Shown here: one piece after another, positions 1 through 64,000 of the stretch
How the letters are laid out: each line of letters opens with the position of its first letter
Numbering within the stretch: the stretch's first letter is position 1
Assembly (NCBI RefSeq): GCF_056746865.1
Contig: NZ_CM163382.1
Length of the DNA: 64,000 bases
Direction: 5' to 3' (one strand)
The notes under the pieces: generated by a model
What the model saw: only the letters and a program-made list of their open reading frames with translations
Database searches by the model: none
Told to the model about the DNA's origin: nothing
Program-made: the position numbers and the translations under genes

Positions 1-58
1 ATTTAACAGCACCCCAACCACCGGCAGCTCCCTGGTAGGATTCAATTTTTTTCTTCAT
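1..58 (-). CDS. ydeP: 5' end of ydeP-like oxidoreductase gene (first 19 codons; gene continues past window start)
   Basis: Reverse-strand ATG at 58-56 followed by codons reading MKKKIESYQGAAGGWGAV, which I recognise as the YdeP N-terminus; placement downstream of ydeQ fits K-12 synteny. Confidence 0.45.
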   Translation of the reverse strand, partial: MKKKIESYQGAAGGWGAVK

Positions 59-300
59 TTGCTTATCCTGTGTGGAAATGAATTATTAGGATTTGTAATA
101 GCGATGATGCACAGTATATACAAAGGGATTATCGTCAACATGGATATATAAGAGTAGGGGACTACTCTCTTTCTATTTTAATCTATTATCGTTAAACAAA
201 AGATTAAATACGATAAATTAAGCATCATCTCTCATAGTGTTTAAATTAACATATTTTTCAATATAAAAAATAAGACTCTGGCTTCAATTGTGCGCGGATT

Positions 301-318
301 TTCTTACAGATGTAGGAT
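301..318. promoter_or_regulatory. EvgA-box-like inverted repeat TTCTTACA-ga-TGTAGGAT upstream of ydeP
   Basis: Sequence matches the TTCYTACA-N2-TGTARGAA dyad I recall for EvgA targets; lies about 245 bp upstream of the ydeP start on the same side. Confidence 0.35.
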
Positions 319-390
319 AATAGCCTTCACAAAATAATTATCCGCGCAATCTTCGTGAATGGAGCGCATAGACCAATGTCAAAATCACAA

Positions 391-1305
391 TTATTCATAG
401 ATAAAAGTGACACCAATGACTGACTGGACGGTTCCGGCTGCAACCTTGTTTCCTGTTTGTCCATAGGTTGCGCTTAAACCCAGAGGTACTTTGCTTTTAT
501 TTACTGTCCCCAGGGAGACGTTTTCTCCCGTAGCCAGTATTTTTCCATTACGCATCAGAGAGACACCCACTCCCGATGCTTTTGTTGCATCTGGTGCTGT
601 GTTAGCAAACACTTGTCTGGCACTGTCAGTGGTAGCACCCGAAAGATAAAATGAGAGCTTTTGTTCACTTGAGCAATATACGCCAAGGGGTATTTCTGCG
701 CTTCCAGGAAAGTCCGGGAGATTCACGTTGACATTACGACTATCAACGGTGCAGCCGCCTGTTGGCATAACAACACTGTTATTTGAAATAATATTCCACG
801 TAAAATTACGCGGATTTCCACTTCCTAACGTGGCAATTTTATACATATGAATACGGGCAATAACTTCCCCGGCTTTTATGACAACTCCACCGGCCGCACC
901 GACTGGGGTAATATAGAGTTTTAACGGTAATGGCATCGGTGTCTTATCACCAATATCTAATACATTAGTATTTGTCGTCAACGGGAAGGGGTAGGTCACA
1001 TTATTCCAGTACAGCGATCCTTTATATGACTGTAGAGAGCCTGCGAAAGCTGAGCCTTGTACCAGGTTTATATGATCAGTGTCGTACCAGCCGCCGTAAT
1101 CATTCCAGCAACTTATATGCTGAGACAAGTCTACAACCAGATTCTGGCCCGGTTGTATTACAGGGTCGAGATTAACATAAACAGAGGTTGTACCTGCTCC
1201 AATACTTGACCCGCCATCGACATTACAACTGAAGGCAAAAACTTTGCCTGCCATTAATAGAAGATAAATACCGAACAGAAGCTTCATACTTATTGTTTTA
1301 CCCAT
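391..1305 (-). CDS. ydeQ: fimbrial adhesin-like protein, last gene of chaperone-usher operon
   Basis: 304-aa ORF with N-terminal signal peptide ([18 protein letters not shown]), two-domain adhesin length, terminal position after usher and two minor subunits; start may be the internal Met. Confidence 0.8.
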
Positions 1306-1363
1306 GATATATCCTAAGGTTAAAAAATTGATTTAAAAAGAGGCTAAGAAAATCGAATCGACG

Positions 1364-1867
1364 TTATTGCCAGGTGTAGATCACATTGATTAGCGCCTCG
1401 ATCGTTCCCTGGCTTGCGTTTCCATTCACCGTGATAGCTCTTGCCTTAAGTGGAAACTGTGCATTACGAGTGATCTCATCAACAATAACCGTTTTGCTAT
1501 CGCCATTTTTTAACGTCGCATCCTGGTCATCCCTTAGCTCTATCTGAATATTTTCGGCAGTACCTTCATTTTTGTAATAACCCGTATTGTCAGTTGAACC
1601 TGTCACGATTGCCGTCACTGCACTTGTTTCAACCGGACAATCGGTTAATGACAAAGTAATATTGTGCCAGCCTGATGCAGAACCAGGTTGTTGCAGATTG
1701 CGCGTATAAAGATCCCCGAGATTAACGTTAGCTTCTTTGGTTTGAATAGTGCAGGGTTTAGCGACTACCCGACCATTAACAGTGATAGTGACATCGGCGG
1801 CCTGGAGAGTTGCTGTGAATAACGCGCAAAACGTAGCTAACAGGAACCTCTTGTGAAGTCTTTTCAT
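1364..1867 (-). CDS. ydeR: fimbrial minor subunit
   Basis: 167-aa ORF with signal peptide (…ATLQA) and pilin-like size and composition; operon context. Confidence 0.8.
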   Translation of the reverse strand: MKRLHKRFLLATFCALFTATLQAADVTITVNGRVVAKPCTIQTKEANVNLGDLYTRNLQQPGSASGWHNITLSLTDCPVETSAVTAIVTGSTDNTGYYKNEGTAENIQIELRDDQDATLKNGDSKTVIVDEITRNAQFPLKARAITVNGNASQGTIEALINVIYTWQ

Positions 1868-1879
1868 ATCTGACTCTGA

Positions 1880-2410
1880 TTATTGAAATTCAAGGGTAAA
1901 GGTTGCCGAAGCCCTCACCAGTCCCGGATTGACGGACTTCTGAGTTGACTTCAGACGAGCGGAGTAAGGCAAAATATTGTTCTGTTCTGGTACCAGTGGG
2001 ATCCACTGCATCCCGGCATGAAGGTCATTCAATTTCACCGGACGCATATTTCCGTCCAGTATTTCTATACCCAAACCGGAGGCCGTATTGCTTCCTTCAT
2101 CCAGTTTCAACAGAGTATTATTTTCTGCATCCTCAATCCCGTTAAATGCAACCCGAACCCCCGTTGTCCCTTTACTGCATTCACTTAACGTAATCTGAAA
2201 AGGGACGGCTGGACTTGTGCTACCGGTCGTTGGAAATTGTCTGGCACTGTTTTTTTGGAGATCTACGGTAAAATTAAGCGAATCCGATGAGACTGTGCAG
2301 CCATAATCGAGGACGCGCCCGCTAATTTTAATAACGCTATCTGCGGATAAAGCAGAATAGGTGGTTAACCCCAGACATAAACCGAGGAAAATAATGTTAT
2401 TGTATTTCAT
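1880..2410 (-). CDS. ydeS: fimbrial minor subunit
   Basis: 176-aa ORF with signal peptide (…SALSA), pilin-like; operon context. Confidence 0.8.
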   Translation of the reverse strand: MKYNNIIFLGLCLGLTTYSALSADSVIKISGRVLDYGCTVSSDSLNFTVDLQKNSARQFPTTGSTSPAVPFQITLSECSKGTTGVRVAFNGIEDAENNTLLKLDEGSNTASGLGIEILDGNMRPVKLNDLHAGMQWIPLVPEQNNILPYSARLKSTQKSVNPGLVRASATFTLEFQ

Positions 2411-2423
2411 AATCTATTGTTCC

Positions 2424-5075
2424 TTAGCGACAGATTGCTGTCTGCTGGTTCAGTAAGGTACCAGGAGAAACTTCAGGAAGCTTGTACTCGACAATACAGT
2501 TTGAGTTTTTATCTTTGCCCCATGAAACCTGTAATTTCCCTGACTGTGGAAGTCCAGTCAGATAAACCTGACCGTTTTCCGCGACAATGCTGCCATTTTT
2601 ATTCTTTCCGTGAGTGACAATTGCACCGAATGGAACGCTCTTATTACCGTACTTCAACGTCATTAATACTTTCCCGCCGATTTGTGCATTAAATGTTGCT
2701 CTGGCAATAGCACCGTGAGTTGGGATGACAGTGACCACGGTTTCATCCAGTTCAACATTATCTGCAAGGGAATTCGCGTTAAGAGCGACACGATTTTCTC
2801 TATATTCTGTCGCAAATGGTAATATGGCATAGCCACGCCAGTCGGTATGAATACCGGTCTGGTTCTCTATTTTGACATTATCAGCGCCAGGAGCCTTAAC
2901 CAGAACCATTGTGTCGCCCAGCGGCTGTCCAAAGGTGATGCCATCAGCATGAGCAATAATGCCACCACTCATTCCGTAATAAATCTGGCTGCTGTCACCA
3001 CTCCGACTGTAACCGACATTCGTATTACCGTAAGCTCCACGATAATTAAGAGAACTGTAACCACTGGTGCCAGACGATGTATTACCCCCGTGGGTGTTAC
3101 CGACCTGAACACTATAATTCAGGTTATTATCCGGCAGCAGAGTGCCATAAACTCCCGATAGATTGGTCATGCCGCCTTTCAAATCGTTTGACATACTGTA
3201 ACTGGCGTTTGAATTACGAAATGCCGACTGACTGTCTGTACGCATCCAATGACTGAAGGGAACATTAAGCGTAAAAGCAAGTAAATGATCCCGATCGTTT
3301 TGCCATATATTATTGGAATAGCTGTAATTCAGCGAAGTCGTAATATCACCAAACGGCACATTTAATCCAAATGATATTTGCTGGTCGCTGCGTGACGTGT
3401 TCCAGTAACTTTGGCGACTGGCACTAAAAAATGTCGTACCGTAATTTCCAAGCTGCTGAGAGATGCTTATTTGTTCCTGACCACGCTTACTGTAGAACAG
3501 ATTAAAATAATCAATAAATTGTGTCTGCTCGTTGCTGTCTCCGGTAGGAGGCTTGACGGTGTAACCACTCATTCGACTGTAGGCACTGTCGGATAAGTTA
3601 TAAAAACCTTGCGTAGAATAGCGATATCCTGCGACCTGGATATTGGTTCCCGTCTGGTAGAAGGATTTGCTGTAGACGGATTTAATCGATTGCCCGCTGT
3701 GACGGGTGCCATCTGCAAGTGTCGTATTGGCCTGCGTGATATCGAAAGAAAAGGCACCAAAAAGTCCTAAATCTTTACCAATACCAAGGTTGAAGGCCTG
3801 ATAATCTTCTGCAATTTGCATTCCGCCATAAGGTGTCCAGTTTCCTTCCAGTCCATGCATCAAGCTACCTTGTATGAACTTGGGGGAGCTTTGCAGGTTA
3901 TTTCCACTACGATATTCCCCCATGGCAAGCGCATAACGCGTATATCCAGCACGTTGGAGAACCGGAACAGACGAATAAGGAACATATAATGTCTGAATAC
4001 TGCCGTCTGCCTCTTTTATGGTTACTTGCAGATCACCACCATTGGCCGCAGAGTTGATATCATCAATAGTAAAAGGGCCGGGTGGGACAGTAGTCTGATA
4101 AACATCGTATCCATTCTGTTTTACACTCACTTGTGCGGTGCCGCGGGCAATACCATGAATCACCGGAGCGAAACCATGTTGGCTATCGGGCAACATCGCT
4201 TCTGTTGAATTTATTTTGAGGCCACGAAAGTTCACACTATCAAAAATATCGCCATCGGTATAACTATCACCTACCGTTAAGCGTGAGCGTAAGGGAATAA
4301 TGTCACGTTCAGCCGACGTATTGATATGCTGCCATTTATTGCTGTCAGATGAATTGCTACTCCCACTGTTATAACTCCACGTTGAGTTATCGCGCAGTCG
4401 CCAACTACCAATGTTGATGCCACTCTGTAAATTCAAATATGCATAGTTGGATTTTCCTGCATTATGGTTACTACGATTATTAATAGAATTACCATTAAAA
4501 CTATAGTTTAGAAGCCCAGCATTTATTCCTTCTTCCCACAGATCAGGAGAAACATAGCCGCGAGCCATTCTGCCAACATAAATTTGCGGAACGGAGAGTG
4601 ACAGATGTTGCTGACCAACATCAAACTCAGTTGATGCGTCGGCCAAACGATCCTGAAGTGGTGTGCATGCGCTGTTGTCCGGCACATGTTTTTCTGCCGA
4701 ATGTTCTTTATTGTCTAATAACGCTGATTTTTTTATGCCAAGACTGACTAGAAGATCTGTACTCAGGCATGGGATGAGATCTGCGTTATTATCATCTGCA
4801 ATAAAAGTAATATCCCGACTAGTAATAAATTCGTCGTTCAAATAAATGTCGACCCGATATGTACCAGGTGGTGCCTCGCGTCCCTTAGTAAAGGCGGATA
4901 AATCGACAGATTCAGCAAGATCATTGCTTAAAAACCGTGGATTAAAATAATACTCTGCGTCAACGGGAAATACCGCAGTTGCTAAGCCAAGGGCAATGGT
5001 AAGCCGTGCAAAGCGAGGCAGTAGTAACACCTGATGCATACGATATGCCTTAAATGCGGCACGAAAGGCTGTCAT
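2424..5075 (-). CDS. ydeT: fimbrial outer-membrane usher (FimD/PapC family), apparently full length
   Basis: 883-aa ORF, Asn/Ser/Tyr/Gly-rich beta-barrel composition and usher length; follows chaperone gene; true start may be internal Met 13. Confidence 0.85.
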   Translation of the reverse strand: MTAFRAAFKAYRMHQVLLLPRFARLTIALGLATAVFPVDAEYYFNPRFLSNDLAESVDLSAFTKGREAPPGTYRVDIYLNDEFITSRDITFIADDNNADLIPCLSTDLLVSLGIKKSALLDNKEHSAEKHVPDNSACTPLQDRLADASTEFDVGQQHLSLSVPQIYVGRMARGYVSPDLWEEGINAGLLNYSFNGNSINNRSNHNAGKSNYAYLNLQSGINIGSWRLRDNSTWSYNSGSSNSSDSNKWQHINTSAERDIIPLRSRLTVGDSYTDGDIFDSVNFRGLKINSTEAMLPDSQHGFAPVIHGIARGTAQVSVKQNGYDVYQTTVPPGPFTIDDINSAANGGDLQVTIKEADGSIQTLYVPYSSVPVLQRAGYTRYALAMGEYRSGNNLQSSPKFIQGSLMHGLEGNWTPYGGMQIAEDYQAFNLGIGKDLGLFGAFSFDITQANTTLADGTRHSGQSIKSVYSKSFYQTGTNIQVAGYRYSTQGFYNLSDSAYSRMSGYTVKPPTGDSNEQTQFIDYFNLFYSKRGQEQISISQQLGNYGTTFFSASRQSYWNTSRSDQQISFGLNVPFGDITTSLNYSYSNNIWQNDRDHLLAFTLNVPFSHWMRTDSQSAFRNSNASYSMSNDLKGGMTNLSGVYGTLLPDNNLNYSVQVGNTHGGNTSSGTSGYSSLNYRGAYGNTNVGYSRSGDSSQIYYGMSGGIIAHADGITFGQPLGDTMVLVKAPGADNVKIENQTGIHTDWRGYAILPFATEYRENRVALNANSLADNVELDETVVTVIPTHGAIARATFNAQIGGKVLMTLKYGNKSVPFGAIVTHGKNKNGSIVAENGQVYLTGLPQSGKLQVSWGKDKNSNCIVEYKLPEVSPGTLLNQQTAICR

Positions 5076-5116
5076 TATTAATTCCGATTGAGTTTATTAT
5101 TAATTAGGTCACTGGC

Positions 5117-5836
5117 TTACTGCATGGTTGCCTTAATACGCGGAGTTAATGCACCGTAATCATTGATCGTCTGAAAACTGATATCCCCGGTTGCAGCATG
5201 CGGGATATCCACCGATACTTCACCTTTTGGCGGCACCATGGTGTTTGGGAGATTGCTATTTCCTGCTTTCATATTTGTTACGGTAATGAAGTAGGGCGTT
5301 GGATTAATAAGAGTGAGTTTGCTGCCGCTGCGACGAAACCGAAGCATTGCAGGCGCTTCTTCAGGTGCCATTGCCAGGTTCGTGGGGCGATAAAACATTT
5401 TTATGCGGCTAATAATTGCCAGCTGTAATGTATTCTCATTCTTCTGATCTTTTTCCATAGCAGGAATAGCTTTAACATTAACCCAGAACAGGCTTTCACG
5501 GTCGCCTGGTAACTGATGATTAGTGGCGTTGATTATCCGCAGCGTATTCTCTTTTTTACCTTGCATGGAAAAAAGCGGTGGCGTAATGACAAACTGGGTG
5601 TCTTTTTGGTCACCTGCATTTTCTATCCATGACTGAATGAGATAGACACTGGCAGGATCATTATTCGTGACAGGCAATAAAACCTGTTTCTGGTTTGCCG
5701 GATAAATTACCCGCGTCGCACCCAGTGCGACAGCTGCGTTGGCAATGGTGCTATGGCAAGCAAAGAGCAATAAAAGTAACACTGTCGCCATAAAGGAAAT
5801 AGAGTAGGGGGTACGCGTAGTTTGCATCTGATGCAT
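5117..5836 (-). CDS. periplasmic fimbrial chaperone (PapD/FimC family)
   Basis: 239-aa ORF with signal peptide and chaperone-like length between major subunit and usher; start probably internal (MATVLLLLLFAC…). Confidence 0.8.
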   Translation of the reverse strand: MHQMQTTRTPYSISFMATVLLLLLFACHSTIANAAVALGATRVIYPANQKQVLLPVTNNDPASVYLIQSWIENAGDQKDTQFVITPPLFSMQGKKENTLRIINATNHQLPGDRESLFWVNVKAIPAMEKDQKNENTLQLAIISRIKMFYRPTNLAMAPEEAPAMLRFRRSGSKLTLINPTPYFITVTNMKAGNSNLPNTMVPPKGEVSVDIPHAATGDISFQTINDYGALTPRIKATMQ

Positions 5837-6189
5837 TCTCCATGTGTTAAGAGGATAAGCGGGAAAACCGTTACATCAGACAATCAGTAAATATTGCTAA
5901 TACATTGGCGACTCGCCGGGTTTCCAGACTTAATGCGTTTGTAATAAATGTTGGTTCTCTTTTAATAGGAAAACCTTGCTACAAAGTAAATATTTTAAAT
6001 AACAGTAAGTTTAACTACTGTTGTTTATTGATCGTTTAGATATTATGTGATTTTTTCATACCGCTCCAAAACACAAACTATTCCTCATTAATAATGAGAT
6101 GAACATTGGTGAATTGCTCGGGTGTGCGTAGCCATGCCACACACACCCTGTTTCAATTTCAGATGACGTATAGCCACCTTAAGATTGAA

Positions 6190-6753
6190 TTATAGATATT
6201 GAACTTTGAAGGTCGCATCAGCGTTTGCAGTACCAGCTACTGACTGCCCGAGAGCAATATATCGAGCCTGGAACGGCAATATATTCGTGCCATCAATCAA
6301 GTCAGTTTTAGCACTAAAAGTGGCACCATCAAGTATTAATACCTCACCCGTACGGTCCAAAATTTGAATACCGACATTTTGGGCAGAGCCTGCCGCTGAA
6401 CTCTGCAGCGCTAACGTATCGTCATTACTGGTGACAGTAGTACCCAGGAATGCAACAGCTGCATTACTGGAAACATTGGTATCACAATCATTCAGCTTGA
6501 TATTGAAGCCAACGGCGGAGCTGAGGTCACCCGCTTTAGCCAGACGAGAAGAACGGACCTGACCCAGCTCAACCGTTTGGTTCATTGATTCTGAATCAAT
6601 CGCACAAGCGGCATTTACCACTTCACCTTTAAAATGAATAACACCGCCATTAACAGTGGTCGTTACTGATTCATCACCCTCGGCTGCGCTTACCGCAGCA
6701 GACGACATCGCCAACACAGAAACGACAATCATACCGACATGTTTGAGTTTCAT
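6190..6753 (-). CDS. major fimbrial subunit (FimA-like pilin)
   Basis: 187 aa from ATG at 6753 with GGAG RBS; signal peptide ending SAAVSA; C-terminus ATFKVQYL resembles type-1 pilin termini; first gene of the operon. Confidence 0.75.
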
Positions 6754-7186
6754 AATTCTCCAAAATTTATATTTAAGTAGCTTAATAAAGAAAGTTAACA
6801 ATCAAGTCATTCTGTTATTGCTTATAAAACAAGAATCATTCTTGATGGGATATTGCCCTGAGAATATAGTTTCCAGGGTTATTACATTTCACGAAGAACG
6901 ATAATATCTTTAAATTACAAGGACACCTAATCACAACAAGTTTATTGCAGCACTTGTTGTAGAGAGTATTTGCAAAGACATTTTATGTCGCTAAATAACA
7001 TTACGATTTCATTATGCATGTTATTTATAAACAGCGACTAAACAGAATATTATTGCGAACAAGGGAAGTGTCAGGAAAGGTCAAGAGTTACTAATGGTTT
7101 ATATGGCTAAAAATCATTAGCTATGGTTAATGTTTGCTTTCTGAAACTAACGCCAAATTGCTCTAACCAGATAAATGCAGGGTTTA

Positions 7187-7441
7187 TTAAAGCTGATCGA
7201 CAGACTTTCTTAACCTGGCAATATCTCTCTTAGGTGACTCTCCAAACATCCGCGAATATTCCCGACTGAAATGGGATAAGCTTTCGTAACCGACAGCATA
7301 GGCTGCAGTGGTGACATCGTAATGTTCATTCAGCATCAGTCGCCTGGCTTCATTGAGGCGTAGCCATTTCTGATACCGGAGTGGACTCATTCCCGCAAGC
7401 TGTCTGAAGTGTTGATGGAAAGAGGGTGTGTTCATTTGCAC
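7187..7441 (-). pseudogene. yneL: C-terminal fragment of AraC-family transcriptional regulator (HTH only)
   Basis: 84-aa ORF carrying only the second AraC HTH (…YESLSHFSREYSRMFGESP…); no in-frame N-terminal domain upstream. Confidence 0.6.
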
Positions 7442-7721
7442 GCGGTTTGCCAGCCTGACTCTTCAACGCAGGGAAGATGCGGCAAACGGCAAACCTGCAT
7501 ACCAGCCAGCCTATATCCGGTATGCACAGGCCAATCATGAAAGAGGAGAGGCTTTATGTTCTGGAACCCTGAAGTAATAACGACGACCGTAAAATCGCTT
7601 CGCATCACTCAAATTCCATTTAACTATTCTGGGTTTGAGGGATATACATAATTGACTTCAGCACCAGAAACAGCATAACAAACTGTTTTAAATGGATATT
7701 AATCAAATGACGATTCAAACT

Positions 7722-7756
7722 CACAGTTATGAACTCAGTTTTGGTTCATAACTGTG
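7722..7756. repeat. perfect 13-bp inverted repeat CACAGTTATGAAC / GTTCATAACTGTG with 9-nt spacer
   Basis: Read directly from sequence; a related palindrome GTTCATGAAC-TGTT occurs at 7797-7810. Confidence 0.6.
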
Positions 7757-7855
7757 TTAAACGCTGTCCATAAATCACTCGATGTCACGTCTGTTGGTTC
7801 ATGAACTGTTCGTTCTAATGTTGTGATGTGCGTCAGGTTTTGGTGTTCAGTAATA

Positions 7856-8659
7856 TTACGTTTTACTCGATGAGCGATTGATTAATACCTCTCCGACAAC
7901 AGGAGCAGCGGTAAATGCGTTTGGCCAGCCAGCGTAAAACGCGGCTTGGGTAACGATCTCCCCAGCTTCCTCAGCAGAAAGTCCATTATCCATCGCTCTG
8001 TTAAGGTGATAGCCAATCTGCGCGCTCTGTCCAGATGCGATTAACGCGCTGACCGTAATCAGGCTTCTATCACGGGGGGTTAGCGCGGGTCTTTGCCAGA
8101 GATCCAGGAACAGTGGGTCAGCAGTAAATTTAACCAAGCCTGGAGATATTCGGCCAACATTTTTTTCCACTGTCTCTGAACGCTGCTTTTCTGCTTCCTG
8201 ATTGAGAGGAAGCAGGTCCGGAGAAGCGTCAGGAAGCGCATCTGGCGTGACGCCACGAGTTTCAAATACTGCTTTGGTCACGCTGACGGCTGACATTGCA
8301 TTTGGCCAACCTGAGTAGAACGCCAGATGGGTAATGATTTCTGATAATTCCGCTGGCGTCACGCCGCTATCGAGAGCGACGTCAATATAGTGCTTAAGCT
8401 CGGCAGGCTGGTTGCGGGCAATCAGCATGGCGACGGTCACCACACTACGATCCCTCGGTGAGAGGGCGTCGCGTGTCCACAGATCTTCAGTAATAGCTTC
8501 GCGACCAAAGCGCGCGAGAGCCGGTGAGACGGAACGAATATCAGCTTCCGAAATCGCTGACGGTTCTATTTTCATCATAGCTTTACCTCTTGTTTCCTCA
8601 GCATTGGCAAAATCAGAAATAACAAGCGACATAGCCGCTGCTGCAAGTACGCTTTTCAT
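7856..8659 (-). CDS. secreted tandem carboxymuconolactone-decarboxylase (CMD / AhpD-like) family protein
   Basis: 267-aa ORF with signal peptide; two repeats each carrying the CMD-type motif (ITHLAFYSGWPNA and VTQAAFYAGWPNA). Confidence 0.65.
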   Translation of the reverse strand: MKSVLAAAAMSLVISDFANAEETRGKAMMKIEPSAISEADIRSVSPALARFGREAITEDLWTRDALSPRDRSVVTVAMLIARNQPAELKHYIDVALDSGVTPAELSEIITHLAFYSGWPNAMSAVSVTKAVFETRGVTPDALPDASPDLLPLNQEAEKQRSETVEKNVGRISPGLVKFTADPLFLDLWQRPALTPRDRSLITVSALIASGQSAQIGYHLNRAMDNGLSAEEAGEIVTQAAFYAGWPNAFTAAPVVGEVLINRSSSKT

Positions 8660-8674
8660 GTTAATCCTTACTGG

Positions 8675-9400
8675 TCAACGTTGCGGCTCCTGTTTGATTC
8701 CGCCTTTGTTACGAAGAAATACCGGTTTTACCGGGATTGCGTCCTTCCTGGCGCTCATATGCGCCGTTTGCCTGAGGTAATCCAGGAAGTGCAGCGTTTG
8801 TCGGTGCAGTTGATAATCCTCCTCACTGGCGTAAATCTCATAGAAATACCAGCGTTTTGGAGTCTCTGAATCTGTACCGGCATACATGGCTAACACGCCT
8901 TTCTCTACTTTGAGCGACTCGACCATTTCAGGAAGGACGATGTTTCTAAATTCGCTCTGAAATTCAGGCTTTACTTCGACGATCACCAGATTATTGATAG
9001 TTCGTTCATTCGGTATGATGTGTTTGTCGCCCAGAAACTGTGGCTCCAGGGTAATTTTCTTCTTACTGTCAATAATGTCAGGTGCACGAGCAGCGAATGC
9101 TTTGTATGGGGCGGCATTGAGATGTTTGCGATAAGCACGCTCATTTTCATAGAGTTCGAACATGAATGCCTGACCTGAATTGTCGCTGCGTTGCAGGGCA
9201 TACATCGCCAGTGTACCTGCTTCATGATCAACCGAAGCGGAAATCGTCTGTCTGGCCACGTCTGCAAAGTCGTTGTCCCGATCGGGTCTGATGCCGAGCT
9301 CGAAGATATTCATCTCCGGCTTATTCGGCGCGTCCGGTTTTGTTGCAAAGACAGGGCTGCTTATTAGCATGCAAATTAAAAGCATAAAAGTCTTTTTCAC
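8675..9400 (-). CDS. secreted protein with two ABM (antibiotic-biosynthesis-monooxygenase-like) domains
   Basis: 241-aa ORF with signal peptide (MKKTFMLLICMLISSPVFA); two ~100-aa repeats with ABM-like pattern (AMYALQRSD…FMFELYENE / AMYAGTDSE…YFYEIYASE). Confidence 0.5.
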   Translation of the reverse strand: MKKTFMLLICMLISSPVFATKPDAPNKPEMNIFELGIRPDRDNDFADVARQTISASVDHEAGTLAMYALQRSDNSGQAFMFELYENERAYRKHLNAAPYKAFAARAPDIIDSKKKITLEPQFLGDKHIIPNERTINNLVIVEVKPEFQSEFRNIVLPEMVESLKVEKGVLAMYAGTDSETPKRWYFYEIYASEEDYQLHRQTLHFLDYLRQTAHMSARKDAIPVKPVFLRNKGGIKQEPQR

Positions 9401-9515
9401 GATGATCTTTTTACTGACATTACTGTTTAAGACGTTCGATCAACTGGTGCTGGTAAGAACGTAACCGACCGCTACTGGCGCTCTCAAAGACGAGAGGAGG
9501 AAAAGTGAATAAGGG

Positions 9516-10535
9516 CTATCGCATCCAGACCTGCTTAACATCTTTCGTTTGCGGCGTATTTTGCGCCATGATCCCCGTCAGAACATGCGGCTGGTAGGTT
9601 TCTTCCAGAAACTGAATTTCCTCCGGACTTAGTTGAAGATTTACTGCGTTTACCGCGCCATCGACATGAGCTTTTTTTGTAGCCCCTACGACAGGTGATG
9701 TGACTTTTGTCAGCAGCCAAGCGAGAGATATTTCCGTCATTGACACCAGATGGCGTTCGGCCAGTTCGGCTACACGCTCAATAATGCTGCGATCCTGTTC
9801 AGCCGTGCTGTCATATTTTCCACGCGCATAGTCATCCTCTGTGGCTCGCCGTGTATAGCCTTCTTTACGAGAGAGGCGGCCGCTGGCCAGCGCGCTATAG
9901 GGGGTCATTGCGATATTATCCTCAGTGCACAGGCCGAAGAGCTCCCGTTCATCTTCGCGCATAATTAGATTGTAGTGGCTCTGTACGGAAACAAAGGGCG
10001 TCAGCCCTTCGCGTTCAGCAAGGGCGTTCGCCTTCGCCAGCTGCCAGGCATAGCAGTTTGAAATACCAACAGCTCGTACTTTGCCAGCAGTAACAGCGGT
10101 ATGTAACGCTTCAAGCACGTCGATAATGGGCGTGTTGTAATCCCAGATGTGGTAGATGTAGAGGTCGATATAGTCCATCCCCAGATTCTTCAGGCTCTGG
10201 TCAAGGGATTGAGCGATTGCCTCTTTTCCGCTGATCCCTCCGGCAATTTGTGCGGGGGTTCGCGGCAGAAACTTGGTGGCCAGGACGATATCATCGCGTT
10301 TCGCCATCTCCCGTAATGCCCGGCCAACGTATCGCTCACTGGAGCCATTCTGGTAGGCTATAGCGGTATCGTAAAAGTTGATGCCCTTTTCAAGGCCATA
10401 GCGAATGATGTCGCGGCTTGCTGTTTCGTCCAGCGTCCAGCTATGCTGACCCGTCGACGGATCGCCAAACCCCATGCATCCCATGCAGATGCGGGAAACA
10501 AGTAAGTCACTTTTACCGAGCCGGGTATACTGCAT
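9516..10535 (-). CDS. aldo-keto reductase family oxidoreductase
   Basis: 339-aa ORF; N-terminus MQYTRLGKSDLLVSRICMGCMGFG and overall pattern typical of AKRs (Tas/YajO-like). Confidence 0.8.
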   Translation of the reverse strand: MQYTRLGKSDLLVSRICMGCMGFGDPSTGQHSWTLDETASRDIIRYGLEKGINFYDTAIAYQNGSSERYVGRALREMAKRDDIVLATKFLPRTPAQIAGGISGKEAIAQSLDQSLKNLGMDYIDLYIYHIWDYNTPIIDVLEALHTAVTAGKVRAVGISNCYAWQLAKANALAEREGLTPFVSVQSHYNLIMREDERELFGLCTEDNIAMTPYSALASGRLSRKEGYTRRATEDDYARGKYDSTAEQDRSIIERVAELAERHLVSMTEISLAWLLTKVTSPVVGATKKAHVDGAVNAVNLQLSPEEIQFLEETYQPHVLTGIMAQNTPQTKDVKQVWMR

Positions 10536-10537
10536 TG

Positions 10538-11110
10538 TTATTCTCCCTCTGGATTATTCACGACGGAATTGAGCAGTTCGACAAGCCTTGAAGCGTGTTC
10601 CCGGGCAAGCGTTTTTTGCTGCGCGATTTTGTCGGCATCCCGGTCGGCATAGCTGATACCGCAGGTATAAACCGGCGCCAGCAGCTCAAGATTGCACAGC
10701 CTTGCCGTGGTTTCGAACGGAATAAGATACTCTTCAATGGTATGGCCAAAGAAACTGTCGACGGTATAGAGCTCCTCTGGCGCTCCCGTTGTAAAGGAGA
10801 GGATCAGCTTTTTACCGCCCAGTTTCGCCGTTGAGCCATGCGCGAAGCCGTGAACAAAGACCTCGTCCAGCCATTTTTTCATTAATCCTGGCAGCCCATA
10901 CCAGGAAAAAGGGAACTGCCAGACAATCACATCGGCCCTGAGCAGGCTTTCCTGCTCCGCCGCGATGTTGAATTTGCCATCCGGATAGAGCCTGTCCAGA
11001 CGACGAATCTCAACATCAGGAAGGGCGGTCTCCACTTCATCAAGAATAGTGGCATTGGCGACGGAATGGGTAAGCTCAGGATGACCTGAAATAACAAGGA
11101 TATTTTTCAT
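10538..11110 (-). CDS. flavodoxin-like NAD(P)H:quinone oxidoreductase family protein
   Basis: 190-aa ORF beginning MKNILVISGHP…, resembles Flavodoxin_2 / KefG / MdaB-type quinone reductases; 2-bp gap to upstream AKR gene. Confidence 0.65.
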   Translation of the reverse strand: MKNILVISGHPELTHSVANATILDEVETALPDVEIRRLDRLYPDGKFNIAAEQESLLRADVIVWQFPFSWYGLPGLMKKWLDEVFVHGFAHGSTAKLGGKKLILSFTTGAPEELYTVDSFFGHTIEEYLIPFETTARLCNLELLAPVYTCGISYADRDADKIAQQKTLAREHASRLVELLNSVVNNPEGE

Positions 11111-11260
11111 TTCAATCAGTTAAACATCTTTGGTGAATATTAAATCCAGTATAGAGTGACAACATTATTTTTTTAGAGCAGTAAAGGCTCATTCACTTTT
11201 AGGCAAAAACTAATAATTGTCGGCTGATCACAATGTGCTCAGTCATCATGAAACGGTGAA

Positions 11261-11938
11261 CTAAACCGTGATGCCCAGTAAACGTTCTGCATTGCGAAAC
11301 GCGATGGCCTCTTTTTCAGCCTTGTTGACGGGCAGACTGTCTATAAAGGTTTTTACACCGTCCAGGGTCTGATAGGGATAATCGACGGAGAACAGGATCC
11401 TTTCAGCACCCATTAACGCGTAGATAAACTGGAAGTGCGGCAGTGTTAGCATATGACGGGGTAACGTAAACGTGTTCCTGGAAGGTTCTCGTTAGCGTGC
11501 GTGACAGACCCGTTGCAGCCAGTGGCAGGCTGTCATCAAGACGCTGGAGCCAGAAGGGTAACATCTCACCCCAGTGGCCACTGATTACCTGCAAGTGGGG
11601 ATATTTATCAAATGCACCCGATAACATCAGCCGCAACAAATGGATCCCCGCTTCGTGATGCCAGCCCCAGGCAAACATAGAAAGCCTGGAGTTGACCTCT
11701 GCGCTGAAGCCCGTGAAGTAGGCCTGCTGTACGCTTTTAAGCGGTAACCCGGGATGAAGATAGAGTGGCACATTCAGTTTATTAAAGCGGGAAAGCAGGG
11801 AGTCGGTCAGGATTATGACCATCAGCGACGGTTTTCCCCCAGTCGCCAAGGAAAGGTGCCTGCTCAAGCGCAACAGGCATACACGCTCGCCCTAACTCGC
11901 TGTCGAGATAATTTTCTTCGAGGCAAATGATTTTCATA
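11261..11938 (-). pseudogene. amidohydrolase-family gene disrupted by at least two frameshifts
   Basis: Three consecutive reading frames carry pieces: MKIICLEENYL… (from ATG 11938), then …ISGHWGEMLPFWLQRLDDS…, then …FSVDYPYQTLDG…; metal-dependent amidohydrolase-like motifs but no single intact frame. Confidence 0.5.
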
Positions 11939-12039
11939 TTCTCACCATTCATACAAAGCAGTAAAAGTGATACAGATTAGAATCACCCGGAACAGCCCGT
12001 TCGTGTGTGTCATTCATGACAGTCTGTTCCGGACGGGCT

Positions 12040-12987
12040 TTACACCATCGGTTTTTCCCAGGCGCCTCGTGTATCCACTCTGGTCTCTGCGGCGAGTTGT
12101 TCCAGCAGGATGATTTCCTCATCGCGTAACTGGATGTCTGAAGCGCAGGCGGCGTCCAGAACGTGATGGACTTTAGTCGCACCAACGAGGGGAAGGGTAC
12201 CTTTCGCAATAGCCCATGCGATGGCTATCTGTGCCACGCTGGCATTCCTTTCGGCTCCCATTTTTTTCATGGCGGCGGTTAGTCTTTCTATCTGCGGCAG
12301 TACTGCGTTATAACTTTCGGCCCGGCCACTCCCGGCAGGCATGGGATGATTTGAATCATAACGACCACTGAGCGCGCCTTGCTCCAGGACCATGTAAGCA
12401 AAGAACGTGATGTTATTTTGTCGGCAATAATCAAGGATCCCGGCCTCTTCAGAAGCGCGATAGAGCAGGCTGTAGTGATTTTGTACTGCACTGAGGGAAT
12501 AACCGGAAGCGTTAAGGATTTCATTGGCGCGTCTGATTTGTGCCAGATTGTGGTTGGAAACACCTACGCGTTTTACCTTACCGCTTTGTAAAAGTGGGAT
12601 CAGTCCTGGTGTCCATTTTTCGACGTCGAGGGGATTATGGATCCAGTAGATATCAATCGCGTCCACGCCCAGGCGCCCAAGGCTGGCCTCAAGCATATCG
12701 CTGACAGGCTGCGCAGACTGCTTGTCCGCAATCTGCGGCGTGAATTTGGTGGATAAAATTATGTTCTCGCGGGGAAACTGACGGACTAATGCTCCCAGCG
12801 CAGTCTCGGAACTCCCCATACCATATACTGCTGCGGTATCCCAGAGATTGAGGCCCTTACTCATGGCCGCAGTGAACACTTCTGCCATCTGAGTATCAGA
12901 AAGATGATTACCAAAGACGGTGTCGCCGCCGGCAAAGCCTGTGCCCCAGGACCATGTACCTAGTGCGACTGGAGGTAGTGTTTTCAT
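12040..12987 (-). CDS. aldo-keto reductase family oxidoreductase (second copy)
   Basis: 315-aa ORF with AKR-like N-terminus and overall pattern. Confidence 0.75.
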   Translation of the reverse strand: MKTLPPVALGTWSWGTGFAGGDTVFGNHLSDTQMAEVFTAAMSKGLNLWDTAAVYGMGSSETALGALVRQFPRENIILSTKFTPQIADKQSAQPVSDMLEASLGRLGVDAIDIYWIHNPLDVEKWTPGLIPLLQSGKVKRVGVSNHNLAQIRRANEILNASGYSLSAVQNHYSLLYRASEEAGILDYCRQNNITFFAYMVLEQGALSGRYDSNHPMPAGSGRAESYNAVLPQIERLTAAMKKMGAERNASVAQIAIAWAIAKGTLPLVGATKVHHVLDAACASDIQLRDEEIILLEQLAAETRVDTRGAWEKPMV

Positions 12988-13060
12988 ATTCAGCTCCTGA
13001 AAAAAGGCCGGATCGTGGCTGACTTAAACCGGCCAAGTAAGGTGAGTAACGATGAATTAA

Positions 13061-13762
13061 TTAAGCTGTCCGGCGGAGTGCATTTAACAGCGCCACACCA
13101 ACCCCATGTGCTGAAGCGGGATTCTGCCCCGTGATAAGGCGATCGTCGGTAACCACGTTTTCAGACCAGTTTGGAGCTTCATGATAAAGCGCACCATGCT
13201 CGCGAAGTGCGGTTTCAAGCAGGAAGGGAACCACATCTGTTGTGTGAACTTCTTCCTCTTCCTTGTTGGTAAAGGCCGCCACATTTTTCCCTTTTATCAG
13301 GTATTCGCCGCTACTGAGTTTTGCGTCAACCAATGCCGCAGGCCCGTGGCAGACGGCTGAGACAATCCCATCACTTTCATACACTTCGCGGATAATACGC
13401 TGGGCATCCTGATTATCACGGAAATCCCACATGGTCCCATGACCACCTGCAAAGAAAACTGCGCTGTAATCGGCACCTTTCAGCTCGGATAACGCAGGTG
13501 TTGTTGCCAGGCGCTGCTGAAAATCGGTTTCGTTCCAGTACCAGGCGTTAACAGGGTCGCTGAGGTCAAATCCATCCACCGGTGGCTGCCCCCCGCGAAT
13601 ACTGGCTATTGTTGTTTTTATTCCGGCATCTTCCAGTACTTTCAGCGGATGAGTCAGCTCGGCCAGGAAAAAACCGGTTGGTACACCGGATGCGCCTTTA
13701 ATCGGATGGCTGGAAACGACACATAGCACTGGTTTATATGCAGGTTTCATATCGGTCCTCAC
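13061..13762 (-). CDS. DJ-1/PfpI (class I glutamine-amidotransferase-like) family protein
   Basis: 233-aa ORF with nucleophile-elbow-like motif AVCHGP; GAGG RBS before ATG 13762; start overlaps upstream gene stop by 4 bp (ATGA). Confidence 0.65.
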   Translation of the reverse strand: MRTDMKPAYKPVLCVVSSHPIKGASGVPTGFFLAELTHPLKVLEDAGIKTTIASIRGGQPPVDGFDLSDPVNAWYWNETDFQQRLATTPALSELKGADYSAVFFAGGHGTMWDFRDNQDAQRIIREVYESDGIVSAVCHGPAALVDAKLSSGEYLIKGKNVAAFTNKEEEEVHTTDVVPFLLETALREHGALYHEAPNWSENVVTDDRLITGQNPASAHGVGVALLNALRRTA

Positions 13763-14070
13763 TCTTTATTTTTAAATTCATCGGCGAAGAGATTTTCCCA
13801 GTTAATAAAGGAGCCAAGCGGTATACACTCGAAGCTTAGTAAGCCTGCTTTTGCCAACGGGAATTCGGCCATAACGTTCATCGCTTCATCGACAGAGTCA
13901 CATTCAAGAAAAATAGCGACGCCAGGTCTGTCCTGACGGAAGTAGATGTCGCGGATGAAGCCTGATTTATACAATCCCCAGGCGTGCAGCGCTTCAGCGT
14001 TGAGGTGCGGAGCATATTTCTCCAGCGATGCTCCAGGGGCAGGGATATCCAGACATAAAATTCGCATCAT
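13759..14070 (-). CDS. small muconolactone-isomerase-like protein
   Basis: 103-aa ORF; resemblance to muconolactone isomerase pattern is weak and by eye only; first gene of the co-oriented cluster. Confidence 0.35.
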   Translation of the reverse strand: MMRILCLDIPAPGASLEKYAPHLNAEALHAWGLYKSGFIRDIYFRQDRPGVAIFLECDSVDEAMNVMAEFPLAKAGLLSFECIPLGSFINWENLFADEFKNKE

Positions 14071-14206
14071 AGTCTCCTGAACTCAGGTCGTAGTAGAAAG
14101 AGACTAAAGTATAAGAGGCGTATTTCAGGAAGATTAGAGGGTCATTGACTTAAGCATTTTTAGACTGTACTTAATAATCAGGCGAGAATTGCTTTAGGAA
14201 AACATT

Positions 14207-15106
14207 ATGAATAACGCTCTTTATAACCAGATTCGCATCTTCCAGAGCATTGCGCGGGAGGGCAATATTTCGGCAGCCGCAAGGAAACTGGAAATTACGC
14301 CTCCCTCCGTCAGCAATGCACTAAAGCTGCTGGAAGAGTATATCGGTCATCCGCTTTTTGTGCGTACGACCCGCCGTATAGAGCTGACGGAAACCGGTCA
14401 ATTATTGCTGGAACAGACCGCTGCGGCGGTGGAGTCGCTGGAAAACTCACTTGAAAGCATTCGCGACCAGCATCAGGAGCCCTCAGGGATGGTGCGAATT
14501 ACGCTCTCGCGTTTTGCCTACCTGTTAATTCTTAAGCCTGCGATGGCAGAATTCTGTCAGCAATATCCGGGTATACAGTTAGAAATTTCGGTCTACGACG
14601 GTACCGTGAATATCATCAAAGAGCGTTTTGATCTGGGGATCCGTTTTGGCGATATTCTTGAGGGAGGGGTGGTGGCCCGACCGTTAATGAAACCGTTTCG
14701 TGAAGGATTATATGCATCCTCAGCGTATCTCTCCCGACATGGAACGCCTGAAGTGCCGGCAGATCTCTGTCATCACCAGCTGATTGGTTACCGTTTTATC
14801 ACCAACAACCGCATCCTTCCGCTGCTCCTGAACGATCGCGGTGAGCAGTTGACCGTTGAGATGCCGGGGCAGTTAATCAGCAACGATATTGACGTTATGG
14901 CAGACGGGATCCGTAACGGGCTGGGAATTGGGCGCTTGTTTGAGCCTGTCTGGCAGTTACAGCCGGACAGGGAGCGCTTTATTCCGGTGATGGAGAGCTA
15001 CTGGAAAACCTACCCGCCAGTGTATCTCTATTACCCCAAAAACGCGGGTAAAACGAAAAGAGTGAAGGCCCTGATTGATTTTCTGATATCCACTACGGGG
15101 CGATAA
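14207..15106 (+). CDS. LysR-family transcriptional regulator, divergent from the cluster
   Basis: 299-aa ORF with N-terminal HTH (…ISAAARKLEITPPSVSNALKLLEEYIGHPLFVRTTRRIELTETG…) and LysR substrate-binding-domain length. Confidence 0.85.
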   Translation: MNNALYNQIRIFQSIAREGNISAAARKLEITPPSVSNALKLLEEYIGHPLFVRTTRRIELTETGQLLLEQTAAAVESLENSLESIRDQHQEPSGMVRITLSRFAYLLILKPAMAEFCQQYPGIQLEISVYDGTVNIIKERFDLGIRFGDILEGGVVARPLMKPFREGLYASSAYLSRHGTPEVPADLCHHQLIGYRFITNNRILPLLLNDRGEQLTVEMPGQLISNDIDVMADGIRNGLGIGRLFEPVWQLQPDRERFIPVMESYWKTYPPVYLYYPKNAGKTKRVKALIDFLISTTGR

Positions 15107-15503
15107 AGACGATAACGCCTCGTTCGGTATGGAGATGCATCGAATGGCATTGTGAGTTTTTTTTCACAGATGGGCGTAATCGTCAGTGGATTTTACATAC
15201 AAGGATAGCGCCCACATACTGACATCATTAATTAACGTTGGGTGAGGTTTACCGGGGGGAGGGGAAAGCGAACCAGGAGATGGAGGTGGCCAATCTGGTA
15301 CGAACCGCCGCGTAGCTTGCACGGCAAAAGCTGCTGACTGATTCATCAGTTAAGCTACTGAAAGAGCGGAACACATGAACTTAAGAACAAACCCACCATA
15401 TTTAACATAATATACATTATGCGCACCAACATAAACCAAGGGAGAATCCAGTCGTTGGCGGTCATGATTGTCCTGCTCATTAACAACGGCCAAACCCCAT
15501 ATC

Positions 15504-16826
15504 TTACTTAATACCGTATTCTCGGCTTAAGCGACGGTGCAACCTCAACACATTGGTTTCAACTGCCGTCACCACGTTCTCCGGAAAATCTGTCGGTAAT
15601 GAAGTCTTCACGTTATCCAGTGCTGCCGGAATCATTCTGGCAAAGTCACTCAGGATTTCATGCATCTGCACTTCCGGAAATTTCAGCACCTTTGCTGTCG
15701 CCAGAAAATGTCGCGGATAAATTTTATCGATTGCCGTTTTTTTGCCTTTGGATGCGTTAAGCCCCATTGCCAGTTTGAGATCGCTGATGTGTATTCCTGC
15801 GCCACCCAATACCGGAAATGCTGAAATGATGTCGTAAAATGGCGTGAGTCGATAACTGCCGCCAGCCTGAATAAATACGGAGAAGTTTTTTGCATGGCCA
15901 TCCGTTGCGCCAATCAACCACTGGAACACCTGAAACTTCATAAAATCATAGCGATCTTTCAGCGCCTCGCTGGACCCCATCAAAAAAGCCATGATCCGCG
16001 CGATGCCTGGGCCTCCATCTGATTCATATTTCACCGATGAAGGTAAACCGAATGTCTGACACATATCCTCCTGTGGCAAGCGAAGTAAAACCGTTCGCTC
16101 AGCATTCCAACGCCTGTCAAAACGTTCGACCGCTAACGCGCGCACATTTCCCGCTTTAATGATTTCTGCGTCCGGCACATTCAACCCAAGTTCTTTCGCC
16201 AGCAGCAGACAGTAATACTCATTATCAACGCTTTGGCTGAGATCGAGCGTCGCATTGGGCTGCCTGATTTCGCCAATCGGTAATTTAATGATGTGCGTCG
16301 TCGGCGTTATTCCTTTCGGAATGCACCAGTCATTGCCTATTCTGAGCAGCGCTGTCTTCTCCTGCGCGCCAGCAACCGAGATGCGAAAGTCATTTTCTTC
16401 TCTAATCATGCCCAGAGGGATATCTGCTTTATAAGCCGTTAATACTTCTTCAAGTCTGGCTTCAGTAAGCTTTTCCCATGCCATTATCGGATGCGTTACG
16501 GTTTCGTCTTCGGGTATTAACGTCACGGCACCAACGCTGTCTCGCCCTATTTCTGACAATAAATCAAACGGTTGTCTGGATTTGGCATGATAACGTTTAA
16601 CGATCCGGTCACGTACAATCGGGCTATCGGGTAACAGGTTATCGAAGAAGTTAAATACGGCATCAGAGGTGATATTCCCCCTCTGCAATGGCAGCGAAAG
16701 TGATAACGGTCTGGCATAACGGTTGGCTAACCACTCCGGTGCATACTTAAAGGTGTGCGCGCCATTGGCTAACTTCGTTAACTCGCCTACCCGCTGGTTG
16801 TTCATCCAAGTGACAAGTTTAGGCAT
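15504..16826 (-). CDS. hipA: HipA serine/threonine kinase toxin of the HipBA toxin-antitoxin module
   Basis: 440 aa from internal start MPKLVTWMNNQRVGEL (ORF track extends 19 codons further upstream); start overlaps hipB stop by 1 nt. Confidence 0.9.
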   Translation of the reverse strand: MPKLVTWMNNQRVGELTKLANGAHTFKYAPEWLANRYARPLSLSLPLQRGNITSDAVFNFFDNLLPDSPIVRDRIVKRYHAKSRQPFDLLSEIGRDSVGAVTLIPEDETVTHPIMAWEKLTEARLEEVLTAYKADIPLGMIREENDFRISVAGAQEKTALLRIGNDWCIPKGITPTTHIIKLPIGEIRQPNATLDLSQSVDNEYYCLLLAKELGLNVPDAEIIKAGNVRALAVERFDRRWNAERTVLLRLPQEDMCQTFGLPSSVKYESDGGPGIARIMAFLMGSSEALKDRYDFMKFQVFQWLIGATDGHAKNFSVFIQAGGSYRLTPFYDIISAFPVLGGAGIHISDLKLAMGLNASKGKKTAIDKIYPRHFLATAKVLKFPEVQMHEILSDFARMIPAALDNVKTSLPTDFPENVVTAVETNVLRLHRRLSREYGIK

Positions 16827-17092
16827 TACCACTCCAGATCTTGCTGTTCTGTTGATTCTGGCGAGGCATTTTTCGTGTCGCATAGCGTCATTGAGAGTTC
16901 AAGCGACTGTAAAATCTTAAAAAATGTCGTCAGCGTGGTATTGTCAGGATTGTTTTCGAAATTGGAAATTGTCGCCTGCTTAATACCGATTTTTTTCGCC
17001 AGCTCGCTCTGCGTCCAGCCATTTTGCTGACGAACCAGTTTCATTGCATTCGCTAATTGCGTTGGGCTATAGATCTTCTGAAAGCTCATCAT
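16826..17092 (-). CDS. hipB: HipB antitoxin / Xre-type repressor
   Basis: 88 aa from MMSFQKIYSPTQLANAMKLVRQQNGWTQSELAKKIG…; HTH motif; immediately upstream of hipA. Confidence 0.9.
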   Translation of the reverse strand: MMSFQKIYSPTQLANAMKLVRQQNGWTQSELAKKIGIKQATISNFENNPDNTTLTTFFKILQSLELSMTLCDTKNASPESTEQQDLEW

Positions 17093-17113
17093 GTCATACG
17101 TCCACAGCATATT

Positions 17114-17227
17114 TATCCGCTCAAGGGGATATTATCAGTTTTATCCTTTAGTGAGGATAAAGTCAATCTGGAAACACATCTTATCCGCTCTACGGGATAA
17201 ACGCTGCGATATCCGCGATCGCGGATA
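17114..17227. promoter_or_regulatory. hipBA operator array: four TATCC-N8-GGATA palindromes
   Basis: Exact palindromes at 17114-17131, 17142-17159, 17182-17199 and 17210-17227, directly upstream of hipB; matches the known HipB operator consensus. Confidence 0.85.
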
Positions 17228-17302
17228 AAAAGGAGGATTTAAAAGTCGTTTGAAGTCGGCAATATTAAGCCGCATGCATCTTCGACATGCGGCTTATACG
17301 GT

Positions 17303-20300
17303 TTACCAGCTATATTTCACACCCAGCATGCCCTGAGTATCGCTATAGCCTTTATCACCTAGTTGCACACCGACATTCCCCCACAGGCTAAGGTTGTTAT
17401 TTACTTTCGCCTCAACCCCGGTACGTACTTCACCGAGATTACGCGCACCATCACGGCTTACGGTTTGACCATTCATCTTCACGGCGTAGACTTTGCTGTT
17501 GTTGATCCAGTTCGCTTCAATGTAAGGCTGGAACTCACGCTGTTTACCATTGTCACGCTGGTGATGACTGTTCAGGTAGGTTTTCACCCCAAGTCGCGTT
17601 TGCACGTTTCCGTCACCTTCCGTTTCAATGCGTGTTCCGTCCTTCCGGATATGGTCAGAATCTTTCACACCCATCCAGGTGATTTGCACCTGTGGCTGGA
17701 CGTACCAGGTATTCAGCGTCCCTTCGCTGCCGCTAAATGTTCCCGCTTCAAAGGTATACCCACCCTCAACAGAGGCCGTCACACCGCGAGAATCATAGTC
17801 GTCAGCAGAACGGTTATCGGAACTGACGCTGTTATCAAACCAGTTATACAGCGCCCAGCTGTCAACATAAGCGCCGGTCTTATTCGCATCGTTCTGATAC
17901 CAGGTCGCGTAAATCCCAGCGCTGTACCCGCTGATGCGCCCATCCGATTTATAACCCACACGATTACTCTGAGTATTACTGTGCTGATTGGCATAGCCTG
18001 CCATGACGCCGAGATGCCAGCGATCCTGCGCGTTGCTACTCCACTGCGCCAAATCGCCGCCTAGCTGCAATACATAGCGGTTAGCCTGAGTATTTAGCTG
18101 ACCGTCACCGGCCCTTGAACGTTCGTGCCCTCCGACATGACGCATCCACATACTGCTTGCCGAACCCTGAGAATGCAGTGAATCTGTATACTGCGGCTCA
18201 CCCAGACGGTCGTGTAAACGATGGCTAAACAGCGAGTTGGCTGCGGCAATGTTGCTGATATAGCTTCCGGCCTCCGGGCGATAAACTGATGGGCCTTCCG
18301 GATCCACAACAGGAGGATTATTGATGGGATCGGGTGTATCCGCTGGCGTTACGCCGTCCCATTTACTGGTCAGATACCAGTTTTTCTCGTCATTCCCCTT
18401 CCCTTTAGCCAGCGTGTAGACGTAAGCCCCAGCTTCGACAGTTCCGGTGGTCAGCGCGAAGTTACCTGCAGAATTACCGCCGACCTCAATGAGTTCAATA
18501 CCGTTGACAGTTTGTGCACCGACGCCGCCAATGTTATCAACCCGAACGCGAGTATTCCCTTGGGTATCGCCTTTCACGTTCATCTTATCGGTGGGCGAAT
18601 TATCGCCGCCCAGCGTCGCGTTGAACGTCATCAGGCCATTGTTTCCGGTATAGTTACCGTTAACGGTCAGTACATTCCCCGGTTTTCCTCCTTCGCTGTT
18701 CATTTGAACCGTGCCACCATTCTCCAGGTTACCGCCGACAGTGGTTTTAGCGACACGCAGTGTCCCCCCTGGCATAACGTTCACATCACCTGCAGTGGTG
18801 ACATTTCCCGACATCACACCGCTGTTATGGATATTAATGTGTTGACTTGCCATATTAATGGCAGAGTCGGAACCGAAAGCAATTTCACCACCCACGATAT
18901 CCGTCGTACCCTGATACGCCGCGGAATCTTTGTTAAGAGTCAGGATCCCGGTCCCCAGTTTTGTCACATCACCGCTACCGCTGATACTGTGCGTCATCGC
19001 CCAGCTACGCTCAGTGGAGATGGTGAGCAGGCCATTATTGATAACGGAAGCATCACCCAGGTTTTTCTGCTCGTTGACGCTGAGCGCGCTGCCTGTATCA
19101 ATGTTGAATTGCCCCACAAAGCGGCTATTATCGCCATCCAGCTCTACATCTGTCCTGGCGGTTGCGCTCACGATACCCTTCCCGCTTATGCTATTACGCA
19201 GTTCGCCGGTCACATTTTTTAGCGTTAACAGACCGTCATTGGCAATATTTCCTCTGCCTAACCCCTGCGTATTATCGAGGCTGACTTCGGCATTTGGGCT
19301 AATGCTGGTTAACGCATTGTAGCGTGCATTAAGCCCCTCGATAGCCAGTGTTCCCCCTGTAACATTCAGGTTTCCGCCACCTGTCAGTTCGCCCTGACTG
19401 ATCCCACCTTTATTCACCGTCAGCGACCCCTCTTTAAACAAAACAGTCGAACCCATCAGCCCGGTGAATGTCTCTACCGTCTGGGCCGATCCATTAAGAT
19501 CGACGATGGCCGCGTTGCTGATGTTCAGTTCCCGAGTATTGCCCAGCGCGCCATCCGCATCGGTACGTAATGTCCCCATCTGAACGTAGGTTGCCCCCTG
19601 ATAGTCGTTCTGACCGTTAGAAAGCGAAACCTGTCGCACCGTATTGATTGCCAGATCCCCTTCACCACCGATTTTTGCCGACATATCGGCCGTTGCGCCA
19701 TAGGCTCCGCCATGTTCGGCTAACGTCAGCTTTTGCCCACCATGGATGTTCAGCGCTTTCAGCTCATAGTTAACGTACAAACCATCACCTGGTGCGGTCG
19801 TGAGGCGGAATCCATAATCACCCTCGGCGACCACTATTCCGTTTTGTGCAATGTGTAACGTTTTGTCCGCTTCCACCTCGTCGCCCTGTAAATCACGTAA
19901 CGTTAATGAGCCACCCGACCCAATAACCGTTTGCGCCTTCACCAGTTGAACGCCGACATGGCTATCATCGTGTTCCAGCAAATTGAGCGTCGTCAGAGGG
20001 TTATTCGCCATGGGATCATTCCACGGTTTAGGCACGTCGATAAGCACGTCGCCCGTCCCGTTTACCTGATAGTTACGGCCTTTCCAGGTGTAGTCACCCG
20101 CGCCGACAACCAGTGTATCGACGCTGATATATCCCTCCGCAAGCGTCGCAGCAGGTATATCCGTATCGAAAGTGAGCGTACCGCCATTCATGGCTAGTCC
20201 ACCAATGGATTGCTCTCCCACTTTTACCGATGTGGTATTTTCACTGTCAGACTGCAGCATCGCGTGAGTAAGCGCAGCGGTGTTGTCGCGTTCCAGTGCG

Positions 20301-22723
20301 AAGGTACTGTCTTTCAGTTGGGCAACACCGGCGAATTCAGTCCCTGCTGCATGGGTAAAGCCAAACATTTTGTCGGAGGATGACAGCTGCACTCGCATCA
20401 AGCCATCGCCTTTGAGCGCATTGGTCAGCGTGTAATCTCCCGCACTGTTCGTTGATGCGAGAATGTCGAGCGTACCGGGGCTTGCAATGGTTACTTCACT
20501 CGAACCCATGCCAGTTACCCCATCTGCCGTATGTGACGCAATGGTCAGGAGGCCGCCATTGACCAACGTTTTACCGCTATAAGTATTCCCTGCATTGAAC
20601 ACCGTATGGCCTGCATCATGCATCACTTTTCCGTCTTTATCGTCACCCGTAATCAGCATATCGACCTGGTAGCCGGCATCACTGTTATTGGTATGATTAA
20701 AGACAAAAACGCCTTCGCCAAGACCAAACTCCACTTTCGTCGCATTGGTGATAAATCCGGCATCTGCCGCCGCCTCACCGTGAGCAGCACCAATGTTTAG
20801 CGTTCCTACAGCAGGCGCAAAAACACCTAAGTAAACTTCTCCACCTTCGACATTCAGCGTACCGTTATTCGTCAGGGTTAACGTACCTGTGCCAGTCGTC
20901 CCTACGTTCATATTGAATGTTTCAAGAAGAGAGTTCTGCCCATCCACCCGCACGTCGCCCTTACTTTTGTCATTGAGAGCTATTTGTGTATCACGCGCTT
21001 TAACTATACCTCCGGTGGTAATATTCAGTTCACCCGCGCCTAATACACCGACCTGTAGTAATTGGGCGTTAGTAGATGATGTCTTTAAATTCCAGAGACT
21101 ATCCGTTGAAATATTAACTATCCCCTTACCGGAGGCATTTCCTCCGATAAATCCATAGCCCGTTGAATTAAGAGTGGCACCATTACTGACATTTACGATG
21201 CCGCTACCAAAATTACCGACATTGATACCTACAGTATCGAACGATGATGTCGCATCCATCAGGTTCAGTGTGCCGATACCGCTTGCTTTATCGCCCAAAA
21301 AAGTAATATTTTGCGATACGAACTTACCGCCATCGCTGATATTGAGGTTTCCGACACCCGCAACACCAATGGTGGTATAGACATTCTTATTGACCTCCCA
21401 CATCCCCCCCGTGGTGATGCTGACATTCCCGACGCCGGTTTCTCCATAACCGAGTGAGCTTCCTCCGTTGCTGACAACAAGCCCCTCATTACTGATATTC
21501 ATTTCGCCGTGGCCGTCATAACCAAGATTAGTTCCGAGATTAGTGATAACGGAGTTCTTATCCTTAATAGTAATGTTGCCTGTGCCTGTTTCTTTCATCC
21601 CCGCAGTGATAATTCCCGAATCTACTTTTCCTTCACTCGAGACATTAAGTTCACCGTCGCCAGCATCACCGATATAGATATAGCGGAAAGCTTCGCCCGT
21701 TCCGAGGAAATTCCAATGCCCTTTATCGGTCACGTTGACGACACCGTGGGACCCGTCCTGAACGCCCACAAATGAATATTCTTTGTTATTAATCAGTCCA
21801 TTATTGGAAATATTGACTTTGCCATTACCGAAATATCCATTATAGAGTCTGCGTACCGTGATAACAGAGTCTTGATCCTGCACATTCAGGGTTCCGATAC
21901 CGGTGGCATTGCCACCGATAATCGTATTTTCAGCCGTAATCAGCCCCCCCTCGCGAATAGTCGCTTCCCCCGTGCCTTGATTGCCAATTTGAAATTCAAT
22001 TGAGGAATCATTATTTTTTATTAGCCACTCGCCACCCTTTTCAACGACAACCTTACCATTGCTGTTCGCCTGATATCCTACAATGGCGACGATTGAACTC
22101 GTGACGTAACCCTTATCCGTAATATTTAATGAGCCTGTACCGTAACTCCCTATTTCGAATAATTCGGTCGTCAGAACCGAGTACTCTCCCTCAACATTGA
22201 CCGTCCCGACGCCTCCTGTCGAAGAACCTATCCTTAAATATCCTCCGTCAACGTGACCCTTCTGTTTAATATTCAGCGTCCCCGTACCGGATTGACCCAC
22301 ATTTAAAGGCCTTGCATTATTTCCGCTATCATACAATCGCCAGGTGCCACCCAAAACATTAACGGTACCCTCCGAGTCCTCATTAGCGCCAATGACGCTG
22401 GTAGTAATAGTGGTTAAGGAAGCATTACCGCCAGCCAAAATATTAAGCACTCCAGTGCCATACCACCCAACCAGGTAGGCATCGTAAGCAATATCAGTAT
22501 TAATATTGGTAATCTGACCATTATCAACTTCCAGACTCGCACCACACGCTGAACCGCTTAGTGCCAGCAAAACACCCAGCGTCAATCTACTGAATTTCGT
22601 TGTCAGTCCAGAGGATTTACGCAAATTAACCGTTGATGTTTTACCTACCCTGCGAGTTAATTCCGAGCAGGCCTGAAATACCTGTAGGGTGCAATTCCAT
22701 ATCACGCGATAGATTCTATTCAT
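17303..22723 (-). CDS. yneO: AIDA-I-type autotransporter adhesin, full length (K-12 counterpart is the yneO/ydeK pseudogene)
   Basis: 1806-aa ORF; extended signal peptide MNRIYRVIWNCTLQVF…; long Gly/Asn/Thr-rich repeat passenger; C-terminal beta-barrel-like region ending …GMLGVKYSW. Confidence 0.85.
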   Translation of the reverse strand: MNRIYRVIWNCTLQVFQACSELTRRVGKTSTVNLRKSSGLTTKFSRLTLGVLLALSGSACGASLEVDNGQITNINTDIAYDAYLVGWYGTGVLNILAGGNASLTTITTSVIGANEDSEGTVNVLGGTWRLYDSGNNARPLNVGQSGTGTLNIKQKGHVDGGYLRIGSSTGGVGTVNVEGEYSVLTTELFEIGSYGTGSLNITDKGYVTSSIVAIVGYQANSNGKVVVEKGGEWLIKNNDSSIEFQIGNQGTGEATIREGGLITAENTIIGGNATGIGTLNVQDQDSVITVRRLYNGYFGNGKVNISNNGLINNKEYSFVGVQDGSHGVVNVTDKGHWNFLGTGEAFRYIYIGDAGDGELNVSSEGKVDSGIITAGMKETGTGNITIKDKNSVITNLGTNLGYDGHGEMNISNEGLVVSNGGSSLGYGETGVGNVSITTGGMWEVNKNVYTTIGVAGVGNLNISDGGKFVSQNITFLGDKASGIGTLNLMDATSSFDTVGINVGNFGSGIVNVSNGATLNSTGYGFIGGNASGKGIVNISTDSLWNLKTSSTNAQLLQVGVLGAGELNITTGGIVKARDTQIALNDKSKGDVRVDGQNSLLETFNMNVGTTGTGTLTLTNNGTLNVEGGEVYLGVFAPAVGTLNIGAAHGEAAADAGFITNATKVEFGLGEGVFVFNHTNNSDAGYQVDMLITGDDKDGKVMHDAGHTVFNAGNTYSGKTLVNGGLLTIASHTADGVTGMGSSEVTIASPGTLDILASTNSAGDYTLTNALKGDGLMRVQLSSSDKMFGFTHAAGTEFAGVAQLKDSTFALERDNTAALTHAMLQSDSENTTSVKVGEQSIGGLAMNGGTLTFDTDIPAATLAEGYISVDTLVVGAGDYTWKGRNYQVNGTGDVLIDVPKPWNDPMANNPLTTLNLLEHDDSHVGVQLVKAQTVIGSGGSLTLRDLQGDEVEADKTLHIAQNGIVVAEGDYGFRLTTAPGDGLYVNYELKALNIHGGQKLTLAEHGGAYGATADMSAKIGGEGDLAINTVRQVSLSNGQNDYQGATYVQMGTLRTDADGALGNTRELNISNAAIVDLNGSAQTVETFTGLMGSTVLFKEGSLTVNKGGISQGELTGGGNLNVTGGTLAIEGLNARYNALTSISPNAEVSLDNTQGLGRGNIANDGLLTLKNVTGELRNSISGKGIVSATARTDVELDGDNSRFVGQFNIDTGSALSVNEQKNLGDASVINNGLLTISTERSWAMTHSISGSGDVTKLGTGILTLNKDSAAYQGTTDIVGGEIAFGSDSAINMASQHINIHNSGVMSGNVTTAGDVNVMPGGTLRVAKTTVGGNLENGGTVQMNSEGGKPGNVLTVNGNYTGNNGLMTFNATLGGDNSPTDKMNVKGDTQGNTRVRVDNIGGVGAQTVNGIELIEVGGNSAGNFALTTGTVEAGAYVYTLAKGKGNDEKNWYLTSKWDGVTPADTPDPINNPPVVDPEGPSVYRPEAGSYISNIAAANSLFSHRLHDRLGEPQYTDSLHSQGSASSMWMRHVGGHERSRAGDGQLNTQANRYVLQLGGDLAQWSSNAQDRWHLGVMAGYANQHSNTQSNRVGYKSDGRISGYSAGIYATWYQNDANKTGAYVDSWALYNWFDNSVSSDNRSADDYDSRGVTASVEGGYTFEAGTFSGSEGTLNTWYVQPQVQITWMGVKDSDHIRKDGTRIETEGDGNVQTRLGVKTYLNSHHQRDNGKQREFQPYIEANWINNSKVYAVKMNGQTVSRDGARNLGEVRTGVEAKVNNNLSLWGNVGVQLGDKGYSDTQGMLGVKYSW

Positions 22724-23244
22724 ATAAACGCTCCATATACAAACAATACAGCCACGAAAGAGATGAGTCGTCAGACATTAAAAATGAAACTTATTAAATT
22801 GTCAGAGGTCTGTATTGAGTGTTGGTTGGAGGTGGGAAGGTGTCAATTTGGCTAATTTGCTAATACTTTCGAAGCGATAGATTAAAAATTGCATAGTTCT
22901 TATTTTATTTAAAAATGAACCATGAGTTATTGTTGCTTAATAAGAAAAATGTTTCTTTCAATAAGAAAATTACCATCATCATATTTAACAAAGAATAGCA
23001 CTAATTGCTAAAAAAAGAAGTTTATTAAACCCCTTTTTCATCCATTAATGCCTTTAGGAATATTCGATATAAAATAAGGGTTATGCTTAATGCTTTAAGA
23101 AAAATAGCAATTTCCCCTTGAATATATTACGGGCGATGGAACGATGAATCTGCAAGCTGGCATTTAACAAACCAGCTCTAAAAGAAGGGAAATAAGAATA
23201 CTCAAAAAACAGCCACGGTCATCATGATGTGGCTGTCAATGAAA

Positions 23245-24837
23245 CTATAACCCAGGCGCTTTCCATAACGACGTCGTCAGTCCATGATCAACCAGCCCCA
23301 GCTGATCCTGATAAACTGCCTGCCACTTATCCCGTGAATCCTGATAAAGTTCATGCTTTTCCGGGTCTGGTGTGTGCGTCCGTTCCCAGCGAACCAGGCG
23401 TTCTCCGGTTTCTGCCATTGATGAAAAAATTCCGGCACCGACGCCAGCTGCAATGGCACATCCTAATGCGGTGGCTTCTTTGACCACCGGAATATTGACG
23501 GGTAATCCCGAGACATCAGCGAGAATTTGACTCCATAATTTCCCTTTTGAACCTCCGCCTGCAAAGACTAACGATGAAGGATGAATATTCGAGAAATCAG
23601 CGATTTGTTGCAAATTACACGCTGATACAATCGCCGCATTTTCTTCCAGCGCACGGAACAACGTCGCTTTGTTACATTTATCCGGATCAATAGACAAATT
23701 AATAAAGGAAGGCGCAGCGTGATACCAGGTTTTAAAGCGCATTCTGTCGGAGAATATCGGCATTACGCCCCACGACCCAGGCGGCACCCGACTTGCCATC
23801 TCTTCCAGCAGCGTATAGGTGTCGATGCCTAAACGTTCGGCAATCAGTTTTTCTTCGGCACAGAAAGCATCGCGGAACCAGCGCATGGTGAGTCCGGTAA
23901 AAAAGCTTATAGATTCAGCTTGTACCATGCCAGGAATAACATGAGGATTAACGCGCACGTTCATTTCTGGGTCTGTCACCGGCGCGGCTAAGTTTACAAC
24001 TTGCTGCCAGAATGTGCCGCCAAGAACAGCGGTTTGTGCCGGACGCACAACGCCTAACCCCAGGCAACCAAGTTGCACGTCGCCTCCTCCAACGACCACC
24101 GGAGTGCCCGCCTTCAGACCGCAGAGTTCCGCCGCTTGTGAACTTACCACGCCCAGCAATGTGCCGGTTTCTTTGACAGGAGAAAGAATATCGGCCCGCA
24201 GTCCGGCCATATCCAGCAATGCAGGTTTCCAGTCACGGGTGGTTAGGTCAAGAAGTCCCGTGGTGCCAGCGTTAGAGGGATCCACCGCCAGTTCGCCGCT
24301 GAGCATATAGGCCAGCCAGTCGCTGATCATGGTGATGGTCGACGCCTGTCGGTAGATATCAGAACGATGGTGCGCCAGCCAAAGTAATCTGGGAATAGCG
24401 CTTAAAGCCAGCGTTTGTCCGGTGGCGCGATAAACTTCGTTTTCAAAGGTATTGTTGTGCAGTTCTTTAAGTTCGCTAACTTCGCGCGCCGCTCTGGCAT
24501 CCACATTGGCGCAGGCCCAGATCGGTGTTCCTTCATTGTTATATAAAACAATGCCTTCGCGCATCGAACATGCCGAAACGGCAGCGATATACTCCGGGGC
24601 TATGCCGGCGTTGTGCAGCGCCTGGCGCATACACTCACACGCCAGTTGCCAGTTTTTGTTGAGATCAAACTCCATAGAACCAGGAACGTCCGGTACTGCC
24701 AGGTGCCGCCACTCCGCCTGTCCCACTGCTATTTGATTGCCTTCCAGGTCGAATATCACAGCCCGAATACTTCCGGTGCCTGCATCCAGCGCCATCAGGT
24801 AGTACTTTGATTCTGAAGGGGTAAAGAGTCGAGCCAT
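23245..24837 (-). CDS. lsrK: autoinducer-2 kinase
   Basis: 530-aa ORF, FGGY-family carbohydrate kinase pattern; downstream of lsrR. Confidence 0.9.
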
Positions 24838-24915
24838 TAGATTATCCTCGGCTTATGCGTTCTGTCTGTTCCTCTGTACGTTCTCCATCATTCCCGGTAA
24901 TAAGGTCATGCAAAT

Positions 24916-25869
24916 TTAACTACGTAAAATCGCCGCTGCAGTATCCTGATCGGTAACCAGTGCGTTGATATAACCGCCTTTCATTGCAGCGGCAATGGCT
25001 TCGGCTTTATTTTCTCCCCCTGCCACGCCAACCCGGACGGGAATAGTCTTCAGCGCGCTTAAAGGTAAGCCAATCAGTTCGTTATGTATTTTGATATCCG
25101 TGACAACGTCACCTTTTGCATCAAAAAAGTAGCCTAAAATGTCGCCAACAGCCCCTTTTCGACCAATCATTAACTGTTCGCCCTGGCTGATATAGCCGGA
25201 GCGAATGATTGTTGCGTCGTCTTGTTGACTCACAGCCCCAATGCCGACAATCGCCACATCCGCTGCTTGCGCGGCTAGCAGAACATCTTTGACGCAATTT
25301 TCATTTTTTAGCGTACGGGCAATGTCAGCGGAGGATGCCCGCAACGGAGCCGGAATAATATTCACACTGCACGCCGCGTTAAGCTGCCCGATACCCGTCA
25401 TATAAGAACCGACGCCACCGGAGAGCGTGACCAGGCGAATTTGCTGTGACGAAATAAAACCACTTAAGCGTTGCAGCGTATTCATGGTTGCCTCGCCAAA
25501 ACCAATCGCCAGCATCTGTTGTGGTTGAAGTAAACTCATCAACATATGCGCCGCGCCTATCCCTAGTCGCCCGCCGACATCAGCATCCGCAAGCCCTGGG
25601 ATCACCCGGACATGTTGCAGCGAAAACTGACGACGTAATTGTGTTTCATATTCCAGACAGCCTTCAAAGCGAGAATTAATCTGTACGCGAATAATGCCGG
25701 ATTGATGCCCTTTCTCCAGTAATCGCGACACTTTCAAACGGGTCAGGCCGAGACGATCGCTGATCTCACTCTGGGTCAGCCCGTCGTGGTAGTAAAACCA
25801 CGCAATCCGCGCGACCTGTTCTTCTTCACACATTCCCTGTTCTGAAATTACCGAATCGTTGATTGTCAT
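24916..25869 (-). CDS. lsrR: lsr operon repressor (SorC/DeoR-type)
   Basis: 317-aa ORF with N-terminal HTH and sugar-binding domain; divergent from lsrA. Confidence 0.9.
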
Positions 25870-25937
25870 AATTCATTCTTCACTTTGAACATACTTAAAT
25901 CTTTAATGCAATTGTTCAGTTCTTGCGCATTTATATC

Positions 25938-25953
25938 TGTGATGGCAACCACA
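25938..25953. promoter_or_regulatory. CRP-like site TGTGA-N6-CCACA in lsrR-lsrA intergenic region
   Basis: Read from sequence; close to CRP consensus TGTGA-N6-TCACA; lsr operon is known to be CRP-dependent. Confidence 0.4.
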
Positions 25954-26053
25954 GTTTGACTCTACGAGCATGAACAAACGCAACCGTGAAAATCAAAATA
26001 GCATAAATTGTGATCTATTCGTCGGAAATATGTGCAATGTCCACCTAAGGTTA

Positions 26054-26086
26054 TGAACAAATTAAAAGCAGAAATACATTTGTTCA
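26054..26086. promoter_or_regulatory. 9-bp inverted repeat TGAACAAAT-N15-ATTTGTTCA, candidate LsrR operator
   Basis: Perfect dyad about 30 bp upstream of lsrA ATG; a third TGAACAAA copy at 25971-25978. Confidence 0.4.
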
Positions 26087-26117
26087 AAACTCACCTGCAA
26101 AACTGAACGGGGGAAAT

Positions 26118-27653
26118 ATGCAAACGAGTGATACCCGCGCGTTACCGCTACTTTGCGCCCGCTCGGTTTATAAACAGTATTCAGGGGTTAATGTCCTGAA
26201 AGGCATCGATTTTACGTTGCATCAGGGGGAGGTCCACGCCCTGCTCGGCGGCAATGGTGCCGGTAAATCGACGTTAATGAAGATTATTGCCGGTATTACC
26301 CCTGCTGATAGCGGTACGCTGGAGATTGGGGGCAACAACTACACCAGATTAACGCCAGTTCATGCTCATCAGCTGGGTATTTATCTCGTTCCCCAGGAAC
26401 CGCTGCTTTTCCCAAGCCTGTCGATAAAAGAAAACATCTTGTTTGGGCTGGCAAAAAAACAGCTCTCCATGCAGAAAATGAAGAACTTGCTGGCGGCGCT
26501 GGGCTGCCAGTTTGATCTGCATAGTCTGGCAGGCTCACTGGATGTTGCCGATCGCCAAATGGTGGAAATCCTCCGCGGGCTGATGCGCGACTCGCGGATT
26601 CTGATCCTCGATGAACCTACCGCCTCGCTTACCCCCGCCGAAACCGAACGTTTGTTTCGTCGCTTGCAAGAGCTGCTTGCTACTGGCGTGGGTATTGTTT
26701 TTATCTCGCATAAGCTGCCGGAAATTCGCCAGATTGCCGATCGAATTAGCGTGATGCGCGACGGAACCATCGCCTTAAGCGGCAAAACCAGCGAACTGTC
26801 TACCGACGACATTATTCAGGCCATCACGCCAGCGCTACGGGAAAAATCGCTCTCTGCCAGCCAAAAATTATGGCTGGAATTACCTGGCAACCGCCCACAA
26901 CATGCCGCCGGAACGCAGGTGCTGACACTGGAAAATCTGACCGGCGAAGGTTTCAGGAATGTCAGCCTGACGCTCAATGCCGGAGAAATTCTGGGCCTGG
27001 CTGGGCTGGTGGGAGCCGGACGCACAGAACTGGCCGAGACGCTCTATGGTCTGCGTACTTTGCGTGGCGGACGCATTATGCTGAATGGTAAAGAGATCAA
27101 TAGATTATCCATCGGAGAACGTTTACTGCGCGGTCTGGTTTATCTGCCGGAAGATCGCCAGTCATCCGGACTGAATCTCGATGCTTCACTGGCGTGGAAC
27201 GTCTGCGCCCTCACTCATAACCTTCGTGGATTCTGGGCGAAAACCGCGAAAGATAATGCCACGCTGGAACGTTATCGTCGGGCGCTGAATATTAAATTTA
27301 ACCAACCAGAACAAGCTGCACGGACCTTATCCGGCGGCAACCAGCAAAAAATCCTGATTGCCAAATGCCTGGAAGCTTCGCCGCAAGTATTGATTGTCGA
27401 TGAGCCGACGCGCGGCGTGGATGTCTCGGCGCGTAATGATATCTACCAACTGTTGCGCAGCATCGCCGCACAGAATGTGGCTGTGCTGCTTATCTCCTCT
27501 GATCTCGAAGAGATCGAACTGATGGCAGATCGCGTGTATGTGATGCATCAGGGCGAAATTGCCCACTCTGCACTGACCGGGCGCGATATTAATGTCGAGA
27601 CCATTATGCGCGTTGCCTTCGGCGATAGTCAGCGTCAGGAGGCGTCATGCTGA
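26118..27653 (+). CDS. lsrA: AI-2 ABC transporter ATP-binding protein
   Basis: 511-aa ORF with duplicated ABC ATPase domains (Walker [10 protein letters not shown]). Confidence 0.9.
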
Positions 27654-28675
27654 AATTTATTCAGAACAACCGTGAAATCACGGCACTGCTGGCGGTGGTG
27701 CTGCTGTTTGTATTACCCGGTTTTCTCGACCGTCAGTATTTAAGTGTGCAAACGCTGACCATGGTTTATAGCAGCGCGCAAATCCTGATCCTGCTGGCAA
27801 TGGGCGCGACGTTGGTGATGCTCACGCGCAATATCGATGTTTCGGTAGGTTCGATTACCGGAATGTGCGCAGTGCTGTTGGGAATGTTACTGAACGCGGG
27901 GTATTCACTACCTGTTGCTTGTGTCGCGACTTTACTGCTTGGTTTGCTCGCGGGATTTTTCAACGGTGTCCTGGTCGCGTGGCTAAAGATCCCTGCCATT
28001 GTCGCCACCCTCGGTACATTAGGATTGTACAGGGGCATCATGTTGCTGTGGACTGGCGGTAAATGGATTGAGGGGTTACCCGCCGAACTGAAACAACTCT
28101 CCGCCCCGCTACTGTTTGGCGTTTCAGCAATTGGTTGGTTGACGATAATTCTGGTGGCATTTATGGCCTGGCTGCTGGCGAAGACGGCGTTTGGACGCAG
28201 TTTTTATGCCACGGGCGATAATTTGCAGGGCGCTCGTCAACTGGGCGTTCGTACGGAAGCCATTCGCATTGTGGCATTTTCGTTGAACGGCTGCATGGCG
28301 GCACTGGCGGGGATTGTGTTTGCTTCGCAGATTGGTTTTATCCCCAACCAGACCGGTACCGGGCTGGAGATGAAAGCAATTGCAGCCTGCGTGCTGGGCG
28401 GCATTAGTTTGCTCGGCGGTTCCGGCGCGATCATCGGTGCGGTACTCGGCGCATGGTTCCTGACGCAGATCGATAGTGTACTGGTGCTGTTGCGCATTCC
28501 GGCATGGTGGAATGATTTTATCGCGGGCCTGGTTCTGCTGGCGGTGCTGGTGTTTGATGGACGCCTGCGTTGTGCGCTGGAACGTAATCTGCGGCGGCAA
28601 AAATATGCCCGCTTTATGATGCCACCGCCATCCGTTAAACCCGCTTCGTCAGGTAAAAAACGGGAGGCCGCGTAA
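27647..28675 (+). CDS. lsrC: AI-2 ABC transporter permease
   Basis: 342-aa hydrophobic ORF overlapping lsrA stop. Confidence 0.9.
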
Positions 28676-29667
28676 TGCGTATTCGCTACGGTTGGGAACT
28701 GGCTCTTGCCGCACTGCTCGTTATTGAGATTGTTGCATTTGGTGCAATTAACCCGCGGATGTTAGATCTCAATATGTTGCTGTTCAGCACCAGTGACTTT
28801 ATCTGCATTGGCATTGTCGCCCTACCGCTGACGATGGTGATTGTCAGTGGTGGGATCGATATTTCGTTTGGTTCGACCATCGGCCTCTGCGCCATTGCAT
28901 TGGGCGTATTGTTTCAAAGTGGTGTGCCGATGCCGCTGGCGATTCTCCTGACCTTACTGCTCGGCGCATTGTGCGGGCTGATCAACGCCGGATTAATTAT
29001 CTATACCAAAGTTAACCCGCTGGTGATTACGCTTGGCACGCTGTATCTGTTTGCCGGAAGCGCCCTGCTGCTTTCCGGGATGGCCGGAGCGACGGGGTAC
29101 GAAGGTATTGGTGGATTCCCGATGGCGTTTACAGATTTCGCTAACCTGGATGTACTGGGACTCCCCGTTCCGCTGATTATCTTCCTGATATGTCTCCTCG
29201 TTTTCTGGCTCTGGCTGCATAAAACCCATGCCGGACGTAACGTGTTTTTAATTGGGCAAAGCCCGCGTGTGGCGGTTTATAGCGCGATTCCAGTTAACCG
29301 CACCTTGTGTGCGCTCTATGCCATGACGGGGCTGGCGTCTGCGGTCGCCGCTGTGCTGCTGGTATCGTATTTTGGTTCAGCACGTTCCGATCTCGGTGCG
29401 TCGTTTCTGATGCCCGCCATCACCGCCGTAGTGCTCGGCGGTGCCAATATTTATGGTGGTTCTGGTTCCATTATCGGCACCGCCATTGCGGTTTTATTAG
29501 TGGGATATTTGCAACAAGGTTTGCAAATGGCAGGAGTGCCAAATCAGGTGTCCAGCGCCCTTTCCGGTGCGCTACTTATCGTCGTTGTCGTAGGTCGTTC
29601 CGTTAGCCTGCATCGCCAGCAAATTAAAGAGTGGCTGGCGCGTCGGGCCAATAACCCATTGCCATAA
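28675..29667 (+). CDS. lsrD: AI-2 ABC transporter permease
   Basis: 330-aa hydrophobic ORF overlapping lsrC stop. Confidence 0.9.
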
Positions 29668-29678
29668 AGGATATCTTC

Positions 29679-30701
29679 ATGACACTTCATCGCTTTAAGA
29701 AAATCGCCTTACTTAGCGCGCTTGGCATTGCCGCAATCTCTATGAATGTGCAGGCCGCAGAGCGTATTGCATTTATTCCCAAACTGGTTGGCGTGGGATT
29801 TTTTACCAGCGGTGGCAACGGCGCACAACAAGCGGGTAAAGAGCTGGGCGTTGATGTGACCTACGACGGGCCGACAGAACCCAGTGTTTCTGGTCAGGTA
29901 CAGTTGATTAATAACTTCGTCAATCAGGGCTATAACGCCATTATCGTTTCTGCGGTTTCGCCTGATGGCTTGTGTCCTGCACTGAAACGCGCCATGCAAC
30001 GTGGTGTGAGAGTGCTGACCTGGGACTCTGATACCAAACCGGAGTGCCGCTCTTACTACATTAATCAGGGAACGCCCGCCCAGTTGGGAGGTATGTTGGT
30101 GGATATGGCGGCGCGTCAGGTGAATAAAGACAAAGCCAAAATCGCGTTTTTCTACTCAAGCCCCACCGTTACGGACCAAAACCAGTGGGTGAAAGAGGCG
30201 AAAGCGAAAATCGCCAAAGAGCATCCAGGCTGGGAAATTGTCACTACGCAGTTTGGCTATAACGATGCCACTAAATCGTTACAAACCGCAGAAGGAATAT
30301 TAAAAGCCTATAGCGATCTCGACGCCATTATCGCCCCCGACGCCAACGCCCTGCCCGCTGCCGCACAAGCCGCAGAAAACCTGAAAAATGGCAAAGTTGC
30401 GATTGTCGGATTCAGTACGCCAAACGTGATGCGTCCGTATGTGGAACGCGGCACGGTGAAAGAATTTGGCCTGTGGGATGTGGTTCAGCAAGGCAAAATT
30501 TCAGTTTATGTCGCGGATGCATTATTGAAAAAAGGATCAATGAAAACGGGCGACAAGCTGGATATCCAGGGCGTAGGTCAGGTGGAAGTCTCGCCAAACA
30601 GCGTTCAGGGCTATGACTACGAAGCGGATGGTAATGGCATCGTACTGTTACCGGAGCGCGTGATATTCAACAAAGAGAATATCGGCAAATACGATTTCTG
30701 A
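29679..30701 (+). CDS. lsrB: AI-2 periplasmic binding protein
   Basis: 340-aa ORF with signal peptide and periplasmic sugar-binding-protein pattern. Confidence 0.9.
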
Positions 30702-30727
30702 TGTGCATTACTTAACCGGAGTACGTT

Positions 30728-31603
30728 ATGGCAGATTTAGACGATATTAAAGATGGTAAAGATTTTCGTACCGATCAACCGCAACAAAATATCCCTTTTA
30801 CCCTGAAAGGTTGCGGTGCGCTGGATTGGGGAATGCAGTCACGCTTATCACGGATATTTAATCCGAAAACGGGTAAAACCGTGATGCTGGCCTTTGACCA
30901 TGGTTATTTTCAGGGGCCGACTACCGGACTTGAACGCATTGATATAAATATCGCCCCGCTGTTTGAACATGCCGATGTATTAATGTGTACGCGCGGCATT
31001 TTGCGCAGCGTAGTCCCCCCGGCGACCAATAAGCCGGTGGTACTACGGGCGTCAGGTGCAAACTCTATTCTGGCGGAATTAAGTAATGAAGCCGTGGCGT
31101 TATCGATGGATGATGCCGTGCGCCTGAACAGTTGCGCGGTGGCGGCGCAGGTTTATATCGGCAGCGAATATGAACATCAGTCGATCAAAAATATTATTCA
31201 ACTGGTCGATGCCGGAATGAAAGCGGGAATGCCCACCATGGCCGTGACAGGCGTGGGCAAAGATATGGTGCGCGATCAGCGTTATTTCTCTCTCGCGACT
31301 CGAATCGCCGCTGAAATGGGGGCGCAGATTATCAAAACTTATTATGTCGAAAAAGGTTTTGAACGGATTGTTGCCGGATGTCCGGTACCCATTGTTATTG
31401 CTGGCGGTAAAAAACTACCGGAGCGCGAGGCGCTTGAAATGTGCTGGCAGGCTATCGATCAGGGCGCTTCTGGTGTGGATATGGGGCGTAATATTTTCCA
31501 GTCTGACCATCCGGTGGCGATGATGAAAGCCGTACAGGCGGTGGTTCACCATAACGAAACGGCTGATCGGGCATATGAACTCTATCTGAGTGAAAAACAG
31601 TAA
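30728..31603 (+). CDS. lsrF: class I aldolase-family enzyme acting on phospho-AI-2 derivative
   Basis: 291-aa ORF; position in lsr operon. Confidence 0.85.
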
Positions 31604-31626
31604 CTGCGGATTTAAGGAGAAGAATT

Positions 31627-31917
31627 ATGCACGTCACACTGGTTGAAATTAACGTTCATGAAGACAAGGTTGACGAGTTTATCGAAGTTTTTCGCCAGAA
31701 CCACCTGGGCTCTGTACAGGAAGAAGGCAATTTGCGCTTCGATGTCTTACAGGACCCGGAAGTGAATTCGCGCTTTTATATCTACGAAGCCTATAAAGAT
31801 GAAGACGCAGTGGCATTCCATAAAACCACGCCCCACTACAAAACCTGTGTCGCGAAACTGGAATCTTTAATGACCGGGCCGCGTAAAAAACGTCTGTTCA
31901 ATGGGTTGATGCCGTGA
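31627..31917 (+). CDS. lsrG: phospho-AI-2 isomerase (ABM-fold)
   Basis: 96-aa ORF at operon end. Confidence 0.85.
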
Positions 31918-31973
31918 GGCGAATTTATCAATTTTATCTACAATTGGGGTAACGCGCTGACGGGAGTAAAAAA

Positions 31974-32732
31974 ATGTCTGACTGGAACCCCTCTTTATAT
32001 CTGCACTTTGCCGCTGAACGATCGCGTCCGGCGGTGGAGCTGCTTGCCAGAGTGCCGCTGGAGAATGTCGAATATGTTGCCGATCTTGGCTGTGGCCCAG
32101 GTAACAGCACCGCCCTTCTACAACAACGTTGGCCTGCTGCCAGGATAACGGGCATCGACTCATCTCCGGCGATGGTTGCCGAAGCACGCAGTGCTTTGCC
32201 GGACTGCCTGTTTGTGGAAGCAGATATCCGCAACTGGCAACCGGAACAGGCACTCGATCTGATTTTTGCTAATGCCTCACTGCAATGGCTGCCCGACCAC
32301 TACGAATTGTTTCCTCATTTGGTTTCGTTACTCAGTCCGCTGGGCGTGCTGGCAGTACAGATGCCAGATAACTGGCTGGAGCCGACCCATGTGCTCATGC
32401 GCGAAGTTGCCTGGGAACAAAACTACCCGGATCGCGGGCGTGAGCCGCTGGCTGGCGTTCATGCTTACTACGATATTCTGAGTGAAGCCGGATGTGAGGT
32501 CGATATCTGGCGAACCACTTACTATCACCAGATGCCGTCGCACCAGGCGATTATCAATTGGGTGACCGCCACTGGATTACGTCCGTGGTTACAGGATCTG
32601 ACCGAGAGCGAACAGCAGCATTTTCTTACGCGCTACCATCAGATGCTGGAAGAGCAATATCCCCTCCAGGAGAACGGACAGATATTGCTGGCATTTCCGC
32701 GTCTGTTTATTGTTGCCCGCCGTACGGAGTAA
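31974..32732 (+). CDS. tam: trans-aconitate 2-methyltransferase
   Basis: 252-aa ORF with SAM-methyltransferase motif ([12 protein letters not shown]). Confidence 0.85.
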
Positions 32733-32735
32733 TTA

Positions 32736-33650
32736 TCACGTCAGCTGGTAATGGCGATCGGGAAGAATTTTCGCTGGAATTTCTGTTTCATCGTTCATCT
32801 GTAACAGGTCAATTTCAATAGCGTTGCAGATGGCATCCAGCGGTAAATCATTGTTTTCAGTACCGAAGGGATCTTCCAGTTCTTCCGCCAGACAATCCAG
32901 CGAAATAAAAGTGTAGGAAATCAGCACAGAGATAAAAGGCGTCATGTAATGCAGATCCACGACCAGCGCGAACGGCAGCATGATACAAAACAGATAAACG
33001 GTACGATGCAAAATCAGGGTGTAGGCAAAGGGAATTGGCGTATAGGCAATGCGCTCGCAGCCTGCCAGAACCGCTGAAATATCATTAAGCCGATCGTTGA
33101 GGCTAATAAACAGGATATCTGAAAGCTGTCCATTGCGGCGCTGAACCGCCAACCACTCCCCCATTATTAACAAGATACGGTTAGCTGGAGAGTTCGAAGC
33201 CAGTACACGCTGAAGATCTTCCGTCTTGAGATATTGAGCCAGCACTTCCGCCTGTGGTTGTTTGCGTAATGTCATGCGTAAACAGTGAGCGAAGGCGATT
33301 TGCAGCCGGGCAAATTCCCTTACACTTGCCGAATCTGGCAATGTCGTTTTTACCTCCCGCAGTAACGACCGTGAGGCAATCATCAACTGCCCCCAAAGTT
33401 TTCGCGCTTCAACGTAACGGGCGTACCCGGCATTATTACGAAAACCAAGAAAAATGGCGATGGCGACACCGAGAATGCTGAACGGTGCGAGGGTGAATTT
33501 GATGCCCAGATGCGTGTACCAAGGCAGCATGAAAATAACAGCGATAGAAAAGAGAAAATTGAGTAGTAAGCGCGAGGATATCTTGGATAATACTGAGCCA
33601 TGCCAGACAAAAATACGGCGCAGCCAGTGTTGTTGTGGACGAACTATCAT
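32736..33650 (-). CDS. yneE: bestrophin-family membrane protein
   Basis: 304 aa from internal start MIVRPQQHWLRRIF… (ORF track has 17 extra codons); convergent with tam. Confidence 0.8.
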   Translation of the reverse strand: MIVRPQQHWLRRIFVWHGSVLSKISSRLLLNFLFSIAVIFMLPWYTHLGIKFTLAPFSILGVAIAIFLGFRNNAGYARYVEARKLWGQLMIASRSLLREVKTTLPDSASVREFARLQIAFAHCLRMTLRKQPQAEVLAQYLKTEDLQRVLASNSPANRILLIMGEWLAVQRRNGQLSDILFISLNDRLNDISAVLAGCERIAYTPIPFAYTLILHRTVYLFCIMLPFALVVDLHYMTPFISVLISYTFISLDCLAEELEDPFGTENNDLPLDAICNAIEIDLLQMNDETEIPAKILPDRHYQLT

Positions 33651-33846
33651 GGTTATCTTCAGGCGTGGAAAAGTCGCCCTATTAAACGTGATTACGATCA
33701 CATTCTCAAGACGCTACGTACAAATTACCTACAAGCTTACAACATTTACAGGTGTGGCATATGGCACCCGTTAATGATAAAGGCACATAGGATGTTGTAA
33801 CTAATATAGTGAAATAAGAAACCCGGTCGAAACCGGGTTCAGAGTA

Positions 33847-35298
33847 TTAGCACAACGGACGTACAGCTTCGCGCATTCCTTTTTCGAGAATCACATCCAG
33901 GTCATTAGCCACCTGCTCGACCAGACCAGGCACTTGCGTCAGGTCCTGCTCCCAGTGGTCTTTTTCTGCCAAAACAATCGCTACCAGTTCCTGGGTACCG
34001 ATAACACGGTCACGATGCTGACTCCAGAGTTGCTGATAACGTTCCAGCCAGTGTGCATCGTCCTGTACCGGATATGTTTCTCCGTTACGCTCACCACGAT
34101 AGAACGCAATCAATGCCGCTAATGCGAAAGTAAGGCGCGCCGGAAGTGTGCCGTTTGCCTTCTGCCCTGCCAGCAGCTGCGGCAGGATGCGGGTGCGGAA
34201 CTTGGTCATACCGTTGAGCGCGATAGACAGCAGCTGATGCTTAATGTACGGGTTACGGAAACGCCCGGTGACTGCACTGGCGAAAGATTCCAGTTCATCA
34301 CGAGGCAAATCCAGTACCGGAATAATTTCTTCGTAGATGGCTTTTTCAACGAATGCGCAAATTTCAGCATCGTTCATCGCTTCACCTACGGTATCCAGCC
34401 CTGCCTGGAACGCCACCGGCACCAGCGCGGTGTGCGCACCGTTGAGGATTGCCACTTTGCGTTCTTTATACGGTTTAATATCGTCAACAATCAGCACGTT
34501 GAGCGGATATTTGTCCAGGCGCAGCTCAGTCGCTAAGGATTTCGGCCCCTGAATCACAAACAGGTAAAAGTGTTCAGCGGTGTCGAGGAAACCATCGTGA
34601 TAACCCAGTTCTTCTTCCAGTTTAGCCACTTCATCGCGCGGATAACCGGTAACGATACGGTCCACCAGCGTAGAACAGAAGCTGTTAGCCTGATCCAGCC
34701 ATTGAATAAATGCTTCTGGCAGTGCCCACTCTTGCGCATAGCGCAGCACCAGTTCACGCAACGCGTCGCCATTGTAGTCAATCAACTCACACGGAATGAT
34801 GATCCAACCTTTATCCAGCGCACCGTTGAAATGGCTAAAGCGTTCGAACAGCAGACGGGTCAGTTTTGCCGGATAGCTTACCGCTGGTGCGTCATCGAAT
34901 TTATCGCCCGCATGGTAGCTGATCCCCGCTTCGGTGGTGTTAGAGAAAACAAAGCGCATTTCCGGGTTGTGCGCCAGTTTCAGGAATTCATCGTATTCAC
35001 TGTAGACGCTGATTTCACGATTAACCGAGCGAATCAGACGCGCGTCGCTGACCGCTTCCCCCTTCTCATTCAGGCCACGGATAATGGTGGTGTACAGACC
35101 ATCCTGCGTGCTCAGTGACGGCGGGAATGAAGTTTCAATCGGACGAACAACGACCACGCCAGAATTCAGATCGGTGTGCTCATTCAGGAGATCGATTTGC
35201 CAGTCAACAAAGGCGCGCAGGAAGTTACCTTCACCAAACTGAATGATACGTTCTGGATACTGTGCACCGGGAAAATCGCGACGATTTAGTGTTTTCAC
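33847..35298 (-). CDS. uxaB: altronate oxidoreductase (tagaturonate reductase)
   Basis: 483-aa ORF starting [30 protein letters not shown]… with GTG start. Confidence 0.9.
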
Positions 35299-35325
35299 AA
35301 TGGGTTCCCTTCTGATTAGTCATAC

Positions 35326-35352
35326 AACCTGTTTGAATTGGTACGACAGGTT
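35326..35352. promoter_or_regulatory. 7-bp inverted repeat AACCTGT-N13-ACAGGTT upstream of uxaB
   Basis: Read from sequence about 30 bp upstream of uxaB start; possible repressor operator. Confidence 0.25.
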
Positions 35353-35524
35353 AGCAAACTTTAATACGCCGAACCCCTGTTTTGATCAACTCCTGATGAT
35401 TAATGAGCAGTTTTATGAGAAAAGTGTGGCGCGGATCATGGTTTAATCGAGGAAATACGCCTTTTCCTGGATCATAAAGTGGTAGAACACATTGCATTCA
35501 AATCGCGCGGAATGAATAAAGATG

Positions 35525-36943
35525 TCAGACAACTTCCTCACCGTAACGCATAGTGCTGGTACGGTTGCGCCCATCTTTCTTCGAGCGATACAGACACGTA
35601 TCGGCTTCGACCATCAATTTATTAAAATCATCGGTCAGCGTTCGGTACGATGCGCGACCACTACCGACGCCAATACTTACCGTGAGATAAAGCGTTTTTT
35701 GTTGCCAGGTGAACGGTTGCAGTTCAACGCCTTTACGGATTTTTTCCGCCATTAGCAGACCATCGACAGGATTCACCGACGGCACTGCAACAGCAAATTC
35801 TTCGCCGCCCATGCGCGCCACCAGCCCCTTATCACCGACAATCTTCTGAATATGCCGGGCAAACACGCTTAACACTTTATCGCCACATTCATGTCCATAG
35901 TTATCGTTAATGCTTTTGAAATAGTCAATATCAAGCAGCATGACCGTCAGATGTTGTGTCTGTTTCAGCGATGGACTTTTCAGCGCCTCATAAAGACCGG
36001 ACCGTGAGTAAACCTGAGTCAGAAAATCAAAGTCGGCTCGCAGCGCAACTTGCTTCATTAGCGAATTGATCGCTGCCACGCTAAAAGAAACCATAATTGG
36101 GCATATCGCCATCGTAGCAATACCGAGACGTGCGGAGAACATTTGCGGAATGGAGAACGGCGAACCGACCGAGATATCAATCACCGAATTTGCCACCAGT
36201 ACGATTTCCACCGCACCGGTGACAAAGGTCAACAGACATGTTACCTGCGGCGTATAGCGCACGGCACACCAGATTAATGCAGGCAGCGGGAACGCCAGAC
36301 TCCCCGCTCCGCCAATGACTACCGAGGCAATAACCGACACAATAAGCGCGATAGCGGGCATCATCTGTTCTGCTTTAAAGCGCGGCAGCACTCCCGGAAT
36401 AGCCAACGTCAGCATACAAGGCACGATCAACACGCCCGTTGAGAATTGCTCACTGAACCAGTCCGCAAGCAAAGGCCAGAAATCCAGACTATCAATACTG
36501 ACCGAACCAATCGCCCCGACAATAGCGCATAATAATGCGGCAATCAGACAGTAATTAAATAGCCGTAAGGCACTTACTGGCTCATACTTATTTTTCCCCA
36601 GACGCTTATCCCGCGCGACCAGAAAGGCGACGGTAACAATAAACATCATATTGGAGAAATTGATAGCCAGTGAAACCAGCCCCCATTCGGTGGTTATGGC
36701 ATCATAAACCAGCATCGCCACATAACTGATCGCATAGTAATGCAGTCGATTAAGCCAGACATAGCGGGCAAACACCCCCGCCATTACGCCATTCAGCGGC
36801 CAGAAAAGAGAAAGTTCGTGAACCAACCGTAACTCTGCACCAATAAAATAGAACAGCGTGGTTAGCGCAAAAATAGCGATGCTATTACGTAGCAGATGAC
36901 CTTCCTGGAACAAACGGAAAGTTGAAATGGGCTGTACATGCAT
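35525..36943 (-). CDS. dgcF: membrane-anchored diguanylate cyclase (GGDEF domain)
   Basis: 472-aa ORF; multi-pass hydrophobic N-terminal region and C-terminal GGDEF domain (…RMGGEEFAVAV…); true start may be internal. Confidence 0.8.
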   Translation of the reverse strand: MHVQPISTFRLFQEGHLLRNSIAIFALTTLFYFIGAELRLVHELSLFWPLNGVMAGVFARYVWLNRLHYYAISYVAMLVYDAITTEWGLVSLAINFSNMMFIVTVAFLVARDKRLGKNKYEPVSALRLFNYCLIAALLCAIVGAIGSVSIDSLDFWPLLADWFSEQFSTGVLIVPCMLTLAIPGVLPRFKAEQMMPAIALIVSVIASVVIGGAGSLAFPLPALIWCAVRYTPQVTCLLTFVTGAVEIVLVANSVIDISVGSPFSIPQMFSARLGIATMAICPIMVSFSVAAINSLMKQVALRADFDFLTQVYSRSGLYEALKSPSLKQTQHLTVMLLDIDYFKSINDNYGHECGDKVLSVFARHIQKIVGDKGLVARMGGEEFAVAVPSVNPVDGLLMAEKIRKGVELQPFTWQQKTLYLTVSIGVGSGRASYRTLTDDFNKLMVEADTCLYRSKKDGRNRTSTMRYGEEVV

Positions 36944-37081
36944 TAATTATCTGTCCATACAATTGCGGGTGGCAATTATCTCAACGTAATAAGTAAATTC
37001 TTATAAAGGATAGCATGTTCGCTGACAGCGGCGGCAAATAAAGATATCCTGGGAATGCTATTTTATCGTTTTCCGCAATTA

Positions 37082-37441
37082 TCATGGCTGATTCATCTGT
37101 ATAACCAACCAGTGATAGATTACCGCCACGATATAACGTTGTTGTTCCTCGCTTAACGAAACACCCTGCGGAATGTTATGCCACTTAGCCAGACAACCGC
37201 GACAACAGGTTGCAGTGGCGTGCTGAGCGATAAACACCGGATGCCCGCGCATGGGGGTTTGCTTACCGTCGTTAGCCGGTAATGCCGGAGCAAGACGTTT
37301 AGCGACAAAATCCGCCGCATGTTGTTCGATGACTGGCGCGCCTTTCTCCAGACAATACTGACGCTCTTTCACCCCCAAACGAAAGCGAGAGCGAAATTTT
37401 GAACGGAATAAACGCGCGAAGAGTGGATCGAGAGACTGCAT
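37082..37441 (-). CDS. yneG: YneG family protein (DUF4186-type, Cys-rich)
   Basis: 119-aa ORF immediately downstream of glsB. Confidence 0.75.
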   Translation of the reverse strand: MQSLDPLFARLFRSKFRSRFRLGVKERQYCLEKGAPVIEQHAADFVAKRLAPALPANDGKQTPMRGHPVFIAQHATATCCRGCLAKWHNIPQGVSLSEEQQRYIVAVIYHWLVIQMNQP

Positions 37442-38367
37442 TAATAAACCGAACGCCCTAACTGTTTCGTCAATTGTTCAAGGACGGCGATACCCGCGAG
37501 CGAGTTACCTGCATCATCCAGTTCCGGACTCCAGACTGCGATGGCCATTTCATGCGGAACAATCGCCACAATACCGCCACCAACGCCAGATTTCGCCGGT
37601 AGTCCCACCCGCCAGGCAAACTCCCCCGCGTTCTGGTACATACCACTGGTCGCCATCAGCGCATTAATTTGCCGCGCCTGCATTGGCGTCACCACAGGTT
37701 CATCAATATGAATAGCTTTCCCCTGATTAGCCAGAAAGACAAACGTCCGGGCCAGCTCTACACAGCTCATTTTCAGAGCGCAGTAATGAAAGTAGTTTTG
37801 CAGAACGGTTGTCACGTCATGATGGAAATTGCCAAACGACTTCATCAGCCAGGCGATAGCCGCATTTCGCGCGGAGTGTTCAAATTCGGAACGCGCTACC
37901 ACCGTATCGTAGGAAATATCAGACACACCGCTTAAGCCGCGCACGACTTCCAGCATACGTTGCCGAGGAGCGCTTAATCGCCCTTGCAACATATCGCAGA
38001 CCACCAGCGCACCGGCATTAATAAACGGATTACGCGGAATACCCTGCTCCATTTCCAGTTGCACTAAAGAATTGAACGGTGATCCAGACGGATCTTTGCC
38101 GACGCGTTGCCAGATTTCCTCTTCGGAGTAATGACGCATGGCGACAACGAGACTCAGCACTTTGGAAATAGACTGAATGGAAAAACGTTCTTGTGCGTCT
38201 CCGGCCTGAAAAAGCTGTCCGTCAACGGTACAGATAGCAATGCCCAATCGGGAACCGTCTACTGTAGCCAGCGCCGGAATATAATTCGCGACTTTACCCT
38301 GACCAATGAGCGGCCGTACTTGCCGCAAGATGTTTTCTAAAATTGCATTATCCATGGCGACTGCCAC
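37441..38367 (-). CDS. glsB: glutaminase 2
   Basis: 308-aa ORF with serine-dependent glutaminase pattern (…[12 protein letters not shown]…). Confidence 0.9.
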
Positions 38368-38430
38368 TTTCTACTCCTGGACCGCAGGTCTGAAAAGACC
38401 TGCGAGTATATCAGAGCTGAATATGTAGCG

Positions 38431-39819
38431 TCAGATCCGGTCTTTCCACACCGTCTGGATATTACAGAATTCGTGTAAGCCGAAATGGGAAAGCTCACGA
38501 CCAAAGCCACTCTTTTTCACGCCACCAAAGGCCACTCGCGCGTCGCTGGCACAATAACCATTGATAAACACCCCACCGCATTCCAGACGTGCCGCCATCT
38601 GTCTGGCCCGGGTTTCGTCGGTGGTGAAAATGGTCGCTGAAAGGCCGAACTCGCTATTATTAGCCAGTTCCAGTGCATGTTCTGCATCTTTCGCAATGGT
38701 GATTGCCGCAACGGGGCCAAACATTTCTTCCCGAAACGCGGTCATTTCTGGGGTAACATTCGCCAGAACCGTTGGCGGATAGTAGTTACCTGCCCCAGCC
38801 ATCTTTTCCCCGCCCAGTAACAAACGCGCACCCTGCGCCAGGGTTTTCTCCACCTGATGATGCAGCTCATCACGTAAATCAAAACGAGCCATTGGTCCGA
38901 GAGTGTTCTCTTCGTCACGTGGATCGCCCATTTTCAAGGCTGCCGCAGCTGCCACAAAACGTTCGGTAAATGCCGAAGCAATTCCCTCTTCGATGATAAA
39001 GCGTTTTGCCGCTGCACAAACCTGTCCGGTATTCTGATAACGTCCGGCTACCGCCGCTTTAACCGCCAGTTCCAGATCGGCATCGTTAAGCACAATAAAT
39101 GGATCCGAACCGCCCAGTTCCAGTACGCATTTTTTCAGTGCCGCTCCAGCCTGTGCGCCAATAGCCGCTCCCGCACGAACACTTCCGGTCACCGTGACAG
39201 CAGCAATGCGCGAGTCTTTAATCATCTGACTGACGCCGTCGTTGTCGGCATTCAGCCAGCCATATACGCCTTGTGGGATACCCGCATCTTTAAACACCTG
39301 GGCAATGAGCTGTGCACAGCCCATCACATTCGGCGCATGTTTAAGTAAGTAGCCGTTACCTGCAAGAATGATGGGAACCGCGCCACGCATCACCTGCCAT
39401 AATGGAAAATTCCACGGCATAATCGCCAGAATTGTCCCCAACGGTCGATACTCAATAACTGCCTGCTGATTTTCCACCAGCGTAGGTTCCGCCTTCAGCA
39501 TTGCCGGACCATGTTCTGCATACCAGTCACACAAATTCGCCGATTTCGCCACTTCAGCACGCGCCTGGTTGATCGGTTTGCCCATTTCACGGGTGATCAT
39601 TTGCGCCATTTCTTCGCTACGGGCGCGCAGAGCCTTACCGATATCACGCAGTTTTTCAGCACGATAATCTATATTTGTCTCGCGCCAGTCGCGAAAGCCT
39701 GCTGCCGCCAGCTGAAGTGCGTTTTCGATATCATCAGCGCCAGCCCACGGCAGCACAGAAAGTTGTTCACCGGTGGCAGGATTTATCGAAATTGCATGAG
39801 TTGCCGGAGTAATGGTCAT
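38431..39819 (-). CDS. sad: NAD-dependent succinate-semialdehyde dehydrogenase
   Basis: 462-aa ORF with aldehyde dehydrogenase motifs (…ELGGSDP… catalytic Cys region). Confidence 0.9.
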
Positions 39820-39919
39820 CGGGGTATCTCCTTTATGAGTTATGGTAAAAAGATACGCAGATTTACTCTTGCTTGAAAATGAATAATATTAAGCCACTTA
39901 TTCATGAATCGAGAATATT

Positions 39920-40795
39920 ATGGATCTGACCCAACTGGAGATGTTCAACGCGGTTGCCGAAGCTGGCAGCATTACCCAGGCTGCAGCAAAAGTGCATCGC
40001 GTGCCGTCGAATCTCACTACCCGTCTACGCCAGCTGGAAACAGAACTGGGGGTTGATCTGTTTATTCGCGAGAATCAGCGTTTACGTCTCTCGCCTGCCG
40101 GGCATAACTTTTTACGCTATAGCCAACAAATTCTCGCGTTAGTGGATGAAGCGCGGAGCGTTGTCGCTGGCGATGAGCCGCAAGGTTTATTTTCTCTTGG
40201 TTCGCTGGAAAGCACCGCAGCGGTGCGCATTCCGGCCACGCTGGCGCAATTTAACCGTCGTTATCCCAAAATTCAGTTTTCACTTTCCACCGGCCCTTCC
40301 GGCACTATGCTGGAAGGTGTGCTGGAGGGAAAACTGAATGCAGCGTTTATTGATGGGCCCATTAACCATACTGCCATTGACGGGATACCGGTGTACCGCG
40401 AGGAGCTGATGATCGTCACGCCACAAGGACATGCGCCAGTAACCCGCGCCAGTCAGGTTAATGGCAGTAACATTTATGCCTTCCGCGCCAATTGTTCGTA
40501 TCGTCGCCACTTCGAGAGCTGGTTTCATGCTGACGGTGCCGCTCCGGGAACTATCCATGAGATGGAGTCTTATCACGGAATGTTGGCCTGTGTGGTCGCA
40601 GGAGCAGGTATTGCGCTTATTCCGCGCTCTATGCTGGAAAGTATGCCGGGGCATCACCAGGTTGAGGCGTGGCCGTTAGCTGAGCAATGGCGTTGGTTAA
40701 CAACCTGGCTGGTCTGGCGTCGCGGTGCGAAAACGCGTCCGCTTGAGGCATTTATTCAACTACTGGATGTGTCTGACTCGGCAAAACAGAGTTAG
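39920..40795 (+). CDS. yneJ: LysR-family transcriptional regulator divergent from sad
   Basis: 291-aa ORF with LysR HTH (…[31 protein letters not shown]…). Confidence 0.85.
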
Positions 40796-40878
40796 CAATG
40801 AGCTATTTTTGATAGTTCTTGCGGCTAATATGCTCTATATAGTGATGTTCCGATGACTTATGACTATATGGGGCAAAT

Positions 40879-41994
40879 ATGGTTACGCCAGTAAGCATCA
40901 GCAATTACATATCTCTTCCTGATGATTTTCCCGTACGTAATATTGCACCACAGGTAAAAGAAGTTTTAAAGGATTTCATTGATGCACTCAGTACAATAAT
41001 ATGTGATGAAGAGTGGCGTACGTCTTTAAACATCAACTCAGCCACAAAAAAGATATTTAATAACCTTGACAACTTATCATATATTCAGAGGACTTCTTTT
41101 CGGGGTAACGACACGCTATACAATGAAAAGGTTCAGTTTAAACTCACTTATCCCGTCAAGAATGGAAGACACAAAGAAAATATTGAATTTCAGGTAGTAA
41201 TAAATTTAAGCCCTATTTATTTAGATAATTTCCGCCATGATGGGGAAATTAATATTTTTTGCGCTCCCAACCCAAAGCCTGTCACTATGGGGCGCGTATT
41301 TCAGACCGGCGTCGAGCGTGTACTCTTTCTGTTCCTGAATGACTTTATAGAACAATTTCCAATAATCAACCCTGGCGTTCCTATCAAAAGAGCGCATACG
41401 CCACATATTGAACCCCTGCATCCGGATCACCATACCGCTGCAGATTACTTACGCCAGTTTGATTTGCTTGTCCTGAATTTTATCTCTCGCGGTAATTTTG
41501 TCATACTCCCCCGATTATGGAATAACTCTGAGGTTCACAGATGGTTCGGGAATAAAGAACCTAACTTGCTCACCGCTATTCTCGACATAACGGACAGCGA
41601 ATTAAAAGAGGATTTATTGCAAAGTCTGATGGATTCACTAGGTTCTAACAAACATGTACTACCCGAAGTCTGCATCTGCTTTTTATCCCTTTTAGCAGAA
41701 CAAGATTTTCCACATTTTCAGGACTTGTTTTTATTTTTCGCCAATATGTTATTGCACTATCACCAATTTATGAATCCCAATGAAAGTGATTTGATTGACG
41801 TGTTGATGCCAGCATCATTAAGTGATGATAAAATTATCAAACATATGGCGCGCAAGACCCTCAAACTTTTTGTAAAAAATGAAACGCCGCCAAAAGTTAC
41901 TCATGAAGACCTGGTGAAAAACAGGCCTCGCTCCCCTGTCAGACCACCTATACCCGCAACCTCCAAAACGCCAGACCTCCCTGAACGTCATTAA
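40879..41994 (+). CDS. yneK: uncharacterized protein, AT-rich gene
   Basis: 371-aa ORF, no recognisable motifs, visibly lower GC than neighbours. Confidence 0.7.
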   Translation: MVTPVSISNYISLPDDFPVRNIAPQVKEVLKDFIDALSTIICDEEWRTSLNINSATKKIFNNLDNLSYIQRTSFRGNDTLYNEKVQFKLTYPVKNGRHKENIEFQVVINLSPIYLDNFRHDGEINIFCAPNPKPVTMGRVFQTGVERVLFLFLNDFIEQFPIINPGVPIKRAHTPHIEPLHPDHHTAADYLRQFDLLVLNFISRGNFVILPRLWNNSEVHRWFGNKEPNLLTAILDITDSELKEDLLQSLMDSLGSNKHVLPEVCICFLSLLAEQDFPHFQDLFLFFANMLLHYHQFMNPNESDLIDVLMPASLSDDKIIKHMARKTLKLFVKNETPPKVTHEDLVKNRPRSPVRPPIPATSKTPDLPERH

Positions 41995-42012
41995 ACCGTG
42001 ATGTGACCGACT

Positions 42013-42042
42013 CTCTGACGCGTGAACGAATCAGCGTCAGAG
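42013..42042. other. 9-bp perfect inverted repeat CTCTGACGC-N12-GCGTCAGAG downstream of yneK
   Basis: Read from sequence; hairpin without U tract. Confidence 0.5.
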
Positions 42043-42143
42043 AAACGGAAAACGCGATCCAGATCACAAATGCATTGTATTCACATCATTAACCGTTTTA
42101 AGATCATTTCATCACTTTTTCGCAACTCACCCGATAATCTGTT

Positions 42144-43334
42144 ATGACAACAAACACTGTTTCCCGCAAAGTGGCGTGGCTACGGGTCGTTACGCTGGCA
42201 GTCGCCGCCTTCATCTTCAACACCACCGAATTTGTCCCAGTTGGCCTGCTCTCTGACATTGCGCAAAGTTTTCACATGCAAACCGCTCAGGTCGGCATTA
42301 TGTTGACCATTTACGCATGGGTAGTAGCGCTAATGTCATTGCCTTTTATGTTAATGACCAGCCAGGTTGAACGGCGCAAATTACTGATCTGCCTGTTTGT
42401 GGTGTTTATTGCCAGCCACGTACTGTCGTTTTTGTCGTGGAGCTTTACCGTTCTAGTGATCAGTCGCATTGGTGTGGCTTTTGCACATGCGATTTTCTGG
42501 TCGATTACGGCGTCTCTGGCGATCCGTATGGCTCCGGCCGGAAAGCGAGCGCAGGCATTGAGTTTAATTGCCACCGGTACAGCACTGGCAATGGTATTAG
42601 GTTTACCTCTCGGGCGCATTGTGGGGCAGTATTTTGGCTGGCGAATGACCTTCTTCGCGATTGGTATCGGGGCGTTTATTACCCTTTTGTGCCTGATTAA
42701 GTTACTTCCCTTACTGCCCAGTGAGCATTCCGGTTCGCTGAAAAGCCTACCGCTATTATTCCGCCGCCCGGCATTGATGAGCATTTATTTGTTAACTGTG
42801 GTGGTTGTCACCGCCCATTACACGGCATACAGCTATATCGAGCCTTTTGTGCAAAACATTGCGGGATTCAGCGCCAACTTTGCCACGGCATTACTGTTAT
42901 TACTCGGTGGTGCGGGCATTATTGGCAGCGTGATTTTCGGTAAACTGGGTAATCAGTATGCGTCTGCGTTGGTAAGTACGGCGATTGCGCTGTTGCTGGT
43001 GTGCCTGGCACTGCTGCTACCTGCGGCGAACAGTGAAATACACCTCGGGGTGCTGAGTATTTTCTGGGGGATAGCGATGATGATCATCGGGCTTGGTATG
43101 CAGGTTAAAGTGCTGGCGCTGGCACCAGATGCTACCGACGTCGCGATGGCGCTATTCTCTGGGATATTTAATATTGGAATCGGCGCGGGTGCGTTGGTAG
43201 GTAATCAGGTCAGTCTGCACTGGTCAATGTCGATGATTGGTTATGTGGGCGCGGTGCCTGCTTTTGCCGCGTTAATATGGTCAATCATCATTTTCCGCCG
43301 CTGGCCAGTGACACTCGAAGAACAGACGCAATAG
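42144..43334 (+). CDS. ydeA: MFS sugar efflux transporter
   Basis: 396-aa 12-TM-like ORF. Confidence 0.85.
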
Positions 43335-43337
43335 TTG

Positions 43338-43360
43338 AAAGGCCCATTCGGGCCTTTTTT
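43338..43360 (+). terminator. Rho-independent terminator after ydeA
   Basis: GGCCC-attc-GGGCC stem followed by TTTTTT. Confidence 0.7.
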
Positions 43361-44024
43361 AGTGGTACGTTTTAATGATTTCCAGGATGCCGTTAATAAT
43401 AAACTGCACCCCCATACATACCAGCAGGAATCCCATCAGACGAGAGATCGCTTCAATGCCCCCCTTACCCACCAGCCGCATAATTGCGCCAGAGCTGCGT
43501 AGACTTCCCCACAAAATAACCGCCACCAGGAAAAAGATCAGCGGCGGCGCAACCATCAGTACCCAATCAGCAAAGGTTGAACTCTGACGCACTGTGGACG
43601 CCGAGCTAATAATCATCGCTATGGTTCCCGGACCGGCGGTACTTGGCATTGCCAGTGGTACAAAAGCAATATTGGCGCTGGGTTCATCTTCCAGCTCTTC
43701 CGACTTGCTTTTCGCTTCCGGTGAATCAATTGCTTTCTGTTGCGGAAAGAGCATTCGAAAACCGATAAACGCGACGATTAAGCCGCCTGCAATTCGCAGA
43801 CCGGGAATCGAAATGCCAAATGTATCCATCACCAGTTGCCCGGCGTAATACGCCACCATCATGATGGCAAAGACGTACACCGAGGCCATCAACGACTGAC
43901 GATTACGTTCGGCACTGTTCATGTTGCCTGCCAGGCCAAGAAATAACGCGACAGTTGTTAATGGGTTAGCTAACGGTAGTAACACCACCAGCCCCAGGCC
44001 AATTGCTTTAAATAAATCTAACAT
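43359..44024 (-). CDS. marC: MarC-family inner-membrane protein
   Basis: 221-aa hydrophobic ORF divergent from marRAB. Confidence 0.85.
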
Positions 44025-44136
44025 TGGTGGTTGTTATCCTGTGTATCTGGGTTATCAGCGAAAAGTATAAGGGGTAAACAACGATAAAGTGTCACTCTTT
44101 AGCTAGCCTTGCATCGCACTGACCAAAACTTGAACC

Positions 44137-44234
44137 GATTTAGCAAAACGTGGCATCGGTCAATTCATTCATTTGACTTATACTTGCCTGGGCAATATTA
44201 TCCCCTGCAACTAATTACTTGCCAGGGCAACTAA
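44137..44234 (+). promoter_or_regulatory. marO: marbox, -35/-10 and two MarR operator palindromes
   Basis: Marbox GATTTAGCAAAACGTGGCAT (44137-44156); -35 TTGACT 44173-44178; MarR site I TACTTGCCTGGGCAATATTA 44181-44200 overlapping -10 TATTAT; site II TACTTGCCAGGGCAACTAA 44216-44234. Confidence 0.85.
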
Positions 44235-44235
44235 T

Positions 44236-44670
44236 GTGAAAAGTACCAGCGATCTGTTCAATGAAATTATTCCATTGGGTCGCTTAATCCATATGGTTAA
44301 TCAGAAGAAAGATCGCCTGCTTAACGAGTATCTGTCTCCGCTGGATATTACCGCGGCACAGTTTAAGGTGCTCTGCTCTATCCGCTGCGCGGCGTGTATT
44401 ACTCCGGTTGAACTGAAAAAAGTGTTATCGGTCGACCTGGGGGCGCTGACCCGTATGCTGGATCGCCTGGTCTGTAAAGGCTGGGTGGAAAGGTTGCCGA
44501 ACCCGAATGACAAGCGCGGCGTACTGGTAAAACTTACCACCAGCGGCGCGGCAATATGTGAACAATGCCATCAATTAGTTGGCCAGGACCTGCACCAAGA
44601 ATTAACAAAAAACCTGACGGCGGACGAAGTGGCAACACTTGAGCATTTGCTTAAGAAAGTCCTGCCGTAA
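44236..44670 (+). CDS. marR: multiple-antibiotic-resistance repressor MarR (GTG start)
   Basis: 144-aa [23 protein letters not shown]…; carries Ser103 and His137. Confidence 0.9.
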
Positions 44671-44689
44671 ACAAAAAAGAGGTATGACG

Positions 44690-45073
44690 ATGTCCAGACG
44701 CAATACTGACGCTATTACCATTCATAGCATTTTGGACTGGATCGAGGACAACCTGGAATCGCCACTGTCACTGGAGAAAGTGTCAGAGCGTTCGGGTTAC
44801 TCTAAATGGCACCTGCAACGGATGTTTAAAAAAGAAACCGGTCATTCATTAGGCCAATACATCCGCAGCCGTAAGATGACGGAAATCGCGCAAAAGCTGA
44901 AGGAAAGTAACGAGCCGATACTCTATCTGGCAGAACGATATGGCTTCGAGTCGCAACAAACTCTGACCCGAACCTTCAAAAATTACTTTGATGTTCCGCC
45001 GCATAAATACCGGATGACCAATATGCAGGGCGAATCGCGCTTTTTACATCCATTAAATCATTACAACAGCTAG
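44690..45073 (+). CDS. marA: AraC/XylS-family activator MarA
   Basis: 127 aa from [28 protein letters not shown]…. Confidence 0.9.
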
Positions 45074-45104
45074 TTGATAACGTGACAACGTCACTGAGGC
45101 AATC

Positions 45105-45323
45105 ATGAAACCACTTTTATCCGCAATTGCAGCTGCGCTTATTCTCTTTTCCGCGCAGGGCGTTGCGGAACAAACCACGCAGCAGGTTGTTACTTCCTGT
45201 GCCAATGTCGTGGTTGTTCCCCCATCGCATGAACAACCACCGTTTGATTTAAATCACATGGGTACTGGCAGTGATAAGTCGGATGCGCTCGGCGTGCCCT
45301 ATTATAATCAACACGCTATGTAG
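45105..45323 (+). CDS. marB: periplasmic MarB
   Basis: 72-aa ORF with signal peptide. Confidence 0.85.
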   Translation: MKPLLSAIAAALILFSAQGVAEQTTQQVVTSCANVVVVPPSHEQPPFDLNHMGTGSDKSDALGVPYYNQHAM

Positions 45324-45332
45324 TTTGTTCTG

Positions 45333-45355
45333 GCCCCGACATATCGGGGCTTATT
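45333..45355. terminator. bidirectional hairpin terminator between marB and eamA
   Basis: GCCCCGA-cata-TCGGGGC stem then TTATT. Confidence 0.6.
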
Positions 45356-46253
45356 AACTTCCCACTTTTACCGCTTTACGCCACCGCAAGCCAAATACAT
45401 TGATATACAGCCCGGTCATAATGAGCACCGCACCGAAAAATTGCAGACCCGTTAAGCGTTCATCCAGCAATAGTGCCGCACTTGCCAGTCCTACTACGGG
45501 CACCAGTAACGATAACGGTGCAACCCGCCAGGTTTCATAGCGTCCCAGTAACGTCCCCCAGATCCCATAACCAACAATTGTCGCCACAAACGCCAGATAC
45601 ATCAGAGACAAGATGGTGGTCATATCGATAGTGACCAGACTGTGAATCATGGTTGCGGAACCATCGAGAATCAGCGAGGCAACAAAGAAGGGAATGATTG
45701 GGATTAATGCGCTCCAGATTACCAGCGACATCACCGCCGGACGCGTTGAGTGCGACATGATCTTTTTATTGAAGATGTTGCCACACGCCCAACTAAATGC
45801 TGCCGCCAGGGTCAACATAAAGCCGAGCATCGCCACATGCTGACCGTTCAGACTATCTTCGATTAACACCAGTACGCCAAAAATCGCTAAGGCGATCCCC
45901 GCCAATTGTTTGCCATGCAGTCGCTCACCGAAAGTAAACGCGCCAAGCACGATAGTAAAAAACGCCTGTGCCTGTAACACCAACGAAGCCAGACCAGCAG
46001 GCATACCGAAGTTAATGGCACAAAAAAGAAAAGCAAACTGCGCAAAACTGATGGTTAATCCATACCCCAGCAGCAAATTCAGTGGTACTTTCGGTCGTGC
46101 GACAAAAAAGATAGCCGGAAAAGCAACCAGCATAAAGCGCAAACCGGCCAGCATCAGCGGTGGCATGTTATGAAGCCCCACTTTGATGACCACAAAATTT
46201 AGCCCCCATACGACCACTACCAGTAGCGCCAACACCCCATCTTTTCGCGACAT
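45354..46253 (-). CDS. eamA: cysteine / O-acetylserine exporter (DMT family)
   Basis: 299 aa from MSRKDGVLALLVVVVWGLNFVVIK…. Confidence 0.85.
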   Translation of the reverse strand: MSRKDGVLALLVVVVWGLNFVVIKVGLHNMPPLMLAGLRFMLVAFPAIFFVARPKVPLNLLLGYGLTISFAQFAFLFCAINFGMPAGLASLVLQAQAFFTIVLGAFTFGERLHGKQLAGIALAIFGVLVLIEDSLNGQHVAMLGFMLTLAAAFSWACGNIFNKKIMSHSTRPAVMSLVIWSALIPIIPFFVASLILDGSATMIHSLVTIDMTTILSLMYLAFVATIVGYGIWGTLLGRYETWRVAPLSLLVPVVGLASAALLLDERLTGLQFFGAVLIMTGLYINVFGLRWRKAVKVGS

Positions 46254-46447
46254 TCTACCGCCTCTGAATTTCATCTTTTGTAAGCAATCAACTTAGCTGA
46301 ATTTACTTTTCTTTAACAGTTGATTCGTTAGTCACCCTTTACGACGGCATTAATGCGCAAATAAGTCGCTATACTTCGGATTTTTGCCATGCTATTTCTT
46401 TACATCTCTAAAACAAAACATAACGAAACGCACTGCCGGACAGACAA

Positions 46448-47635
46448 ATGAACTTATCCCTACGACGCTCTACCAGCGCCCTTCTTGCCTCGTCGTTGTT
46501 ATTAACCATCGGACGCGGCGCTACGCTGCCGTTTATGACCATTTACTTGAGTCGCCAGTACAGCCTGAGTGTCGATCTAATCGGTTATGCGATGACAATT
46601 GCGCTCACTATTGGCGTCGTTTTTAGCCTCGGTTTTGGTATCCTGGCGGATAAGTTCGACAAGAAACGCTATATGTTACTGGCAATTACCGCCTTCGCCT
46701 GCGGTTTTATTGCCATTCCTTTAGTGAATAACGTGACGCTGGTGGTGCTCTTTTTTGCCCTCATTAACTGCGCCTATTCCGTTTTTGCTACTGTGTTGAA
46801 AGCCTGGTTTGCCGACAATCTTTCGTCCACCAGCAAAACGAAAATCTTCTCAATCAACTACACCATGCTCAACATTGGCTGGACCATCGGTCCGCCGCTC
46901 GGCACGCTGTTGGTGATGCAGAGCATCAATCTGCCCTTTTGGCTGGCAGCTATCTGTTCCGCGTTTCCCATGCTTTTCATTCAAATTTGGGTAAAGCGCA
47001 GCGAGAAAATCATCGCCACGGAAACAGCCAGTGCCTGGTCGCCGAAAGTTTTATTACAAGATAAAGCACTGTTGTGGTTTACCTGCTCTGGCTTTCTGGC
47101 TTCTTTTGTTAGCGGCGCATTTGCTTCATGCATTTCACAATATGTGATGGTGATTGCTGATGGGGATTTTGCCGAAAAGGTGGTCGCGGTTGTTCTTCCA
47201 GTGAATGCTGCCATGGTAGTTACGTTGCAATATTCCGTGGGCCGGCGACTTAACCCGGCTAACATCCGCACGCTGATGACAGCAGGCACCCTCTGTTTCG
47301 TCATCGGTCTGGTCGGTTTTATTTTTTCCGGCAACAGCCTGCTATTGTGGGGTATGTCAGCTGCGGTATTTACTGTCGGTGAAATCATTTATGCGCCGGG
47401 CGAGTATATGTTGATTGACCATATTGCGCCGCCAGGAATGAAAGCCAGCTATTTTTCCGCTCAGTCTTTAGGCTGGCTTGGTGCGGCGATTAACCCATTA
47501 GTGAGTGGCATAGTGCTAACCAACCTGCCGCCTTCCTCGCTGTTTATCATCTTAGCGTTGGTGATCATTGCTGCGTGGGTGCTGATGTTAAAAGGAATTC
47601 GTGCAAGACCGTGGGGGCAGCCCGCGCTTTGTTGA
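46448..47635 (+). CDS. ydeE: MFS transporter
   Basis: 395-aa hydrophobic ORF. Confidence 0.85.
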   Translation: MNLSLRRSTSALLASSLLLTIGRGATLPFMTIYLSRQYSLSVDLIGYAMTIALTIGVVFSLGFGILADKFDKKRYMLLAITAFACGFIAIPLVNNVTLVVLFFALINCAYSVFATVLKAWFADNLSSTSKTKIFSINYTMLNIGWTIGPPLGTLLVMQSINLPFWLAAICSAFPMLFIQIWVKRSEKIIATETASAWSPKVLLQDKALLWFTCSGFLASFVSGAFASCISQYVMVIADGDFAEKVVAVVLPVNAAMVVTLQYSVGRRLNPANIRTLMTAGTLCFVIGLVGFIFSGNSLLLWGMSAAVFTVGEIIYAPGEYMLIDHIAPPGMKASYFSAQSLGWLGAAINPLVSGIVLTNLPPSSLFIILALVIIAAWVLMLKGIRARPWGQPALC

Positions 47636-47860
47636 TTTAAGTCGAACACAATAAAAATTTAATTCAGCCTTCGTTTAGGTTACCTCTGCTAATATCTTTC
47701 TCATTGAGATGAAAATTAAGGTAAGCGAGGAAACACACCACACCATAAACGGAGGCAAATAATGCTGGGTAGACTGGCCCCCTGAATCTCCAGACAACCA
47801 ATATCACTTAAATAAGTGATAGTCTTAATACTAGTTTTTAGACTAGTCATTGGAGAGCAG

Positions 47861-48226
47861 ATGATTGATGTCTTAGGACCGGAGAAACGCAGACGGCGTA
47901 CTACACAGGAAAAGATCGCTATTGTTCAGCAGAGTTTTGAACCGGGAATGACGGTCTCCCTTGTTGCCCGGCAACACGGTGTGGCAGCCAGCCAGTTATT
48001 TCTCTGGCGCAAGCAATACCAGGAGGGAAGTCTTACTGCTGTGGCCGCAGGAGAGCAGGTCGTTCCTGCCTCTGAACTTGCTGCTGCCATGAAGCAGATT
48101 AAAGAACTCCAGCGCCTGCTCGGCAAAAAAACGATGGAAAATGAACTCCTTAAAGAAGCCGTTGAATACGGGCGTGCAAAAAAGTGGATAGCGCACGCGC
48201 CCTTATTGCCCGGGGATGGGGAGTAA
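47861..48226 (+). CDS. insC: IS2 InsC (OrfA)
   Basis: 121 aa [26 protein letters not shown]… with GGAG RBS. Confidence 0.9.
48178..48184 (+). other. IS2 -1 programmed frameshift heptamer AAAAAAG
   Basis: A6G slippery sequence at the insC/insD overlap. Confidence 0.7.
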
Positions 48227-49089
48227 GCTTAGTCAGCCGTTGTCTCCGGGTGTCGCGTGCGCAGTTGCACGTCATTCTCAGACGAACCGATGACTGGAAA
48301 GATGGTCGCCGCAGCCGTCACTCAGATGATACGGATGTGCTTCTCCGTATACACCATGTTATCGGAGAGCTGCCCACGTATGGTTATCGTCGGGTATGGG
48401 CGCTGCTTCGCAGACAGGCCGAACTTGATGGTATGCCTGCGATCAATGCCAAACGTGTTTACCGGATCATGCGCCAGAATGCGCTGTTGCTTGAGCGAAA
48501 AACCGCTGTACCGCCATCGAAACGGGCACATACTGGCAAAGTGGCCGTGAAAGAAAGCAATCAACGATGGTGCTCTGACGGGTTCGAGTTCCGCTGTGAT
48601 AACGGAGAAAAACTGCGAGTCACGTTCGCGCTGGACTGCTGTGACCGTGAGGCACTGCACTGGGCAGTCACTACGGGCGGCTTCGACAGTGAAACAGTAC
48701 AGGACGTAATGCTGGGAGCGGTGGAACGCCGCTTCGGCAACGAGCTTCCGGCGTCTCCAGTAGAGTGGCTGACGGATAATGGTTCATGCTACCGGGCTAA
48801 TGAAACACGGCAGTTTGCCCGGATGTTGGGGCTTGAACCGAAGAACACGGCGGTGCGGAGTCCGGAGAGTAACGGCATAGCAGAGAGCTTCGTGAAAACG
48901 ATAAAGCGTGACTACATCAGTATCATGCCTAAACCAGACGGGTTAACGGCAGCAAAGAACCTTGCAGAGGCGTTCGAGCATTATAACGAATGGCATCCGC
49001 ATAGTGCACTGGGTTATCGCTCGCCACGGGAATATCTACGGCAGCGGGCCAGTAATGGGTTAAGTGATAACAGGTGTCTGGAAATATAG
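48184..49089 (+). CDS. insD: IS2 InsD (OrfB, DDE transposase)
   Basis: 301-aa ORF overlapping insC in the -1 frame. Confidence 0.9.
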
Positions 49090-49220
49090 GGGCAAATCCA
49101 CTGGGTAATATGAATGTTTTTATGGCCGTACTGGGAATAATTTTATTTTCTGGTTTTCTGGCCGCGTATTTCAGCCACAAATGGGATGACTAATGAACGG
49201 AGATAATCCCTCACCTAACC

Positions 49221-49260
49221 GGCCCCTTGTTACAGTTGTGTACAAGGGGCCTGATTTTTA
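49221..49260 (+). terminator. Rho-independent terminator downstream of mgtS
   Basis: 10-bp perfect stem GGCCCCTTGT / ACAAGGGGCC with 11-nt loop followed by TGATTTTTA. Confidence 0.75.
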
Positions 49261-49269
49261 TGACGGCAA

Positions 49270-49377
49270 AAAAAAACCGCCAGTAAACCGGCGGTGAATG
49301 CTTGCATGGATAGATTTGTGTTTTGCTTTTACGCTAACAGGCATTTTCCTGCACTGATAACGGATCGTTGACACAGT
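49270..49377 (-). ncRNA. mgrR: candidate PhoP-activated small RNA (MgrR-like)
   Basis: Minus-strand PhoP-box-type promoter (see 49402-49418) with -10-like AAAACT, about 100-nt transcript ending at minus-strand hairpin CCGCCGGTTTACTGGCGG + U9 (49268-49294); no long ORF. Confidence 0.45.
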
Positions 49378-49401
49378 AGCATCAGTTTTCTCAATGAATG
49401 T

Positions 49402-49418
49402 TAAACGGAGCTTAAACT
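49402..49418 (-). promoter_or_regulatory. PhoP-box-like direct repeat AGTTTA-N5-CGTTTA overlapping the dgcZ stop codon
   Basis: Read on minus strand; matches (T/G)GTTTA-N5-(T/G)GTTTA at 10 of 12 positions; a -10-like hexamer follows after 12 bp. Confidence 0.45.
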
Positions 49419-50302
49419 CGGTTAATCACATTTTGTTCGTCAATAAACATACAGCGATTTCTTCCGGTTTGCTTACCCTCATACATTGCCCGGTCCGCTC
49501 TTCCAATGACCACATCCAGAGGTTCTTCAGGAAATGCGCGACTCACACCTGCAGTCACGGTAATGTTGATATGCCCTTCAGAATGTGTGATGGCATGGTT
49601 ATCGACTAACTGGCAAATTCTGATACCTGCACGACATGCTTCTTCATCATTAGCCGCTTTGACAATAATGATAAATTCTTCGCCACCGTAGCGATAAACC
49701 GTTTCGTAATCGCGCGTCCAACTGGCTAAGTAAGTTGCCAGGGTGCGTAATACTACATCGCCGATTAAATGCCCGTAGGTATCATTAACCAATTTAAATC
49801 GGTCAATATCCAACAACATTAAATAAAGATTCAGAGGCTCAGCGTTGCGTAACTGATGATCAAAGGATTCATCAAGAACCCGACGACCCGGCAATCCCGT
49901 CAAAACATCCATATTGCTACGGATCGTCAGCAAATAAATTTTGTAATCGGTTAATGCCGCAGTAAAAGAAAGCAACCCTTCCTGAAAGGCGTCGAAATGC
50001 GCGTCCTGCCAGTGATTTTCAACAATAGCCAACATTAATTCCCGACCACAGTTATGCATATGTTGATGGGCAGAATCCATTAGCCGAACGTAAGGTAATT
50101 CATCGTTATCGAGTGGTCCCAGATGATCAATCCACCGACCAAACTGGCACAGTCCATAAGAATGGTTATCCGTTATTTCTGGCTTACTGGCATCTCTCGC
50201 GACCACGCTGTGAAACATACTCACCAGCCACTGGTAGTGGGCATCGATAGCCTTATTGAGATTTAACAAGATGGCATCAATTTCCGTTGTCTTCTTGATC
50301 AT
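49412..50302 (-). CDS. dgcZ: zinc-sensing diguanylate cyclase (CZB + GGDEF)
   Basis: 296 aa from MIKKTTEIDAILLNLNKAIDAHYQWLV…; GGEEF motif (…RYGGEEFIIIV…). Confidence 0.9.
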   Translation of the reverse strand: MIKKTTEIDAILLNLNKAIDAHYQWLVSMFHSVVARDASKPEITDNHSYGLCQFGRWIDHLGPLDNDELPYVRLMDSAHQHMHNCGRELMLAIVENHWQDAHFDAFQEGLLSFTAALTDYKIYLLTIRSNMDVLTGLPGRRVLDESFDHQLRNAEPLNLYLMLLDIDRFKLVNDTYGHLIGDVVLRTLATYLASWTRDYETVYRYGGEEFIIIVKAANDEEACRAGIRICQLVDNHAITHSEGHINITVTAGVSRAFPEEPLDVVIGRADRAMYEGKQTGRNRCMFIDEQNVINRV

Positions 50303-50556
50303 TGCCACTCCTTTTTCACAGTTCCTTGTGCGCGCTATTCTAACGAGAGAAAAGCAAAATTACGTCAATATTTTCATAGAAATCCGAAGTTATGAGTCAT
50401 CTCTGAGATAACATTGTGATTTGAAACAAAATCAGCAGATAAAAAAGTGTTTAATTCTGTAAATTAAGCCTGCATTATCGCAATTAAAAGGATGACAAAT
50501 AGCATAAACCAATACCCTAATGGCCCAGTAGTTCAGGCCATCAGGCTCATTTATTT

Positions 50557-50949
50557 TTATTTCTGCAAATGAGTGACCCGAACGACGGCCGGCGCGCTTT
50601 TCTTATCCAGACTGCCGCTAATGTTGATCATCTGGTCCGGCTGAACTTCTCGTCCATCAAAGACTGCCGCAGGAATAACAACATTAATTTCACCGCTCTT
50701 ATCGCGAAAAACGTAACGGTCCTCTCCTTTGTGAGAAATCAAATTACCGCGTAGTGAAACCGAAGCGCCATCATGCATGGTTTTTGCGAAATCTACGGTC
50801 ATTTTTTTTGCATCATCGGTTCCGCGATAGCCATCTTCTATTGCATGAGGCGGCGGTGGCGCTGCATCCTGTTTTAAACCGCCCTGGTCATCTGCCAACG
50901 CATAAGGCATGACAAGAAAACTTGCTAATACAATGGCCTGAAATTTCAT
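50557..50949 (-). CDS. ydeI: periplasmic OB-fold (BOF/YgiW family) stress protein
   Basis: 130-aa ORF with signal peptide. Confidence 0.85.
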
Positions 50950-51191
50950 ACTGACTCCTTAATTGCGTTTGGTTTGACTTATTAAGTCTGGTTGCTATTT
51001 TTATAATTGACAAATAAGAATACTGCCAATTGTTATAAGGCATTTAAAATCAGGCAACTAGCTGTCAAATATTAAGAGAATTTAACTCACTAAAGTAAGA
51101 AGAAGATTAAAGAGTCTTAAACATATTTCAGAACAATCAGATTTATAAATTTGAAAATTATTATAACGGAAGGGTATACAAAAAAAGTAAT

Positions 51192-51269
51192 TTTGCTGGC
51201 GACTGCGAAACGGCATTCGCATTAGCGGTGAAGTTTGCCCCCACCCAGCTGCTGCAATTACTGCTCTAA
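51192..51269 (+). pseudogene. possible 3'-terminal remnant of a deleted ydeJ-like (CinA C-terminal-domain) gene
   Basis: Plus-strand frame without start codon ends …FAGDCETAFALAVKFAPTQLLQLLL* just before a strong hairpin; loosely resembles CinA/PncC-type C-termini; no full ORF present. Confidence 0.3.
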
Positions 51270-51272
51270 CCA

Positions 51273-51302
51273 GGCTGGCCTGGCGATATCTCCAGGCCAG
51301 CC
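51273..51302. terminator. 11-bp perfect inverted repeat GGCTGGCCTGG-N8-CCAGGCCAGCC between gene remnant and dcp
   Basis: Read from sequence; 12 bp beyond dcp stop; U-richer on plus strand. Confidence 0.5.
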
Positions 51303-51313
51303 ATTGGTGGTGT

Positions 51314-53359
51314 TTATATGTTCAAGCCACGATGTTGCAGCATCGGCATAATCTGAGGTGCCTTACCGCGCCATTGTCGATACAGGCGTTCCAGATCTTC
51401 GCTGTTACCTCTGGAAAGAATCGCCTCGCGAAAACGCCGCCCATTTTCACGCGTTAATCCGCCCTGCTCAACAAACCACTGGTAACCATCATCGGCCAAC
51501 ATTTGCGTCCACAGATAAGCGTAATAACCTGCGGCATATCCGCCACCAAAAATATGGGCGAAATAACTGCTGCGATAGCGTGGCGGTATAGCGGGAAGAT
51601 CCATATTTTCTGCCACCAGCGCCCGCAATTCGAAATCATCGACATCCTGCATTGCTTCGTTTTCTTCCAGGCAATGCCAGCGCATATCGAGAAGTGCGGC
51701 GCTAAGCAGTTCGCTCATCTCATACCCTTTATTGAACAGGCTGGCATTACGCATTTTCTGTTGCAGTTCGTCAGGCATTGCTGCCCCGCTCTGATAATGC
51801 CGGGCGTAGCGAGCGAATACCTGCGGATGCGTTGCCCAGTGTTCGTTGATTTGCGACGGAAATTCGACAAAATCACGCGGCGTGTTGGTGCCGGAAAGTG
51901 TGGCATAACGCTGGCGGGCAAAGAGGCCGTGCAACGTATGACCAAATTCATGGAATAAGGTTATGACATCATCCCAGAGTAACAACGCAGGCTCACCGGC
52001 AGCGGGTTTCTGATAATTGCAGACGTTATAAATTACCGGATGCGTTTCATTAAGCGTTGATTGCTCAACAAAATTGCCCATCCATGCACCGCCGCTTTTT
52101 GAATCACGGGCGAAGAAATCACCGTAAAATAACGCCAGCCCCACGCCATTATGATCAAAAATTTCCCATACACGAACGTCAGGATGGTAGACAGGAATAT
52201 CAAAACGTTCGACAAACTTAATACCGAAGAGCTGATTCGCGGTCCAGAATACACCTTCATTCAACACCGTGTTTAATTCAAAATATGGCTTGAGCTGCGA
52301 TTCATCGAGATCGAATTTCTCACGTCTTACCTGCTCGGCATAAAATGCCCAGTCCCACGGCTGCGCGCTAAACCCGCCCTGCTGCTTATCGATAACCGCC
52401 TGTATGGAGGCTAATTCATCGCTCGCACGTTGACGCGCCGCTGGAACAATTTCCCGCATAAAGTTGAGTGCTGCTTCTGGCGTTTTTGCCATCTGATCGG
52501 CGATTTTCCATGCGGCATAATGAGGGAAACCAAGCAGTTTCGCCTGCTGCGCGCGGATCTCCACCAGACGTTGAATGATAGCGCGGGTATCATTGGCATC
52601 ATTTTTTTCCGCTCGCGTCCAGCCCGCAGTGAACAGTTTTTCACGCGTCGCGCGATCGCGCAGTTCAGCAAGCGCTGGTTGCTGGGTGGTATTCAGCAAC
52701 GGAATCAGCCATTTGTTATCCAGACCTTTCTCGCGAGCCGCCTCTGCCGCCAGCGCAATCTCTTGCTCACTCATTCCTGCCAGCTGCGCGAAATCGTTCA
52801 CAACCAGACCGCCGGATTTATTTGCTGCCAGTAACCGCTGGTTAAACTGGCTGGTCAGGGTCGCAGCTTCTGTATTCAGGACTTTTAATTTTGCTTTATC
52901 AGCTTGTGCAAGTTTGGCTCCGGCAAGGACAAAACGTTGATGAATGACCTCCACCAGGCGGATGGATTCACTATCAAGTCCCAGGGATTCACGGCGTTGC
53001 CAGACAGCATCTACCCGCGCGAATAATTCACCGTTCAGATAGATATCATTAGCCAGTTCCGCCAGTTCAGCGGAAAACTGTTCATCAAGACGCTGTAATT
53101 CATCATTAGTATGCGCCGCAGTCATCGCAAAAAAGACGCTGGTAACGCGGGTAAGTAATTCTCCGCTTTGTTCCAGTGCCAGAATAGTATTGTTGAAATC
53201 AGGTGTTTGCGGGTTAAGCGCGATGGCAGCAATTTCTGCCCGCTTTTGCTGCATTCCCTCATCGAATGCCGGGCGATAGTGATGATTGGCAATTTGATCA
53301 AAATGGGGAGCCAGATACGGCAGTGTGCTTTGCACAAGGAAAGGATTCATTGTTGTCAT
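51314..53359 (-). CDS. dcp: dipeptidyl carboxypeptidase II (M3 metallopeptidase)
   Basis: 681 aa from MTTMNPFLVQSTLPYLAPHFDQI…; HEFGH zinc motif (…TLFHEFGHTLHG…). Confidence 0.9.
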   Translation of the reverse strand: MTTMNPFLVQSTLPYLAPHFDQIANHHYRPAFDEGMQQKRAEIAAIALNPQTPDFNNTILALEQSGELLTRVTSVFFAMTAAHTNDELQRLDEQFSAELAELANDIYLNGELFARVDAVWQRRESLGLDSESIRLVEVIHQRFVLAGAKLAQADKAKLKVLNTEAATLTSQFNQRLLAANKSGGLVVNDFAQLAGMSEQEIALAAEAAREKGLDNKWLIPLLNTTQQPALAELRDRATREKLFTAGWTRAEKNDANDTRAIIQRLVEIRAQQAKLLGFPHYAAWKIADQMAKTPEAALNFMREIVPAARQRASDELASIQAVIDKQQGGFSAQPWDWAFYAEQVRREKFDLDESQLKPYFELNTVLNEGVFWTANQLFGIKFVERFDIPVYHPDVRVWEIFDHNGVGLALFYGDFFARDSKSGGAWMGNFVEQSTLNETHPVIYNVCNYQKPAAGEPALLLWDDVITLFHEFGHTLHGLFARQRYATLSGTNTPRDFVEFPSQINEHWATHPQVFARYARHYQSGAAMPDELQQKMRNASLFNKGYEMSELLSAALLDMRWHCLEENEAMQDVDDFELRALVAENMDLPAIPPRYRSSYFAHIFGGGYAAGYYAYLWTQMLADDGYQWFVEQGGLTRENGRRFREAILSRGNSEDLERLYRQWRGKAPQIMPMLQHRGLNI

Positions 53360-53495
53360 TTTCTTCTCCTGAACGCGAGGTGTTCCATAGCGTAGGCTTA
53401 CTGATAACGGAGTGCAATCTTGCAAACCAGTATTACCCGCTCTTAAGCATCACGTGCTATGTTATTGACACACAAAAGCGTTGAGGAACAGTGAG

Positions 53496-54242
53496 ATGAT
53501 CGTTTTAGTAACTGGAGCAACGGCAGGTTTTGGTGAATGCATTACTCGTCGTTTTATTCAACAAGGGCATAAAGTTATCGCCACTGGCCGTCGCCAGGAG
53601 CGGTTGCAGGAGTTAAAAGACGAACTGGGAGATAATCTTTATATCGCCCAACTGGACGTTCGCAACCGCGCCGCTATTGAAGAGATGCTGGCATCGCTTC
53701 CTGCCGAGTGGAGCAATATTGATATCCTGGTAAATAATGCCGGCCTGGCGTTGGGCATGGAGCCTGCGCATAAAGCCAGCGTTGAAGACTGGGAAACGAT
53801 GATTGATACCAACAATAAAGGCCTGGTATATATGACGCGCGCCGTCTTACCGGGTATGGTTGAACGTAATCATGGTCATATTATTAACATTGGCTCAACG
53901 GCAGGTAGCTGGCCGTATGCCGGTGGTAACGTTTACGGTGCGACGAAAGCGTTTGTTCGTCAGTTTAGCCTGAATCTGCGTACGGACCTGCATGGTACGG
54001 CGGTGCGCGTCACCGACATCGAACCGGGTCTGGTGGGTGGCACCGAGTTTTCCAATGTCCGCTTTAAAGGCGATGACGGTAAAGCGGAAAAAACCTATCA
54101 AAATACCGTTGCATTGACGCCAGAAGATGTCAGCGAAGCCGTCTGGTGGGTATCAACGCTGCCTGCTCACGTTAATATCAATACCCTGGAAATGATGCCG
54201 GTTACCCAAAGCTATGCCGGACTGAATGTCCACCGTCAGTAA
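53496..54242 (+). CDS. ydfG: NADP-dependent 3-hydroxy acid dehydrogenase (SDR)
   Basis: 248 aa from MIVLVTGATAGFGECITRRF…; Rossmann motif. Confidence 0.9.
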   Translation: MIVLVTGATAGFGECITRRFIQQGHKVIATGRRQERLQELKDELGDNLYIAQLDVRNRAAIEEMLASLPAEWSNIDILVNNAGLALGMEPAHKASVEDWETMIDTNNKGLVYMTRAVLPGMVERNHGHIINIGSTAGSWPYAGGNVYGATKAFVRQFSLNLRTDLHGTAVRVTDIEPGLVGGTEFSNVRFKGDDGKAEKTYQNTVALTPEDVSEAVWWVSTLPAHVNINTLEMMPVTQSYAGLNVHRQ

Positions 54243-54250
54243 TTTTTATA

Positions 54251-54275
54251 CCCGGCGTAACTGCCGGGTTATTGC
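54251..54275 (+). terminator. Rho-independent terminator after ydfG
   Basis: CCCGGC-gtaact-GCCGGG stem followed by TTATTGCTT. Confidence 0.6.
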
Positions 54276-54330
54276 TTGTCACAAAAAAGTGGTAGACTCA
54301 TGCAGTTAACTCACTCACAAGCAAGAACGA

Positions 54331-55017
54331 ATGACCGTCGAAACGCAACTTAATCCCACACAGCCTGTCAATCAGCAGATTTATCGTATTCTTCGTCGCG
54401 ACATTGTCCATTGCCTGATTGCACCAGGCACACCGTTGTCGGAAAAAGAAGTTTCTGTTCGTTTCAATGTGTCACGCCAGCCGGTTCGTGAAGCCTTTAT
54501 TAAACTGGCGGAAAACGGCCTGATTCAAATTCGTCCGCAGCGTGGCAGCTACGTCAACAAAATTTCCATGGCCCAGGTGCGCAACGGCAGTTTTATCCGT
54601 CAGGCCATTGAGTGCGCGGTGGCGCGTCGGGCGGCGAGCATGATTACCGAAAGCCAGTGCTACCAACTGGAACAAAATCTTCACCAGCAACGCATTGCCA
54701 TTGAGCGCAAGCAACTGGATGATTTTTTTGAACTTGATGACAACTTCCATCAACTCCTGACGCAGATTGCCGACTGTCAACTGGCGTGGGATACCATTGA
54801 GAACCTGAAAGCGACCGTTGATCGCGTGCGCTATATGAGTTTCGACCACGTTTCTCCACCAGAAATGCTGTTACGCCAGCATCTTGAGATTTTCTCTGCC
54901 CTGCAAAAACGTGATGGCGATGCGGTAGAACGTGCAATGACGCAACATTTGCAGGAAATCAGCGAATCCGTGCGCCAGATCCGCCAGGAAAACAGCGACT
55001 GGTTTAGCGAAGAGTAA
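54331..55017 (+). CDS. rspR: GntR/FadR-family transcriptional regulator
   Basis: 228-aa ORF with N-terminal winged HTH (…[19 protein letters not shown]…). Confidence 0.85.
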
Positions 55018-55098
55018 TTCATTTCCTCTCATCCCATTCGGGGTGAGAGTCTCTCCCCCCGCCTTATGGCTCATGCATGCATCAAAAAAGATGTGAGC

Positions 55099-55112
55099 TT
55101 GATCAAAAACAA
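55099..55112. promoter_or_regulatory. FNR-like site TTGAT-caaa-AACAA upstream of ydfZ
   Basis: Read from sequence; 9 of 10 match to TTGAT-N4-ATCAA; -10-like TATTTA about 22 bp downstream. Confidence 0.35.
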
Positions 55113-55193
55113 AAAATATTTCACTCGACAGGAGTATTTATATTGCGCCCGTTACGTGGGCTTCGACTGTAAATCAGAAAGGAGAAAACACCT

Positions 55194-55397
55194 ATGACGA
55201 CCTACGATCGTAACCGTAACGCAATCACCACTGGCAGCCGTGTTATGGTTAGCGGCACCGGTCACACTGGCAAGATCCTGTCGATTGATACTGAAGGTCT
55301 GACCGCTGAGCAAATCCGCCGCGGAAAAACCGTAGTTGTTGAAGGTTGTGAAGAGAAACTGGCACCTCTGGACCTGATTCGTCTCGGCATGAACTAA
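55194..55397 (+). CDS. ydfZ: small conserved protein YdfZ
   Basis: 67-aa [38 protein letters not shown]… with AGGAG RBS. Confidence 0.85.
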
Positions 55398-55405
55398 GCG
55401 TGTGA

Positions 55406-55436
55406 ATGCCGCCGATGGCGGCATTGCTTTTTTTAC
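55406..55436. terminator. bidirectional Rho-independent terminator between ydfZ and ydfI
   Basis: ATGCCGCC-gat-GGCGGCAT stem followed by TGCTTTTTTT. Confidence 0.75.
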
Positions 55437-56893
55437 TTCACGGAATATTTCGCAACGGTCGCTTTCGCACCATGCGCTAATAAAGACAAGTACGCTTCCG
55501 TCACTTTTGCAGTAAACAAGCTATTGTCTGGCAAATCATCACCAAAGATCGCCTTAATCGCCAGCAATGACTGGACGCGCGCTTTCCCTTCGGCACTACT
55601 TTGTACAGCCTTCTGAATAACAGGTAACAGTGGGTCACTGATTTCTATCGGATTTCCCTGTTCATCAACACCACCGACATAACGCATCCAACCTGCGACG
55701 CCCAGCGCCAGCAGATCGAACTTGCTGTCATGCGCCAGATGCCAGCGAACAGAATCCAACATCCGCTGTGGCAATTTCTGGCTGCCATCCATCGCAATCT
55801 GCCAGGTTCGATGACGTAGCGCCGGGTTGCTATAGCGTTCAATTAATCGGTTAGCGTAATCTTGCAAATCAACGCCCTGCACTTTCAACGTCGGCGCTTG
55901 TTCCTGCAACATCAAGGCATACGCTGCATGACGATAATGTTCATCTTCCATGCAGTCATTAATGTGCTGATATCCGGCAAGATACCCCAGATACGCCAGG
56001 AATGAATGACTGCCGTTGAGCATGCGCAACTTCATCTCTTCATAAGGCAGCACATCACTAACCAGTTCGGCTCCCGCTTTTTCCCATTCCGGACGTCCGG
56101 CAACAAAGTTATCTTCTATTACCCACTGGCGGAAAGGTTCACAGGCAACGCCAGCAGGATCGCGCACACCGGTAAGTTGTTCGATTTTCGCCAGCGTATC
56201 CTCTGTCACTGCGGGCACAATACGGTCCACCATTGTTGATGGGAAAGTCACGTTTACTTCGATCCATTGTGCCAGTTTTACATCAACAGCTTGCGCGTAG
56301 GAAGTGACAACGTCACGCATAACATGACCGTTTTCTGGCATGTTGTCACATGACATGACGGTAAATGCGGGAAGTCCTGCCGCTTTACGGCGAGCCAGCG
56401 CCTCAACAATCACCCCTGTTGCAGTTTTCGGCTGGTGGGGATTTTGCACGTCGGCAGCGACCATCGGGTGATCGAGCATTAACTGTCCGGTCGCCGGAGA
56501 GTGGAAATACCCTTTTTCGGTGATTGTCAGAGAGACAATCGCGATTTGCGGTTCACACATCGCAGCCAACACGGTTTCTAAGCCATCTATCTGTACGTGC
56601 AAGGCTTTTTTAACGACGCCAACGACGCGAGCCGTCCACGCATCGGCCGACATTTCCGCAACGGTATAAAGATTATCTTGCTGTTGTAAATCGGCAATTT
56701 GCTGTTCGCCGCCGATTAAATTGACCTCATAATATCCCCAATCACTGAAATGTTTTGTAGCAAGAATATCGGCATACACGCCCTGATGCGCACGGTGAAA
56801 TGCGCCAAAGCCTAAATGAACAATTCTTGGGGCCAAGTTATTACGATCATAAACAGGGAGCGTCGCTTTTGCTGATAACAAATTATTTCCCAT
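55433..56893 (-). CDS. ydfI: mannitol-dehydrogenase-family oxidoreductase
   Basis: 486-aa ORF with long-chain mannitol/mannonate dehydrogenase pattern. Confidence 0.85.
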
Positions 56894-56982
56894 AACAATT
56901 CCTTAAATTTAAATATGGCAAGCTGCATGTTTTGTTATATGAATAAAAAATCCCCTCTCCGGTAAGAGAAGGGATGGAGGAT

Positions 56983-58350
56983 TTACAGACTTCTTGAAGG
57001 TTGCGCAGCTGTTACAACACGCGGTTGATCTTCCGCGGCATCTTCCAGTGCACTTAAATCACGGTCTCTCACTTCTGGCATTTTCAGCGCAGAGATTAAA
57101 CCAATCACTGAATATGCCATGATCATAATGGCGATCGGATACCAGGATTCCGTCATGGTGCAGAAAATACCCGCCAGGATAGGACCAAAACCGGAAGCGA
57201 TAAGACCACCAATTTCTTTAGAAATCGCCATCCGGGTAAAGCGGTTTTTACAGCCGAACATTTCTGCCATGGTAATGTTTTCCAGAGCAAATAATCCCAG
57301 CACCGCACAGTTATGAATCACAATCAGTGCAACCATAATGGTGCTCGGGGCATAGCTTTTATCTACGATGATAGAAAGCATTGGCCACGCCAGCACAATC
57401 GCAGAGGTATTCATAATAATATACGGGATCCGGCGACCTATTTTATCGGATAACCAACCAAGGAACGGAATGGTCATAAAGCCGAGAATCGAACTGATCA
57501 TCAATGCATCTGTTGGAATTGCTTTGTTAAACAATAACGTCTGCACTAAATAGCCTGCAAGGAAAGTCTGAATTAAACCGGAGTTACCAGCCTGACCAAA
57601 ACGCAGCCCTGTTGCCAGCCAGAAGGATTTGCTCTGGAACATGCTACCAGCAGGTGCAGGTTTTGCTGTCGGTTGGTTGCTGTCGTTAACCTTCTCAAAG
57701 ACCGGGCTTTCTTTCAGATTCATACGCAACCAGATAGCAAAGACCATCACGACAACGCTCGCCAGGAACGGTATACGCCATCCCCACGCAAGCAGTTCCT
57801 CTTTACTGAGAATGAAGAACATAAAGGCCCAGATTGCCGTTGCGCTCAAGGTTCCGCAGTTAGTCCCCATAGCAACAAATGAGGAGATAATTCCGCGCTT
57901 ACCTTTTGGTGCATATTCCGCCAGCATCGTGCCGGCACCGGAAATTTCCGCGCCTGCCCCCAGCCCCTGAATAATACGCAGCGTCACCAGCAAAATTGGC
58001 GCAAACACACCAATTTGTGCATAGGTCGGCAGCACACCAATTAAGGTAGTACAGATCCCCATCATAGTGATGGTAATAAAGAGCACTTTTTTACGCCCGA
58101 TTCTGTCGCCCATTTTGCCGAAAATAAATGCTCCGACAATACGCGCCACATAACCTGCACCGTAGGTTCCCATTGCCAGAATTAACGCCATTGCCGTTGA
58201 TGATTCAGGAAAAAATATTTCATGAAACACTAACGCTGCGCCGAGCGAATATAACTGGAAATCCATAAATTCAAGCGCAGTGCCCAGCCATCCCGATACT
58301 GCTGCTTTCACCAAATCCTTAGTGCTTCTTTCGTGTTTTTCTATTGTCAT
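56983..58350 (-). CDS. ydfJ: MFS metabolite:H+ symporter, apparently intact
   Basis: 455-aa uninterrupted 12-TM-like ORF. Confidence 0.85.
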   Translation of the reverse strand: MTIEKHERSTKDLVKAAVSGWLGTALEFMDFQLYSLGAALVFHEIFFPESSTAMALILAMGTYGAGYVARIVGAFIFGKMGDRIGRKKVLFITITMMGICTTLIGVLPTYAQIGVFAPILLVTLRIIQGLGAGAEISGAGTMLAEYAPKGKRGIISSFVAMGTNCGTLSATAIWAFMFFILSKEELLAWGWRIPFLASVVVMVFAIWLRMNLKESPVFEKVNDSNQPTAKPAPAGSMFQSKSFWLATGLRFGQAGNSGLIQTFLAGYLVQTLLFNKAIPTDALMISSILGFMTIPFLGWLSDKIGRRIPYIIMNTSAIVLAWPMLSIIVDKSYAPSTIMVALIVIHNCAVLGLFALENITMAEMFGCKNRFTRMAISKEIGGLIASGFGPILAGIFCTMTESWYPIAIMIMAYSVIGLISALKMPEVRDRDLSALEDAAEDQPRVVTAAQPSRSL

Positions 58351-58407
58351 AATGGTTATCTCTAAAAAAGAGGTAAGATGCGTACTACTTACTCGCCGTT
58401 ATTGGTA

Positions 58408-59427
58408 TTATTCAGAAAAAGTGAGTAAGACTTTGCAGCAATGCTTTTGATCCTGTTCAAATAAACTAATGGCATCAGCAACATGCTGGAAATCAAACGT
58501 ATGGGTAATTAGTTTTTCTGGTTTAATTAACCCTTTACTTAACCAGTCGATAACGACCGGGAATTTATTTGCATTTAAGCGTGAAGAGAAAATAGAGAGT
58601 TCTTTTCCGGTAATTCCTTGCTGAATCACTTCAGACGGTTCACTGGAGAAGCCCATCAATACAATACGTGCCGCTGGAGAAGCCAGCGTTACGGCTTCTT
58701 TCAGGATTGAAGGATGACAAGCCGCATCGATAATTAATGTCGGCTTTATGCCTTTTTCAGCGAAAATCTCGCCAAGCGGTGTCTGGCTGTTATTAATCGC
58801 CCAGTCTGCCCCGCTCTCTTTCGCTTTTTCCAGTCGTTCATCAATGCGATCGGCAACAATCACATTCTTAACGTTATAGACGCCTTTTAATACCTGAACG
58901 ATCGTCAGGCCGATTGGACCGGCACCGTAAACCAGAACGGTATCATTTTCAGTCGGTTGACCATGACCGGTAACGTTAGCCGCAATGGTAAAAGGTTCGA
59001 TCATCACCGCATATTGATCGGCCACTGCTTCAGGAATTTTCCACGCATTTTTTGCCGGCACCACGGCATATTCACTGAAACCACCGTCAGCGTGCACACC
59101 TAATACAGCCAGTGTCGTACAAACGTTCGGCTTACCTATAGAGCACGGATAGCAATGCCCACAGCTGACCACCGGATCGACAGCAACGCGTTCACCGACT
59201 CTGGCGCTTTCCACGCCTTCACCCACTGCATCAATGACGCCAAAGAATTCATGACCAATGACGCGCGGATATTTCGCAAAAGGATTATGCCCACGATAAA
59301 TATGGCTATCTGAACCACAAATTCCGGCAAGTTTCACTTTTACTCGTACTTCACCCGCTGACGGGGTGGGTATTTCGCGTTCGATAATTGCCAGTTGATT
59401 CGGTTTTTCAATTAAAATGCTTTTCAT
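58408..59427 (-). CDS. rspB: zinc-dependent alcohol-dehydrogenase-family oxidoreductase
   Basis: 339 aa from MKSILIEKPNQLAIIEREIP…; GHE zinc motif. Confidence 0.85.
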   Translation of the reverse strand: MKSILIEKPNQLAIIEREIPTPSAGEVRVKVKLAGICGSDSHIYRGHNPFAKYPRVIGHEFFGVIDAVGEGVESARVGERVAVDPVVSCGHCYPCSIGKPNVCTTLAVLGVHADGGFSEYAVVPAKNAWKIPEAVADQYAVMIEPFTIAANVTGHGQPTENDTVLVYGAGPIGLTIVQVLKGVYNVKNVIVADRIDERLEKAKESGADWAINNSQTPLGEIFAEKGIKPTLIIDAACHPSILKEAVTLASPAARIVLMGFSSEPSEVIQQGITGKELSIFSSRLNANKFPVVIDWLSKGLIKPEKLITHTFDFQHVADAISLFEQDQKHCCKVLLTFSE

Positions 59428-59438
59428 TATCTTACTCC

Positions 59439-60653
59439 TTACCAGTTCCACAGCGTGCCATCTTCCAGACGTGCGACTGGCAGATAAGCAGGTTCATAGG
59501 GATATTTCGCCGCCAGCTTTTCATCGAATTCGATGCCAAGACCCGGTTTGTCTCCCGGATGCATATAGCCGTTATCGAAAGTCCAGTTGTGCGGGAAGAC
59601 TTCAAGCATTTGTTCGGAATAACCCATGTATTCCTGGACACCGAAATTGGGGACCCACAGATCAAAGTGCAGCGCCGCAGCCATGCAGACTGGTGACAAA
59701 TCGGAAGGACCGTGTGAGCCAGTACGTACCTGATACAACGAAGCAAAATCGGCAATCCGGCGCATACCGGTAATTCCGCCTGCATGGGTCAGCGTGGTGC
59801 GGATATAATCGATAAGTTGCTCTTCAATCAGTTGCTTGCAGTCCCAGATGCTGTTGAAGACTTCACCCACCGCGATGGGTGTGACGGTATGTTGGCGAAT
59901 GAGACGGAAGCATTCCTGGTTTTCCGCAGGCGTCGGGTCTTCCATCCAGAACATGCGATAATCTTCAATGCTTTTACCAAAGCGCGCCGCTTCAATAGGC
60001 GTTAAGCGATGGTGCATGTCATGCAGCAAATGTTCATTAAAACCAAACTTGTTACGTACCGCGTCAAACAATTTCGGCATGAAATCGAGGTATTTCTCCG
60101 TCGACCACAACTGCTCTTCCGGCCACTGTCCTTTGGTTGCGGGTTCATAAGCCAGACCTTTGCCTTTCGACATGCCGTAGGTGGTTTTCATACCAGGGAT
60201 TCCGCACTGCACGCGGATGGCTTTGAATCCCAGCTCCTGATGACGGGCATAATCATCCAGAGCTTCATCAATACTGTGACCGGTGGTATGGCAATAAACC
60301 ATCACCCCTTCACGAGACGCGCCGCCGAGTAACTGGTAAAGCGGCATGTTGGCAGCTTTGGCTTTAATATCCCACAGCGCCATATCAACCGCTGAAATGG
60401 CCGACATCGTCACCGGACCGCGACGCCAGTAAGCACCTTTATAGAAAAACTGCCAGATATCTTCGATACGGTGTGCATCGCGACCAATAAGCTGCGGACA
60501 AAGGTGATCCTGCAAATAAGAGGCCACGGAAAGCTCACGTCCATTGAGGGTGGCATCCCCAAGGCCCGTAATACCGTCCTCAGTGGTGATTTTTAATGTG
60601 ACGAAATTACGCCCCGGACAGGTAACAAAAACTTCAGCCTTTACGATCTTCAT
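59439..60653 (-). CDS. rspA: enolase-superfamily mannonate-dehydratase-like starvation-sensing protein
   Basis: 404 aa from [22 protein letters not shown]…. Confidence 0.85.
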
Positions 60654-60858
60654 GTTCGATTCCTTGCATCGCTTGTCGTGATGCATGAAATCTACGCAAC
60701 TGAGCTACTACCATACAAGTATGAAGATCGAAAAAAGCCGGAGTGATCACAAAAAAAGGCGTATATTTGCGCCGTGAATGGTTGACAAAAGATGAAATAG
60801 AATACCTTTTGTCAGCTGACACTTCCTTGTATCTTATTGATAAAATGGATTTATGTCC

Positions 60859-61185
60859 TTACGCGCGCCCCCAGCCCGCAACAATGATCAACATGCCGCA
60901 AAGCGCAATCAACGCCCCCGTCCAGTCATAAAGACTCAGTTTCACGCCATCCACAACGCGCAGCCACATCAACGCCGTGCAGACATAAACGCCACCATAA
61001 GCCGCGTAAACACGCCCACTCGCCGCAGGATGCAACGTTAACAACCAGACAAACAGTGCCAGAGAAATCCCCGCCGGAAGCAACAGCCAGATACTGGCGT
61101 TTCGTTTTAACCACAACCAGGGCAGAAAGCATCCAATAATTTCACACAGCGCAGTAGCAAAAAATAGTAACGTTGTTTTAATCAT
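60859..61185 (-). CDS. ynfA: small inner-membrane protein (UPF0060)
   Basis: 108 aa from [23 protein letters not shown]…. Confidence 0.8.
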
Positions 61186-61319
61186 CTTTGTCACTTATTG
61201 ACATCATGTATAGTTATAGGACGACATAATATCATCAATATAAACATCCTCCTGGTACGTTTTGCGTTCGCAGTGGATGGTGTAGAATCACCTTTAATCA
61301 TTCATACAGGGAATGAATT

Positions 61320-61661
61320 ATGAAAATTACTCTCAGCAAACGAATTGGCCTGCTCGCTTTTCTGCTGCCTTGCGCACTGGCATTGAGCACAACTGTTCAT
61401 GCCGAAACTAACAAACTGGTGATTGAGTCTGGCGACAGTGCGCAAAGCCGCCAGCACGCCGCTATGGAAAAAGAGCAATGGAATGACACGCGCAATCTGC
61501 GCCAGAAAGTGAATAAACGCACTGAAAAAGAGTGGGATAAAGCCGACGCCGCTTTTGATAACCGCGATAAATGTGAGCAAAGCGCCAACATCAATGCCTA
61601 CTGGGAGCCAAATACTTTGCGCTGCCTGGACCGTCGAACTGGCCGCGTTATTACCCCCTAA
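61320..61661 (+). CDS. ynfB: secreted protein YnfB (UPF0482)
   Basis: 113-aa ORF with signal peptide. Confidence 0.8.
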
Positions 61662-61695
61662 CCTGTTATTGATTTAAGGAATGTAAGGACACGTT

Positions 61696-62256
61696 ATGCC
61701 AAGCGCCCACAGTGTTAAGCTACGCCCGCTGGAGCGTGAAGATTTACGCTATGTACATCAACTCGACAATAACGCCAGTGTGATGCGTTACTGGTTTGAG
61801 GAACCCTACGAAGCCTTTGTTGAACTCTCTGATCTGTACGATAAGCATATTCACGATCAGAGCGAACGGCGCTTTGTGGTGGAATGTGACGGCGAAAAAG
61901 CCGGTCTGGTGGAGCTGGTGGAAATTAACCATGTTCATCGCCGCGCAGAATTTCAGATAATTATCTCCCCGGAATATCAGGGGAAAGGTCTGGCAACGCG
62001 TGCCGCAAAATTAGCAATGGACTATGGCTTCACCGTTCTCAATCTCTATAAGCTGTATCTGATCGTCGATAAAGAGAATGAAAAAGCGATACACATTTAC
62101 CGCAAGCTTGGCTTTACGGTTGAAGGTGAATTGATGCATGAGTTCTTTATTAATGGTCAATATCGGAATGCCATTCGCATGTGCATATTCCAGCATCAGT
62201 ATCTGGCAGAGCACAAAACACCGGGTCAGACTCTCCTGAAGCCGACCGCACAATAG
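61696..62256 (+). CDS. speG: spermidine N1-acetyltransferase
   Basis: 186-aa GNAT-fold [26 protein letters not shown]…. Confidence 0.9.
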
Positions 62257-62258
62257 CA

Positions 62259-62969
62259 TTAATAATAATCGATAGTATTTTTGATGGTGTAAACCCGTTC
62301 GATGGCGGGTTTTACTCCTTCATCAACAATGATTAGCTGACAGTCCACCGGATTGGCGTGACTGTCATATTCACAGCTCTGTTTTACATTACCAACTCTT
62401 TGATTATTCAGTATAGTAACCGCTGTGTAATCTAATTTTTTGATCGGGTCCGTTGATGGCGTGGCGCTAACAGATAATGTTTTGTCGTGACTTTTCGTGG
62501 TTTTACCCAGCGGATACCCCTGATCATCATAGCGATATTCCATCTGCATCTGTTTGCTGCTGGCTTTAATCACAAAGCCATTATCATCGGTTTCCCAACT
62601 CACCCCGGCAGAAGGTAATTCTGCTAGCTGGCATTTTCCCTGCAAACGAACTCTTTTCTCCAGTGTCTGGGCATCACGGTAATAATTGGCGTCCAGTACC
62701 AGGGCAACCACGGTATTATTTTCCAGATCCAGTAATTCGAGTGAATCAAAACAGCCTTCTTCCGACAAAGTCCCCGAAACACGTTTCGTCACTTCACCTT
62801 GCTCATCCATTAATGTCTGAGTGAAATCTTTTACCGGACCACGCAGCGGATCAAAATCGAATTCATTAGAGAAACTGGCCATCTCAGGGGTAAATGAAAG
62901 TGTTACCTCTGTTCGGTCACATCCTGTGAGGAATATCGCGAGTAAGCATGGCAGTAATTTGTATTTCAC
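62259..62969 (-). CDS. ynfC: lipoprotein YnfC (UPF0257), GTG start
   Basis: 236 aa from (GTG)KYKLLPCLLAIFLTGC… with lipobox LTGC; ORF track has 12 extra N-terminal codons. Confidence 0.8.
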   Translation of the reverse strand: MKYKLLPCLLAIFLTGCDRTEVTLSFTPEMASFSNEFDFDPLRGPVKDFTQTLMDEQGEVTKRVSGTLSEEGCFDSLELLDLENNTVVALVLDANYYRDAQTLEKRVRLQGKCQLAELPSAGVSWETDDNGFVIKASSKQMQMEYRYDDQGYPLGKTTKSHDKTLSVSATPSTDPIKKLDYTAVTILNNQRVGNVKQSCEYDSHANPVDCQLIIVDEGVKPAIERVYTIKNTIDYY

Positions 62970-63073
62970 AACAGTCACCAGAGAGTAGAGATGATTCTCA
63001 ATCATAGTAGCAAATACAGTACTTTACACGTTAAATGCTATGCTTAAAGAAGTTATCTTCGCGTAAGGAGCTT

Positions 63074-63382
63074 ATGATGAAACTCTCAACCTGCTGTGCC
63101 GCGCTTCTGCTCGCCCTCGCCTCACCCGCGGTACTCGCCGCGCCGGGATCCTGTGAGCGCATACAGAGCGATATATCACAGCGCATTATCAATAATGGCG
63201 TACCCGAAAGCAGCTTCACGTTAAGTATTGTACCCAATGACCAGGTTGATCAGCCTGATTCCCAGGTCGTCGGGCATTGCGCTAATGATACGCATAAAAT
63301 TCTCTACACCCGCACCACCAGCGGTAACGTCTCTGCTCCCGCGCAGTCTACCCAGGATGGCGCGCCTGCCGAACCGCAGTAA
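63074..63382 (+). CDS. ynfD: secreted DUF1161-family protein
   Basis: about 102 aa from MMKLSTCCAALLLALASPAVLA…. Confidence 0.8.
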   Translation: MMKLSTCCAALLLALASPAVLAAPGSCERIQSDISQRIINNGVPESSFTLSIVPNDQVDQPDSQVVGHCANDTHKILYTRTTSGNVSAPAQSTQDGAPAEPQ

Positions 63383-63467
63383 CACATTATCGACTGAACG
63401 CCGGATACGACACATCCGGCGATTTGAACATACAACATAATCCCACCTTATTACTCATACCCTTCTA

Positions 63468-63481
63468 TTGATATGGATTAA
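63468..63481. promoter_or_regulatory. FNR-like site TTGAT-atgg-ATTAA upstream of ynfE
   Basis: Read from sequence; 9 of 10 match to FNR consensus, about 100 bp upstream of ynfE ATG. Confidence 0.3.
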
Positions 63482-63580
63482 TAATTCTTAACCCAAAATG
63501 GGTAGACTCCCTCTATTGTTAGCGCGCTAAATATTCAATATATAAACTTTTATATAACGATAAAGATCAGGGAGTGAGTT

Positions 63581-64000
63581 ATGTCCAAAAATGAACAAAT
63601 GGTGGGCATCAGCCGCAGAACACTCGTTAAATCTACCGCGATAGGTTCTCTGGCGCTGGCTGCAGGCGGTTTTTCTTTACCGTTCACCCTGCGCAGTGCA
63701 GCGGCAGCGGTACAGCAGGCCAGCGAGAAAGTGGTCTGGGGTGCCTGTTCCGTCAACTGTGGTAGCCGCTGTGCACTTCGTCTGCATGTTAAAGATAATG
63801 AAGTGACCTGGGTGGAAACTGACAACACCGGCAACGACGAGTATGGCAATCATCAAGTACGTGCCTGTTTGCGCGGTCGCTCCATCCGTCGGCGTATTAA
63901 TCATCCCGATCGCTTGAATTACCCAATGAAACGCGTGGGCAAACGCGGCGAAGGCAAATTCGAACGGATTAGCTGGGATGAAGCCCTGGATACTATCGCC
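63581..64000 (+). CDS. ynfE: 5' part of Tat-exported molybdopterin oxidoreductase (DMSO/selenate reductase family catalytic subunit); runs off window end
   Basis: ATG at 63581 with GGAG RBS; twin-arginine signal (…ISRRTLVKSTAIGSLALAAGG…) then Cys cluster CSVNCGSRCALR; no stop before window end. Confidence 0.85.
   Translation, partial: MSKNEQMVGISRRTLVKSTAIGSLALAAGGFSLPFTLRSAAAAVQQASEKVVWGACSVNCGSRCALRLHVKDNEVTWVETDNTGNDEYGNHQVRACLRGRSIRRRINHPDRLNYPMKRVGKRGEGKFERISWDEALDTIA

Follow-up and report, generated by a model that had tools for sequence, protein, structure and literature searches.

The spacer between a LysR-family regulator gene and a divergently oriented gene cluster of the detoxification type on an Escherichia coli chromosome is probably a canonical LysR-type transcriptional regulator (LTTR) divergent control region, built around a bipartite operator that recurs with its -10 hexamer at 11148-11217 inside the cluster, and through which the regulator would activate the cluster and repress its own gene (all coordinates refer to the window, that is, the whole 64,000-nucleotide stretch of DNA that was analyzed). 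The conserved element is 45 bp long, reads TTAG-N11-CTnAA-N6-TTAG-N7-CTAAnAAT, and occupies positions 14134-14178. The first-pass annotation of this DNA had already proposed a divergent LysR-type control region here, with one site serving both directions, and that placement stands, whereas the specific elements on which it relied, a different dyad and a -35 hexamer, could not be upheld. The regulon is uncharacterized but canonical, and its regulation, being of the textbook kind, will not surprise a specialist. What the analysis yields is a precise 45-bp operator in two copies and a predicted regulon for a LysR regulator that is without a literature: in the literature library searched, no study of the locus turned up under its gene content, the motif strings, or the RefSeq accessions.

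The 4.2 kb around the spacer were found in 487 of 5426 complete E. coli genomes, so that about 9% of them carry the regulator, which is also present in many other Enterobacterales, including sampled Klebsiella pneumoniae, Serratia, Pantoea, and Yersinia genomes. In E. coli the locus is an accessory island that sits between hipBA and a fimbrial operon. Downstream of lysR are hipA and hipB (15504-16883) and the gene for an 1806 amino acid ECSE_1600-family autotransporter (17303-22723), and these genes mark the chromosomal insertion site of the island. The domain matches identify the product of the regulator gene as a genuine LTTR, with HTH_1 at the N-terminus (PF00126, E 6.9e-22, residues 7-65) and LysR_substrate at the C-terminus (PF03466, E 2e-26, residues 89-294), and the gene is oriented divergently from the cluster. 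The features of the locus are collected in Table 1.

Table 1. Genes, predicted promoter elements, and operator boxes in the window
Feature	Position	Strand	Remarks
LysR-family regulator gene (lysR)	14207..15106	+	299 aa; RefSeq WP_001057776.1
lysR Shine-Dalgarno	14197-14200	+	AGGA
Candidate lysR -10	14173..14178	+	AATAAT, best candidate; inside right arm of box B
TTGACT	14145..14150	+	lies around right half-site of box A; 22 bp from AATAAT
Box B, proposed recognition binding site (RBS)	14156..14178		dyad A.T.TTAG-N7-CTAA.AAT
Box A, proposed activation binding site (ABS)	14134..14153		TTAG (14134-14137)-N11-CTTAA (14149-14153)
Predicted cluster promoter -10	14113..14108	-	TATACT; fixed distance from operator
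p103 Shine-Dalgarno	14078..14073	-	AGGAGA
First cluster gene (p103)	13759..14067	-	102 aa; start at second ATG, 14067..14065
DJ-1/PfpI family gene	13061..13762	-	RefSeq start 13750
First aldo/keto reductase gene	12040..12987	-	
Second operator	11173..11217		TTAGAGCAGTAAAGGCTCATTCACTTTTAGGCAAAAACTAATAAT; same orientation as first; ahead of Flavodoxin_2 gene
Predicted internal promoter -10	11153..11148	-	TATACT; predicted start near 11141
NAD(P)H-dependent oxidoreductase (Flavodoxin_2) gene	10538..11110	-	proposed target of second operator
Second aldo/keto reductase gene	9516-10535		after Flavodoxin_2 gene
ABM-domain protein gene	8675-9400		after second aldo/keto reductase gene

The first cluster gene, p103, most likely starts at its second ATG, and the spacer therefore runs from 14068 to 14206 and measures 139 nt, a correction to the 136 bp (14071-14206) originally assigned to it. 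RefSeq annotates the gene from this second ATG (14067), and the first ATG is replaced by ATA in the orthologous loci L002 and L008 and is missing in L009. The 102 amino acid product has no family in Pfam or NCBIfam and could be placed only through structure prediction. The predicted structure (pLDDT 89.7) has a fold resembling that of muconolactone isomerase, ClcF, and TftG (YCII; Foldseek E about 3e-5, TM 0.68), and there is a weak profile match to TftG, a hydroquinone dehydrochlorinase (E 0.026). In other genomes the p103 gene usually adjoins a DJ-1/PfpI gene. Between the first aldo/keto reductase gene and the second operator lies a broken gene of the Amidohydrolase_2 family (11261-11952), shortened and split into short open reading frames of 63, 156, and 56 amino acids, the orthologue of which is whole (344 amino acids) in locus L004, at 707-1741. 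A gene for a CMD-family protein is also part of the cluster, with the ABM-domain gene.

Of the two halves of the operator, box B is the better dyad. Its core at 14160-14174, TTAGACTGTACTTAA, has the form TTAG-N7-TTAA, with one mismatch to the family consensus TTAG-N7-CTAA, and it contains the T-N11-A arrangement (T14161...A14173) that is expected of an LTTR recognition-site dyad. Box A is weaker and less symmetric, and the two TTAG words are offset by exactly 26 bp, that of box A being the upstream one. On the minus strand, TATACT is the only hexamer of the spacer that matches TATAAT in at least five of six positions and has both A2 and T6, and the corresponding -35 position (14136..14131) reads TAATCT, a match of only two in six. 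From this conserved -10 the transcription start of the cluster is predicted near 14101, which would put the center of box B (14167) at about -66 and that of box A (about 14143) at about -42, overlapping the -35 position of the cluster promoter; at the second operator the corresponding values are -65 and -41.5. An LTTR typically covers 50 to 60 bp, comprising an RBS that contains T-N11-A and an ABS near the -35 (PMC2724274), and given the predicted starts, the boxes would have the textbook recognition-site and activation-site geometry. The pairing of a good -10 with a poor -35, for which the best match averages 2.67 of six over 45 operators, suggests that the target promoters depend on an activator.

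The operator was traced through 63 loci gathered by a scan of one genome per species that was seeded with the LysR protein alignment only. The regulator forms an orthologue family with 75 to 95% identity across Enterobacterales and about 50 to 66% identity in Pasteurellaceae, Neisseriaceae, and others, in which true orthologues score 550 to 660 bits. The gene that is divergent from lysR varies over these loci, being that of the 102 amino acid protein, the Flavodoxin_2 protein, either aldo/keto reductase, or the ABM protein, and it is always drawn from the gene repertoire present in the window. Whichever of p103, Flavodoxin_2, aldo/keto reductase, or ABM comes first on the opposite strand, the operator is retained. 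The common layout is AGTATA, the reverse of the minus-strand -10, followed after about 20 nt by TTAG-N11-CTnAA-N6-TTAG-N7-CTAA(T/C)AAT; the offset of 26 bp from TTAG to TTAG holds in every lineage examined in Enterobacterales, Pasteurellaceae, and Neisseriaceae, and the minus-strand -10, whose offset relative to the box B TTAG is -52, is only ever TATACT or TATAAT, regardless of the gene that follows.

The bipartite pattern was present in 44 of 57 upstream regions and in 29 of the 42 that are non-redundant, against a background of 0.004 per 150 nt elsewhere in the loci (0.028 per 150 nt for box B alone at up to one mismatch), although shared ancestry among related sequences inflates the counts for close relatives. 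When every dyad made of 4-nt arms 0 to 20 nt apart was enumerated with no prior assumption, TTAG-N7-CTAA ranked first, being exact in 18 of the 42 non-redundant regions, where the maximum for any dyad in the shuffled sets was 6. Several columns that played no part in site selection are conserved as well: CT.AA at 14149-14153 (C14149, T14150, A14152, A14153), A14156, AAT at 14176-14178, and AGTATA at 14108-14113. The columns that flank the operator carry no information. At the thresholds used, the pattern was missing from 13 of the 42 non-redundant regions, among them those of most of the more distant orthologues (48 to 66% identity) and of three closer ones, L021, L026, and L031 (77 to 87%). 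Within E. coli, the spacer varies too little to be of use (identity of 99% or more in 457 of 458 genomes), the only variants being a T to A change at 14124 and the loss of one T from the TTT at 14193-14195, both of which fall outside the operator and the -10 hexamers.

The second operator lies ahead of the Flavodoxin_2 gene. With up to three mismatches allowed over the 19 specified positions, the full 45-nt pattern matches only 11173-11217 and 14134-14178 in the 64 kb of the window, where 0.01 matches are expected, and the sole exact TTAG-N7-CTAA in the window (11199-11213) falls within the second operator. Box B by itself shows no enrichment in the 64 kb (nine matches at up to one mismatch, with 18.9 expected), and only the full bipartite pattern is therefore specific in the window. 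The copying of operator and -10 together (11148-11217) implies that a regulated promoter also exists within the cluster. The Flavodoxin_2 gene has this same satellite operator with it in at least 11 other loci (L002-L005, L007, L008, L012, L013, L015, L025, and L026), and in genomes in which the gene directly adjoins lysR, its operator subtype is the one that is shared. Because the boxes are duplicated and travel with the target genes, there is strong evidence that they are the operator of a regulator and do not reflect neutral shared ancestry.

The same evidence bears on whether the boxes might belong to a different regulator, such as the core-genome LTTRs GcvA or OxyR. Both have sites of a related kind: in the gcvA-gcvB spacer of E. 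coli, GcvA has two 15-bp inverted repeats, centered at -65 and -43 from the target start, with the core motif CTAAT in the form ATTAG-N5-CTAAT, and OxyR, whose sites in the divergent oxyR-oxyS pair of regulator and target are at -66, -44, and -35 and which represses its own gene, recognizes ATAG-N7-CTAT (PMC5002191). The GcvA sites share the CTAAT half-site with the operator described here, and their positions are almost those that we predict (-66 and -42), but in them TTAG and CTAA are 2 bp closer together (N5 instead of N7). The OxyR motif has the identical 15-bp geometry of 4-nt arm, 7-nt gap, and 4-nt arm found in box B, but its arm is ATAG and not TTAG, and its half-sites are regularly spaced, unlike box A with its 11-nt gap. 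Moreover, the loci were gathered by the LysR protein alone, and the motif follows LysR over three bacterial families and onto satellite target genes, and the island, accessory as it is in E. coli, has its own regulator. It is thus very improbable that the boxes are bound by GcvA, OxyR, or another such regulator in place of the adjacent LysR. The adjacent regulator was itself rejected as a member of the GcvA subfamily (PRK11139; 107 bits, NCBIfam cut-off 288), and it is not close to OxyR in the NCBIfam and phmmer comparisons.

Among characterized systems, the closest analogue is CrgA-mdaB of Neisseria meningitidis (PDB 3HHG), in which, as here, an LTTR gene is divergent from a gene of the NAD(P)H quinone-oxidoreductase type. 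CrgA is octameric and has two adjacent T-N11-A sites, with the motifs 15 bp apart, within a 63-bp footprint (about 60 bp) in the spacer; it represses itself and activates the divergent mdaB, and its inducer is an electrophilic lactone (PMC2724274). The printed sequence of the CrgA footprint does not contain TTAG-N7-CTAA, unlike the present operator (PMC2724274), and orthology to CrgA was rejected (phmmer E 5.2e-28, 101.5 bits; 3mz1 scores higher). Neisseria has a separate orthologue of the present LysR, with about 52% identity and a TTAG/CTAA operator. Regulators of the E. coli YafC and CrgA-like LTTR subgroup share the domain layout of the present LysR and differ from it in genomic context and targets; among the NCBIfam models, that of YafC fits the regulator best, at 162.8 bits, and the YafC equivalog assignment (NF040888) was rejected, the score being far below the cut-off of 470.

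A different account of the spacer is the one originally given, in which the LysR site is TTAAG-N15-CTTAA (14150-14174) and the TTGACT that overlaps it is the -35 of lysR. Both sequences are in place, with the arms of the dyad at 14150-14154 and 14170-14174, and in the single sequence they are no more than chance would provide. The 136-nt interval to which they were assigned (GC 0.37) holds four perfect inverted repeats with 5-nt arms and spacers of 0 to 25 nt, where 5000 dinucleotide-preserving shuffles of the interval gave a mean of 4.1 and at least four repeats in 53% of cases, and it holds one hexamer with at least five of six matches to TTGACA, where 1.18 are expected. In the comparison of loci, the core of the dyad, TTAA-N17-TTAA, does rank third in the dyad enumeration (seven of 42 regions, null mean 0.55), yet only nine of the 57 upstream regions, every one of them from a close relative, have the exact TTAAG-N15-CTTAA, and its span of 25 bp is inconsistent with a T-N11-A geometry. 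What it pairs are the right half-sites of the two boxes, and its likeness to an inverted repeat is due solely to CTTAAG being self-complementary in the lineage of the window; in other lineages the right half-site of box A, which is the left arm of this dyad, is CTCAA, CTCAT, or CTAAA, and there the pairing is gone and TTAG-N7-CTAA, the dyad that is conserved, is retained. A repeat that looks plausible in a single sequence can thus be a wrong pairing of real half-sites. The first-pass reading also missed the minus-strand TATACT and the second operator.

The case for TTGACT is somewhat different. It is found in 21 of 57 upstream regions and is confined to one operator subtype, which always flanks lysR and in which it is always retained; it persists even in three loci that have lost either the divergent -10 or the first TTAG (L017, L031, and L035), and this leaves room for a role in the expression of lysR. 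The first-pass annotation had itself found no convincing -10 to go with it, and a sigma-70 promoter scan of 13900-14400, which returned no sites, and inspection of the hexamers bear this out: those that lie 16 to 19 bp after TTGACT (GTACTT, TACTTA, ACTTAA, and CTTAAT) each lack A2 or T6, and at the 16 to 18 bp of a consensus sigma-70 promoter no hexamer combines the two. The conserved AATAAT is 22 bp away, and because there is no -10 at a working distance, TTGACT as the -35 of lysR is unproven. Taking dyad and hexamer together, we consider this account of the spacer unlikely.

On the side of the bipartite operator, AATAAT is the best aligned plus-strand -10 over 22 non-redundant Enterobacterales regions (mean 4.82 of six, with A2 and T6 in 95%), and TTAAGC (14150-14155), a match of three in six, would be its -35 at a spacing of 17 bp. 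TAATAAT is equally conserved in operators that do not adjoin lysR, and for that reason it is first of all a part of the operator. The location of a candidate lysR -10 within the operator suggests autorepression, since box B covers the hexamer and the occupancy that serves activation would also repress lysR. In the Pasteurellaceae and Neisseriaceae loci L044, L046, L048, L051, and L054 (around 3984-4003), the right arm of box B abuts the lysR start codon (CTAACAATG or CTAACGATG), and the lysR promoter must therefore be upstream of the box or within it there. Tandem or partial operators are found near lysR in L017 (3855-3975), L027 (3860-4000), and L031 (3795-3975), where a Flavodoxin_2-type operator precedes a remnant in which TTGACT and box B are retained, and these natural rearrangements could separate an autoregulatory function from an activating one.

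In the mechanism that we propose, a tetramer of the adjacent LysR would occupy the 45-bp operator with box B as its recognition site and box A as its activation site, the latter lying over the absent -35, and the effector-bound regulator would recruit or reposition RNA polymerase at the -35-less promoters with predicted starts at about 14101 and about 11141. Because the cluster promoter has a good -10 and no -35, it would be expected to fire only with effector-bound regulator. Occupancy of box B would at the same time limit transcription of lysR, and through the second operator with its -10 the regulator would have a promoter inside the cluster from which to control the NAD(P)H-oxidoreductase part. 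What the sequences show is the elements themselves, with their conservation, fixed spacing, and duplication; binding by the adjacent LysR, autorepression, and the nature of the effector are inferred, and likewise activation rather than repression, because the target promoters have a good -10 and a poor -35 and the position of box A agrees.

As to the effector, the content of the cluster (MLI/YCII-like, DJ-1/PfpI, two aldo/keto reductases, the Flavodoxin_2 protein of the quinone-reductase type, ABM, and CMD) suggests that the signal sensed is a quinone, a reactive carbonyl, or an electrophile. Residue Cys117 of LysR (codon 14555-14557) is unchanged in 17 orthologues whose identity reaches as low as 58%, and may be a thiol sensor for electrophiles. 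A broader and more tentative reading, which we put forward as a possibility and not as the expected outcome, is that LysR and the TTAG/CTAA operator constitute an undescribed, horizontally mobile detoxification regulon for quinones, reactive carbonyls, or electrophiles, common to Enterobacterales, Pasteurellaceae, and Neisseriaceae, in which promoter-operator cassettes, each made up of the -10 and the two boxes at their fixed spacing, would travel with individual target genes and be swapped in before lysR, and an electrophile would be sensed via Cys117.

It might also be argued that control of the cluster is mainly post-transcriptional, with a hairpin in the 5'-UTR, formed by TAGTCTC (14070-14076) and GAGACTA (14100-14106), that would mask both the start codon and the Shine-Dalgarno sequence of p103. 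The 7-nt inverted repeat is perfect, L008 and L009/L029 show seemingly compensatory changes on both sides, other lineages have different complementary pairs at this place, and the minimum free energy structure pairs the Shine-Dalgarno sequence in most of the sequences if the 5' arm is transcribed. However, relative to the start that the conserved -10 predicts, this arm spans -5 to +2, and most of it would therefore be outside the RNA; when folding begins at the predicted +1 the hairpin is gone (mean z +0.38), and adding the arm still brings the mean z to no more than -0.72. An Rfam scan of 13800-14500 at E values up to 1 gave no match. The hairpin could coexist with the operator, and it leaves the conserved boxes unexplained. 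We regard mainly post-transcriptional control as a very improbable alternative to the operator-based control proposed above. A terminator-like site inside the p103 coding region, returned by a scan of 13900-14400, was judged to be irrelevant.

A 1136-nt contig (L020, JAIJJM010000909.1) labeled 'MAG: Collinsella sp.' encodes p103 and LysR products that are 100% identical to those of the window (tblastn), and the 150 nt upstream of its lysR differ from the window in one base, the T to A change at 14124. Because the contig is filed under an actinobacterial metagenome bin, it is probably a case of bin contamination.

Follow-up and report, generated by a model that had tools for sequence, protein, structure and literature searches.

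In Escherichia coli K-12, the closest described system is the "AIDA-I family autotransporter YneO", also found under the synonyms orfT/ydeK/ydeU/b1509/b1510 (PMC10782963), and in K-12 BW25113 the gene lying between hipB and lsrK is annotated as "ECSE_1600 family autotransporter, frameshifted". Mentions of yneO, ydeK, ydeU or ECSE_1600 in the searchable literature are limited to lists and tables (from MarA ChIP, promoter SELEX and the cataloguing of mutations), and no study on the function of the intact protein was found. Autotransporters in general have been arranged in a three-group scheme (PMC12525524), and those that invite comparison with YneO are AIDA-I, the Salmonella proteins MisL and ShdA, and Ag43 and TibA, which are also chromosomal surface proteins of E. 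coli and often vary among strains. The gene studied here lies in a stretch of 64,000 nucleotides (contig NZ_CM163382.1 of assembly GCF_056746865.1), which is referred to as the window.

Identity and Domain Organization

The gene is a single open reading frame of 5421 nt that begins with ATG, with a GGAG placed 7 nt 5′ of it, and its product extends from MNRIYRVIWN to a terminal KYSW. The features of the gene and its product are as follows.

17303..22723, minus strand: complete CDS, 1806 aa and stop codon (open reading frame list, translation, NF011422, RefSeq annotation)
22583..22723, minus strand: ESPR extended signal peptide region, aa 1-47 (Pfam PF13018)
20804..22537, minus strand: N-terminal passenger, aa 63-640, with regular β-helix rungs (TIGR04393, motifs, AF2)
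18854..20803, minus strand: middle passenger, aa 641-1290, a less regular β-helix with longer strands (homologue search, AF2)
18410..18730, minus strand: autochaperone domain, AC_1/pertactin-like, aa 1332-1438 (PF18883, PF03212)
18152..18343, minus strand: Pro/Ser-rich linker, aa 1461-1524 (Ser 16%, Pro 12%; aligns to the AIDA-I junction region in 4MEE)
17306..18151, minus strand: outer-membrane β-barrel translocator, aa 1525-1806, ending in GVKYSW (PF03797, TIGR01414, 4MEE)

The family assignment comes from the NCBIfam profile NF011422 ("ECSE_1600 family autotransporter"), which is matched over positions 1-1806 of 1806 with 4156.3 bits against a cutoff of 2335; the RefSeq annotation, made on a genome differing by a single base, agrees. 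Besides the window, 15 E. coli records show the order hipB-autotransporter-lsrK, while in the two orthologues of 85% identity the order is autotransporter-Pmp3-hipB-hipA. Considering these data together with the BW25113 annotation, the locus is that of the K-12 yneO/ydeK pseudogene, as the earlier note had proposed. That note overlooked the curated family name; the gene family is already known, and the find is an ordinary one.

The same note had described one uninterrupted reading frame with an extended signal peptide, a passenger and a C-terminal barrel, and had suggested a domain search; the open reading frame list and Pfam agree with the description, and ESPR, AC_1/Pertactin and Autotransporter were all matched. 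The ESPR profile PF13018 covers aa 1-47 (E 3.5e-14, 53.4 bits against a cutoff of 25) and is followed by the hydrophobic stretch LTLGVLLALSGSA and a probable cleavage region that reaches up to about aa 62. The passenger is rich in Gly, Asn and Thr and free of Cys. Its N-terminal part has nine matches to the T5SS/PEP-CTERM-associated repeat (TIGR04393) and 18 rung motifs of the GxGxLNI type between aa 89 and 617, spaced mostly by 24-26 aa or by about double that distance (49-57 aa). The middle part shows weak TIGR02601/PATR matches and recurs with 30-48% identity in many giant autotransporters (3350 matches in a representative search, most of them at query positions 650-1200). The autochaperone was detected by PF18883 (AC_1, E 9.1e-26) and PF03212 (Pertactin, E 3.9e-10), which together span aa 1332-1452, and its sequence matches the structures 3ML3 and 5KE1 of the IcsA autochaperone. 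The barrel matches PF03797 at aa 1525-1784 over profile positions 1-254 of 255 (E 3.7e-40, 138.7 bits against a cutoff of 26), and TIGR01414 with E 3e-122. The protein thus has what characterizes type Va autotransporters, namely an ESPR signal, a β-helical passenger with its autochaperone, and a barrel whose last residue is aromatic.

Comparison with Known Autotransporters

The autochaperone, linker and barrel (aa 1345-1806) were aligned with the transport unit of AIDA-I (PDB 4MEE), the closest among the solved ones, with E 3e-89. Autochaperone, junction and 12-stranded barrel are therefore homologous in the two proteins, which also share the overall type Va layout. By its domain profiles, Pertactin, AC_1 and the barrel in the absence of a peptidase domain, the protein belongs to the broad AIDA-I-type group. 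The designation "AIDA-type" given previously holds in this broad sense but does not extend to orthology: the AIDA-I profile NF033176 reaches 349.3 bits against a cutoff of 1200, and its match is limited to aa 1297-1805. The passenger differs as well, being longer (about 1400 aa) with rungs of about 25 aa, and the imperfect 19-aa AIDA repeat (PF16168) gave no Pfam match at E ≤ 0.01. No heptosyltransferase gene of the aah/tibC type is adjacent; the neighbors of the autotransporter gene are lsrK and hipB.

According to what Charbonneau reportedly described in 2009, the autoproteolytic junction of AIDA-I is S846|A847, with the acidic catalytic residues Asp878 and Glu897. In the 4MEE alignment S846|A847 corresponds to K-P in our protein, D878 to D and E897 to I, a correspondence that should be taken as indicative. 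As an indication from the alignment, an autoproteolytic junction of the AIDA-I type would be missing from the ECSE_1600 protein.

The resemblance to MisL (NF011841, 461 bits) and ShdA (NF011847, 221 bits) resides in the C-terminal translocator, but both scores are far below the equivalog cutoffs (1297 and 2249, respectively) and neither match extends outside aa 1458-1806. At the level of profiles, the MisL and ShdA passengers are unrelated to that of ECSE_1600. Equivalence to MisL, ShdA or YfaL was ruled out by the curated cutoffs and by missing domains.

The AF2 model of aa 55-1254 has a pLDDT of 90.3 and consists entirely of short β strands. The N-terminal passenger is all-β with pLDDT mostly of 90-98; in the middle passenger the values are 62-90 over about aa 854-1014 and 88-97 in the remainder. 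When the predicted passenger was compared with the PDB by Foldseek, the top matches were Ag43 (7KOH, 4KH3, 7KO9), TibA (4Q1Q), Ag43b, Hap and IcsA. Ag43 and TibA are the best structural matches (E 4e-7 to 1e-4, identity 12-15%, low TM-scores), but the ECSE_1600 passenger is more than twice their length and the likeness concerns the predicted fold only; from the model, it is a generic β-helix similarity.

Taking into account that a large passenger with no assigned role could also belong to a secreted toxin or protease, of the SPATE or lipase type, we considered this instead of an adhesin, the more so as Hap, EspC, EspP and Hbp appear among the weak fold matches. We regard it as very improbable. 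The SPATE fold matches have E ≥ 0.016 and probability ≤ 0.33, far from the values of Ag43 and TibA; neither Pfam nor NCBIfam detected a peptidase S6 domain with its GDSGS serine-protease motif, a lipase or any other catalytic domain, and the Pfam search of the whole protein returned no protease, lipase or other enzymatic domain. A Gly/Asn/Thr-rich, Cys-free composition with a regular rung motif also speaks against it.

The route of a surface protein can be proposed from these domains. The ESPR-type signal peptide would direct export by Sec, and the barrel of about 280 aa, judging by what is known of the family, would be inserted in the outer membrane via BAM/TAM. The passenger, roughly 1400 aa, would be threaded outward with its C-terminus first, and its predicted fold, built up on the AC_1 autochaperone, is a long right-handed β-helix. 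We infer, weakly, that it probably stays covalently attached, because the self-cleavage site of AIDA-I and one of the two acidic catalytic residues are not conserved. By analogy to Ag43 and TibA, the passenger is most likely a nonenzymatic adhesin or an aggregation/biofilm factor at the cell surface. Overall, the feature is probably an intact allele of the chromosomal ECSE_1600-family gene of E. coli, a classical monomeric type Va autotransporter operating by this mechanism.

Repeats and Gene Length

The passenger had been called repeat-rich and the gene prone to assembly collapse. The first statement applies to the protein, with its 18 rung motifs, but not to the DNA, where no tandem repeat exists: neither TRF, a repeat finder nor a k-mer count detected an exact repeat of at least 14 nt within the gene, and the sole direct repeat is a 20-nt pair of 85% identity. 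The length of 5421 nt recurs in 10 independent complete genomes and in the two orthologues of 85% identity. Since the gene has no tandem repeats at the DNA level and its length recurs in these genomes, the risk of collapse is unsupported.

That the 1806-aa length is an artefact, produced by collapse or expansion of internal repeats during assembly, is suggested by the caution of the earlier note and by the existence of shorter variants (1443-1714 aa) among public proteins. Besides the lack of tandem repeats and of exact repeats of at least 14 nt, and the same CDS length in the 10 complete genomes and both distant orthologues, this is opposed by the length of the NCBIfam profile, which is exactly 1806. 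At the junctions of the shorter variants, microhomology amounts to about 0-11 nt (mean 1.8), and several variants are on Mb-scale contigs, which makes them genuine deletions rather than k-mer collapses. An artefact can be practically dismissed. It should be considered that breakpoints were set at codon resolution on the window allele, and the microhomology figures are approximate. We also discarded a repeat-mediated origin of these in-frame deletions, given that the mean microhomology of 1.8 nt at the junctions compares with 0.8 at random ones.

The Upstream Region

The DNA between lsrK and the autotransporter gene contains the following features.

22724..23244, minus strand: AT-rich regulatory spacer of 521 bp, from the lsrK stop to the autotransporter start (composition, H-NS flag, conservation)
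22777..22805, minus strand: sigma-70 promoter CTGACA-17-TTTAAT, reported for yneO (PMC3946193)
22998..23012, plus strand: MarA box GCACTAATTGCTAAA, 275 bp upstream of the ATG and oriented opposite to the gene (exact match)

The spacer has 32.1% GC, compared with 48.3% in the window and 50.1% in the gene, and it carries homopolymers of A5-A7 and T5, in agreement with the AT-richness and A/T runs noticed before. Its conservation relative to the orthologues of 85% identity is in blocks. In K-12 genomic SELEX, the yneO-lsrK spacer was flagged for H-NS, and the same work gives the sequence of the yneO sigma-70 promoter (PMC3946193). This promoter sequence occurs exactly once in the window, where 0.01 occurrences are expected by chance. 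Among other E. coli loci it is kept in 15, of which 12 are identical and 3 have 1-2 mismatches. A generic promoter scan gave no more sites than shuffled sequences did, and it missed the published promoter. Considering the AT-rich spacer with its H-NS flag, a weak sigma-70 promoter and a box bound by MarA, expression in the laboratory would probably be low.

The MarA box in the window is identical to a MarA ChIP-seq site of ETEC H10407 that was assigned to ETEC1580/yneO and was bound in vitro at 0.3 µM (PMC5684230). All 15 nt, at the same distance from the ATG, are found in both orthologues of 85% identity, where the surrounding spacer has diverged and the gene upstream of it differs from that in E. 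coli. Upstream of the mapped -35 element, the box is separated from it by about 200 bp, a distance that exceeds what a standard class I or class II arrangement at the sigma-70 promoter allows. It is conceivable, though we would sooner doubt it, that in the strains that retain it the intact giant autotransporter truly belongs to the MarA/SoxS/Rob stress regulon, a link with the mar regulon that was possibly overlooked because the target in K-12 is a pseudogene.

The 5′ UTR is perfectly conserved. An RNA element within it was ruled out, since there was no Rfam match and shuffled sequences are predicted to fold more strongly than the UTR does (z +1.44). The small open reading frames of the spacer are only chance-like ones of 20-30 aa in AT-rich DNA.

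Allelic Variation, Loss, and Selection

Two sites within the gene are of note in the window allele.

18764..18769, minus strand: G6 run CCAGGGGGGACA, site of the K-12 frameshift (alignments)
19764, gene on the minus strand: private SNP, T on the plus strand, codon 987 GAG (Glu) against GGG (Gly) in other alleles

The K-12 gene is in the same locus and of the same NF011422 family, with the same promoter and MarA box, and it has 97% nucleotide identity to the window, from which it differs by 151 substitutions and one extra base. This base is located in the poly-G tract, which is G6 in the window (G6A), G7 in the common allele and G8 in K-12, and leads to a stop at codon 1326. Thus, K-12 YneO is frameshifted at G8, whereas the window allele is uninterrupted and bears the private G987E. 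The substitution falls inside the conserved motif DGLYVNYGL, in a position occupied by Gly in 30 of 35 aligned homologues. Position 19764 is the sole mismatch to CFSAN061770 over positions 1-47771 of the window. At 100% identity, the 61-nt segment of the window was found in none of the 4171 E. coli genomes that carry the segment, and the exact protein is absent from a collection of 15 billion proteins. Given this private substitution, full-length, as the gene was previously described, is not the same as wild-type, and G987E might impair folding.

The integrity of the gene was assessed in 30 systematically drawn E. coli records. It is intact in about one third of them (roughly 17-53% given n = 30); in the other 20 it is frameshifted, disrupted by IS elements, partly deleted or absent, and at least 5 independent frameshift events can be counted. 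Public proteins add 83 distinct in-frame deletions. The gene is dispensable in E. coli and has been inactivated independently many times, and its loss or breakage in about two thirds of the sampled genomes argues for little benefit from it in many niches.

Compared with the orthologues of 85% identity, dN/dS is 0.11-0.15 overall (dS 0.6-0.7) and the length is exactly 1806 aa. The barrel has the lowest values (0.05-0.07), and the N-terminal passenger evolves fastest (0.16-0.20). The low dN/dS and a length that is constant down to 85% identity are the reasons to consider, from these comparisons, that the intact alleles are under long-term purifying selection.

The frequency of broken copies raises the question of whether the intact frame is itself a cryptic or decaying gene, silenced by H-NS and making no contribution in this strain, with G987E as its first inactivating missense change. 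The AT-rich upstream DNA with its H-NS flag, the 20 of 30 records with a broken or missing gene and their independent frameshifts, the 83 deletions, and a private Glu where most homologues have Gly are all consistent with such decay. Against it stand the dN/dS and the constant length of the intact alleles, and the conservation of the promoter, the MarA box and the 5′ UTR. We consider it unlikely, while granting it appreciable weight, and favor an intact gene that is under selection where it is retained.

Biological Meaning

The discovery value of the gene is small, as the family is curated and annotated in thousands of genomes and the K-12 pseudogene is catalogued. The intact protein is apparently uncharacterized so far, and the strain is a possible working template for it, once its private G987E has been weighed. 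Within the species, the locus clearly exemplifies how a surface protein is inactivated repeatedly and independently. Conservation of the MarA box suggests that a surface adhesin is connected with the mar stress regulon; if true, the sensing of antibiotic or oxidative stress would be tied to the exposure of an adhesin or aggregation factor on the cell surface.

Autotransporter locus and comparison with K-12

The autotransporter gene was found in the ORF list as a single ORF with an ATG start, with hipB and lsrK as its neighbours, one on each side:

17303-22723, minus strand: autotransporter CDS, 1806 aa
22724-23244: spacer from the lsrK stop to the autotransporter start, 521 bp, 32.1% GC

The translation begins with MNRIYRVIWN and ends in GVKYSW before the stop codon, and GGAG is located 7 nt 5′ of the ATG. 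The uninterrupted frame, the extended signal peptide and the KYSW end described in the earlier note were all confirmed by the ORF list, the translation and the Pfam ESPR match. The AT-rich upstream region with A/T homopolymers was also found, with A5-A7 and T5 runs in the spacer and a GC content that compares with 50.1% in the gene and 48.3% in the window.

Of 5426 complete E. coli genomes, 5340 match the region 17000-23400 with 90-100% identity, 3950 of them with at least 80% query coverage. The region differs by one mismatch from the chromosome of the best-matching genome, E. coli CFSAN061770, from raw-milk cheese in Egypt. At the equivalent position K-12 BW25113 is annotated "ECSE_1600 family autotransporter, frameshifted". 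By alignment, the K-12 gene shows 151 substitutions relative to the window gene and, at gene nt 3953, an additional base that leads to a stop at codon 1326. The poly-G run at 18764-18769 reads CCAGGGGGGACA in the window (G6, as G6A), G7 in most alleles and G8 in K-12, the K-12 yneO lesion being the G7-to-G8 change. The names orfT, ydeK, ydeU, b1509 and b1510 are K-12 synonyms of "AIDA-I family autotransporter YneO" (PMC10782963). Considering the annotation, the extra poly-G base and these synonyms, the statement that K-12 has the yneO/ydeK pseudogene at this locus is correct.

In the two orthologues of 85% amino-acid identity (L020 and L021; the source of one is named 'Enterobacteriaceae bacterium G50') the gene and hipBA are still linked, separated by a small gene of the Pmp3 family, and the upstream neighbour is not lsrK, a yagT-like molybdoenzyme operon being located there.

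The earlier note had also warned that internal repeats make the gene prone to assembly collapse, which proved unfounded: no exact repeat of 14 nt or more was detected in the gene by k-mer count, and its length is constant across genomes. Tandem Repeats Finder gave no tandem repeats within the gene and the repeat finder gave one direct 20-nt pair with 85% identity; in the DNA, the repeats seen in the protein are degenerate. A gene length of 5421 nt is also found in 10 independent complete genomes and in both orthologues, and it agrees with the length of the NCBIfam profile.

Domain architecture, fold and proposed mechanism

The protein is organized as follows:

aa 1-47: ESPR (Pfam)
aa 63-640: N-terminal passenger half, very regular
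aa 641-1290: middle passenger module, less regular
aa 1332-1438: AC_1 autochaperone (Pfam)
aa 1335-1452: Pertactin (Pfam)
aa 1525-1784: Autotransporter beta-domain (Pfam)

The C-terminal autotransporter domain named in the earlier note is thus present in the HMM search, and no catalytic domain was detected by the domain searches. The NCBIfam model NF011422 ("ECSE_1600 family autotransporter") was matched with 4156 bits (cutoff 2335) over positions 1-1806 of its 1806-position profile. The finding is real and was correctly interpreted, and the gene is an already catalogued one in a well-known polymorphic locus. The NCBIfam models of MisL, AIDA-I, ShdA and YfaL/EhaC covered the C-terminal third only, with scores far under their cutoffs. 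Some sources give family members the name "lipoprotein". Codon 60 (22544-22546), in the signal-peptide cleavage region, encodes Cys in the window allele and its close relatives, the public protein clusters P0001 and P0106 (SGSACGAS), and Ser in most alleles (SGSASGAS).

By sequence, the nearest solved relatives were the transport unit of AIDA-I (4MEE, aligned over aa 1345-1806 at E 3e-89) and the autochaperone of IcsA (3ML3, 5KE1). In aa 63-640 there are 18 GxGxLNI-type rung motifs, spaced mostly by 24-26 aa or about twice that (49-57 aa), and the N-terminal passenger has 9 TIGR04393 repeats. The module of aa 641-1290 is common to many giant autotransporters, often in several copies, in the representative search. 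An AlphaFold2 model of the passenger (aa 55-1254) was built with 36 sequences from a search of 1.8 billion representative proteins; its mean pLDDT was 90.3, and nearly all of the modelled chain is in short beta strands. The passenger is predicted to fold as a beta-helix, and the top Foldseek matches of the model in the PDB were the beta-helical passengers of Ag43, TibA, Ag43b, Hap and IcsA.

This analysis establishes the domain architecture, the purifying selection and the homology between this transport unit and that of AIDA-I. By what is known of type Va secretion, the protein would be exported by Sec, slowed by the ESPR; the barrel would be inserted with the aid of BAM/TAM, and the passenger would be translocated from C to N with the autochaperone as nucleus. 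By analogy with Ag43, TibA and AIDA-I, its role may be that of an adhesin or in aggregation. The self-cleavage of AIDA-I reportedly occurs between S846 and A847 and involves Asp878 and Glu897 (Charbonneau et al. 2009, which PMC9289746 lists as its reference 63). In the alignment with 4MEE, Asp878 is Asp in both proteins, whereas Glu897 is replaced by Ile and the S-A pair by K-P. This hints that AIDA-type self-cleavage might not be retained, so the passenger may stay attached.

Upstream region and regulation

Genomic SELEX in K-12 gave a sigma-70 promoter, CTGACA-17-TTTAAT, for yneO, and also a flag for H-NS in the spacer between yneO and lsrK (PMC3946193). By ChIP-seq in ETEC H10407, a MarA site, gcactaattgctaaa, was assigned to ETEC1580/yneO, with binding in vitro at 0.3 uM (PMC5684230). 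The elements of the spacer in the window are the following:

22724-22770, minus strand: 47 nt before the ATG, 5′ UTR
22777-22805, minus strand: sigma-70 promoter, exact match to the PMC3946193 sequence
22998-23012, plus strand: MarA box, identical 15-mer, 275 bp upstream of the ATG

Each of the 15 other E. coli loci examined has the MarA box, 3 of them with a single mismatch. In both 85% orthologues it is exact and equally distant from the ATG; elsewhere their spacers have diverged, and the place of lsrK upstream is taken by a yagT-like gene with divergent transcription. The box thus constitutes a phylogenetic footprint that goes together with the autotransporter gene. From the centre of the box it is about 200 bp downstream to the mapped -35 element, and standard MarA promoters of class I or II are not arranged in this way. 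It is noted that marRAB (about 44236-45323) lies in the same window, about 21 kb from the box. The 5′ UTR is 100% identical across the orthologues, whose synonymous divergence is 0.6-0.7; it matched no Rfam family and is predicted to be unstructured, with a fold weaker than that of shuffles.

The window allele

From position 1 to 47.8 kb, the sole difference between the window and CFSAN061770 is base 19764, the middle base of codon 987, GAG (Glu) in the window and GGG (Gly) in CFSAN061770. The 61-nt segment around this base was located in 4171 complete E. coli genomes; in no case is the match perfect, and in all except 6 exactly one base differs. The exact protein is absent from a collection of 15 billion sequences. 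Gly occupies position 987, in the motif DGLYVNYGL, in 30 of 35 aligned homologues, among them some whose identity is as low as 25-50%. The window allele is full-length, with a private non-conservative change at a conserved position, and G987E may be a genuine mutation or an error in base calling.

Other differences were observed in the window. At 47772-49100, downstream of ydeE, there is a 1329-bp insertion relative to CFSAN061770, IS2-like (IS3-family) by its architecture: it contains a pair of overlapping ORFs, of 136 and 301 aa, and has imperfect terminal inverted repeats of 33 nt, with 7 bp repeated at both junctions. The CFSAN061770 match ends at 58274 (58274-64000), at the border of the tail-fibre region of a lambdoid (Qin-like) prophage, so the source strain and CFSAN061770 differ in prophage content. 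The interval between hipA and ydeP (about 2424-15106) contains a fimbrial operon that is complete (fimA-like, chaperone, usher, ydeS/R/Q), and about 7 kb of redox and detoxification genes together with a LysR regulator; all that K-12 shows in this interval is a truncated usher (ydeT) plus an HTH pseudogene. At 11261-11937 an amidohydrolase-family gene, annotated as three small adjacent CDS fragments (156, 420 and 153 nt), looks broken.

Intact, broken and absent forms across E. coli

Thirty records (H1-H30) were taken at even steps down a ranking of 5343, and their annotation and sequence were checked.

Forms of the gene in the 30 sampled records
Intact 1806-aa CDS: 10/30 (H1, H3, H4, H7, H12, H14-H18)
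Frameshifted: 6/30, five different lesions (19-bp deletion at nt 936; -1 at nt 3834; +1 at nt 3830; G7 to G8, K-12; 8-bp insertion at nt 3983, common to O157:H7 Z885 and CEC03102)
IS insertion: 4/30 (IS5, one; IS3-family, three)
Partial deletion: 4/30 (H21-H24)
Gene absent: 6/30 (H25-H30)

There are, besides the K-12 lesion, at least 4 more independent frameshifts: the 19-bp deletion, the -1, the +1 and the 8-bp insertion. Of the absent-type records one, H25 (strain E138), was examined: there hipB and tam are immediate neighbours, which means that the autotransporter and the whole lsrRK/lsrACDBFG block are missing, about 14.6 kb (17303 to about 31917); the autotransporter gene and the lsr locus therefore behave as a single present-or-absent block.

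In a large protein collection two 1806-aa clusters were found, with 5726 and 18868 member sequences. Among 118 further clusters listed (P0003-P0120), 83 distinct single in-frame deletions of 92-363 aa were mapped; they are scattered over aa 316-1662, most were seen once, and several of the variants sit on Mb-scale contigs. Their junction microhomology is small, about 0-11 nt (mean 1.8 nt). The deletion of aa 953-1169, giving 1589 aa, is present on dozens of contigs. The chimeric public proteins P0060, P0078 and P0073 join the LsrK N-terminus to the autotransporter, or the autotransporter to HipA, which implies deletions extending from the gene into either neighbour.

The intact alleles are under purifying selection, with an overall dN/dS of 0.11-0.15; the value is 0.16-0.20 for the N-terminal passenger and 0.05-0.07 for the barrel. 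Where it is intact, this putative surface adhesin may be under MarA control. The picture is that of a dispensable surface protein, retained in some lineages and lost repeatedly in others.

Follow-up and report, generated by a model that had tools for sequence, protein, structure and literature searches.

How the divergent genes lsrR and lsrA of Escherichia coli are controlled from the DNA that separates them, and which element in this DNA is read by the LsrR repressor, are the questions raised by the 248-bp spacer at positions 25870–26117 of the 64-kb stretch of DNA analysed here (the window). The spacer fills the entire interval between lsrR (24916–25869, minus strand), which encodes a SorC-family repressor of 317 residues, and lsrA (26118–27653, plus strand), which opens the operon of the AI-2 ABC transporter; the neighboring open reading frames are lsrK (23245–24837, minus strand), lsrC (from 27647) and lsrD (from 28675). 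An initial annotation of the window had identified this interval as the lsrR–lsrA divergent control region, and both the open reading frames and the annotation of matching E. coli genomes agree with this identification. A segment of 801 bp around the spacer is 100% identical to E. coli strain 118UI; among 5,426 complete E. coli genomes, 4,170 contain 80% or more of this segment, in every case with lsrR and lsrA annotated on either side. The K-12 spacer differs from that of the window at only two of 248 positions (25894 and 25927), and the LsrR protein encoded in the window is near-identical to the LsrR entries 4L5I and 4GO1 of the PDB. The lsr control region is already known, and the initial annotation is a correct sighting of a known regulatory region.

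A 33-bp dyad occurs in two perfect copies in the spacer

The octamer TGAACAAA, listed initially as a motif repeated three times, is indeed present at 25971–25978 and 26054–26061 on the plus strand and at 26079–26086 on the minus strand. The last two copies form a 9-bp dyad, TGAACAAAT (26054–26062) and ATTTGTTCA (26078–26086), which extends to 13 nt at 92% complementarity. Taken by themselves, neither the octamer nor the CRP pattern is more frequent in the 64 kb than chance allows: the octamer is seen six times in the window versus 3.67 expected, with 21 of 100 shuffles reaching six, and the CRP pattern four times versus 2.12 expected, with 17 of 100 shuffles reaching four. The significance of these motifs lies in their arrangement and cross-genus conservation, not in their counts.

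The octamer is not the unit that is repeated. The real unit is a 33-bp element, TGAACA-N21-TGTTCA, of which the TGAACAAA words are the arms. Two perfect copies are found in the 64 kb, both in this spacer (shuffles, 0.0; instances with one mismatch in shuffles, 0.2): the lsrA-proximal operator candidate O_A (TGAACAAATTAAAAGCAGAAATACATTTGTTCA, 26054–26086), which is the dyad mentioned above, and the lsrR-proximal operator candidate O_R (TGAACATACTTAAATCTTTAATGCAATTGTTCA, 25886–25918), which had been missed. A repeat finder likewise reports O_R and O_A as a 33-nt direct repeat (family D1; 73% identity) with the two copies 168 bp apart. The third octamer, at 25971, lies exactly at the middle position and is what survives of a decayed middle operator, O_M (25971–26003), in which the left arm TGAACA is intact and the partner arm, ATAGCA, carries four mismatches. 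Between the arms, a small TTAAA/TTTAA inverted repeat lies at positions 10–18 of O_R; these inner half-sites are visible in O_R and weak in O_A, and in the symmetrised operator profile the interior is only T-rich, then A-rich.

The element and its spacing are conserved across genera

Starting from an alignment of 15 LsrR orthologues, 80 loci were fetched from species-representative genomes, and the 68 with the divergent lsrR–lsrA arrangement were extracted; together with Salmonella and the window, they make up a set of 70 spacers from about 20 genera. The element, with its fixed N21 spacing, is present in all 70. O_A, whose dyad the initial annotation had placed just upstream of lsrA, turns out to be the most conserved element of the entire spacer and, in the genus-level profile, the block richest in information: it is perfect or has a single mismatch in 69 of the 70 spacers, always with N21, and has two mismatches in the Xenorhabdus locus X. 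kozodoii L074. The arm spacing was scanned in 69 spacers (the 68 fetched and the window, Salmonella having been added later). At one mismatch at most, N21 was found 116 times and N20 13 times, and none of the 69 spacers contained an N17–19 or N22–25 version; shuffling the entire 69-spacer set 20 times yielded about two matches at each of several spacings for all shuffles of the set together. The N20 instances correspond to the middle-position copy in Yersinia and relatives.

The positions of the additional copies are also constrained. Copies with at most two mismatches lie 83 bp before O_A in 27 loci, and copies lie 166–168 bp upstream of O_A in 26 loci, the latter distance being that of the O_R equivalents of Escherichia, Citrobacter, Salmonella, Kluyvera, Pantoea, Rahnella and others. 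Three copies in 83-bp steps are found in Salmonella (where the copy at the O_M position has only one mismatch), Kluyvera, Superficieibacter, Serratia sp. H1w and Entomohabitans; two copies separated by 83 bp are found in Photorhabdus, Xenorhabdus and Morganella, and the two outer ones in Escherichia, Citrobacter, Pantoea and Rahnella.

The element also accompanies more distant lsrR genes. A Bacillus cereus-group lsrR–lsrK locus (LsrR 40% identical), next to which an ABC transporter is encoded divergently, contains AGAACA-N21-TGTTCT, and a Pasteurellaceae-type contig (LsrR 57% identical) contains N22 versions of the element, again 83 bp apart. The Pasteurellaceae-type LsrR cluster includes the LsrR proteins of Haemophilus, Rodentibacter and Aggregatibacter. 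One locus with a 45%-identical LsrR homologue carries TGATCA-type palindromes in place of the element, and the dyad is absent from the locus of a distant homologue in a GC-rich, non-lsr context (L085). The element thus co-occurs with the lsrR gene across taxa, from the 70 Enterobacterales spacers to the Bacillus cereus group.

The recognition helix of LsrR aligns with that of DeoR, which reads the same arms

The operator of Bacillus subtilis DeoR is ATTGAACAAAATTTCAATTACCAATTTACATATGTTCAA, in which TTGAACA is read base-specifically, and the full operator is bound by a tetramer, arranged as a dimer of dimers (PMC11229326). LsrR and DeoR (PDB codes: 8R7Y and 7BHY) are homologous members of the SorC/DeoR subfamily. 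Their recognition helices align, T43-R44-L-K-V-S48-R49-L-L in LsrR with S38-R39-P-T-V-S43-R44-L-L in DeoR, and R44, S48 and R49 of LsrR are invariant in the alignment of 15 orthologues. The DeoR operator of dra-nupC-pdp resembles the lsr element in its outer arms, TGAACA and TGTTCA, and in its overlap with the promoter, which is predicted for lsr; its weaker inner half-sites may have counterparts in the lsr element. The two nevertheless differ in arm spacing and length (N24 and 39 bp for DeoR versus N21 and 33 bp for lsr) and in organization, since DeoR uses one asymmetric operator at -60 to -21 whereas the lsr spacers have two or three symmetric operators 83–168 bp apart, among CRP sites.

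Because the element travels with lsrR, has the same arms as the DeoR operator, is accompanied by a conserved recognition helix and shows mismatches that are not compensated in the opposite arm, TGAACA-N21-TGTTCA should be an LsrR-type operator, a candidate put forward on the basis of sequence and of the analogy with DeoR. By the same analogy, each 33-bp operator would bind a single LsrR tetramer made of two dimers, with a strong outer arm and a weak, AT-rich inner half-site contacted by each dimer.

Two CRP sites suggest the geometry of both promoters

Wang et al. are said to have described CRP binding at the E. coli lsr region in 2005. In the literature, cAMP-CRP is essential for lsr expression, CRP binding has been reported in this spacer, and the CRP sites near lsrA are described as broadly conserved in Enterobacteriaceae. 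The near-consensus CRP site of the initial annotation (TGTGATGGCAACCACA, 25938–25953) is present, matches TGTGA-N6-TCACA at nine of ten positions (one mismatch) and is conserved in position. [quoted passage not shown] 2016, PMC5137460). In all 27 spacers that have O_R inside the extracted sequence, its TGTGA half (at most one mismatch; exact in 25) begins exactly 19 nt from O_R. The right half resembles CCACA, with at most two mismatches in 25 of the 27, and the N6 spacer varies freely.

A second site, overlooked initially, lies at 26009–26024 (TGTGATCTATTCGTCG). It matches the core at six of ten positions, with a perfect left half plus flank (aatTGTGATCTA) and a poor right half, the latter being poor throughout the collection (three to five mismatches out of five in 68 of 70 loci). 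We assign it to CRPI since it adjoins TGTGCAAT, a sequence described as 'very close to the CRPI box' (PMC5137460). With ungapped anchoring on O_A, its TGTGA (at most one mismatch) is found at -45 to -41 from O_A in 54 of 70 loci, and a TAnnnT hexamer at -8 to -3, also in 54 of 70. In 12 Yersinia loci, this TGTGA and the -10-like hexamer have moved together by 1 nt, away from O_A, the hexamer then being found at -9. In the 19-genus profile, conserved islands occur only at AA.tGTGATC, a T-rich block, cTA...TT and O_A. Of the two CRP sites, CRPI has the more favorable position for activation of lsrA.

In the window, the predicted lsrA -10 hexamer is TAAGGT (26046–26051, plus strand), which begins 29.5 bp from the CRPI center (26016.5). 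The lsrA promoter would accordingly be of class II, with CRP at -41.5 and a predicted start at about 26057–26059, a geometry that would place O_A from about -4 to +29, across the lsrA start. On the other side, AACAAT (25916 to 25911, leftward) is a candidate lsrR -10 hexamer: it also lies at the class II distance of 29.5 bp from the center of a CRP site, here CRPII (25945.5), and its complement ATTGTT is found at the same O_R position in all 27 loci. The predicted lsrR start would then fall near 25904, and O_R would span about -14 to +19 relative to it. A consensus scan of 25800–26200 retrieved neither a sigma-70 promoter nor a terminator; for the promoters, this is uninformative because activator-dependent promoters usually evade the consensus. 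Our literature search found no mapped lsrA or lsrR start site.

Published promoter-up mutations bear on this geometry. The changes of TGTGCAAT to TGTACAAT and to TGTGTAAT (PMC5137460) affect the hexamer TGCAAT (26033–26038, plus strand), with G>A at 26034 and C>T at 26035; in our reading of the sequence, both bring this hexamer nearer to TATAAT. The same study places 12 of 14 up-mutations for the lsrA direction at 25904–25910 (PMC5137460), that is, inside O_R and 150 bp from the lsrA promoter. This is consistent with cooperation between operators, though not a proof of it, and these mutations could instead create a rightward promoter.

Published LsrR sites coincide with the dyad on the lsrR side only

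According to later citations, Xue et al. reportedly described LsrR 'boxes', and LsrR protection at both promoter regions, in 2009. The published lsr map agrees with ours in the order and the approximate positions of the elements. It differs in the nature of the LsrR sites, which are given as short AT-rich motifs, those of the lsrA side just downstream of the dyad, and described as 'AT-rich without high sequence homology' in a later paper by the same authors (PMC8487509), whereas the comparative data point to a 33-bp TGAACA-N21-TGTTCA unit in two or three phased copies. The initial annotation had proposed a comparison with published footprints and had named published sites lying elsewhere as evidence against its candidates. 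With the motifs as quoted in later papers, this comparison comes out differently on the two sides of the spacer.

On the lsrR side, the p-lsrR box, at -237 to -197 from the lsrA ATG (PMC5137460), corresponds to 25881–25921 and contains O_R. Its two motifs, as quoted in PMC8487509 and PMC5137460, are AAGATTTAA (25895–25903, minus strand; TTAAATCTT on the plus strand), which occupies the inner positions 10–18 of O_R, and AACAAT (25911–25916, minus strand), which overlaps the right arm. Both published motifs fall inside O_R, which is thus the site described on the lsrR side. The exact TTAAATCTT is found at its O_R position in four of 27 O_R copies, all from Escherichia.

On the lsrA side, the p-lsrA box was defined by mutational work as AAAACT (26086–26091, plus strand) and AAAACTGAA (26099–26107, plus strand), as quoted in PMC8487509. 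These motifs adjoin the dyad without coinciding with it, base 26086 being the only one shared; judging from these quoted motifs, published sites that lie elsewhere are thus found in part, on the lsrA side only. If LsrR contacts AAAACT and AAAACTGAA at the lsrA promoter, then the dyad is the site of another factor or a structural element. The mutational definition speaks for this possibility, as do the LsrR footprints later obtained on cysP and cysN, which also display non-TGAACA motifs, but we consider it unlikely. AAAACT adjoins O_A in three of 70 loci and AAAACTGAA is found in two of 70, all from Escherichia, compared to 70 of 70 for the dyad; the dyad accompanies lsrR as far as Bacillus; the lsrR-side published motifs sit inside the equivalent dyad O_R; and the homologue DeoR reads TTGAACA. 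Moreover, a mutation of AAAACT would damage O_A too because the first base of this motif is shared with the dyad arm. Retaining O_A as the candidate LsrR site of the lsrA promoter, we infer that the lsrA-side footprint probably spans O_A and its flank and that both A-rich words were chosen from inside this footprint.

The LsrR site has been defined in mutually inconsistent ways, recent papers giving still other motifs (NNNTTTTNN repeats; TCCG/GGAAAA), and the literature is not settled. Neither a paper nor a RegPrecise link connecting LsrR to the TGAACA/TGTTCA dyad was found in the open literature searched, where the dyad turned up at most in primer sequences. The operator grammar described here disagrees with the motif definitions of the accessible literature, could already be on record in closed papers or in curated regulon databases, and is a modest refinement of a known system.

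The 9-bp inverted repeat could also act as RNA, with a 5' leader hairpin influencing the stability or the translation of the lsrA mRNA, and the 41-nt O_A stretch does fold to -7.0 kcal/mol (z = -3.4 versus shuffles). This explanation is very improbable, and we rejected the hairpin or attenuator reading: the arms are invariant across 89 distinct copies and their mismatches are never compensated, O_R has no folding advantage over shuffled sequence (z = -1.2), the element is found to either side of the divergent promoters and at the untranscribed middle position, the predicted lsrA start lies inside the left arm of O_A, an Rfam scan of 25700–26300 gave no match, and there is no terminator-like site. 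Arms that never covary and mismatches that are never compensated favor recognition of the DNA by a protein. A last reading, with which the octamer and CRP-pattern counts inside the shuffle range would fit, takes the motifs for fortuitous matches in AT-rich intergenic DNA. Its probability is negligible, and the comparative data already refute it: the composite dyad, for which the expectation per 64 kb is 0.0, is found twice within 248 bp, and spacing and offsets are kept exactly over about 20 genera where the intervening sequence is not.

A proposed bidirectional switch combining LsrR-type operators and cAMP-CRP

Altogether, we propose, with a probability of about 0.8, that the spacer forms the switch controlling lsr transcription in both directions and is composed of LsrR-type operators and two cAMP-CRP sites. 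The initial proposal that this region holds candidate CRP and LsrR contacts gating AI-2 uptake stands in its general reading; it falls short in taking the octamer as the unit and in overlooking O_R and CRPI. In the mechanism that we envisage, cAMP-CRP would activate lsrA from CRPI and lsrR from CRPII. An LsrR tetramer on O_A would block the lsrA start, and another on O_R would block the lsrR -10 hexamer and start, resulting in autorepression. According to the literature, phospho-AI-2 releases LsrR; transcription of both arms would therefore need cAMP-CRP, available when there is no preferred sugar, together with DNA free of LsrR, as expected once AI-2 has been imported and phosphorylated. The operator spacings of 83–85 and 168 bp amount to about eight and 16 helical turns, a phasing that would allow cooperative or looped repression.

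Sugar promoters such as lac and galP1 are controlled by both an activator and a repressor, and lac has auxiliary operators. The lsr switch resembles lac (CRP, O1/O2/O3) and the class II promoter galP1 in combining cAMP-CRP activation with a repressor released by an inducer, and lac-type promoters in having several operators separated by integral helical turns, one of them over the start site, which is a predicted one in lsr. Unlike these promoters, the lsr pair is divergent and autoregulated, its repressor belongs to the SorC family, its inducer is P-AI-2, and looping is suggested here by spacing.

A more far-reaching version of this model, which we advance tentatively and hold to be somewhat less probable than its contrary, is that the true LsrR element is the 33-bp TGAACA-N21-TGTTCA unit and not the AT-rich 'boxes', that this is so from Enterobacterales to the Bacillus cereus group, and that two or three phased copies flank the pair of CRP sites, LsrR tetramers and CRP thereby forming a single looped or wrapped repression complex controlling both promoters. 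If this is true, LsrR regulons derived from AT-rich motif matches (ahpCF, katG, cysP, cysN) need re-testing, and the 33-bp operator provides a means of checking claimed regulon members. The lsr switch has been reused as a synthetic-biology promoter, and a conserved 33-bp operator with fixed phasing is a precise, mutable target for promoter engineering. In the enteric bacteria themselves, this switch sets the timing with which the shared AI-2 signal is removed.

Published mutations in the lsrR–lsrA control region

Two published promoter-up mutations, G>A at position 26034 and C>T at position 26035, were ascribed by Hauk et al. 2016 (PMC5137460) to a putative CytR site. Each converts the hexamer TGCAAT (26033–26038) into a sequence nearer to TATAAT, namely TACAAT or TGTAAT. 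Judging from these hexamers, a new or stronger −10 element upstream of O_A, the candidate LsrR operator next to lsrA (26054–26086), would account for the raised promoter strength as well as for the LsrR control that is kept, with no role needed for CytR.

Separated from the lsrA promoter by about 150 bp, a second group of mutations lies in the inner part of O_R, the candidate LsrR operator on the lsrR side (25886–25918). There, the sequence TAATGCA (25904–25910) is altered in 12 of the 14 published mutants with raised expression in the lsrA direction (PMC5137460). This clustering hints either at cooperation between operators or at changes that generate a promoter reading rightward.

Sequence elements near the lsrA promoter

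A T-rich block, ggTTTTaT, is kept in most genera between CRPI, the CRP site at 26009–26024, and the predicted −10 hexamer; it occupies positions 26024–26031, i.e. −30 to −23 relative to O_A, and has an equal offset in the comparison loci L005–L079. Escherichia deviates here, with GGAAATAT in the window and GGAATTAT in L002–L004. The block might contribute to DNA bending beside CRP or might act as a −35 substitute.

Directly 5′ of the lsrA ATG, the sequence TGAACGGGGG (26104–26113) is also conserved, its counterpart being (T)GAACGGAGG in Citrobacter, Serratia sp. H1w and Mangrovibacter. It shares bases with the published AAAACTGAA motif and looks like an extra GAAC half-site fused to a Shine–Dalgarno sequence. 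In addition, a 9-nt direct repeat, GGAAATATG, is found at 26024–26032 and 26112–26120. The second copy corresponds to the lsrA ribosome-binding region plus the ATG, and the first, upstream of the predicted start site, would start an 8-codon ORF; the repeat is probably due to chance.

Variation among distant loci and within E. coli

Distant LsrR loci display variations on the operator theme: N22 spacing together with a near-perfect CRP site, TGTGAGATTGATCACT, in a Pasteurellaceae-type locus (L083); AGAACA-N21-TGTTCT in a locus of the Bacillus cereus group (L086); and TGATCA-type palindromes in L084, where a 45%-identity homologue adjoins lsrK and a DeoC-type aldolase.

Within E. coli, the full spacer is present in 4,171 of 5,426 complete genomes, and in a few E. 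coli genomes only its last ~48 bp remain, as in strain MB06101 (L087 2440–2560, corresponding to 26070–26117). The deletion extends from a truncated autotransporter gene to the middle of O_A and takes away lsrK and lsrR together with the two CRP sites and the predicted −10 hexamer, leaving lsrACD... with no control region.

Follow-up and report, generated by a model that had tools for sequence, protein, structure and literature searches.

The gene yneK occupies positions 40879 to 41994 on the plus strand of the window, which is the whole stretch of 64,000 nucleotides analysed here, and lies between ptrR (yneJ) and ydeA. Its reading frame opens with ATG and encodes 371 amino acids, the length given in the preliminary description of the locus. 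The surrounding region, 40700 to 42200, is 100% identical to E. coli strain 118UI and is matched by 5,418 of 5,426 complete genomes, with 4,233 genomes covering at least 80% of the query; on the strength of this identity, the source of the window is E. coli. The features of the locus are named ptrR (yneJ), yneK and ydeA in the matching genomes, the yneK label appearing in thousands of them, and the K-12 locus tag of the gene is b1527. The encoded protein matches the NCBIfam equivalog NF033404, 'putative protein YneK', from end to end (residues 1-371 against profile positions 1-371) with 814.8 bits and E = 8e-246, above the curated cut-off of 40 bits. yneK is an already catalogued orphan gene and does not represent a new kind of system.

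The nucleotide composition of yneK sets it apart from its surroundings. The GC content of the gene is 39.8% (39.5% in third codon positions), against 54.1% in ptrR and 51.1% in ydeA, which bears out the visible drop relative to both flanking genes noted in the preliminary description. This is the lowest value among the 50 open reading frames of the window, whose mean is 49.4% (sd 3.4). A GC content this low is reached in only 1.2% of sliding windows of equal length, and the profile within the gene falls to 0.33-0.36. The codon adaptation index, calculated with the weights of Sharp & Li 1987, is likewise the minimum, at 0.199 among 47 open reading frames (mean 0.276, sd 0.049). Neither parity of GC content with the neighbours nor a domain match, either of which would have told against the preliminary description, was found.

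YneK has a mass of 42.9 kDa and a pI of 6.2, contains no transmembrane segment (maximal 19-residue hydropathy 1.18), and is predicted to be soluble. The preliminary description recognised no motif in the protein, and a search of Pfam returns zero families at E <= 10. PADLOC gives no match, PHROGs gives insignificant matches only (E >= 0.04), and searches of PDB sequences with the single YneK sequence and with a profile yield nothing better than E >= 0.2. A word-indexed search of 5.8 billion proteins recovers 22 YneK clusters, all of them from Escherichia and Shigella (E. coli, Shigella and E. albertii), while an exhaustive phmmer search of 1.84 billion representatives recovers 47 matches, all of which are fragments or error-laden copies of Escherichia yneK. 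In these two collections the searches find relatives in Escherichia, Shigella included, and nowhere else. Translated searches (tblastn) find no homologue in phages, and in plasmids they find E. coli chromosomal yneK loci misfiled as plasmids and nothing else.

Structure prediction, which had been suggested as a check along with remote-homology search, yields no informative match. AlphaFold2 models are poor, with a pLDDT of 48 for the full-length protein and 54 for residues 140-345; only residues from about 229 to 335 reach 64-83. The best Foldseek match of these low-confidence models in the PDB has an E value of 0.62. Sequence conservation is distributed unevenly along the protein and is concentrated in residues 141-210, residues 229-272 and the C-terminal tail. 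It peaks in the first of these blocks, which is 80-90% identical between E. coli and E. albertii, and the tail is proline-rich and contains the invariant pattern RPRSPV..P..P...KTP. We propose a two-part organisation, modelled as alpha/beta in the N-terminal region and as a helical bundle in the C-terminal one, with the conserved proline-rich tail behind it.

Comparison of the junctions in 80 loci encoding PtrR orthologues delimits a lineage-specific insert of 1,258 bp, from 40788 to 42045 on the plus strand, which comprises the yneK upstream region, the coding sequence and a 3' hairpin. The insert is flanked by a direct repeat, with the left copy, CGGCAAAAC (40779-40787), located within the last ptrR codons and its right partner, CGGAAAAC, at 42046-42053. 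Both copies read CGACAAAACG in E. albertii, an exact 10/10 match, and the empty sites of Escherichia sp. MOD1-EC7003, Escherichia sp. E1V33 and E. whittamii contain one CGGCAAAAT. About 1,350-1,365 bp separate ptrR from ydeA in E. coli and in E. albertii. The distance is 109-322 bp, with yneK absent, in Salmonella, in Citrobacter and in four Escherichia species, namely the three just mentioned and one further species representative. The last ptrR codons were replaced by the insertion, and about 12 nt at the left junction differ from the empty sites. On the right side, homology to the outgroups restarts immediately 3' of the hairpin, which is the last element of the insert. Beyond it lies the ancestral ydeA upstream region (42054-42143, plus strand), a C-rich, G-poor sequence with a C/G ratio of about 2; the ydeA upstream region, approximately 95 nt long, is conserved across at least 12 enterobacterial genera with or without yneK.

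Taken together, the low GC content, the absence from the outgroups and the 9-bp repeat that is single-copy in empty sites support the horizontal entry of yneK into Escherichia on the 1,258-bp insertion, the origin that the preliminary description had suggested on the basis of composition. The direct repeats are the scar of the insertion, left either by duplication of the target site or by a microhomology at which integration took place. We found no terminal inverted repeats joining the ends of the insert, no transposase (yneK is the sole sizeable open reading frame and carries no transposase domain), no second copy of the insert in any genome matched, and, on inspection, no integron attC-like core sites at the hairpin arms or the insert ends. 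A circular molecule integrating at a 9-bp microhomology would leave an identical scar.

Two further candidates for the history of the site were rejected. Birth of yneK de novo in place would call for a non-coding precursor, and the outgroups carry no such 1.2-kb sequence at the site; an extra 69 nt in Escherichia sp. MOD1-EC7003, considered as a remnant of yneK, align to it locally no better than shuffled sequences do.

The junctions are identical in E. coli and E. albertii, and the insertion was accordingly a single event. Synonymous divergence of yneK between the two species (dS 1.31) falls inside the range of the neighbouring genes (0.46-1.33), and the insert is therefore about the same age as the E. 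coli-E. albertii split. The shared junctions and the extent of divergence agree with the older acquisition envisaged in the preliminary description. By PtrR identity to E. coli, the yneK-less Escherichia species (94-97%) are nearer to E. coli than E. albertii is (92%), which requires either several losses of the insert or an early exchange between lineages.

The upstream region of yneK, delimited on the plus strand at 40796-40878 by alignment of E. coli and E. albertii, contains two blocks that are identical in the two species, CAATGAGCTATTTTTGATAGTTC at 40796-40818 and TGCTCTATATAGTGATG at 40831-40847, and a weak ribosome-binding site, GGGG, at 40870-40873 upstream of the ATG. A scan of this region for the sigma-70 consensus detects no promoter. 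A TATAGT hexamer is present at 40838-40843 without a -35 element, a conserved block lies about 20-40 nt upstream of it, and the consensus scan also reports promoter-like sites within yneK on both strands. The published record for the gene is thin and includes in vitro binding of RNA polymerase near its start, with gSELEX peaks for the RpoS, RpoH and RpoN holoenzymes in or adjoining the upstream spacer (PMC5493296, PMC8743547). The promoter is accordingly given here as a putative assignment within 40796-40878.

Published RNA-seq data comparing the wild type with an hns stpA mutant (Srinivasan et al., PMC4288151, supplement 3, sheet 'hs-wt') show a strong response of yneK, with a logFC of -5.65 for b1527 (P = 1e-67), corresponding to an approximately 50-fold increase in the mutant. 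The upstream neighbour ptrR (b1526) responds with a logFC of -2.1 (P 4.5e-13), and the value for the downstream neighbour ydeA (b1528), +0.47, is not significant (P 0.06). Judging by these expression data, yneK is a xenogeneic gene silenced by H-NS/StpA under laboratory conditions; the H-NS ChIP supplements searched contain no yneK entry. Since ydeA is unchanged while yneK is derepressed, with no read-through from one to the other, the 149-bp spacer between the two genes stops or removes the yneK transcript.

The sole strong structure in this spacer is the hairpin, which starts 18 nt 3' of the yneK stop codon. It consists of a perfect 10-bp stem and a 12-nt loop at 42012-42043 on the plus strand, with the arms TCTCTGACGC (42012-42021) and GCGTCAGAGA (42034-42043), and six of the ten base pairs are G-C. 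The preliminary description had placed a perfect 9-bp stem without a U tract at 42013-42042: the hairpin and its missing U tract were described correctly, and the length of the stem was not. The stem can be extended further through CCG/CGG at 42007-42009 and 42046-42048. The predicted folding energy is -29.5 kcal/mol for 41985-42075 (z = -3.6 against shuffled sequences) and -23.7 kcal/mol for 42006-42050. The window contains seven perfect stems with a length of 10 bp or more and a loop of 3-20 nt, compared with 1.2 +/- 1.2 in first-order Markov simulations, and six of the seven are not followed by a T tract; for any one spacer of 150 bp, the probability of containing such a stem is about 0.003.

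The hairpin is missing wherever yneK and the insert are missing, and where it is present its arms are conserved. The 9-bp core arms TCTCTGACG and CGTCAGAGA have the same sequence in every E. coli allele and in E. albertii, in contrast to the 14-nt spacer and the flanks, which have diverged. All 18 arm positions are identical in a comparison where neutral sites are only about 45% identical, and by our own estimate such persistence would be very unlikely without selection. The variants that do occur in the stem are one U-G pair, found in the deleted allele described below, and one shifted terminal pair; double compensatory changes number zero. The hairpin occupies a median of one place per genome across 4,301 genomes and matches once in the window, and a search of Rfam returns no match, which excludes REP/BIME and other repeated extragenic palindromes as its source.

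The conservation of the arms could reflect a binding site at the DNA level. The inverted repeat would then be an operator composed of the half-sites TCTCTGACG and CGTCAGAGA at a 14-bp spacing and recognised by a dimeric regulator of yneK or ydeA. Invariant arms separated by a spacer that varies in sequence and keeps a constant length of 14 nt in all alleles are what a protein-binding palindrome would display, and a promoter-like site of ydeA follows the repeat at a distance of about 35 nt. Its position in the locus argues against either target: the repeat is part of the insert, and at least 12 genera conserve the ydeA regulatory region in its absence, so that ydeA does not depend on it, and with respect to yneK it lies downstream of the gene, away from the yneK promoter. 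Perfect arms of 10 bp are also long for an operator, and the T variant of the B2 type preserves pairing, as U-G, in the plus-strand RNA only. We regard an operator as unlikely, although it fares better than the other alternatives.

The position of a stable, G+C-rich stem 18 nt past the stop codon, together with the lack of ydeA induction upon yneK derepression, would also suit an ordinary intrinsic, Rho-independent terminator of yneK. The sequence that follows the stem, AACGGAAAACGCGAT on the plus strand and GTCGGTCACATCACG on the minus strand, contains no T tract in either direction, none is found after the stem in any allele examined, and a terminator scan of 40600-42400 reports 0 sites. Since it has no U tract, the hairpin does not qualify as an intrinsic terminator, and we consider this function quite improbable.

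With no intrinsic terminator in the spacer, termination of yneK is most likely Rho-dependent. Rho-dependent E. coli transcripts are known to end just past stable stem-loops devoid of a U tract, which protect them against PNPase and RNase II, with rut sites located just downstream (Dar & Sorek 2018, PMC6061677). In the yneK locus, the final 110 nt of the reading frame have a C/G ratio of 2.05, and the 100 nt downstream of the hairpin (42044-42143, with 25 C and 12 G) have one of 2.1. The C-rich stretch downstream coincides with the ancestral ydeA regulatory region and may owe its composition to that role only incidentally related to yneK. The Term-seq supplement of PMC7815308 contains no yneK 3' end, probably because the gene is silent, and the one rho-mutant data set consulted contains no entry for it. 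By analogy with the published stem-loops, the hairpin most likely serves as the 3'-end-protecting structure of a Rho-terminated yneK transcript.

The gene carried by the insert is not retained uniformly. One identical deletion junction occurs in 1,116 of the 5,426 complete E. coli genomes (21%), and the deletion spares the promoter, approximately 28 codons, the final few codons and the hairpin. Larger deletions in a few strains extend into ydeA, a stop at codon 86 interrupts yneK in the type strain of E. albertii, and Shigella sonnei contributes large clusters of truncated YneK proteins. About 19 genomes contain an intact divergent yneK, with 84% protein identity, between flanks that match the deleted type. 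yneK is thus dispensable and often lost.

The frequency of deleted, nonsense and truncated alleles invites the question of whether yneK has a function at all, or is a decaying remnant or a chance reading frame in AT-rich junk DNA. The gene is silent in the wild type, a knockout phenotype suggested by a transposon-screen match of yneK for CAST editing was not confirmed (PMC12757027), and selective constraint is 3-30 times weaker than in the neighbouring genes, where dN/dS ranges from 0.005 to 0.06. Against these observations, the ratio in yneK is 0.15 in three independent comparisons (E. coli with E. albertii and two others), and the frame of 371 codons has survived the separation of E. coli from E. 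albertii, at a synonymous divergence of 1.3, where an unconstrained AT-rich sequence would soon have gathered stop codons. The unevenness of the conserved blocks also resembles that of a folded protein. By its dN/dS value, yneK is a real coding gene under purifying selection with relaxed constraint, and we give a non-functional yneK no better standing than an intrinsic terminator.

Least probable of all, by a small step, is the proposition that a type III secretion system (ETT2, LEE or Mxi-Spa) exports YneK as a cryptic substrate or effector, like IcaR (YjgL) and IcaT (YfdF). Under it, expression of yneK might be driven from the conserved upstream element (40796-40818) by a bound activator of the AraC type, and the protein might act in host cells through its proline-rich C-terminal motif. 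The profile of yneK does match that of icaR, an AT-rich y-gene of K-12 absent from phylogroup B2 and present in E. albertii (PMC9241512), and the distribution of ETT2 is identical (PMC4700944, PMC9241512); if the proposition were true, the loss of yneK in phylogroup B2 would parallel the absence of ETT2 there. Ser, Ile and Pro abound in the N-terminus of YneK, MVTPVSISNYISLPD, which is uncharged before residue 15, the proline-rich tail is invariant, and the arrangement of a TATAGT hexamer that lacks a -35 element behind a conserved upstream block would suit an activated promoter. What weighs against it is that the MxiE box consensus GTATCGTTTTTTTANAG is absent from the window at up to 3 mismatches (the best hand alignment of this consensus to the yneK upstream block reaches 10/16), that the Pfam, PDB and phmmer searches reveal no similarity of YneK to any effector family, and that absence from B2 is the outcome of one deletion event and hence amounts to very few independent data points.

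The reading we prefer, and consider probable as a whole, is that yneK is a foreign and dispensable gene silenced by H-NS/StpA, with Rho-dependent termination and a protective 3' stem-loop. A single-gene insert of 1.26 kb landed upstream of the ydeA promoter, just where ptrR (yneJ) ends, and duplicated a 9-bp target. Being AT-rich, the insert is subject to H-NS/StpA silencing under laboratory conditions. When active, transcription of yneK would stop in the 149-bp spacer before reaching ydeA, with Rho acting through C-rich, G-poor RNA in the last part of the reading frame and just downstream. The stem-loop at 42012-42043 would then block 3'-to-5' exonucleases, and in this way define and stabilise the 3' end of the mRNA and insulate ydeA. 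Present or published data bear out the insertion of yneK, its composition, purifying selection, frequent loss and silencing, as well as a transcript that does not continue into ydeA and a hairpin that is conserved; Rho dependence, protection of the 3' end and any activity of the YneK protein itself are inferred.

yneK is an orphan gene of K-12 to which no function, domain or structural relative has been assigned. To this the present analysis adds the coding status of the gene, the exact borders of the insertion and its scar, its age, the silencing by H-NS/StpA, one widespread deletion, and a U-less hairpin that travels with the gene. These six points explain the appearance of yneK in pangenome association studies. 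One such study associates yneK and the nearby marB with adherence to bovine cells, an association left unexplained by its authors (PMC11540155); the deletion of yneK is clonal, and the gene is therefore probably a lineage marker there.

Among known systems, the insert resembles insertion sequences and transposons with a 9-bp target duplication in being flanked by a 9-bp repeat that is single-copy in empty sites, but differs from them in that terminal inverted repeats and a transposase are lacking and no genome contains the insert twice. The genes icaR (yjgL) and icaT (yfdF) are comparable low-GC orphan y-genes, at 35-36% against 40% in yneK; each represents a single chromosomal insertion, is found in most phylogroups but not B2, and is silent in K-12, and icaR also occurs in E. 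albertii (PMC9241512). Their functional MxiE box and demonstrated secretion by the Shigella apparatus (PMC9241512) distinguish them from yneK, which has no MxiE box and no sequence similarity to either gene. With xenogeneic genes under H-NS/StpA control, yneK shares a GC content about 10 points below that of the genome, a lineage-restricted distribution and the approximately 50-fold derepression (PMC4288151), although it is a lone gene of 1.26 kb rather than part of an island or prophage, and is associated with no integrase, IS element or tRNA target. The stem-loops described by Dar & Sorek (2018, PMC6061677) are likewise stable and free of a U tract; as in yneK, the stem-loop stands near the stop codon and adjoins a C-rich, G-poor sequence, and the next gene is not transcribed through, the suggested membership of yneK in this group following from anatomy alone. 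The results leave the current understanding of such genes unchanged: the behaviour of yneK fits known classes, as a silenced foreign gene with a U-less stem-loop at its 3' end.

Positions 37441-44670 of the window were compared with an intact E. coli haplotype of the B2 type (L088); within the species, the synonymous divergence between these two sequences reaches its peak in yneK itself (dS 0.585). From this peak the values fall in both directions, through ptrR (0.30), sad (0.18) and glsB (0.08) on one side, and through ydeA (0.21), marC (0.11) and marR (0.05) on the other. The shape of this gradient suggests either that two haplotypes have long existed side by side or that a segment with yneK at its centre was imported.

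The yneK copy of NBRC 107761, the type strain of E. albertii (L012, 5461-6576), is interrupted by an in-frame stop at codon 86, and the gene is intact in other E. albertii assemblies (L001-L003). Three rare predicted proteins retrieved with YneK (P0002, P0006 and P0007) carry LysR (PtrR) or MarR domains fused to YneK sequence, which indicates further structural variants around the locus. The ptrR-yneK-ydeA arrangement also occurs on a contig labelled 'MAG: Caldithrix sp.' (L007), with protein identities to E. coli of 96-99.7%; almost certainly, E. coli DNA has contaminated the bin.

Upstream of yneK, the block CAATGAGCTATTTTTGATAGTTC (40796-40818) is unchanged between E. coli and E. albertii and contains the motif CTAT-N5-ATAG. 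It lies approximately 20-40 nt upstream of a TATAGT hexamer (40838-40843), for which no -35 element is detectable. Together, the block and the hexamer look like an activator-dependent promoter. The approximately 95 nt preceding ydeA (42054-42143) are kept in 12 or more genera of enterobacteria. The blocks conserved in this stretch are AAA.G.GA, TCAC.AA-N4-TTGT, which forms a small palindrome, and TTTAAGATC; it has the look of a regulatory region of long standing, with a putative operator.

Besides the hairpin of yneK, the window holds six further perfect hairpins of 10-13 bp (6992-7027, 7722-7756, 17266-17296, 45210-45240, 49221-49251 and 51273-51302), each outside the listed ORFs. A T run follows only one of the six (49221-49251), and therefore U-less hairpins seem common in this region. 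Further tracts below 42% GC are found at 1-1350, 5000-6900, 21900-22770 and 49930-50350, and may represent additional foreign or H-NS-bound segments.

In Escherichia sp. MOD1-EC7003 (L008, ~5360-5430), the exact site of yneK in E. coli is occupied by a different 69-nt segment with a hairpin of its own; this segment cannot be recognised as a remnant of yneK. Among Enterobacter, Klebsiella, Kluyvera, Kosakonia and others (L040-L086), the ptrR-ydeA gap is filled by 1-3.4 kb of genes with normal GC, which by eye look PhzF-like, lactate/malate dehydrogenase-like and acetyltransferase-like. Since these genera carry other genes in the gap, the ptrR-ydeA junction is variable across the family.

Follow-up and report, generated by a model that had tools for sequence, protein, structure and literature searches.

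The MarR protein of Escherichia coli K-12 is a dimeric winged-helix repressor whose targets in marO are two TTGCC-N2-GGCAA palindromes, one of which overlaps the promoter between the -35 and -10 elements while the other lies just upstream of the marR start. Basal expression of marRAB is thereby held low, and with it the AcrAB-TolC efflux that MarA drives, until an inducer frees the repressor. Essentially all of the structural and biochemical work has been done with this K-12 protein, which has glycine at position 103 and tyrosine at position 137. The marR lesions that truly derepress the mar system, and that are found in clinical isolates, are in-frame deletions of the wing, frameshifts, and substitutions in the DNA-binding domain. 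The window, by which we mean the whole 64-kb stretch of DNA that was analyzed, encodes a MarR protein with serine at position 103 and histidine at position 137. This difference from K-12 is already known, and it is K-12 that is the odd one out. In all probability, the window carries an intact wild-type marRAB operon with a common natural allele of MarR, and the presence of Ser/His instead of Gly/Tyr is a neutral polymorphism.

The marR gene is the first gene of marR-marA-marB and is divergent from marC, as judged by the open reading frames, the family matches of MarA and MarB, and the annotation of strain 118UI (Table 1). Its product is identical to RefSeq WP_000843419.1, which is annotated as marR in strain 118UI. 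It scores 320.1 bits against the NCBIfam MarR equivalog NF008565 (cut-off 240), with residues 1-144 of 144 covered, the Pfam winged-helix MarR domain PF01047 occupies residues 38-96 (E=1.8e-18), and the solved MarR structures match it by sequence with E=3.6e-92. WP_000843419.1 is the common E. coli MarR, being also the MarR of IAI1, STEC17-190, and PSS-11, and between the window gene and the IAI1-type marR genes of those three strains there are 9-10 synonymous base differences. The K-12 protein (b1530, NP_416047; PDB 1JGS, 3VOE, 5H3R) resembles that of the window in its length of 144 amino acids, its GTG start, and 142 of 144 residues, and the two loci are alike in operator, marbox, promoter, and the marC / marRAB / eamA neighborhood. 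Unlike the window protein, it has Gly103 and Tyr137, and these are the only two amino acid differences; the genes differ in addition by five synonymous bases, in codons 62, 63, 64, 69, and 70. No truncation, frameshift, or in-frame deletion was found in the window MarR, the 144-amino acid open reading frame of which is collinear with that of K-12.

The first-pass annotation of this DNA had read Ser103 and His137 from the translation and had given Gly and Tyr for K-12. The first point is confirmed by the codons AGC and CAT, and since it is read straight from two codons, chance does not come into it. The second is confirmed by alignment of the whole mar locus of K-12 MG1655 to the window, in which the K-12 gene (NC_000913.3 1619120-1619554) encodes Gly103 and Tyr137, and by the wild-type MarR chains in the PDB (3voe and others), which have the same two residues. 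K-12 does not share Ser103/His137, and the claimed difference stands.

Table 1. Features of the mar locus, with positions numbered from the first letter of the window
Feature	Position	Strand	Description	Basis
marC	43359..44024	-	divergent from marO	ORF list and 118UI annotation
marbox	44137..44156	+	GATTTAGCAAAACGTGGCAT; MarA/SoxS/Rob activator site, 16 bp upstream of -35	identical to K-12
marRAB core promoter	44173..44201	+	-35 TTGACT 44173-44178, 17-bp spacer, -10 TATTAT 44196-44201	identical to K-12
marO operator site I core	44182..44195	+	ACTTGCCTGGGCAA; palindrome TTGCC-N2-GGCAA, between -35 and -10	identical to K-12
marO operator site II core	44217..44230	+	ACTTGCCAGGGCAA; ends 5 bp before the GTG start	identical to K-12
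marR CDS	44236..44670	+	marRAB repressor; GTG start, 144 aa + stop	ORF list and translation, NF008565, PF01047
marR codon 103	44542..44544	+	AGC (Ser); K-12 GGC (Gly)	translation and K-12 alignment
marR codon 137	44644..44646	+	CAT (His); K-12 TAT (Tyr)	translation and K-12 alignment
marA	44690..45073	+	Mar regulon activator	NCBIfam NF008564, 294 bits
marB	45105..45323	+		NCBIfam NF007508, 140 bits

The control region is as well preserved as the annotation had stated of the marO palindromes and the marbox. Between positions 44124 and 44420, a segment that covers the marbox, the -35 and -10 elements, and both operator palindromes, there are zero differences between the window and K-12, and a search of this segment for operator or promoter mutations relative to K-12 found none. 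The operator motif ACTTGCCNGGGCAA occurs exactly twice in the 64-kb window (at 44182 and 44217), compared with 0.01 occurrences expected by chance. We take these two sites to be the MarR operators I and II reportedly described by Martin & Rosner 1995, we likewise take 44137-44156 to be the marbox reportedly described by Martin et al. 1996, and TTGACT and TATTAT are presumably the marRAB promoter hexamers, an assignment made from the sequence together with published work. The MarA protein is identical to that of K-12, its gene having one synonymous base difference at 44803.

A dimer of the window MarR sitting on both palindromes would block the promoter and the marR start and would hold MarA low until induction. 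Judging from the 142/144 identity to the crystallized K-12 protein, the window MarR probably binds marO, represses marRAB, and is released by inducers. Sequence identity, conservation, and published surveys together indicate that the S103/H137 form of MarR should repress normally, and nothing in the mar sequence of the window points to a Mar phenotype. Both expectations would follow from S103/H137 being neutral and ancestral.

Other parts of the mar locus contain further differences from K-12. An accessory Fis site presumably lies in the marC-marR intergenic region near 44082-44123. The differences in that region, at 44082, 44119, and 44123, precede the marbox by 14-55 bp. A comparison of nine Escherichia loci shows C at 44082 and C at 44119 in the window/118UI type alone, and A at 44123 in K-12 alone. 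The MarB protein has four changes relative to K-12 (S5L, P27Q, Q42H, and H44Q), compared with two in MarR and none in MarA, and MarB H44Q and S5L are listed as frequent in clinical strains (PMC8597741).

MarR orthologs were sought with a degenerate DNA pattern of a 12-residue MarR peptide in one genome per GTDB species, which gave 46 loci. In 37 distinct full-length Enterobacteriaceae MarR orthologs, 95 of 143 positions are invariant, and position 103 ranks 4th (S/D/H/E) and position 137 ranks 6th (H/Y/L) in variability among the 143. The window MarR keeps C80 and all 95 of the family-invariant positions. Relative to K-12, no conserved residue of its DNA-binding or dimerization surface is replaced, the only changes being at the variable positions 103 and 137. 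In an AlphaFold2 model of the window MarR (mean pLDDT 80.5), which was used for secondary structure only, the elements are a helix at 68-80, strands at 84-89 and 92-100, a helix at 102-123, and a C-terminal helix at 129-142; on the basis of the model, helix 68-80 is taken to be the recognition helix and the two strands are taken to be the wing. Residue 103 comes second in the modeled helix 102-123, in its first turn and just past the wing strand 92-100, and residue 137 is inside the C-terminal helix. Both residues are outside the PF01047 winged-helix core (38-96).

The pair S103/H137 is present in four of four divergent Escherichia lineages (E. whittamii, sp. E1V33, sp. MOD1-EC7003, and the divergent 'E. 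coli' SCPM-O-B-8794), the mar loci of which have 89-95% nucleotide identity to K-12. Elsewhere, residue 103 is His in Citrobacter and Asp or Glu in Enterobacter, Salmonella, and Leclercia. Residue 137 is His, Tyr, or Leu among the orthologs, with Tyr found also in Salmonella and some Citrobacter. Glycine at position 103 was sought in the 37 distinct orthologs outside E. coli and was found in none of them (0/37). The only Gly103/Tyr137 match of the species-wide scan was a contig of a 'Caldithrix' sp. metagenome bin, which over 1701 bases has 100% identity to the mar locus of K-12 and is almost certainly laboratory K-12 contamination. S103/H137 is best read as the ancestral Escherichia state, with G103/Y137 derived in the lineage that contains K-12, a polarity that is based on the four divergent lineages, the pattern scan having recovered neither E. 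fergusonii nor E. albertii. Because tyrosine is again found at 137 in Salmonella and part of Citrobacter, the polarity is less firm for position 137 than for position 103, and the ancestral residue at 137 is more doubtful at greater depth in the family.

The frequency of each allele was estimated by searching 5,426 complete RefSeq E. coli genomes, in which about 5,415 records bear marR, with exact 57-mers centered on each variant base. At codon 103, the window-type S103 57-mer had 3009 exact matches (5414 records matched), the IAI1-type S103 57-mer, which has the synonymous change TGT>TGC in codon 108, had 1127 (5403 records matched), and the K-12-type G103 57-mer had 1187 (5351 records matched). 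At codon 137, there were 4192 exact matches to the window-type H137 57-mer and 1184 to the K-12-type Y137 57-mer, with 5416 records matched in each case. The window and K-12 counts at codon 103 (3009 + 1187) are well below 5414, and example loci show that the gap is the IAI1-type class, which is also S103. The S103 total is 4136 (3009 + 1127), or at least 76% of the approximately 5,415 records, and H137 is present in approximately 77%; RefSeq complete genomes over-sample clinical isolates, and 76-77% is a database frequency, not a population frequency. The K-12 alleles G103 and Y137 account for approximately 22% each, and G103/Y137 appears to be a derived, lineage-restricted state. Both S103 and H137 were read directly in IAI1, STEC17-190, PSS-11, ST131 strain 4224, and 118UI, and an O157:H7 genome has an exact match to both the S103 and H137 57-mers.

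It had been proposed in the first-pass annotation that the pair is a lineage marker, and this part of its interpretation fails. S103/H137 spans IAI1, O157:H7, ST131, the ST69-like window strain, and four other Escherichia lineages. Because it is the majority state in E. coli and is present in other Escherichia lineages, it marks no particular lineage, and the two residues are called 'substitutions' because K-12 serves as the reference.

In the complete-genome set, 5 of 5428 mar-locus matches are on records labeled as plasmids. Two records, NZ_CP068155.1 and NZ_CM128582.1, have a mar-locus match that spans approximately 2065 bp, compared with the usual 1341 bp, and the annotation of these longer matches includes genes for a RelE/ParE toxin and a helix-turn-helix protein, which suggests an insertion of approximately 0.7 kb.

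The near-equal 57-mer totals imply, at the level of totals and not of per-genome haplotypes, that G103 and Y137 usually travel together. We see a small chance that the common S103/H137 MarR differs measurably from the K-12 minority protein in basal repression or inducer sensitivity; if it does, values obtained with the K-12 protein would not hold for most E. coli. Another proposal would be that positions 103 and 137 form a co-adapted pair, in which Gly103 and Tyr137 arose together in the K-12-type lineage and compensate for each other, with the haplotypes differing subtly in repression or inducer sensitivity. The K-12-type counts (1187 and 1184) imply the tight association that such a pair would have, and in a large protein collection the mixed haplotypes are scarcer (G-H on 758 contigs and S-Y on 515) than the main haplotypes S-H and G-Y, which are on at least 1000 contigs each. 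However, the two codons are 102 bp apart, and linkage on a clonal frame explains their association without epistasis. The mixed haplotypes, on hundreds of contigs each, are not rare, the orthologs mix the residues of the two positions freely in 10 combinations (D, H, E, or S with H, Y, or L), and the two residues are in different helices of the model. Co-adaptation of the two positions is very unlikely as an explanation of what we observe.

It has also been argued that G103S/Y137H is a partial loss of function, with weaker repression leading to more MarA and AcrAB-TolC and to fluoroquinolone or tetracycline resistance. Several genome reports favor such an effect: the pair is stated to confer or contribute to resistance (PMC11298459), it is placed among mutations known to induce AcrAB-TolC overexpression (PMC7546912), and an 8-fold rise in acrA has been tied to marR changes (PMC8976530). 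These papers use K-12 as the comparator and contain no allele-specific test. In contrast, the pair had no significant association with any level of levofloxacin resistance in a study that lists it in isolates with levofloxacin MICs from 0.016 to 16 ug/mL (PMC4317672), so that it is present even at the MIC of 0.016 ug/mL, and another paper describes it as lacking a demonstrated ability to increase efflux by itself (PMC8597741). Among Norwegian quinolone-resistant E. coli it is the commonest MarR change (PMC7082582), and the earlier remark that the pair is often reported in clinical isolates agrees with these published reports. Positions 103 and 137 are absent from the main text of a study of 36 isogenic marR alleles (PMC5890708), and no isogenic allele swap at 103/137 was found in the accessible literature.

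The distribution of the allele and the nature of the two sites also speak against a partial loss of function. Few sites in the family vary as much as 103 and 137, both of which fall outside the winged-helix core. About three in four complete E. coli genomes have the allele, as do four other Escherichia lineages; a majority form that also occurs in other Escherichia cannot have arisen in clinical isolates through selection for resistance. We regard a partial loss of function as highly improbable, and given the database frequencies, the reading of the pair as a resistance mutation is untenable. The annotation's view that the pair is a neutral polymorphism, and not evidence of mar derepression, is supported by its frequency, its ancestry, the weak constraint on the two sites, the intact marO and MarA, and the literature.

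Derepressing marR lesions share with the window allele the gene and the type of clinical survey in which they are found. They differ from it in that they truncate MarR or alter the winged-helix region, whereas the window gene is full length and is changed outside the core. In the marR gene of ST131 strain 4224, which was isolated from blood, 33 bp are deleted in frame and wing residues 86-96 are lost, and it is plausible that this deletion, unlike the window allele, is a true loss-of-function allele.

That Ser103 and His137 are sequencing or assembly errors in the window has a vanishingly small probability and is refuted by the exact S103 and H137 57-mers in 3009 and 4192 independent records and by the 100% identity of 118UI over 23.8 kb around the locus.

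The scientific weight of a normal mar locus is small. What the locus illustrates is that, with K-12 as the reference, a common and apparently ancestral MarR allele has been repeatedly reported as 'G103S/Y137H resistance mutations'; such calls recur because genomes are compared with K-12. Given the frequency of approximately 76-77% and the occurrence of the pair in four Escherichia lineages, G103S/Y137H calls should be ignored in sequence-based resistance prediction.

The complete genome closest to the window is that of strain 118UI, a urinary isolate listed in a published table as ST69, phylogroup D (PMC8900328), which is 100% identical over window positions 24000-47771. The window stops matching 118UI past position 58273 (58274-64000), where 118UI has a truncated ydfJ and a Qin-like prophage remnant. 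Because the match ends there, the window strain is a close relative of 118UI and not the same strain, and it has other prophage content. An IS2 element of 1331 bp occupies window positions 47770-49100 and interrupts mgtS, which encodes a small protein, after codon 2. The element has terminal inverted repeats, an insC-like open reading frame (47816-48226), and an insD-like open reading frame (48184-49089), and it is flanked by a 5-bp target duplication, CTGGG, at 47765-47769 and 49101-49105. The insertion, which is absent from the otherwise identical 118UI, cuts the mgtS reading frame to MLGRLAP*.

Follow-up and report, generated by a model that had tools for sequence, protein, structure and literature searches.

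Insertional disruption of the small-protein gene mgtS by a complete IS2 element in Escherichia coli

Introduction

MgrB is a negative-feedback inhibitor of PhoQ, the loss of mgrB is strongly selected by colistin, and the inactivation of that gene by insertion sequences in Klebsiella pneumoniae, with colistin resistance as the outcome, was reportedly described by Cannatelli et al. in 2014. The insertion described here resembles that case, in that an insertion sequence breaks a very short gene of the PhoPQ regulon that encodes a single-pass membrane peptide. It differs in the position of the gene product: unlike MgrB, MgtS acts further downstream, as an effector of MgtA and PitA, and K-12 deleted for mgtS has no growth phenotype in low Mg2+. 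Nothing points to selection of the mgtS::IS2 allele, or to a comparable selectable phenotype.

A second relative is the IS2A copy in yaiX of E. coli K-12, which is an element of the same type (1,331 bp, with the same terminal repeats, open reading frame organisation and ‘A6G’ frameshift site), and which likewise splits a gene in two, with a 5-bp duplication at its borders (ATTAC at yaiX; CTGGG at mgtS). The two insertions differ in their target gene and in the isoform of the element, which are 95.8% identical to one another over 1,331 bp (56 substitutions, no indels), and the mgtS insertion is absent from 5,426 complete genomes. IS2 is also known from activating insertions upstream of ampC and acrEF, where the element has the same orientation as at mgtS and its right inverted repeat (IRR), bearing an outward -35 hexamer, faces the downstream gene (PMC9330008). 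Unlike those cases, the mgtS junction offers no -10 hexamer at the obligatory 17-bp spacing; furthermore, the element lies inside the coding sequence rather than upstream of it, which makes the activation of an intact gene impossible.

Finally, a natural loss of mgtS that also involves a mobile element is found in strain EC1, whose ydeE background is identical to that of strain 118UI. In EC1 the mgtS-mgtT-mgrR-dgcZ-ydeI segment and part of dcp have been deleted beside an IS1, whereas in the DNA described here the mgtS-mgtT unit has been split and nothing has been lost. Against this background, the mgtS::IS2 allele is a textbook case of insertional disruption by IS2, in a gene for which no such allele was recorded in the collections that were searched.

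Anatomy of the insertion

The window (the whole stretch of 64,000 nucleotides that was analysed, taken from contig NZ_CM163382.1 of assembly GCF_056746865.1) contains the conserved gene order ydeE, mgtS, mgtT, mgrR (on the opposite strand) and dgcZ, into which a complete IS2 has been inserted after nucleotide 8 of mgtS, within the third codon (Table 1). An initial annotation of the same DNA had described a 1331-bp element at this point, flanked by a 5-bp direct repeat, and both statements are borne out: coordinates, length and a full-length match to IS2 agree with one another, and a copy of CTGGG adjoins each end. The junctions read ...GGAGGCAAATAATGCTGGG / TAGACTGGCCCCCTGAATC...GGGGCAAATCCA / CTGGGTAATATGAATG... 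(with IS2 between the slashes) or, in a second rendering, ...ACGGAGGCAAATAATGCTGGG / TAGACTGGCCCCCTGAATCTCC ... GGGGCAAATCCA / CTGGGTAATATGAATGTTTTT.... The transposase genes of the element are co-oriented with mgtS, such that its left inverted repeat (IRL) adjoins the start of the gene and IRR adjoins the rest of it.

Table 1. Coordinates of the features at the split mgtS locus (positions are those of the window)
Feature	Position	Strand	Remarks
ydeE (MFS exporter)	46448..47635	+	395 aa, intact; same position annotated ydeE in M7424, 118UI and K-12
mgtS promoter region (putative)	47672..47695	+	PhoP-type half-site CGTTTA (47672-77), -10 TAATAT (47690-95)
CDS58	47709..47762	+	17-aa mini-ORF (MKIKVSEETHHTINGGK), intact; identical to the sequence in the PIRT-seq supplement (PMC12350097)
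mgtS 5' fragment	47762..47769	+	nt 1-8 (ATGCTGGG); native Shine-Dalgarno (SD) sequence GGAGG at 47751-55
Left target-site duplication	47765..47769		CTGGG, read from the sequence
IS2, complete	47770..49100	+	1,331 bp; matched in full, at 100%, by an IS3-family transposase element of p573-1
IRL	47770..47811	+	42 bp, TAGACTGG...CACTTAA; from inverted-repeat pair and IR alignment
insC / orfA (IS2 repressor)	47861..48226	+	121 aa; NCBIfam NF006928, IS2 TnpA, 276.4 bits (cut-off 229)
A6G programmed -1 frameshift site	48178..48184	+	A AAA AAG, in the correct frame
insD / orfB (catalytic part of transposase)	48184..49089	+	301 aa; NCBIfam NF006918, IS2 TnpB, 707.8 bits (cut-off 597)
IRR	49060..49100	+	41 bp, ...TGGAAATATAGGGGCAAATCCA; from inverted-repeat pair and IR alignment; carries candidate outward -35 TGGAAA (49079-84)
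Right target-site duplication	49101..49105		CTGGG, read from the sequence
mgtS 3' fragment	49106..49193	+	nt 9-96, codons 3 (part)-31 and stop; 1,336 bp from the start codon
mgtT	49193..49297	+	34 aa; ATG overlaps the mgtS stop (TAATG), out of frame
mgrR (sRNA gene)	49269..49366	-	intact; convergent with mgtS-mgtT, overlaps the mgtT 3' end

When the two fragments of the gene are joined (47762-47769 to 49106-49193), the resulting sequence, ATGCTGGGTAATATG...TAA, encodes the 31 amino acids MLGNMNVFMAVLGIILFSGFLAAYFSHKWDD followed by a stop codon. This product is identical to K-12 MgtS (b4599) and matches the NCBIfam equivalog model NF033842 (small_MgtS) over positions 1-31 of 31 (80.6 bits; cut-off 35); in the window itself the gene is split. 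The initial annotation had assigned the flanks to MgtS, and both the sequence (by identity with b4599) and the location (by the conserved synteny) proved to be correct.

A comparison with the empty site in other E. coli, which had been proposed as a check, gives a consistent answer at two scales. Over 800 bp, many E. coli chromosomes match, at 100% identity, the site that is reconstructed by removal of IS2 and one copy of CTGGG; they are annotated at this point as ydeE, mgtS, mgtT and dgcZ. Over the full length, the window with the insertion excised (62,664 bp) is co-linear with positions 2181690-2244353 of E. coli M7424, with 18 substitutions and 0 indels, while strain 118UI differs from the window by 2 SNPs across the 47.8 kb that precede the insertion. 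The IS2 copy is the only structural difference between the window and these nearest complete genomes, and the small number of differences from relatives that lack it suggests that the insertion event is probably recent. The combination of an exact target duplication, exact restoration of the empty site and a full-length match to a known insertion sequence is diagnostic of transposition, as opposed to chance.

Copies of insertion sequences are a classic source of misassembly, and the junction occurs in no other public sequence that was searched; both points might suggest that a repeated IS2 copy was mis-scaffolded into a gap at mgtS. Such an artefact would, however, create no target duplication, and here both junctions fall at the exact termini of IS2, flanked by a perfect 5-bp duplication, with an excised site that is 100% identical to the empty one. 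Even if the assembled element were a collapsed consensus of several copies, an insertion sequence of this kind would really interrupt the site. Misassembly is on these grounds a very improbable explanation of the allele.

The IS2 copy

The hallmarks of a functional IS2 that had been listed for this element (imperfect terminal repeats, insC, insD and the A6G site) can all be located, and its reading frames contain no stop codons. The arms of the terminal repeats align imperfectly, as TAGACTGG...CACTTAA and TGGATTTG...CACTTAA, and their form (5'-TAG...TTAA in IRL and TTAA...CCA-3' in IRR) agrees with that of published IS2 (PMC3299598). IRL is adjoined, just inside the left end, by the docking sequence for OrfA, TTAAATAAGT (47808-17), and by ‘PIRL’, an extended -10 promoter (TGAT from 47817); the layout of docking sequence, PIRL and ‘Pjunc’, together with the A6G window, follows the description in PMC3299598. 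The frameshift site lies in the correct frame for an OrfAB fusion, predicted to be 409 amino acids in length and uninterrupted.

Relative to K-12, the InsC protein is identical to InsC1, and the nucleotide differences within insC proper (upstream of its overlap with insD) are all silent; InsD carries 10 amino acid differences from InsD1 and no stop codons, and a single substitution relative to IS2A is found in IRR, at IS position 1305. From its sequence, the copy looks structurally intact. Because its reading frames and ends are intact and many near-identical copies occupy different sites, we infer that it would be competent for transposition, including the formation of minicircles and an active Pjunc.

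The same sequence comparisons indicate where the element might have come from. The copy is identical at 1,331 of 1,331 bp (100%) to one on p573-1, an IncHI2 plasmid; many others match it at 99.9%, and the matching elements are annotated ‘IS3 family transposase, programmed frameshift’. Near-identical copies (99.9-100%) are present on many plasmids as well as chromosomes, and in PLSDB the isoform occurs, at 99% identity or more, on at least 1,345 plasmid records, most of them of conjugative plasmids, from Escherichia, Klebsiella, Salmonella and others. Judged by sequence, the copy belongs to this plasmid-associated isoform and not to the K-12 type, and a plasmid origin for the chromosomal copy is plausible. 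No second copy of IS2 was found within the window.

The disrupted operon

The genes mgtS and mgtT form an operon that depends on PhoQP and responds to low Mg2+ by induction; PhoQ dependence is also reported for the sequence ahead of mgtS (PMC11429745). A further mini-ORF upstream of mgtS, CDS58, has been detected by PIRT-seq (PMC12350097). In the window all of these elements are recognisable. The half-site and -10 hexamer that had been proposed as the mgtS promoter are found as described, in a ydeE-mgtS intergenic region with a single difference from K-12 in 134 positions, and the CDS58 stop codon (TAA) overlaps the mgtS ATG. The promoter region remains joined to CDS58 and to the 8-nucleotide stump of mgtS, from whose ATG a reading frame of only 7 codons (MLGRLAP, then a stop) runs into IRL and ends at 47785. 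The claim that promoter, ribosome-binding site and start codon have been severed from the rest of mgtS by some 1.3 kb is thereby upheld.

The initial account was confined to mgtS. The unit that is disrupted is the operon CDS58-mgtS-mgtT, mgtT included: since mgtT shares an operon with mgtS, it has likewise been severed from the PhoQP-dependent promoter. Its product differs from the K-12 protein by one amino acid (K26 in place of E26).

The PhoP-regulated small RNA gene mgrR, on the other strand, is intact. It is identified by a match to Rfam RF01407 (STnc560) at 49400-49187 on the minus strand, with 281.1 bits against a gathering score of 55 (E = 2.3e-65), and has 1 mismatch to K-12; its terminator (49295-49276) and its PhoP box (AGTTTA-N5-CGTTTA, at about 49402-49418) are intact as well.

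Probable consequences for mgtS and mgtT expression

The following course of events would account for the allele. One E. coli lineage would have acquired IS2 through ordinary ‘copy-out/paste-in’ transposition, and CTGGG, within mgtS codons 2-3, would have been duplicated in the process. The PhoQP-activated CDS58-mgtS-mgtT unit would thereby have been divided, with the promoter, leader, CDS58, strong SD sequence and 8 nucleotides of mgtS to the left of IS2, and with codons 3-31 of mgtS and the whole of mgtT 1.3 kb downstream, behind the element. The allele would then be null or strongly hypomorphic, and mgtT would be without low-Mg2+ induction, while the mgrR response would be unaffected. Thus MgtS is most likely lost or strongly reduced, and not inducible by low Mg2+, with mgtT uncoupled from the response. 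We are confident of this explanation as a whole, in which a private IS2 transposition splits the operon, makes mgtS null or strongly hypomorphic, leaves mgtT uninduced and is close to neutral for the cell.

What expression might remain depends upon transcription through or out of the element, and upon the translation starts that are left; the 88 nucleotides of mgtS beyond IS2 would require another promoter and another start codon. A consensus scan for sigma-70-like promoters over 47400-49500 returned none on the plus strand, nor did a relaxed scan (at least 8 of 12 matches) over 48900-49125. At the same time, the plus strand inside IS2 showed no intrinsic terminator, so that transcripts begun at PIRL or at the PhoP promoter could run across the element and give residual expression at a low level. 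Two candidate starts could serve such a transcript: ATG 49110, which is Met5 of MgtS, lies where the initial annotation had placed it and would give 27 amino acids, and GTG 49074, inside IRR, which would give an in-frame fusion of 39. The shortened Met5 product, first suggested in that annotation, would keep the whole of the predicted transmembrane segment; it is possible, and its expression looks weak.

It might accordingly be argued that the allele is a hypomorph and not a null, in which read-through yields a functional, altered MgtS (27 or 39 amino acids) and MgtT at a low level that is largely independent of Mg2+. The co-orientation of IS2 and mgtS, the lack of a detected plus-strand intrinsic terminator between insD and the mgtS fragment, and the open frame that runs from GTG 49074 via IRR into mgtS are all compatible with such an outcome, as is the alignment of the 27-residue form to positions 5-31 of the MgtS model (NF033842) at 70 bits. 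Against it, both alternative starts are poorly served by SD pairing, with calculated energies of -3.7 kcal/mol at Met5 and -3.1 kcal/mol at GTG 49074, compared with -9.5 kcal/mol at the native start. The largely untranslated insD would, moreover, be expected to favour Rho-dependent polarity. PIRL, for its part, is described as weak and as repressed by OrfA (PMC3299598). Functional residual expression of this kind is unlikely.

A different possibility is that regulation has been rewired, through a hybrid promoter made up of the outward -35 hexamer of IRR and adjoining sequence, from which the mgtS fragment and mgtT would be expressed constitutively. IRR does abut the downstream fragment, a good -10-like hexamer (TAATAT) stands at 49106-11, and fusion promoters of IS2 are documented (PMC9330008). 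The -35 element of IRR, however, needs a spacer of 17 bp in order to function (PMC3299598), and when TGGAAA is taken as that element (a placement of our own, derived from the 17-bp spacer rule of Pjunc), the sequence found at that distance is TGGGTA, which is not a -10, and TAATAT is found at 21 bp. A fusion promoter of the ampC or acrEF type is therefore not formed. Both the consensus and the relaxed scans are without a plus-strand promoter at this point, and a transcript that began there would have almost no leader ahead of Met5. With TGGGTA at 17 bp and negative scans, the hybrid outward promoter was rejected as a candidate, and the rewiring that it would produce is very hard to credit.

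With loss or strong reduction of MgtS as the preferred reading, a phenotype may be predicted. MgtA, an importer of Mg2+, is protected from FtsH by MgtS, which is also believed to act as an inhibitor of PitA (PMC10710835); under Mg2+ limitation, MgtA would thus be less protected from FtsH and PitA would be uninhibited, and lower MgtA together with lower cytoplasmic Mg2+ is the predicted result. Deletions of mgtS and of mgtT in K-12 had no effect on growth in low Mg2+ (PMC11429745), and the insertion is therefore probably near-neutral.

Possible transcription of IS2 from the mgtS promoter

The insertion may also have consequences for the element itself. The intact PhoP-activated promoter of mgtS now fires into IRL and insC, and the IS2 transposase might therefore be inducible by PhoQ signals. 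Expression of the transposase, and hence the mobility of the element, would in that event respond to low Mg2+ or to other PhoQ signals in this strain, as an accidental ‘stress-coupled transposon’. A partial argument against this comes from RNA folding: the read-through leader is predicted to pair UCUCC of IRL (47787-91) with the SD sequence of insC (GGAGA, 47852-56); in the predicted fold of a transcript that starts inside the element, the same SD sequence lies in a loop. Such pairing would blunt the activation of insC by PhoP. Neither the leader fold (z-score -1.25) nor that of the IS2-mgtS junction (z-score -0.91) stands out significantly from shuffled sequence, and the folds carry little weight, as weak hints at most. 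Stress-coupled mobility is an improbable outcome.

Distribution of the allele

Interruption of mgtS is unusual, given that 5,407 of 5,426 complete RefSeq E. coli genomes (99.65%) carry, without a break, the 281-bp locus that runs from its promoter to the terminator. One of the exceptions was inspected, namely EC1, in which everything from mgtS into dcp has been lost.

The mgtS::IS2 allele is marked by the string GGCAAATAATGCTGGGTAGACTGGCCCCCTGAATC. The 400-bp left junction is covered to at least 80% in none of the 5,426 complete genomes, and a 35-nucleotide junction has no exact match among GTDB representative genomes or JGI metagenome contigs, collections that leave out draft E. coli and Shigella assemblies. 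An exact-protein look-up of the reading frames that span the junctions (39, 47, 44 and 83 amino acids) found none recorded as called genes, and no paper in the literature that was searched links mgtS to IS2. The allele is private to this strain among the collections searched.

Significance

In itself this is a minor finding, concerning a gene whose deletion in K-12 is reported to have no growth phenotype and an element whose hops are routine. It does carry a lesson for annotation, which is that very short genes are easily lost from view once they are split by an insertion sequence; three overlapping mini-ORFs are affected at this locus, and they would be invisible to a gene caller.

For the biology of the small proteins themselves, the value of the allele lies in its natural occurrence, the lineage being one that is most closely matched by isolates from humans. 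In effect, nature has supplied a knock-out of the small-protein operon mgtS-mgtT in which mgrR and CDS58 are intact, and the strain could be used to ask if MgtS and MgtT matter outside K-12.

The mgtS operon

The mini-ORFs CDS58, mgtS and mgtT follow one another in the window, each joined to the next by an identical TAATG stop/start overlap; because this overlap chains all three (see table), the arrangement suggests that translation is coupled along the operon. The IS2 element breaks the chain 7 nt past the first overlap.

Features of the window
Feature	Coordinates	Strand	Remarks
Amidohydrolase gene	11261-11937	minus	three short overlapping CDS fragments; read from the matching position in the annotation of co-linear M7424
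hipBA	15504-17092	minus	toxin-antitoxin pair
Autotransporter gene	17303-22723	minus	ECSE_1600 family, 1,806 aa, adjoining hipBA
CDS58	47709-47762		17 aa
mgtS	47762-(IS2)-49193		31 aa
mgtT	49193-49297		34 aa
Hairpin and TTTTT	49211-49249		within mgtT CDS
ydfJ (intact), then rspB-rspA-ynfA-ynfB-speG-ynfC	58274-64000		gene order as in M7424

Shortly 3' of the mgtS stop codon lies a strong hairpin rich in G+C (GGCCCCTTGT...ACAAGGGGCC) and, after it, a TTTTT run. This structure looks like the mgtS terminator, and read-through of it would be needed to produce mgtT mRNA. The Rfam model STnc560, which matches the convergent sRNA gene mgrR, also spans the hairpin on the opposite strand.

In the region shared by codon 26 of mgtT (49268-49270) and the 3' end of mgrR, the sole difference from K-12 is a Glu-to-Lys substitution (E26K) in MgtT, and in the tail of the mgrR terminator the base responsible is likewise the only mismatch. 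In RefSeq, the E26K variant is named 'hypothetical protein' rather than MgtT.

Related strains and neighboring genes

A separate and larger loss of the mgtS locus, independent of the IS2 insertion in the window, is found in E. coli EC1 (NZ_CP058574.1, 2465045-2472122), a urinary isolate whose YdeE protein is the same as that of strain 118UI. There, an IS1 directly follows the mgtS promoter region, and mgtS, mgtT, mgrR, dgcZ and ydeI are missing, together with the end of dcp.

In 118UI, ydfJ is truncated and prophage genes come next, whereas in the window ydfJ is intact and continues into rspB; the window's strain therefore lacks the 118UI prophage at this site. The broken amidohydrolase gene is probably a pseudogene common to the lineage, and hipBA and the adjoining autotransporter gene are ordinary and are present in relatives as well.

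An outward reading frame in IS2

At 49074 (IS2 position 1305, within the right terminal repeat, IRR), the window isoform has GTG versus ATG in the K-12 copy IS2A. In both, an ORF (MSGNIGANP...) runs outward across the IRR without a stop, so that IS2, when inserted in the matching frame, can give N-terminal fusions to the downstream gene.
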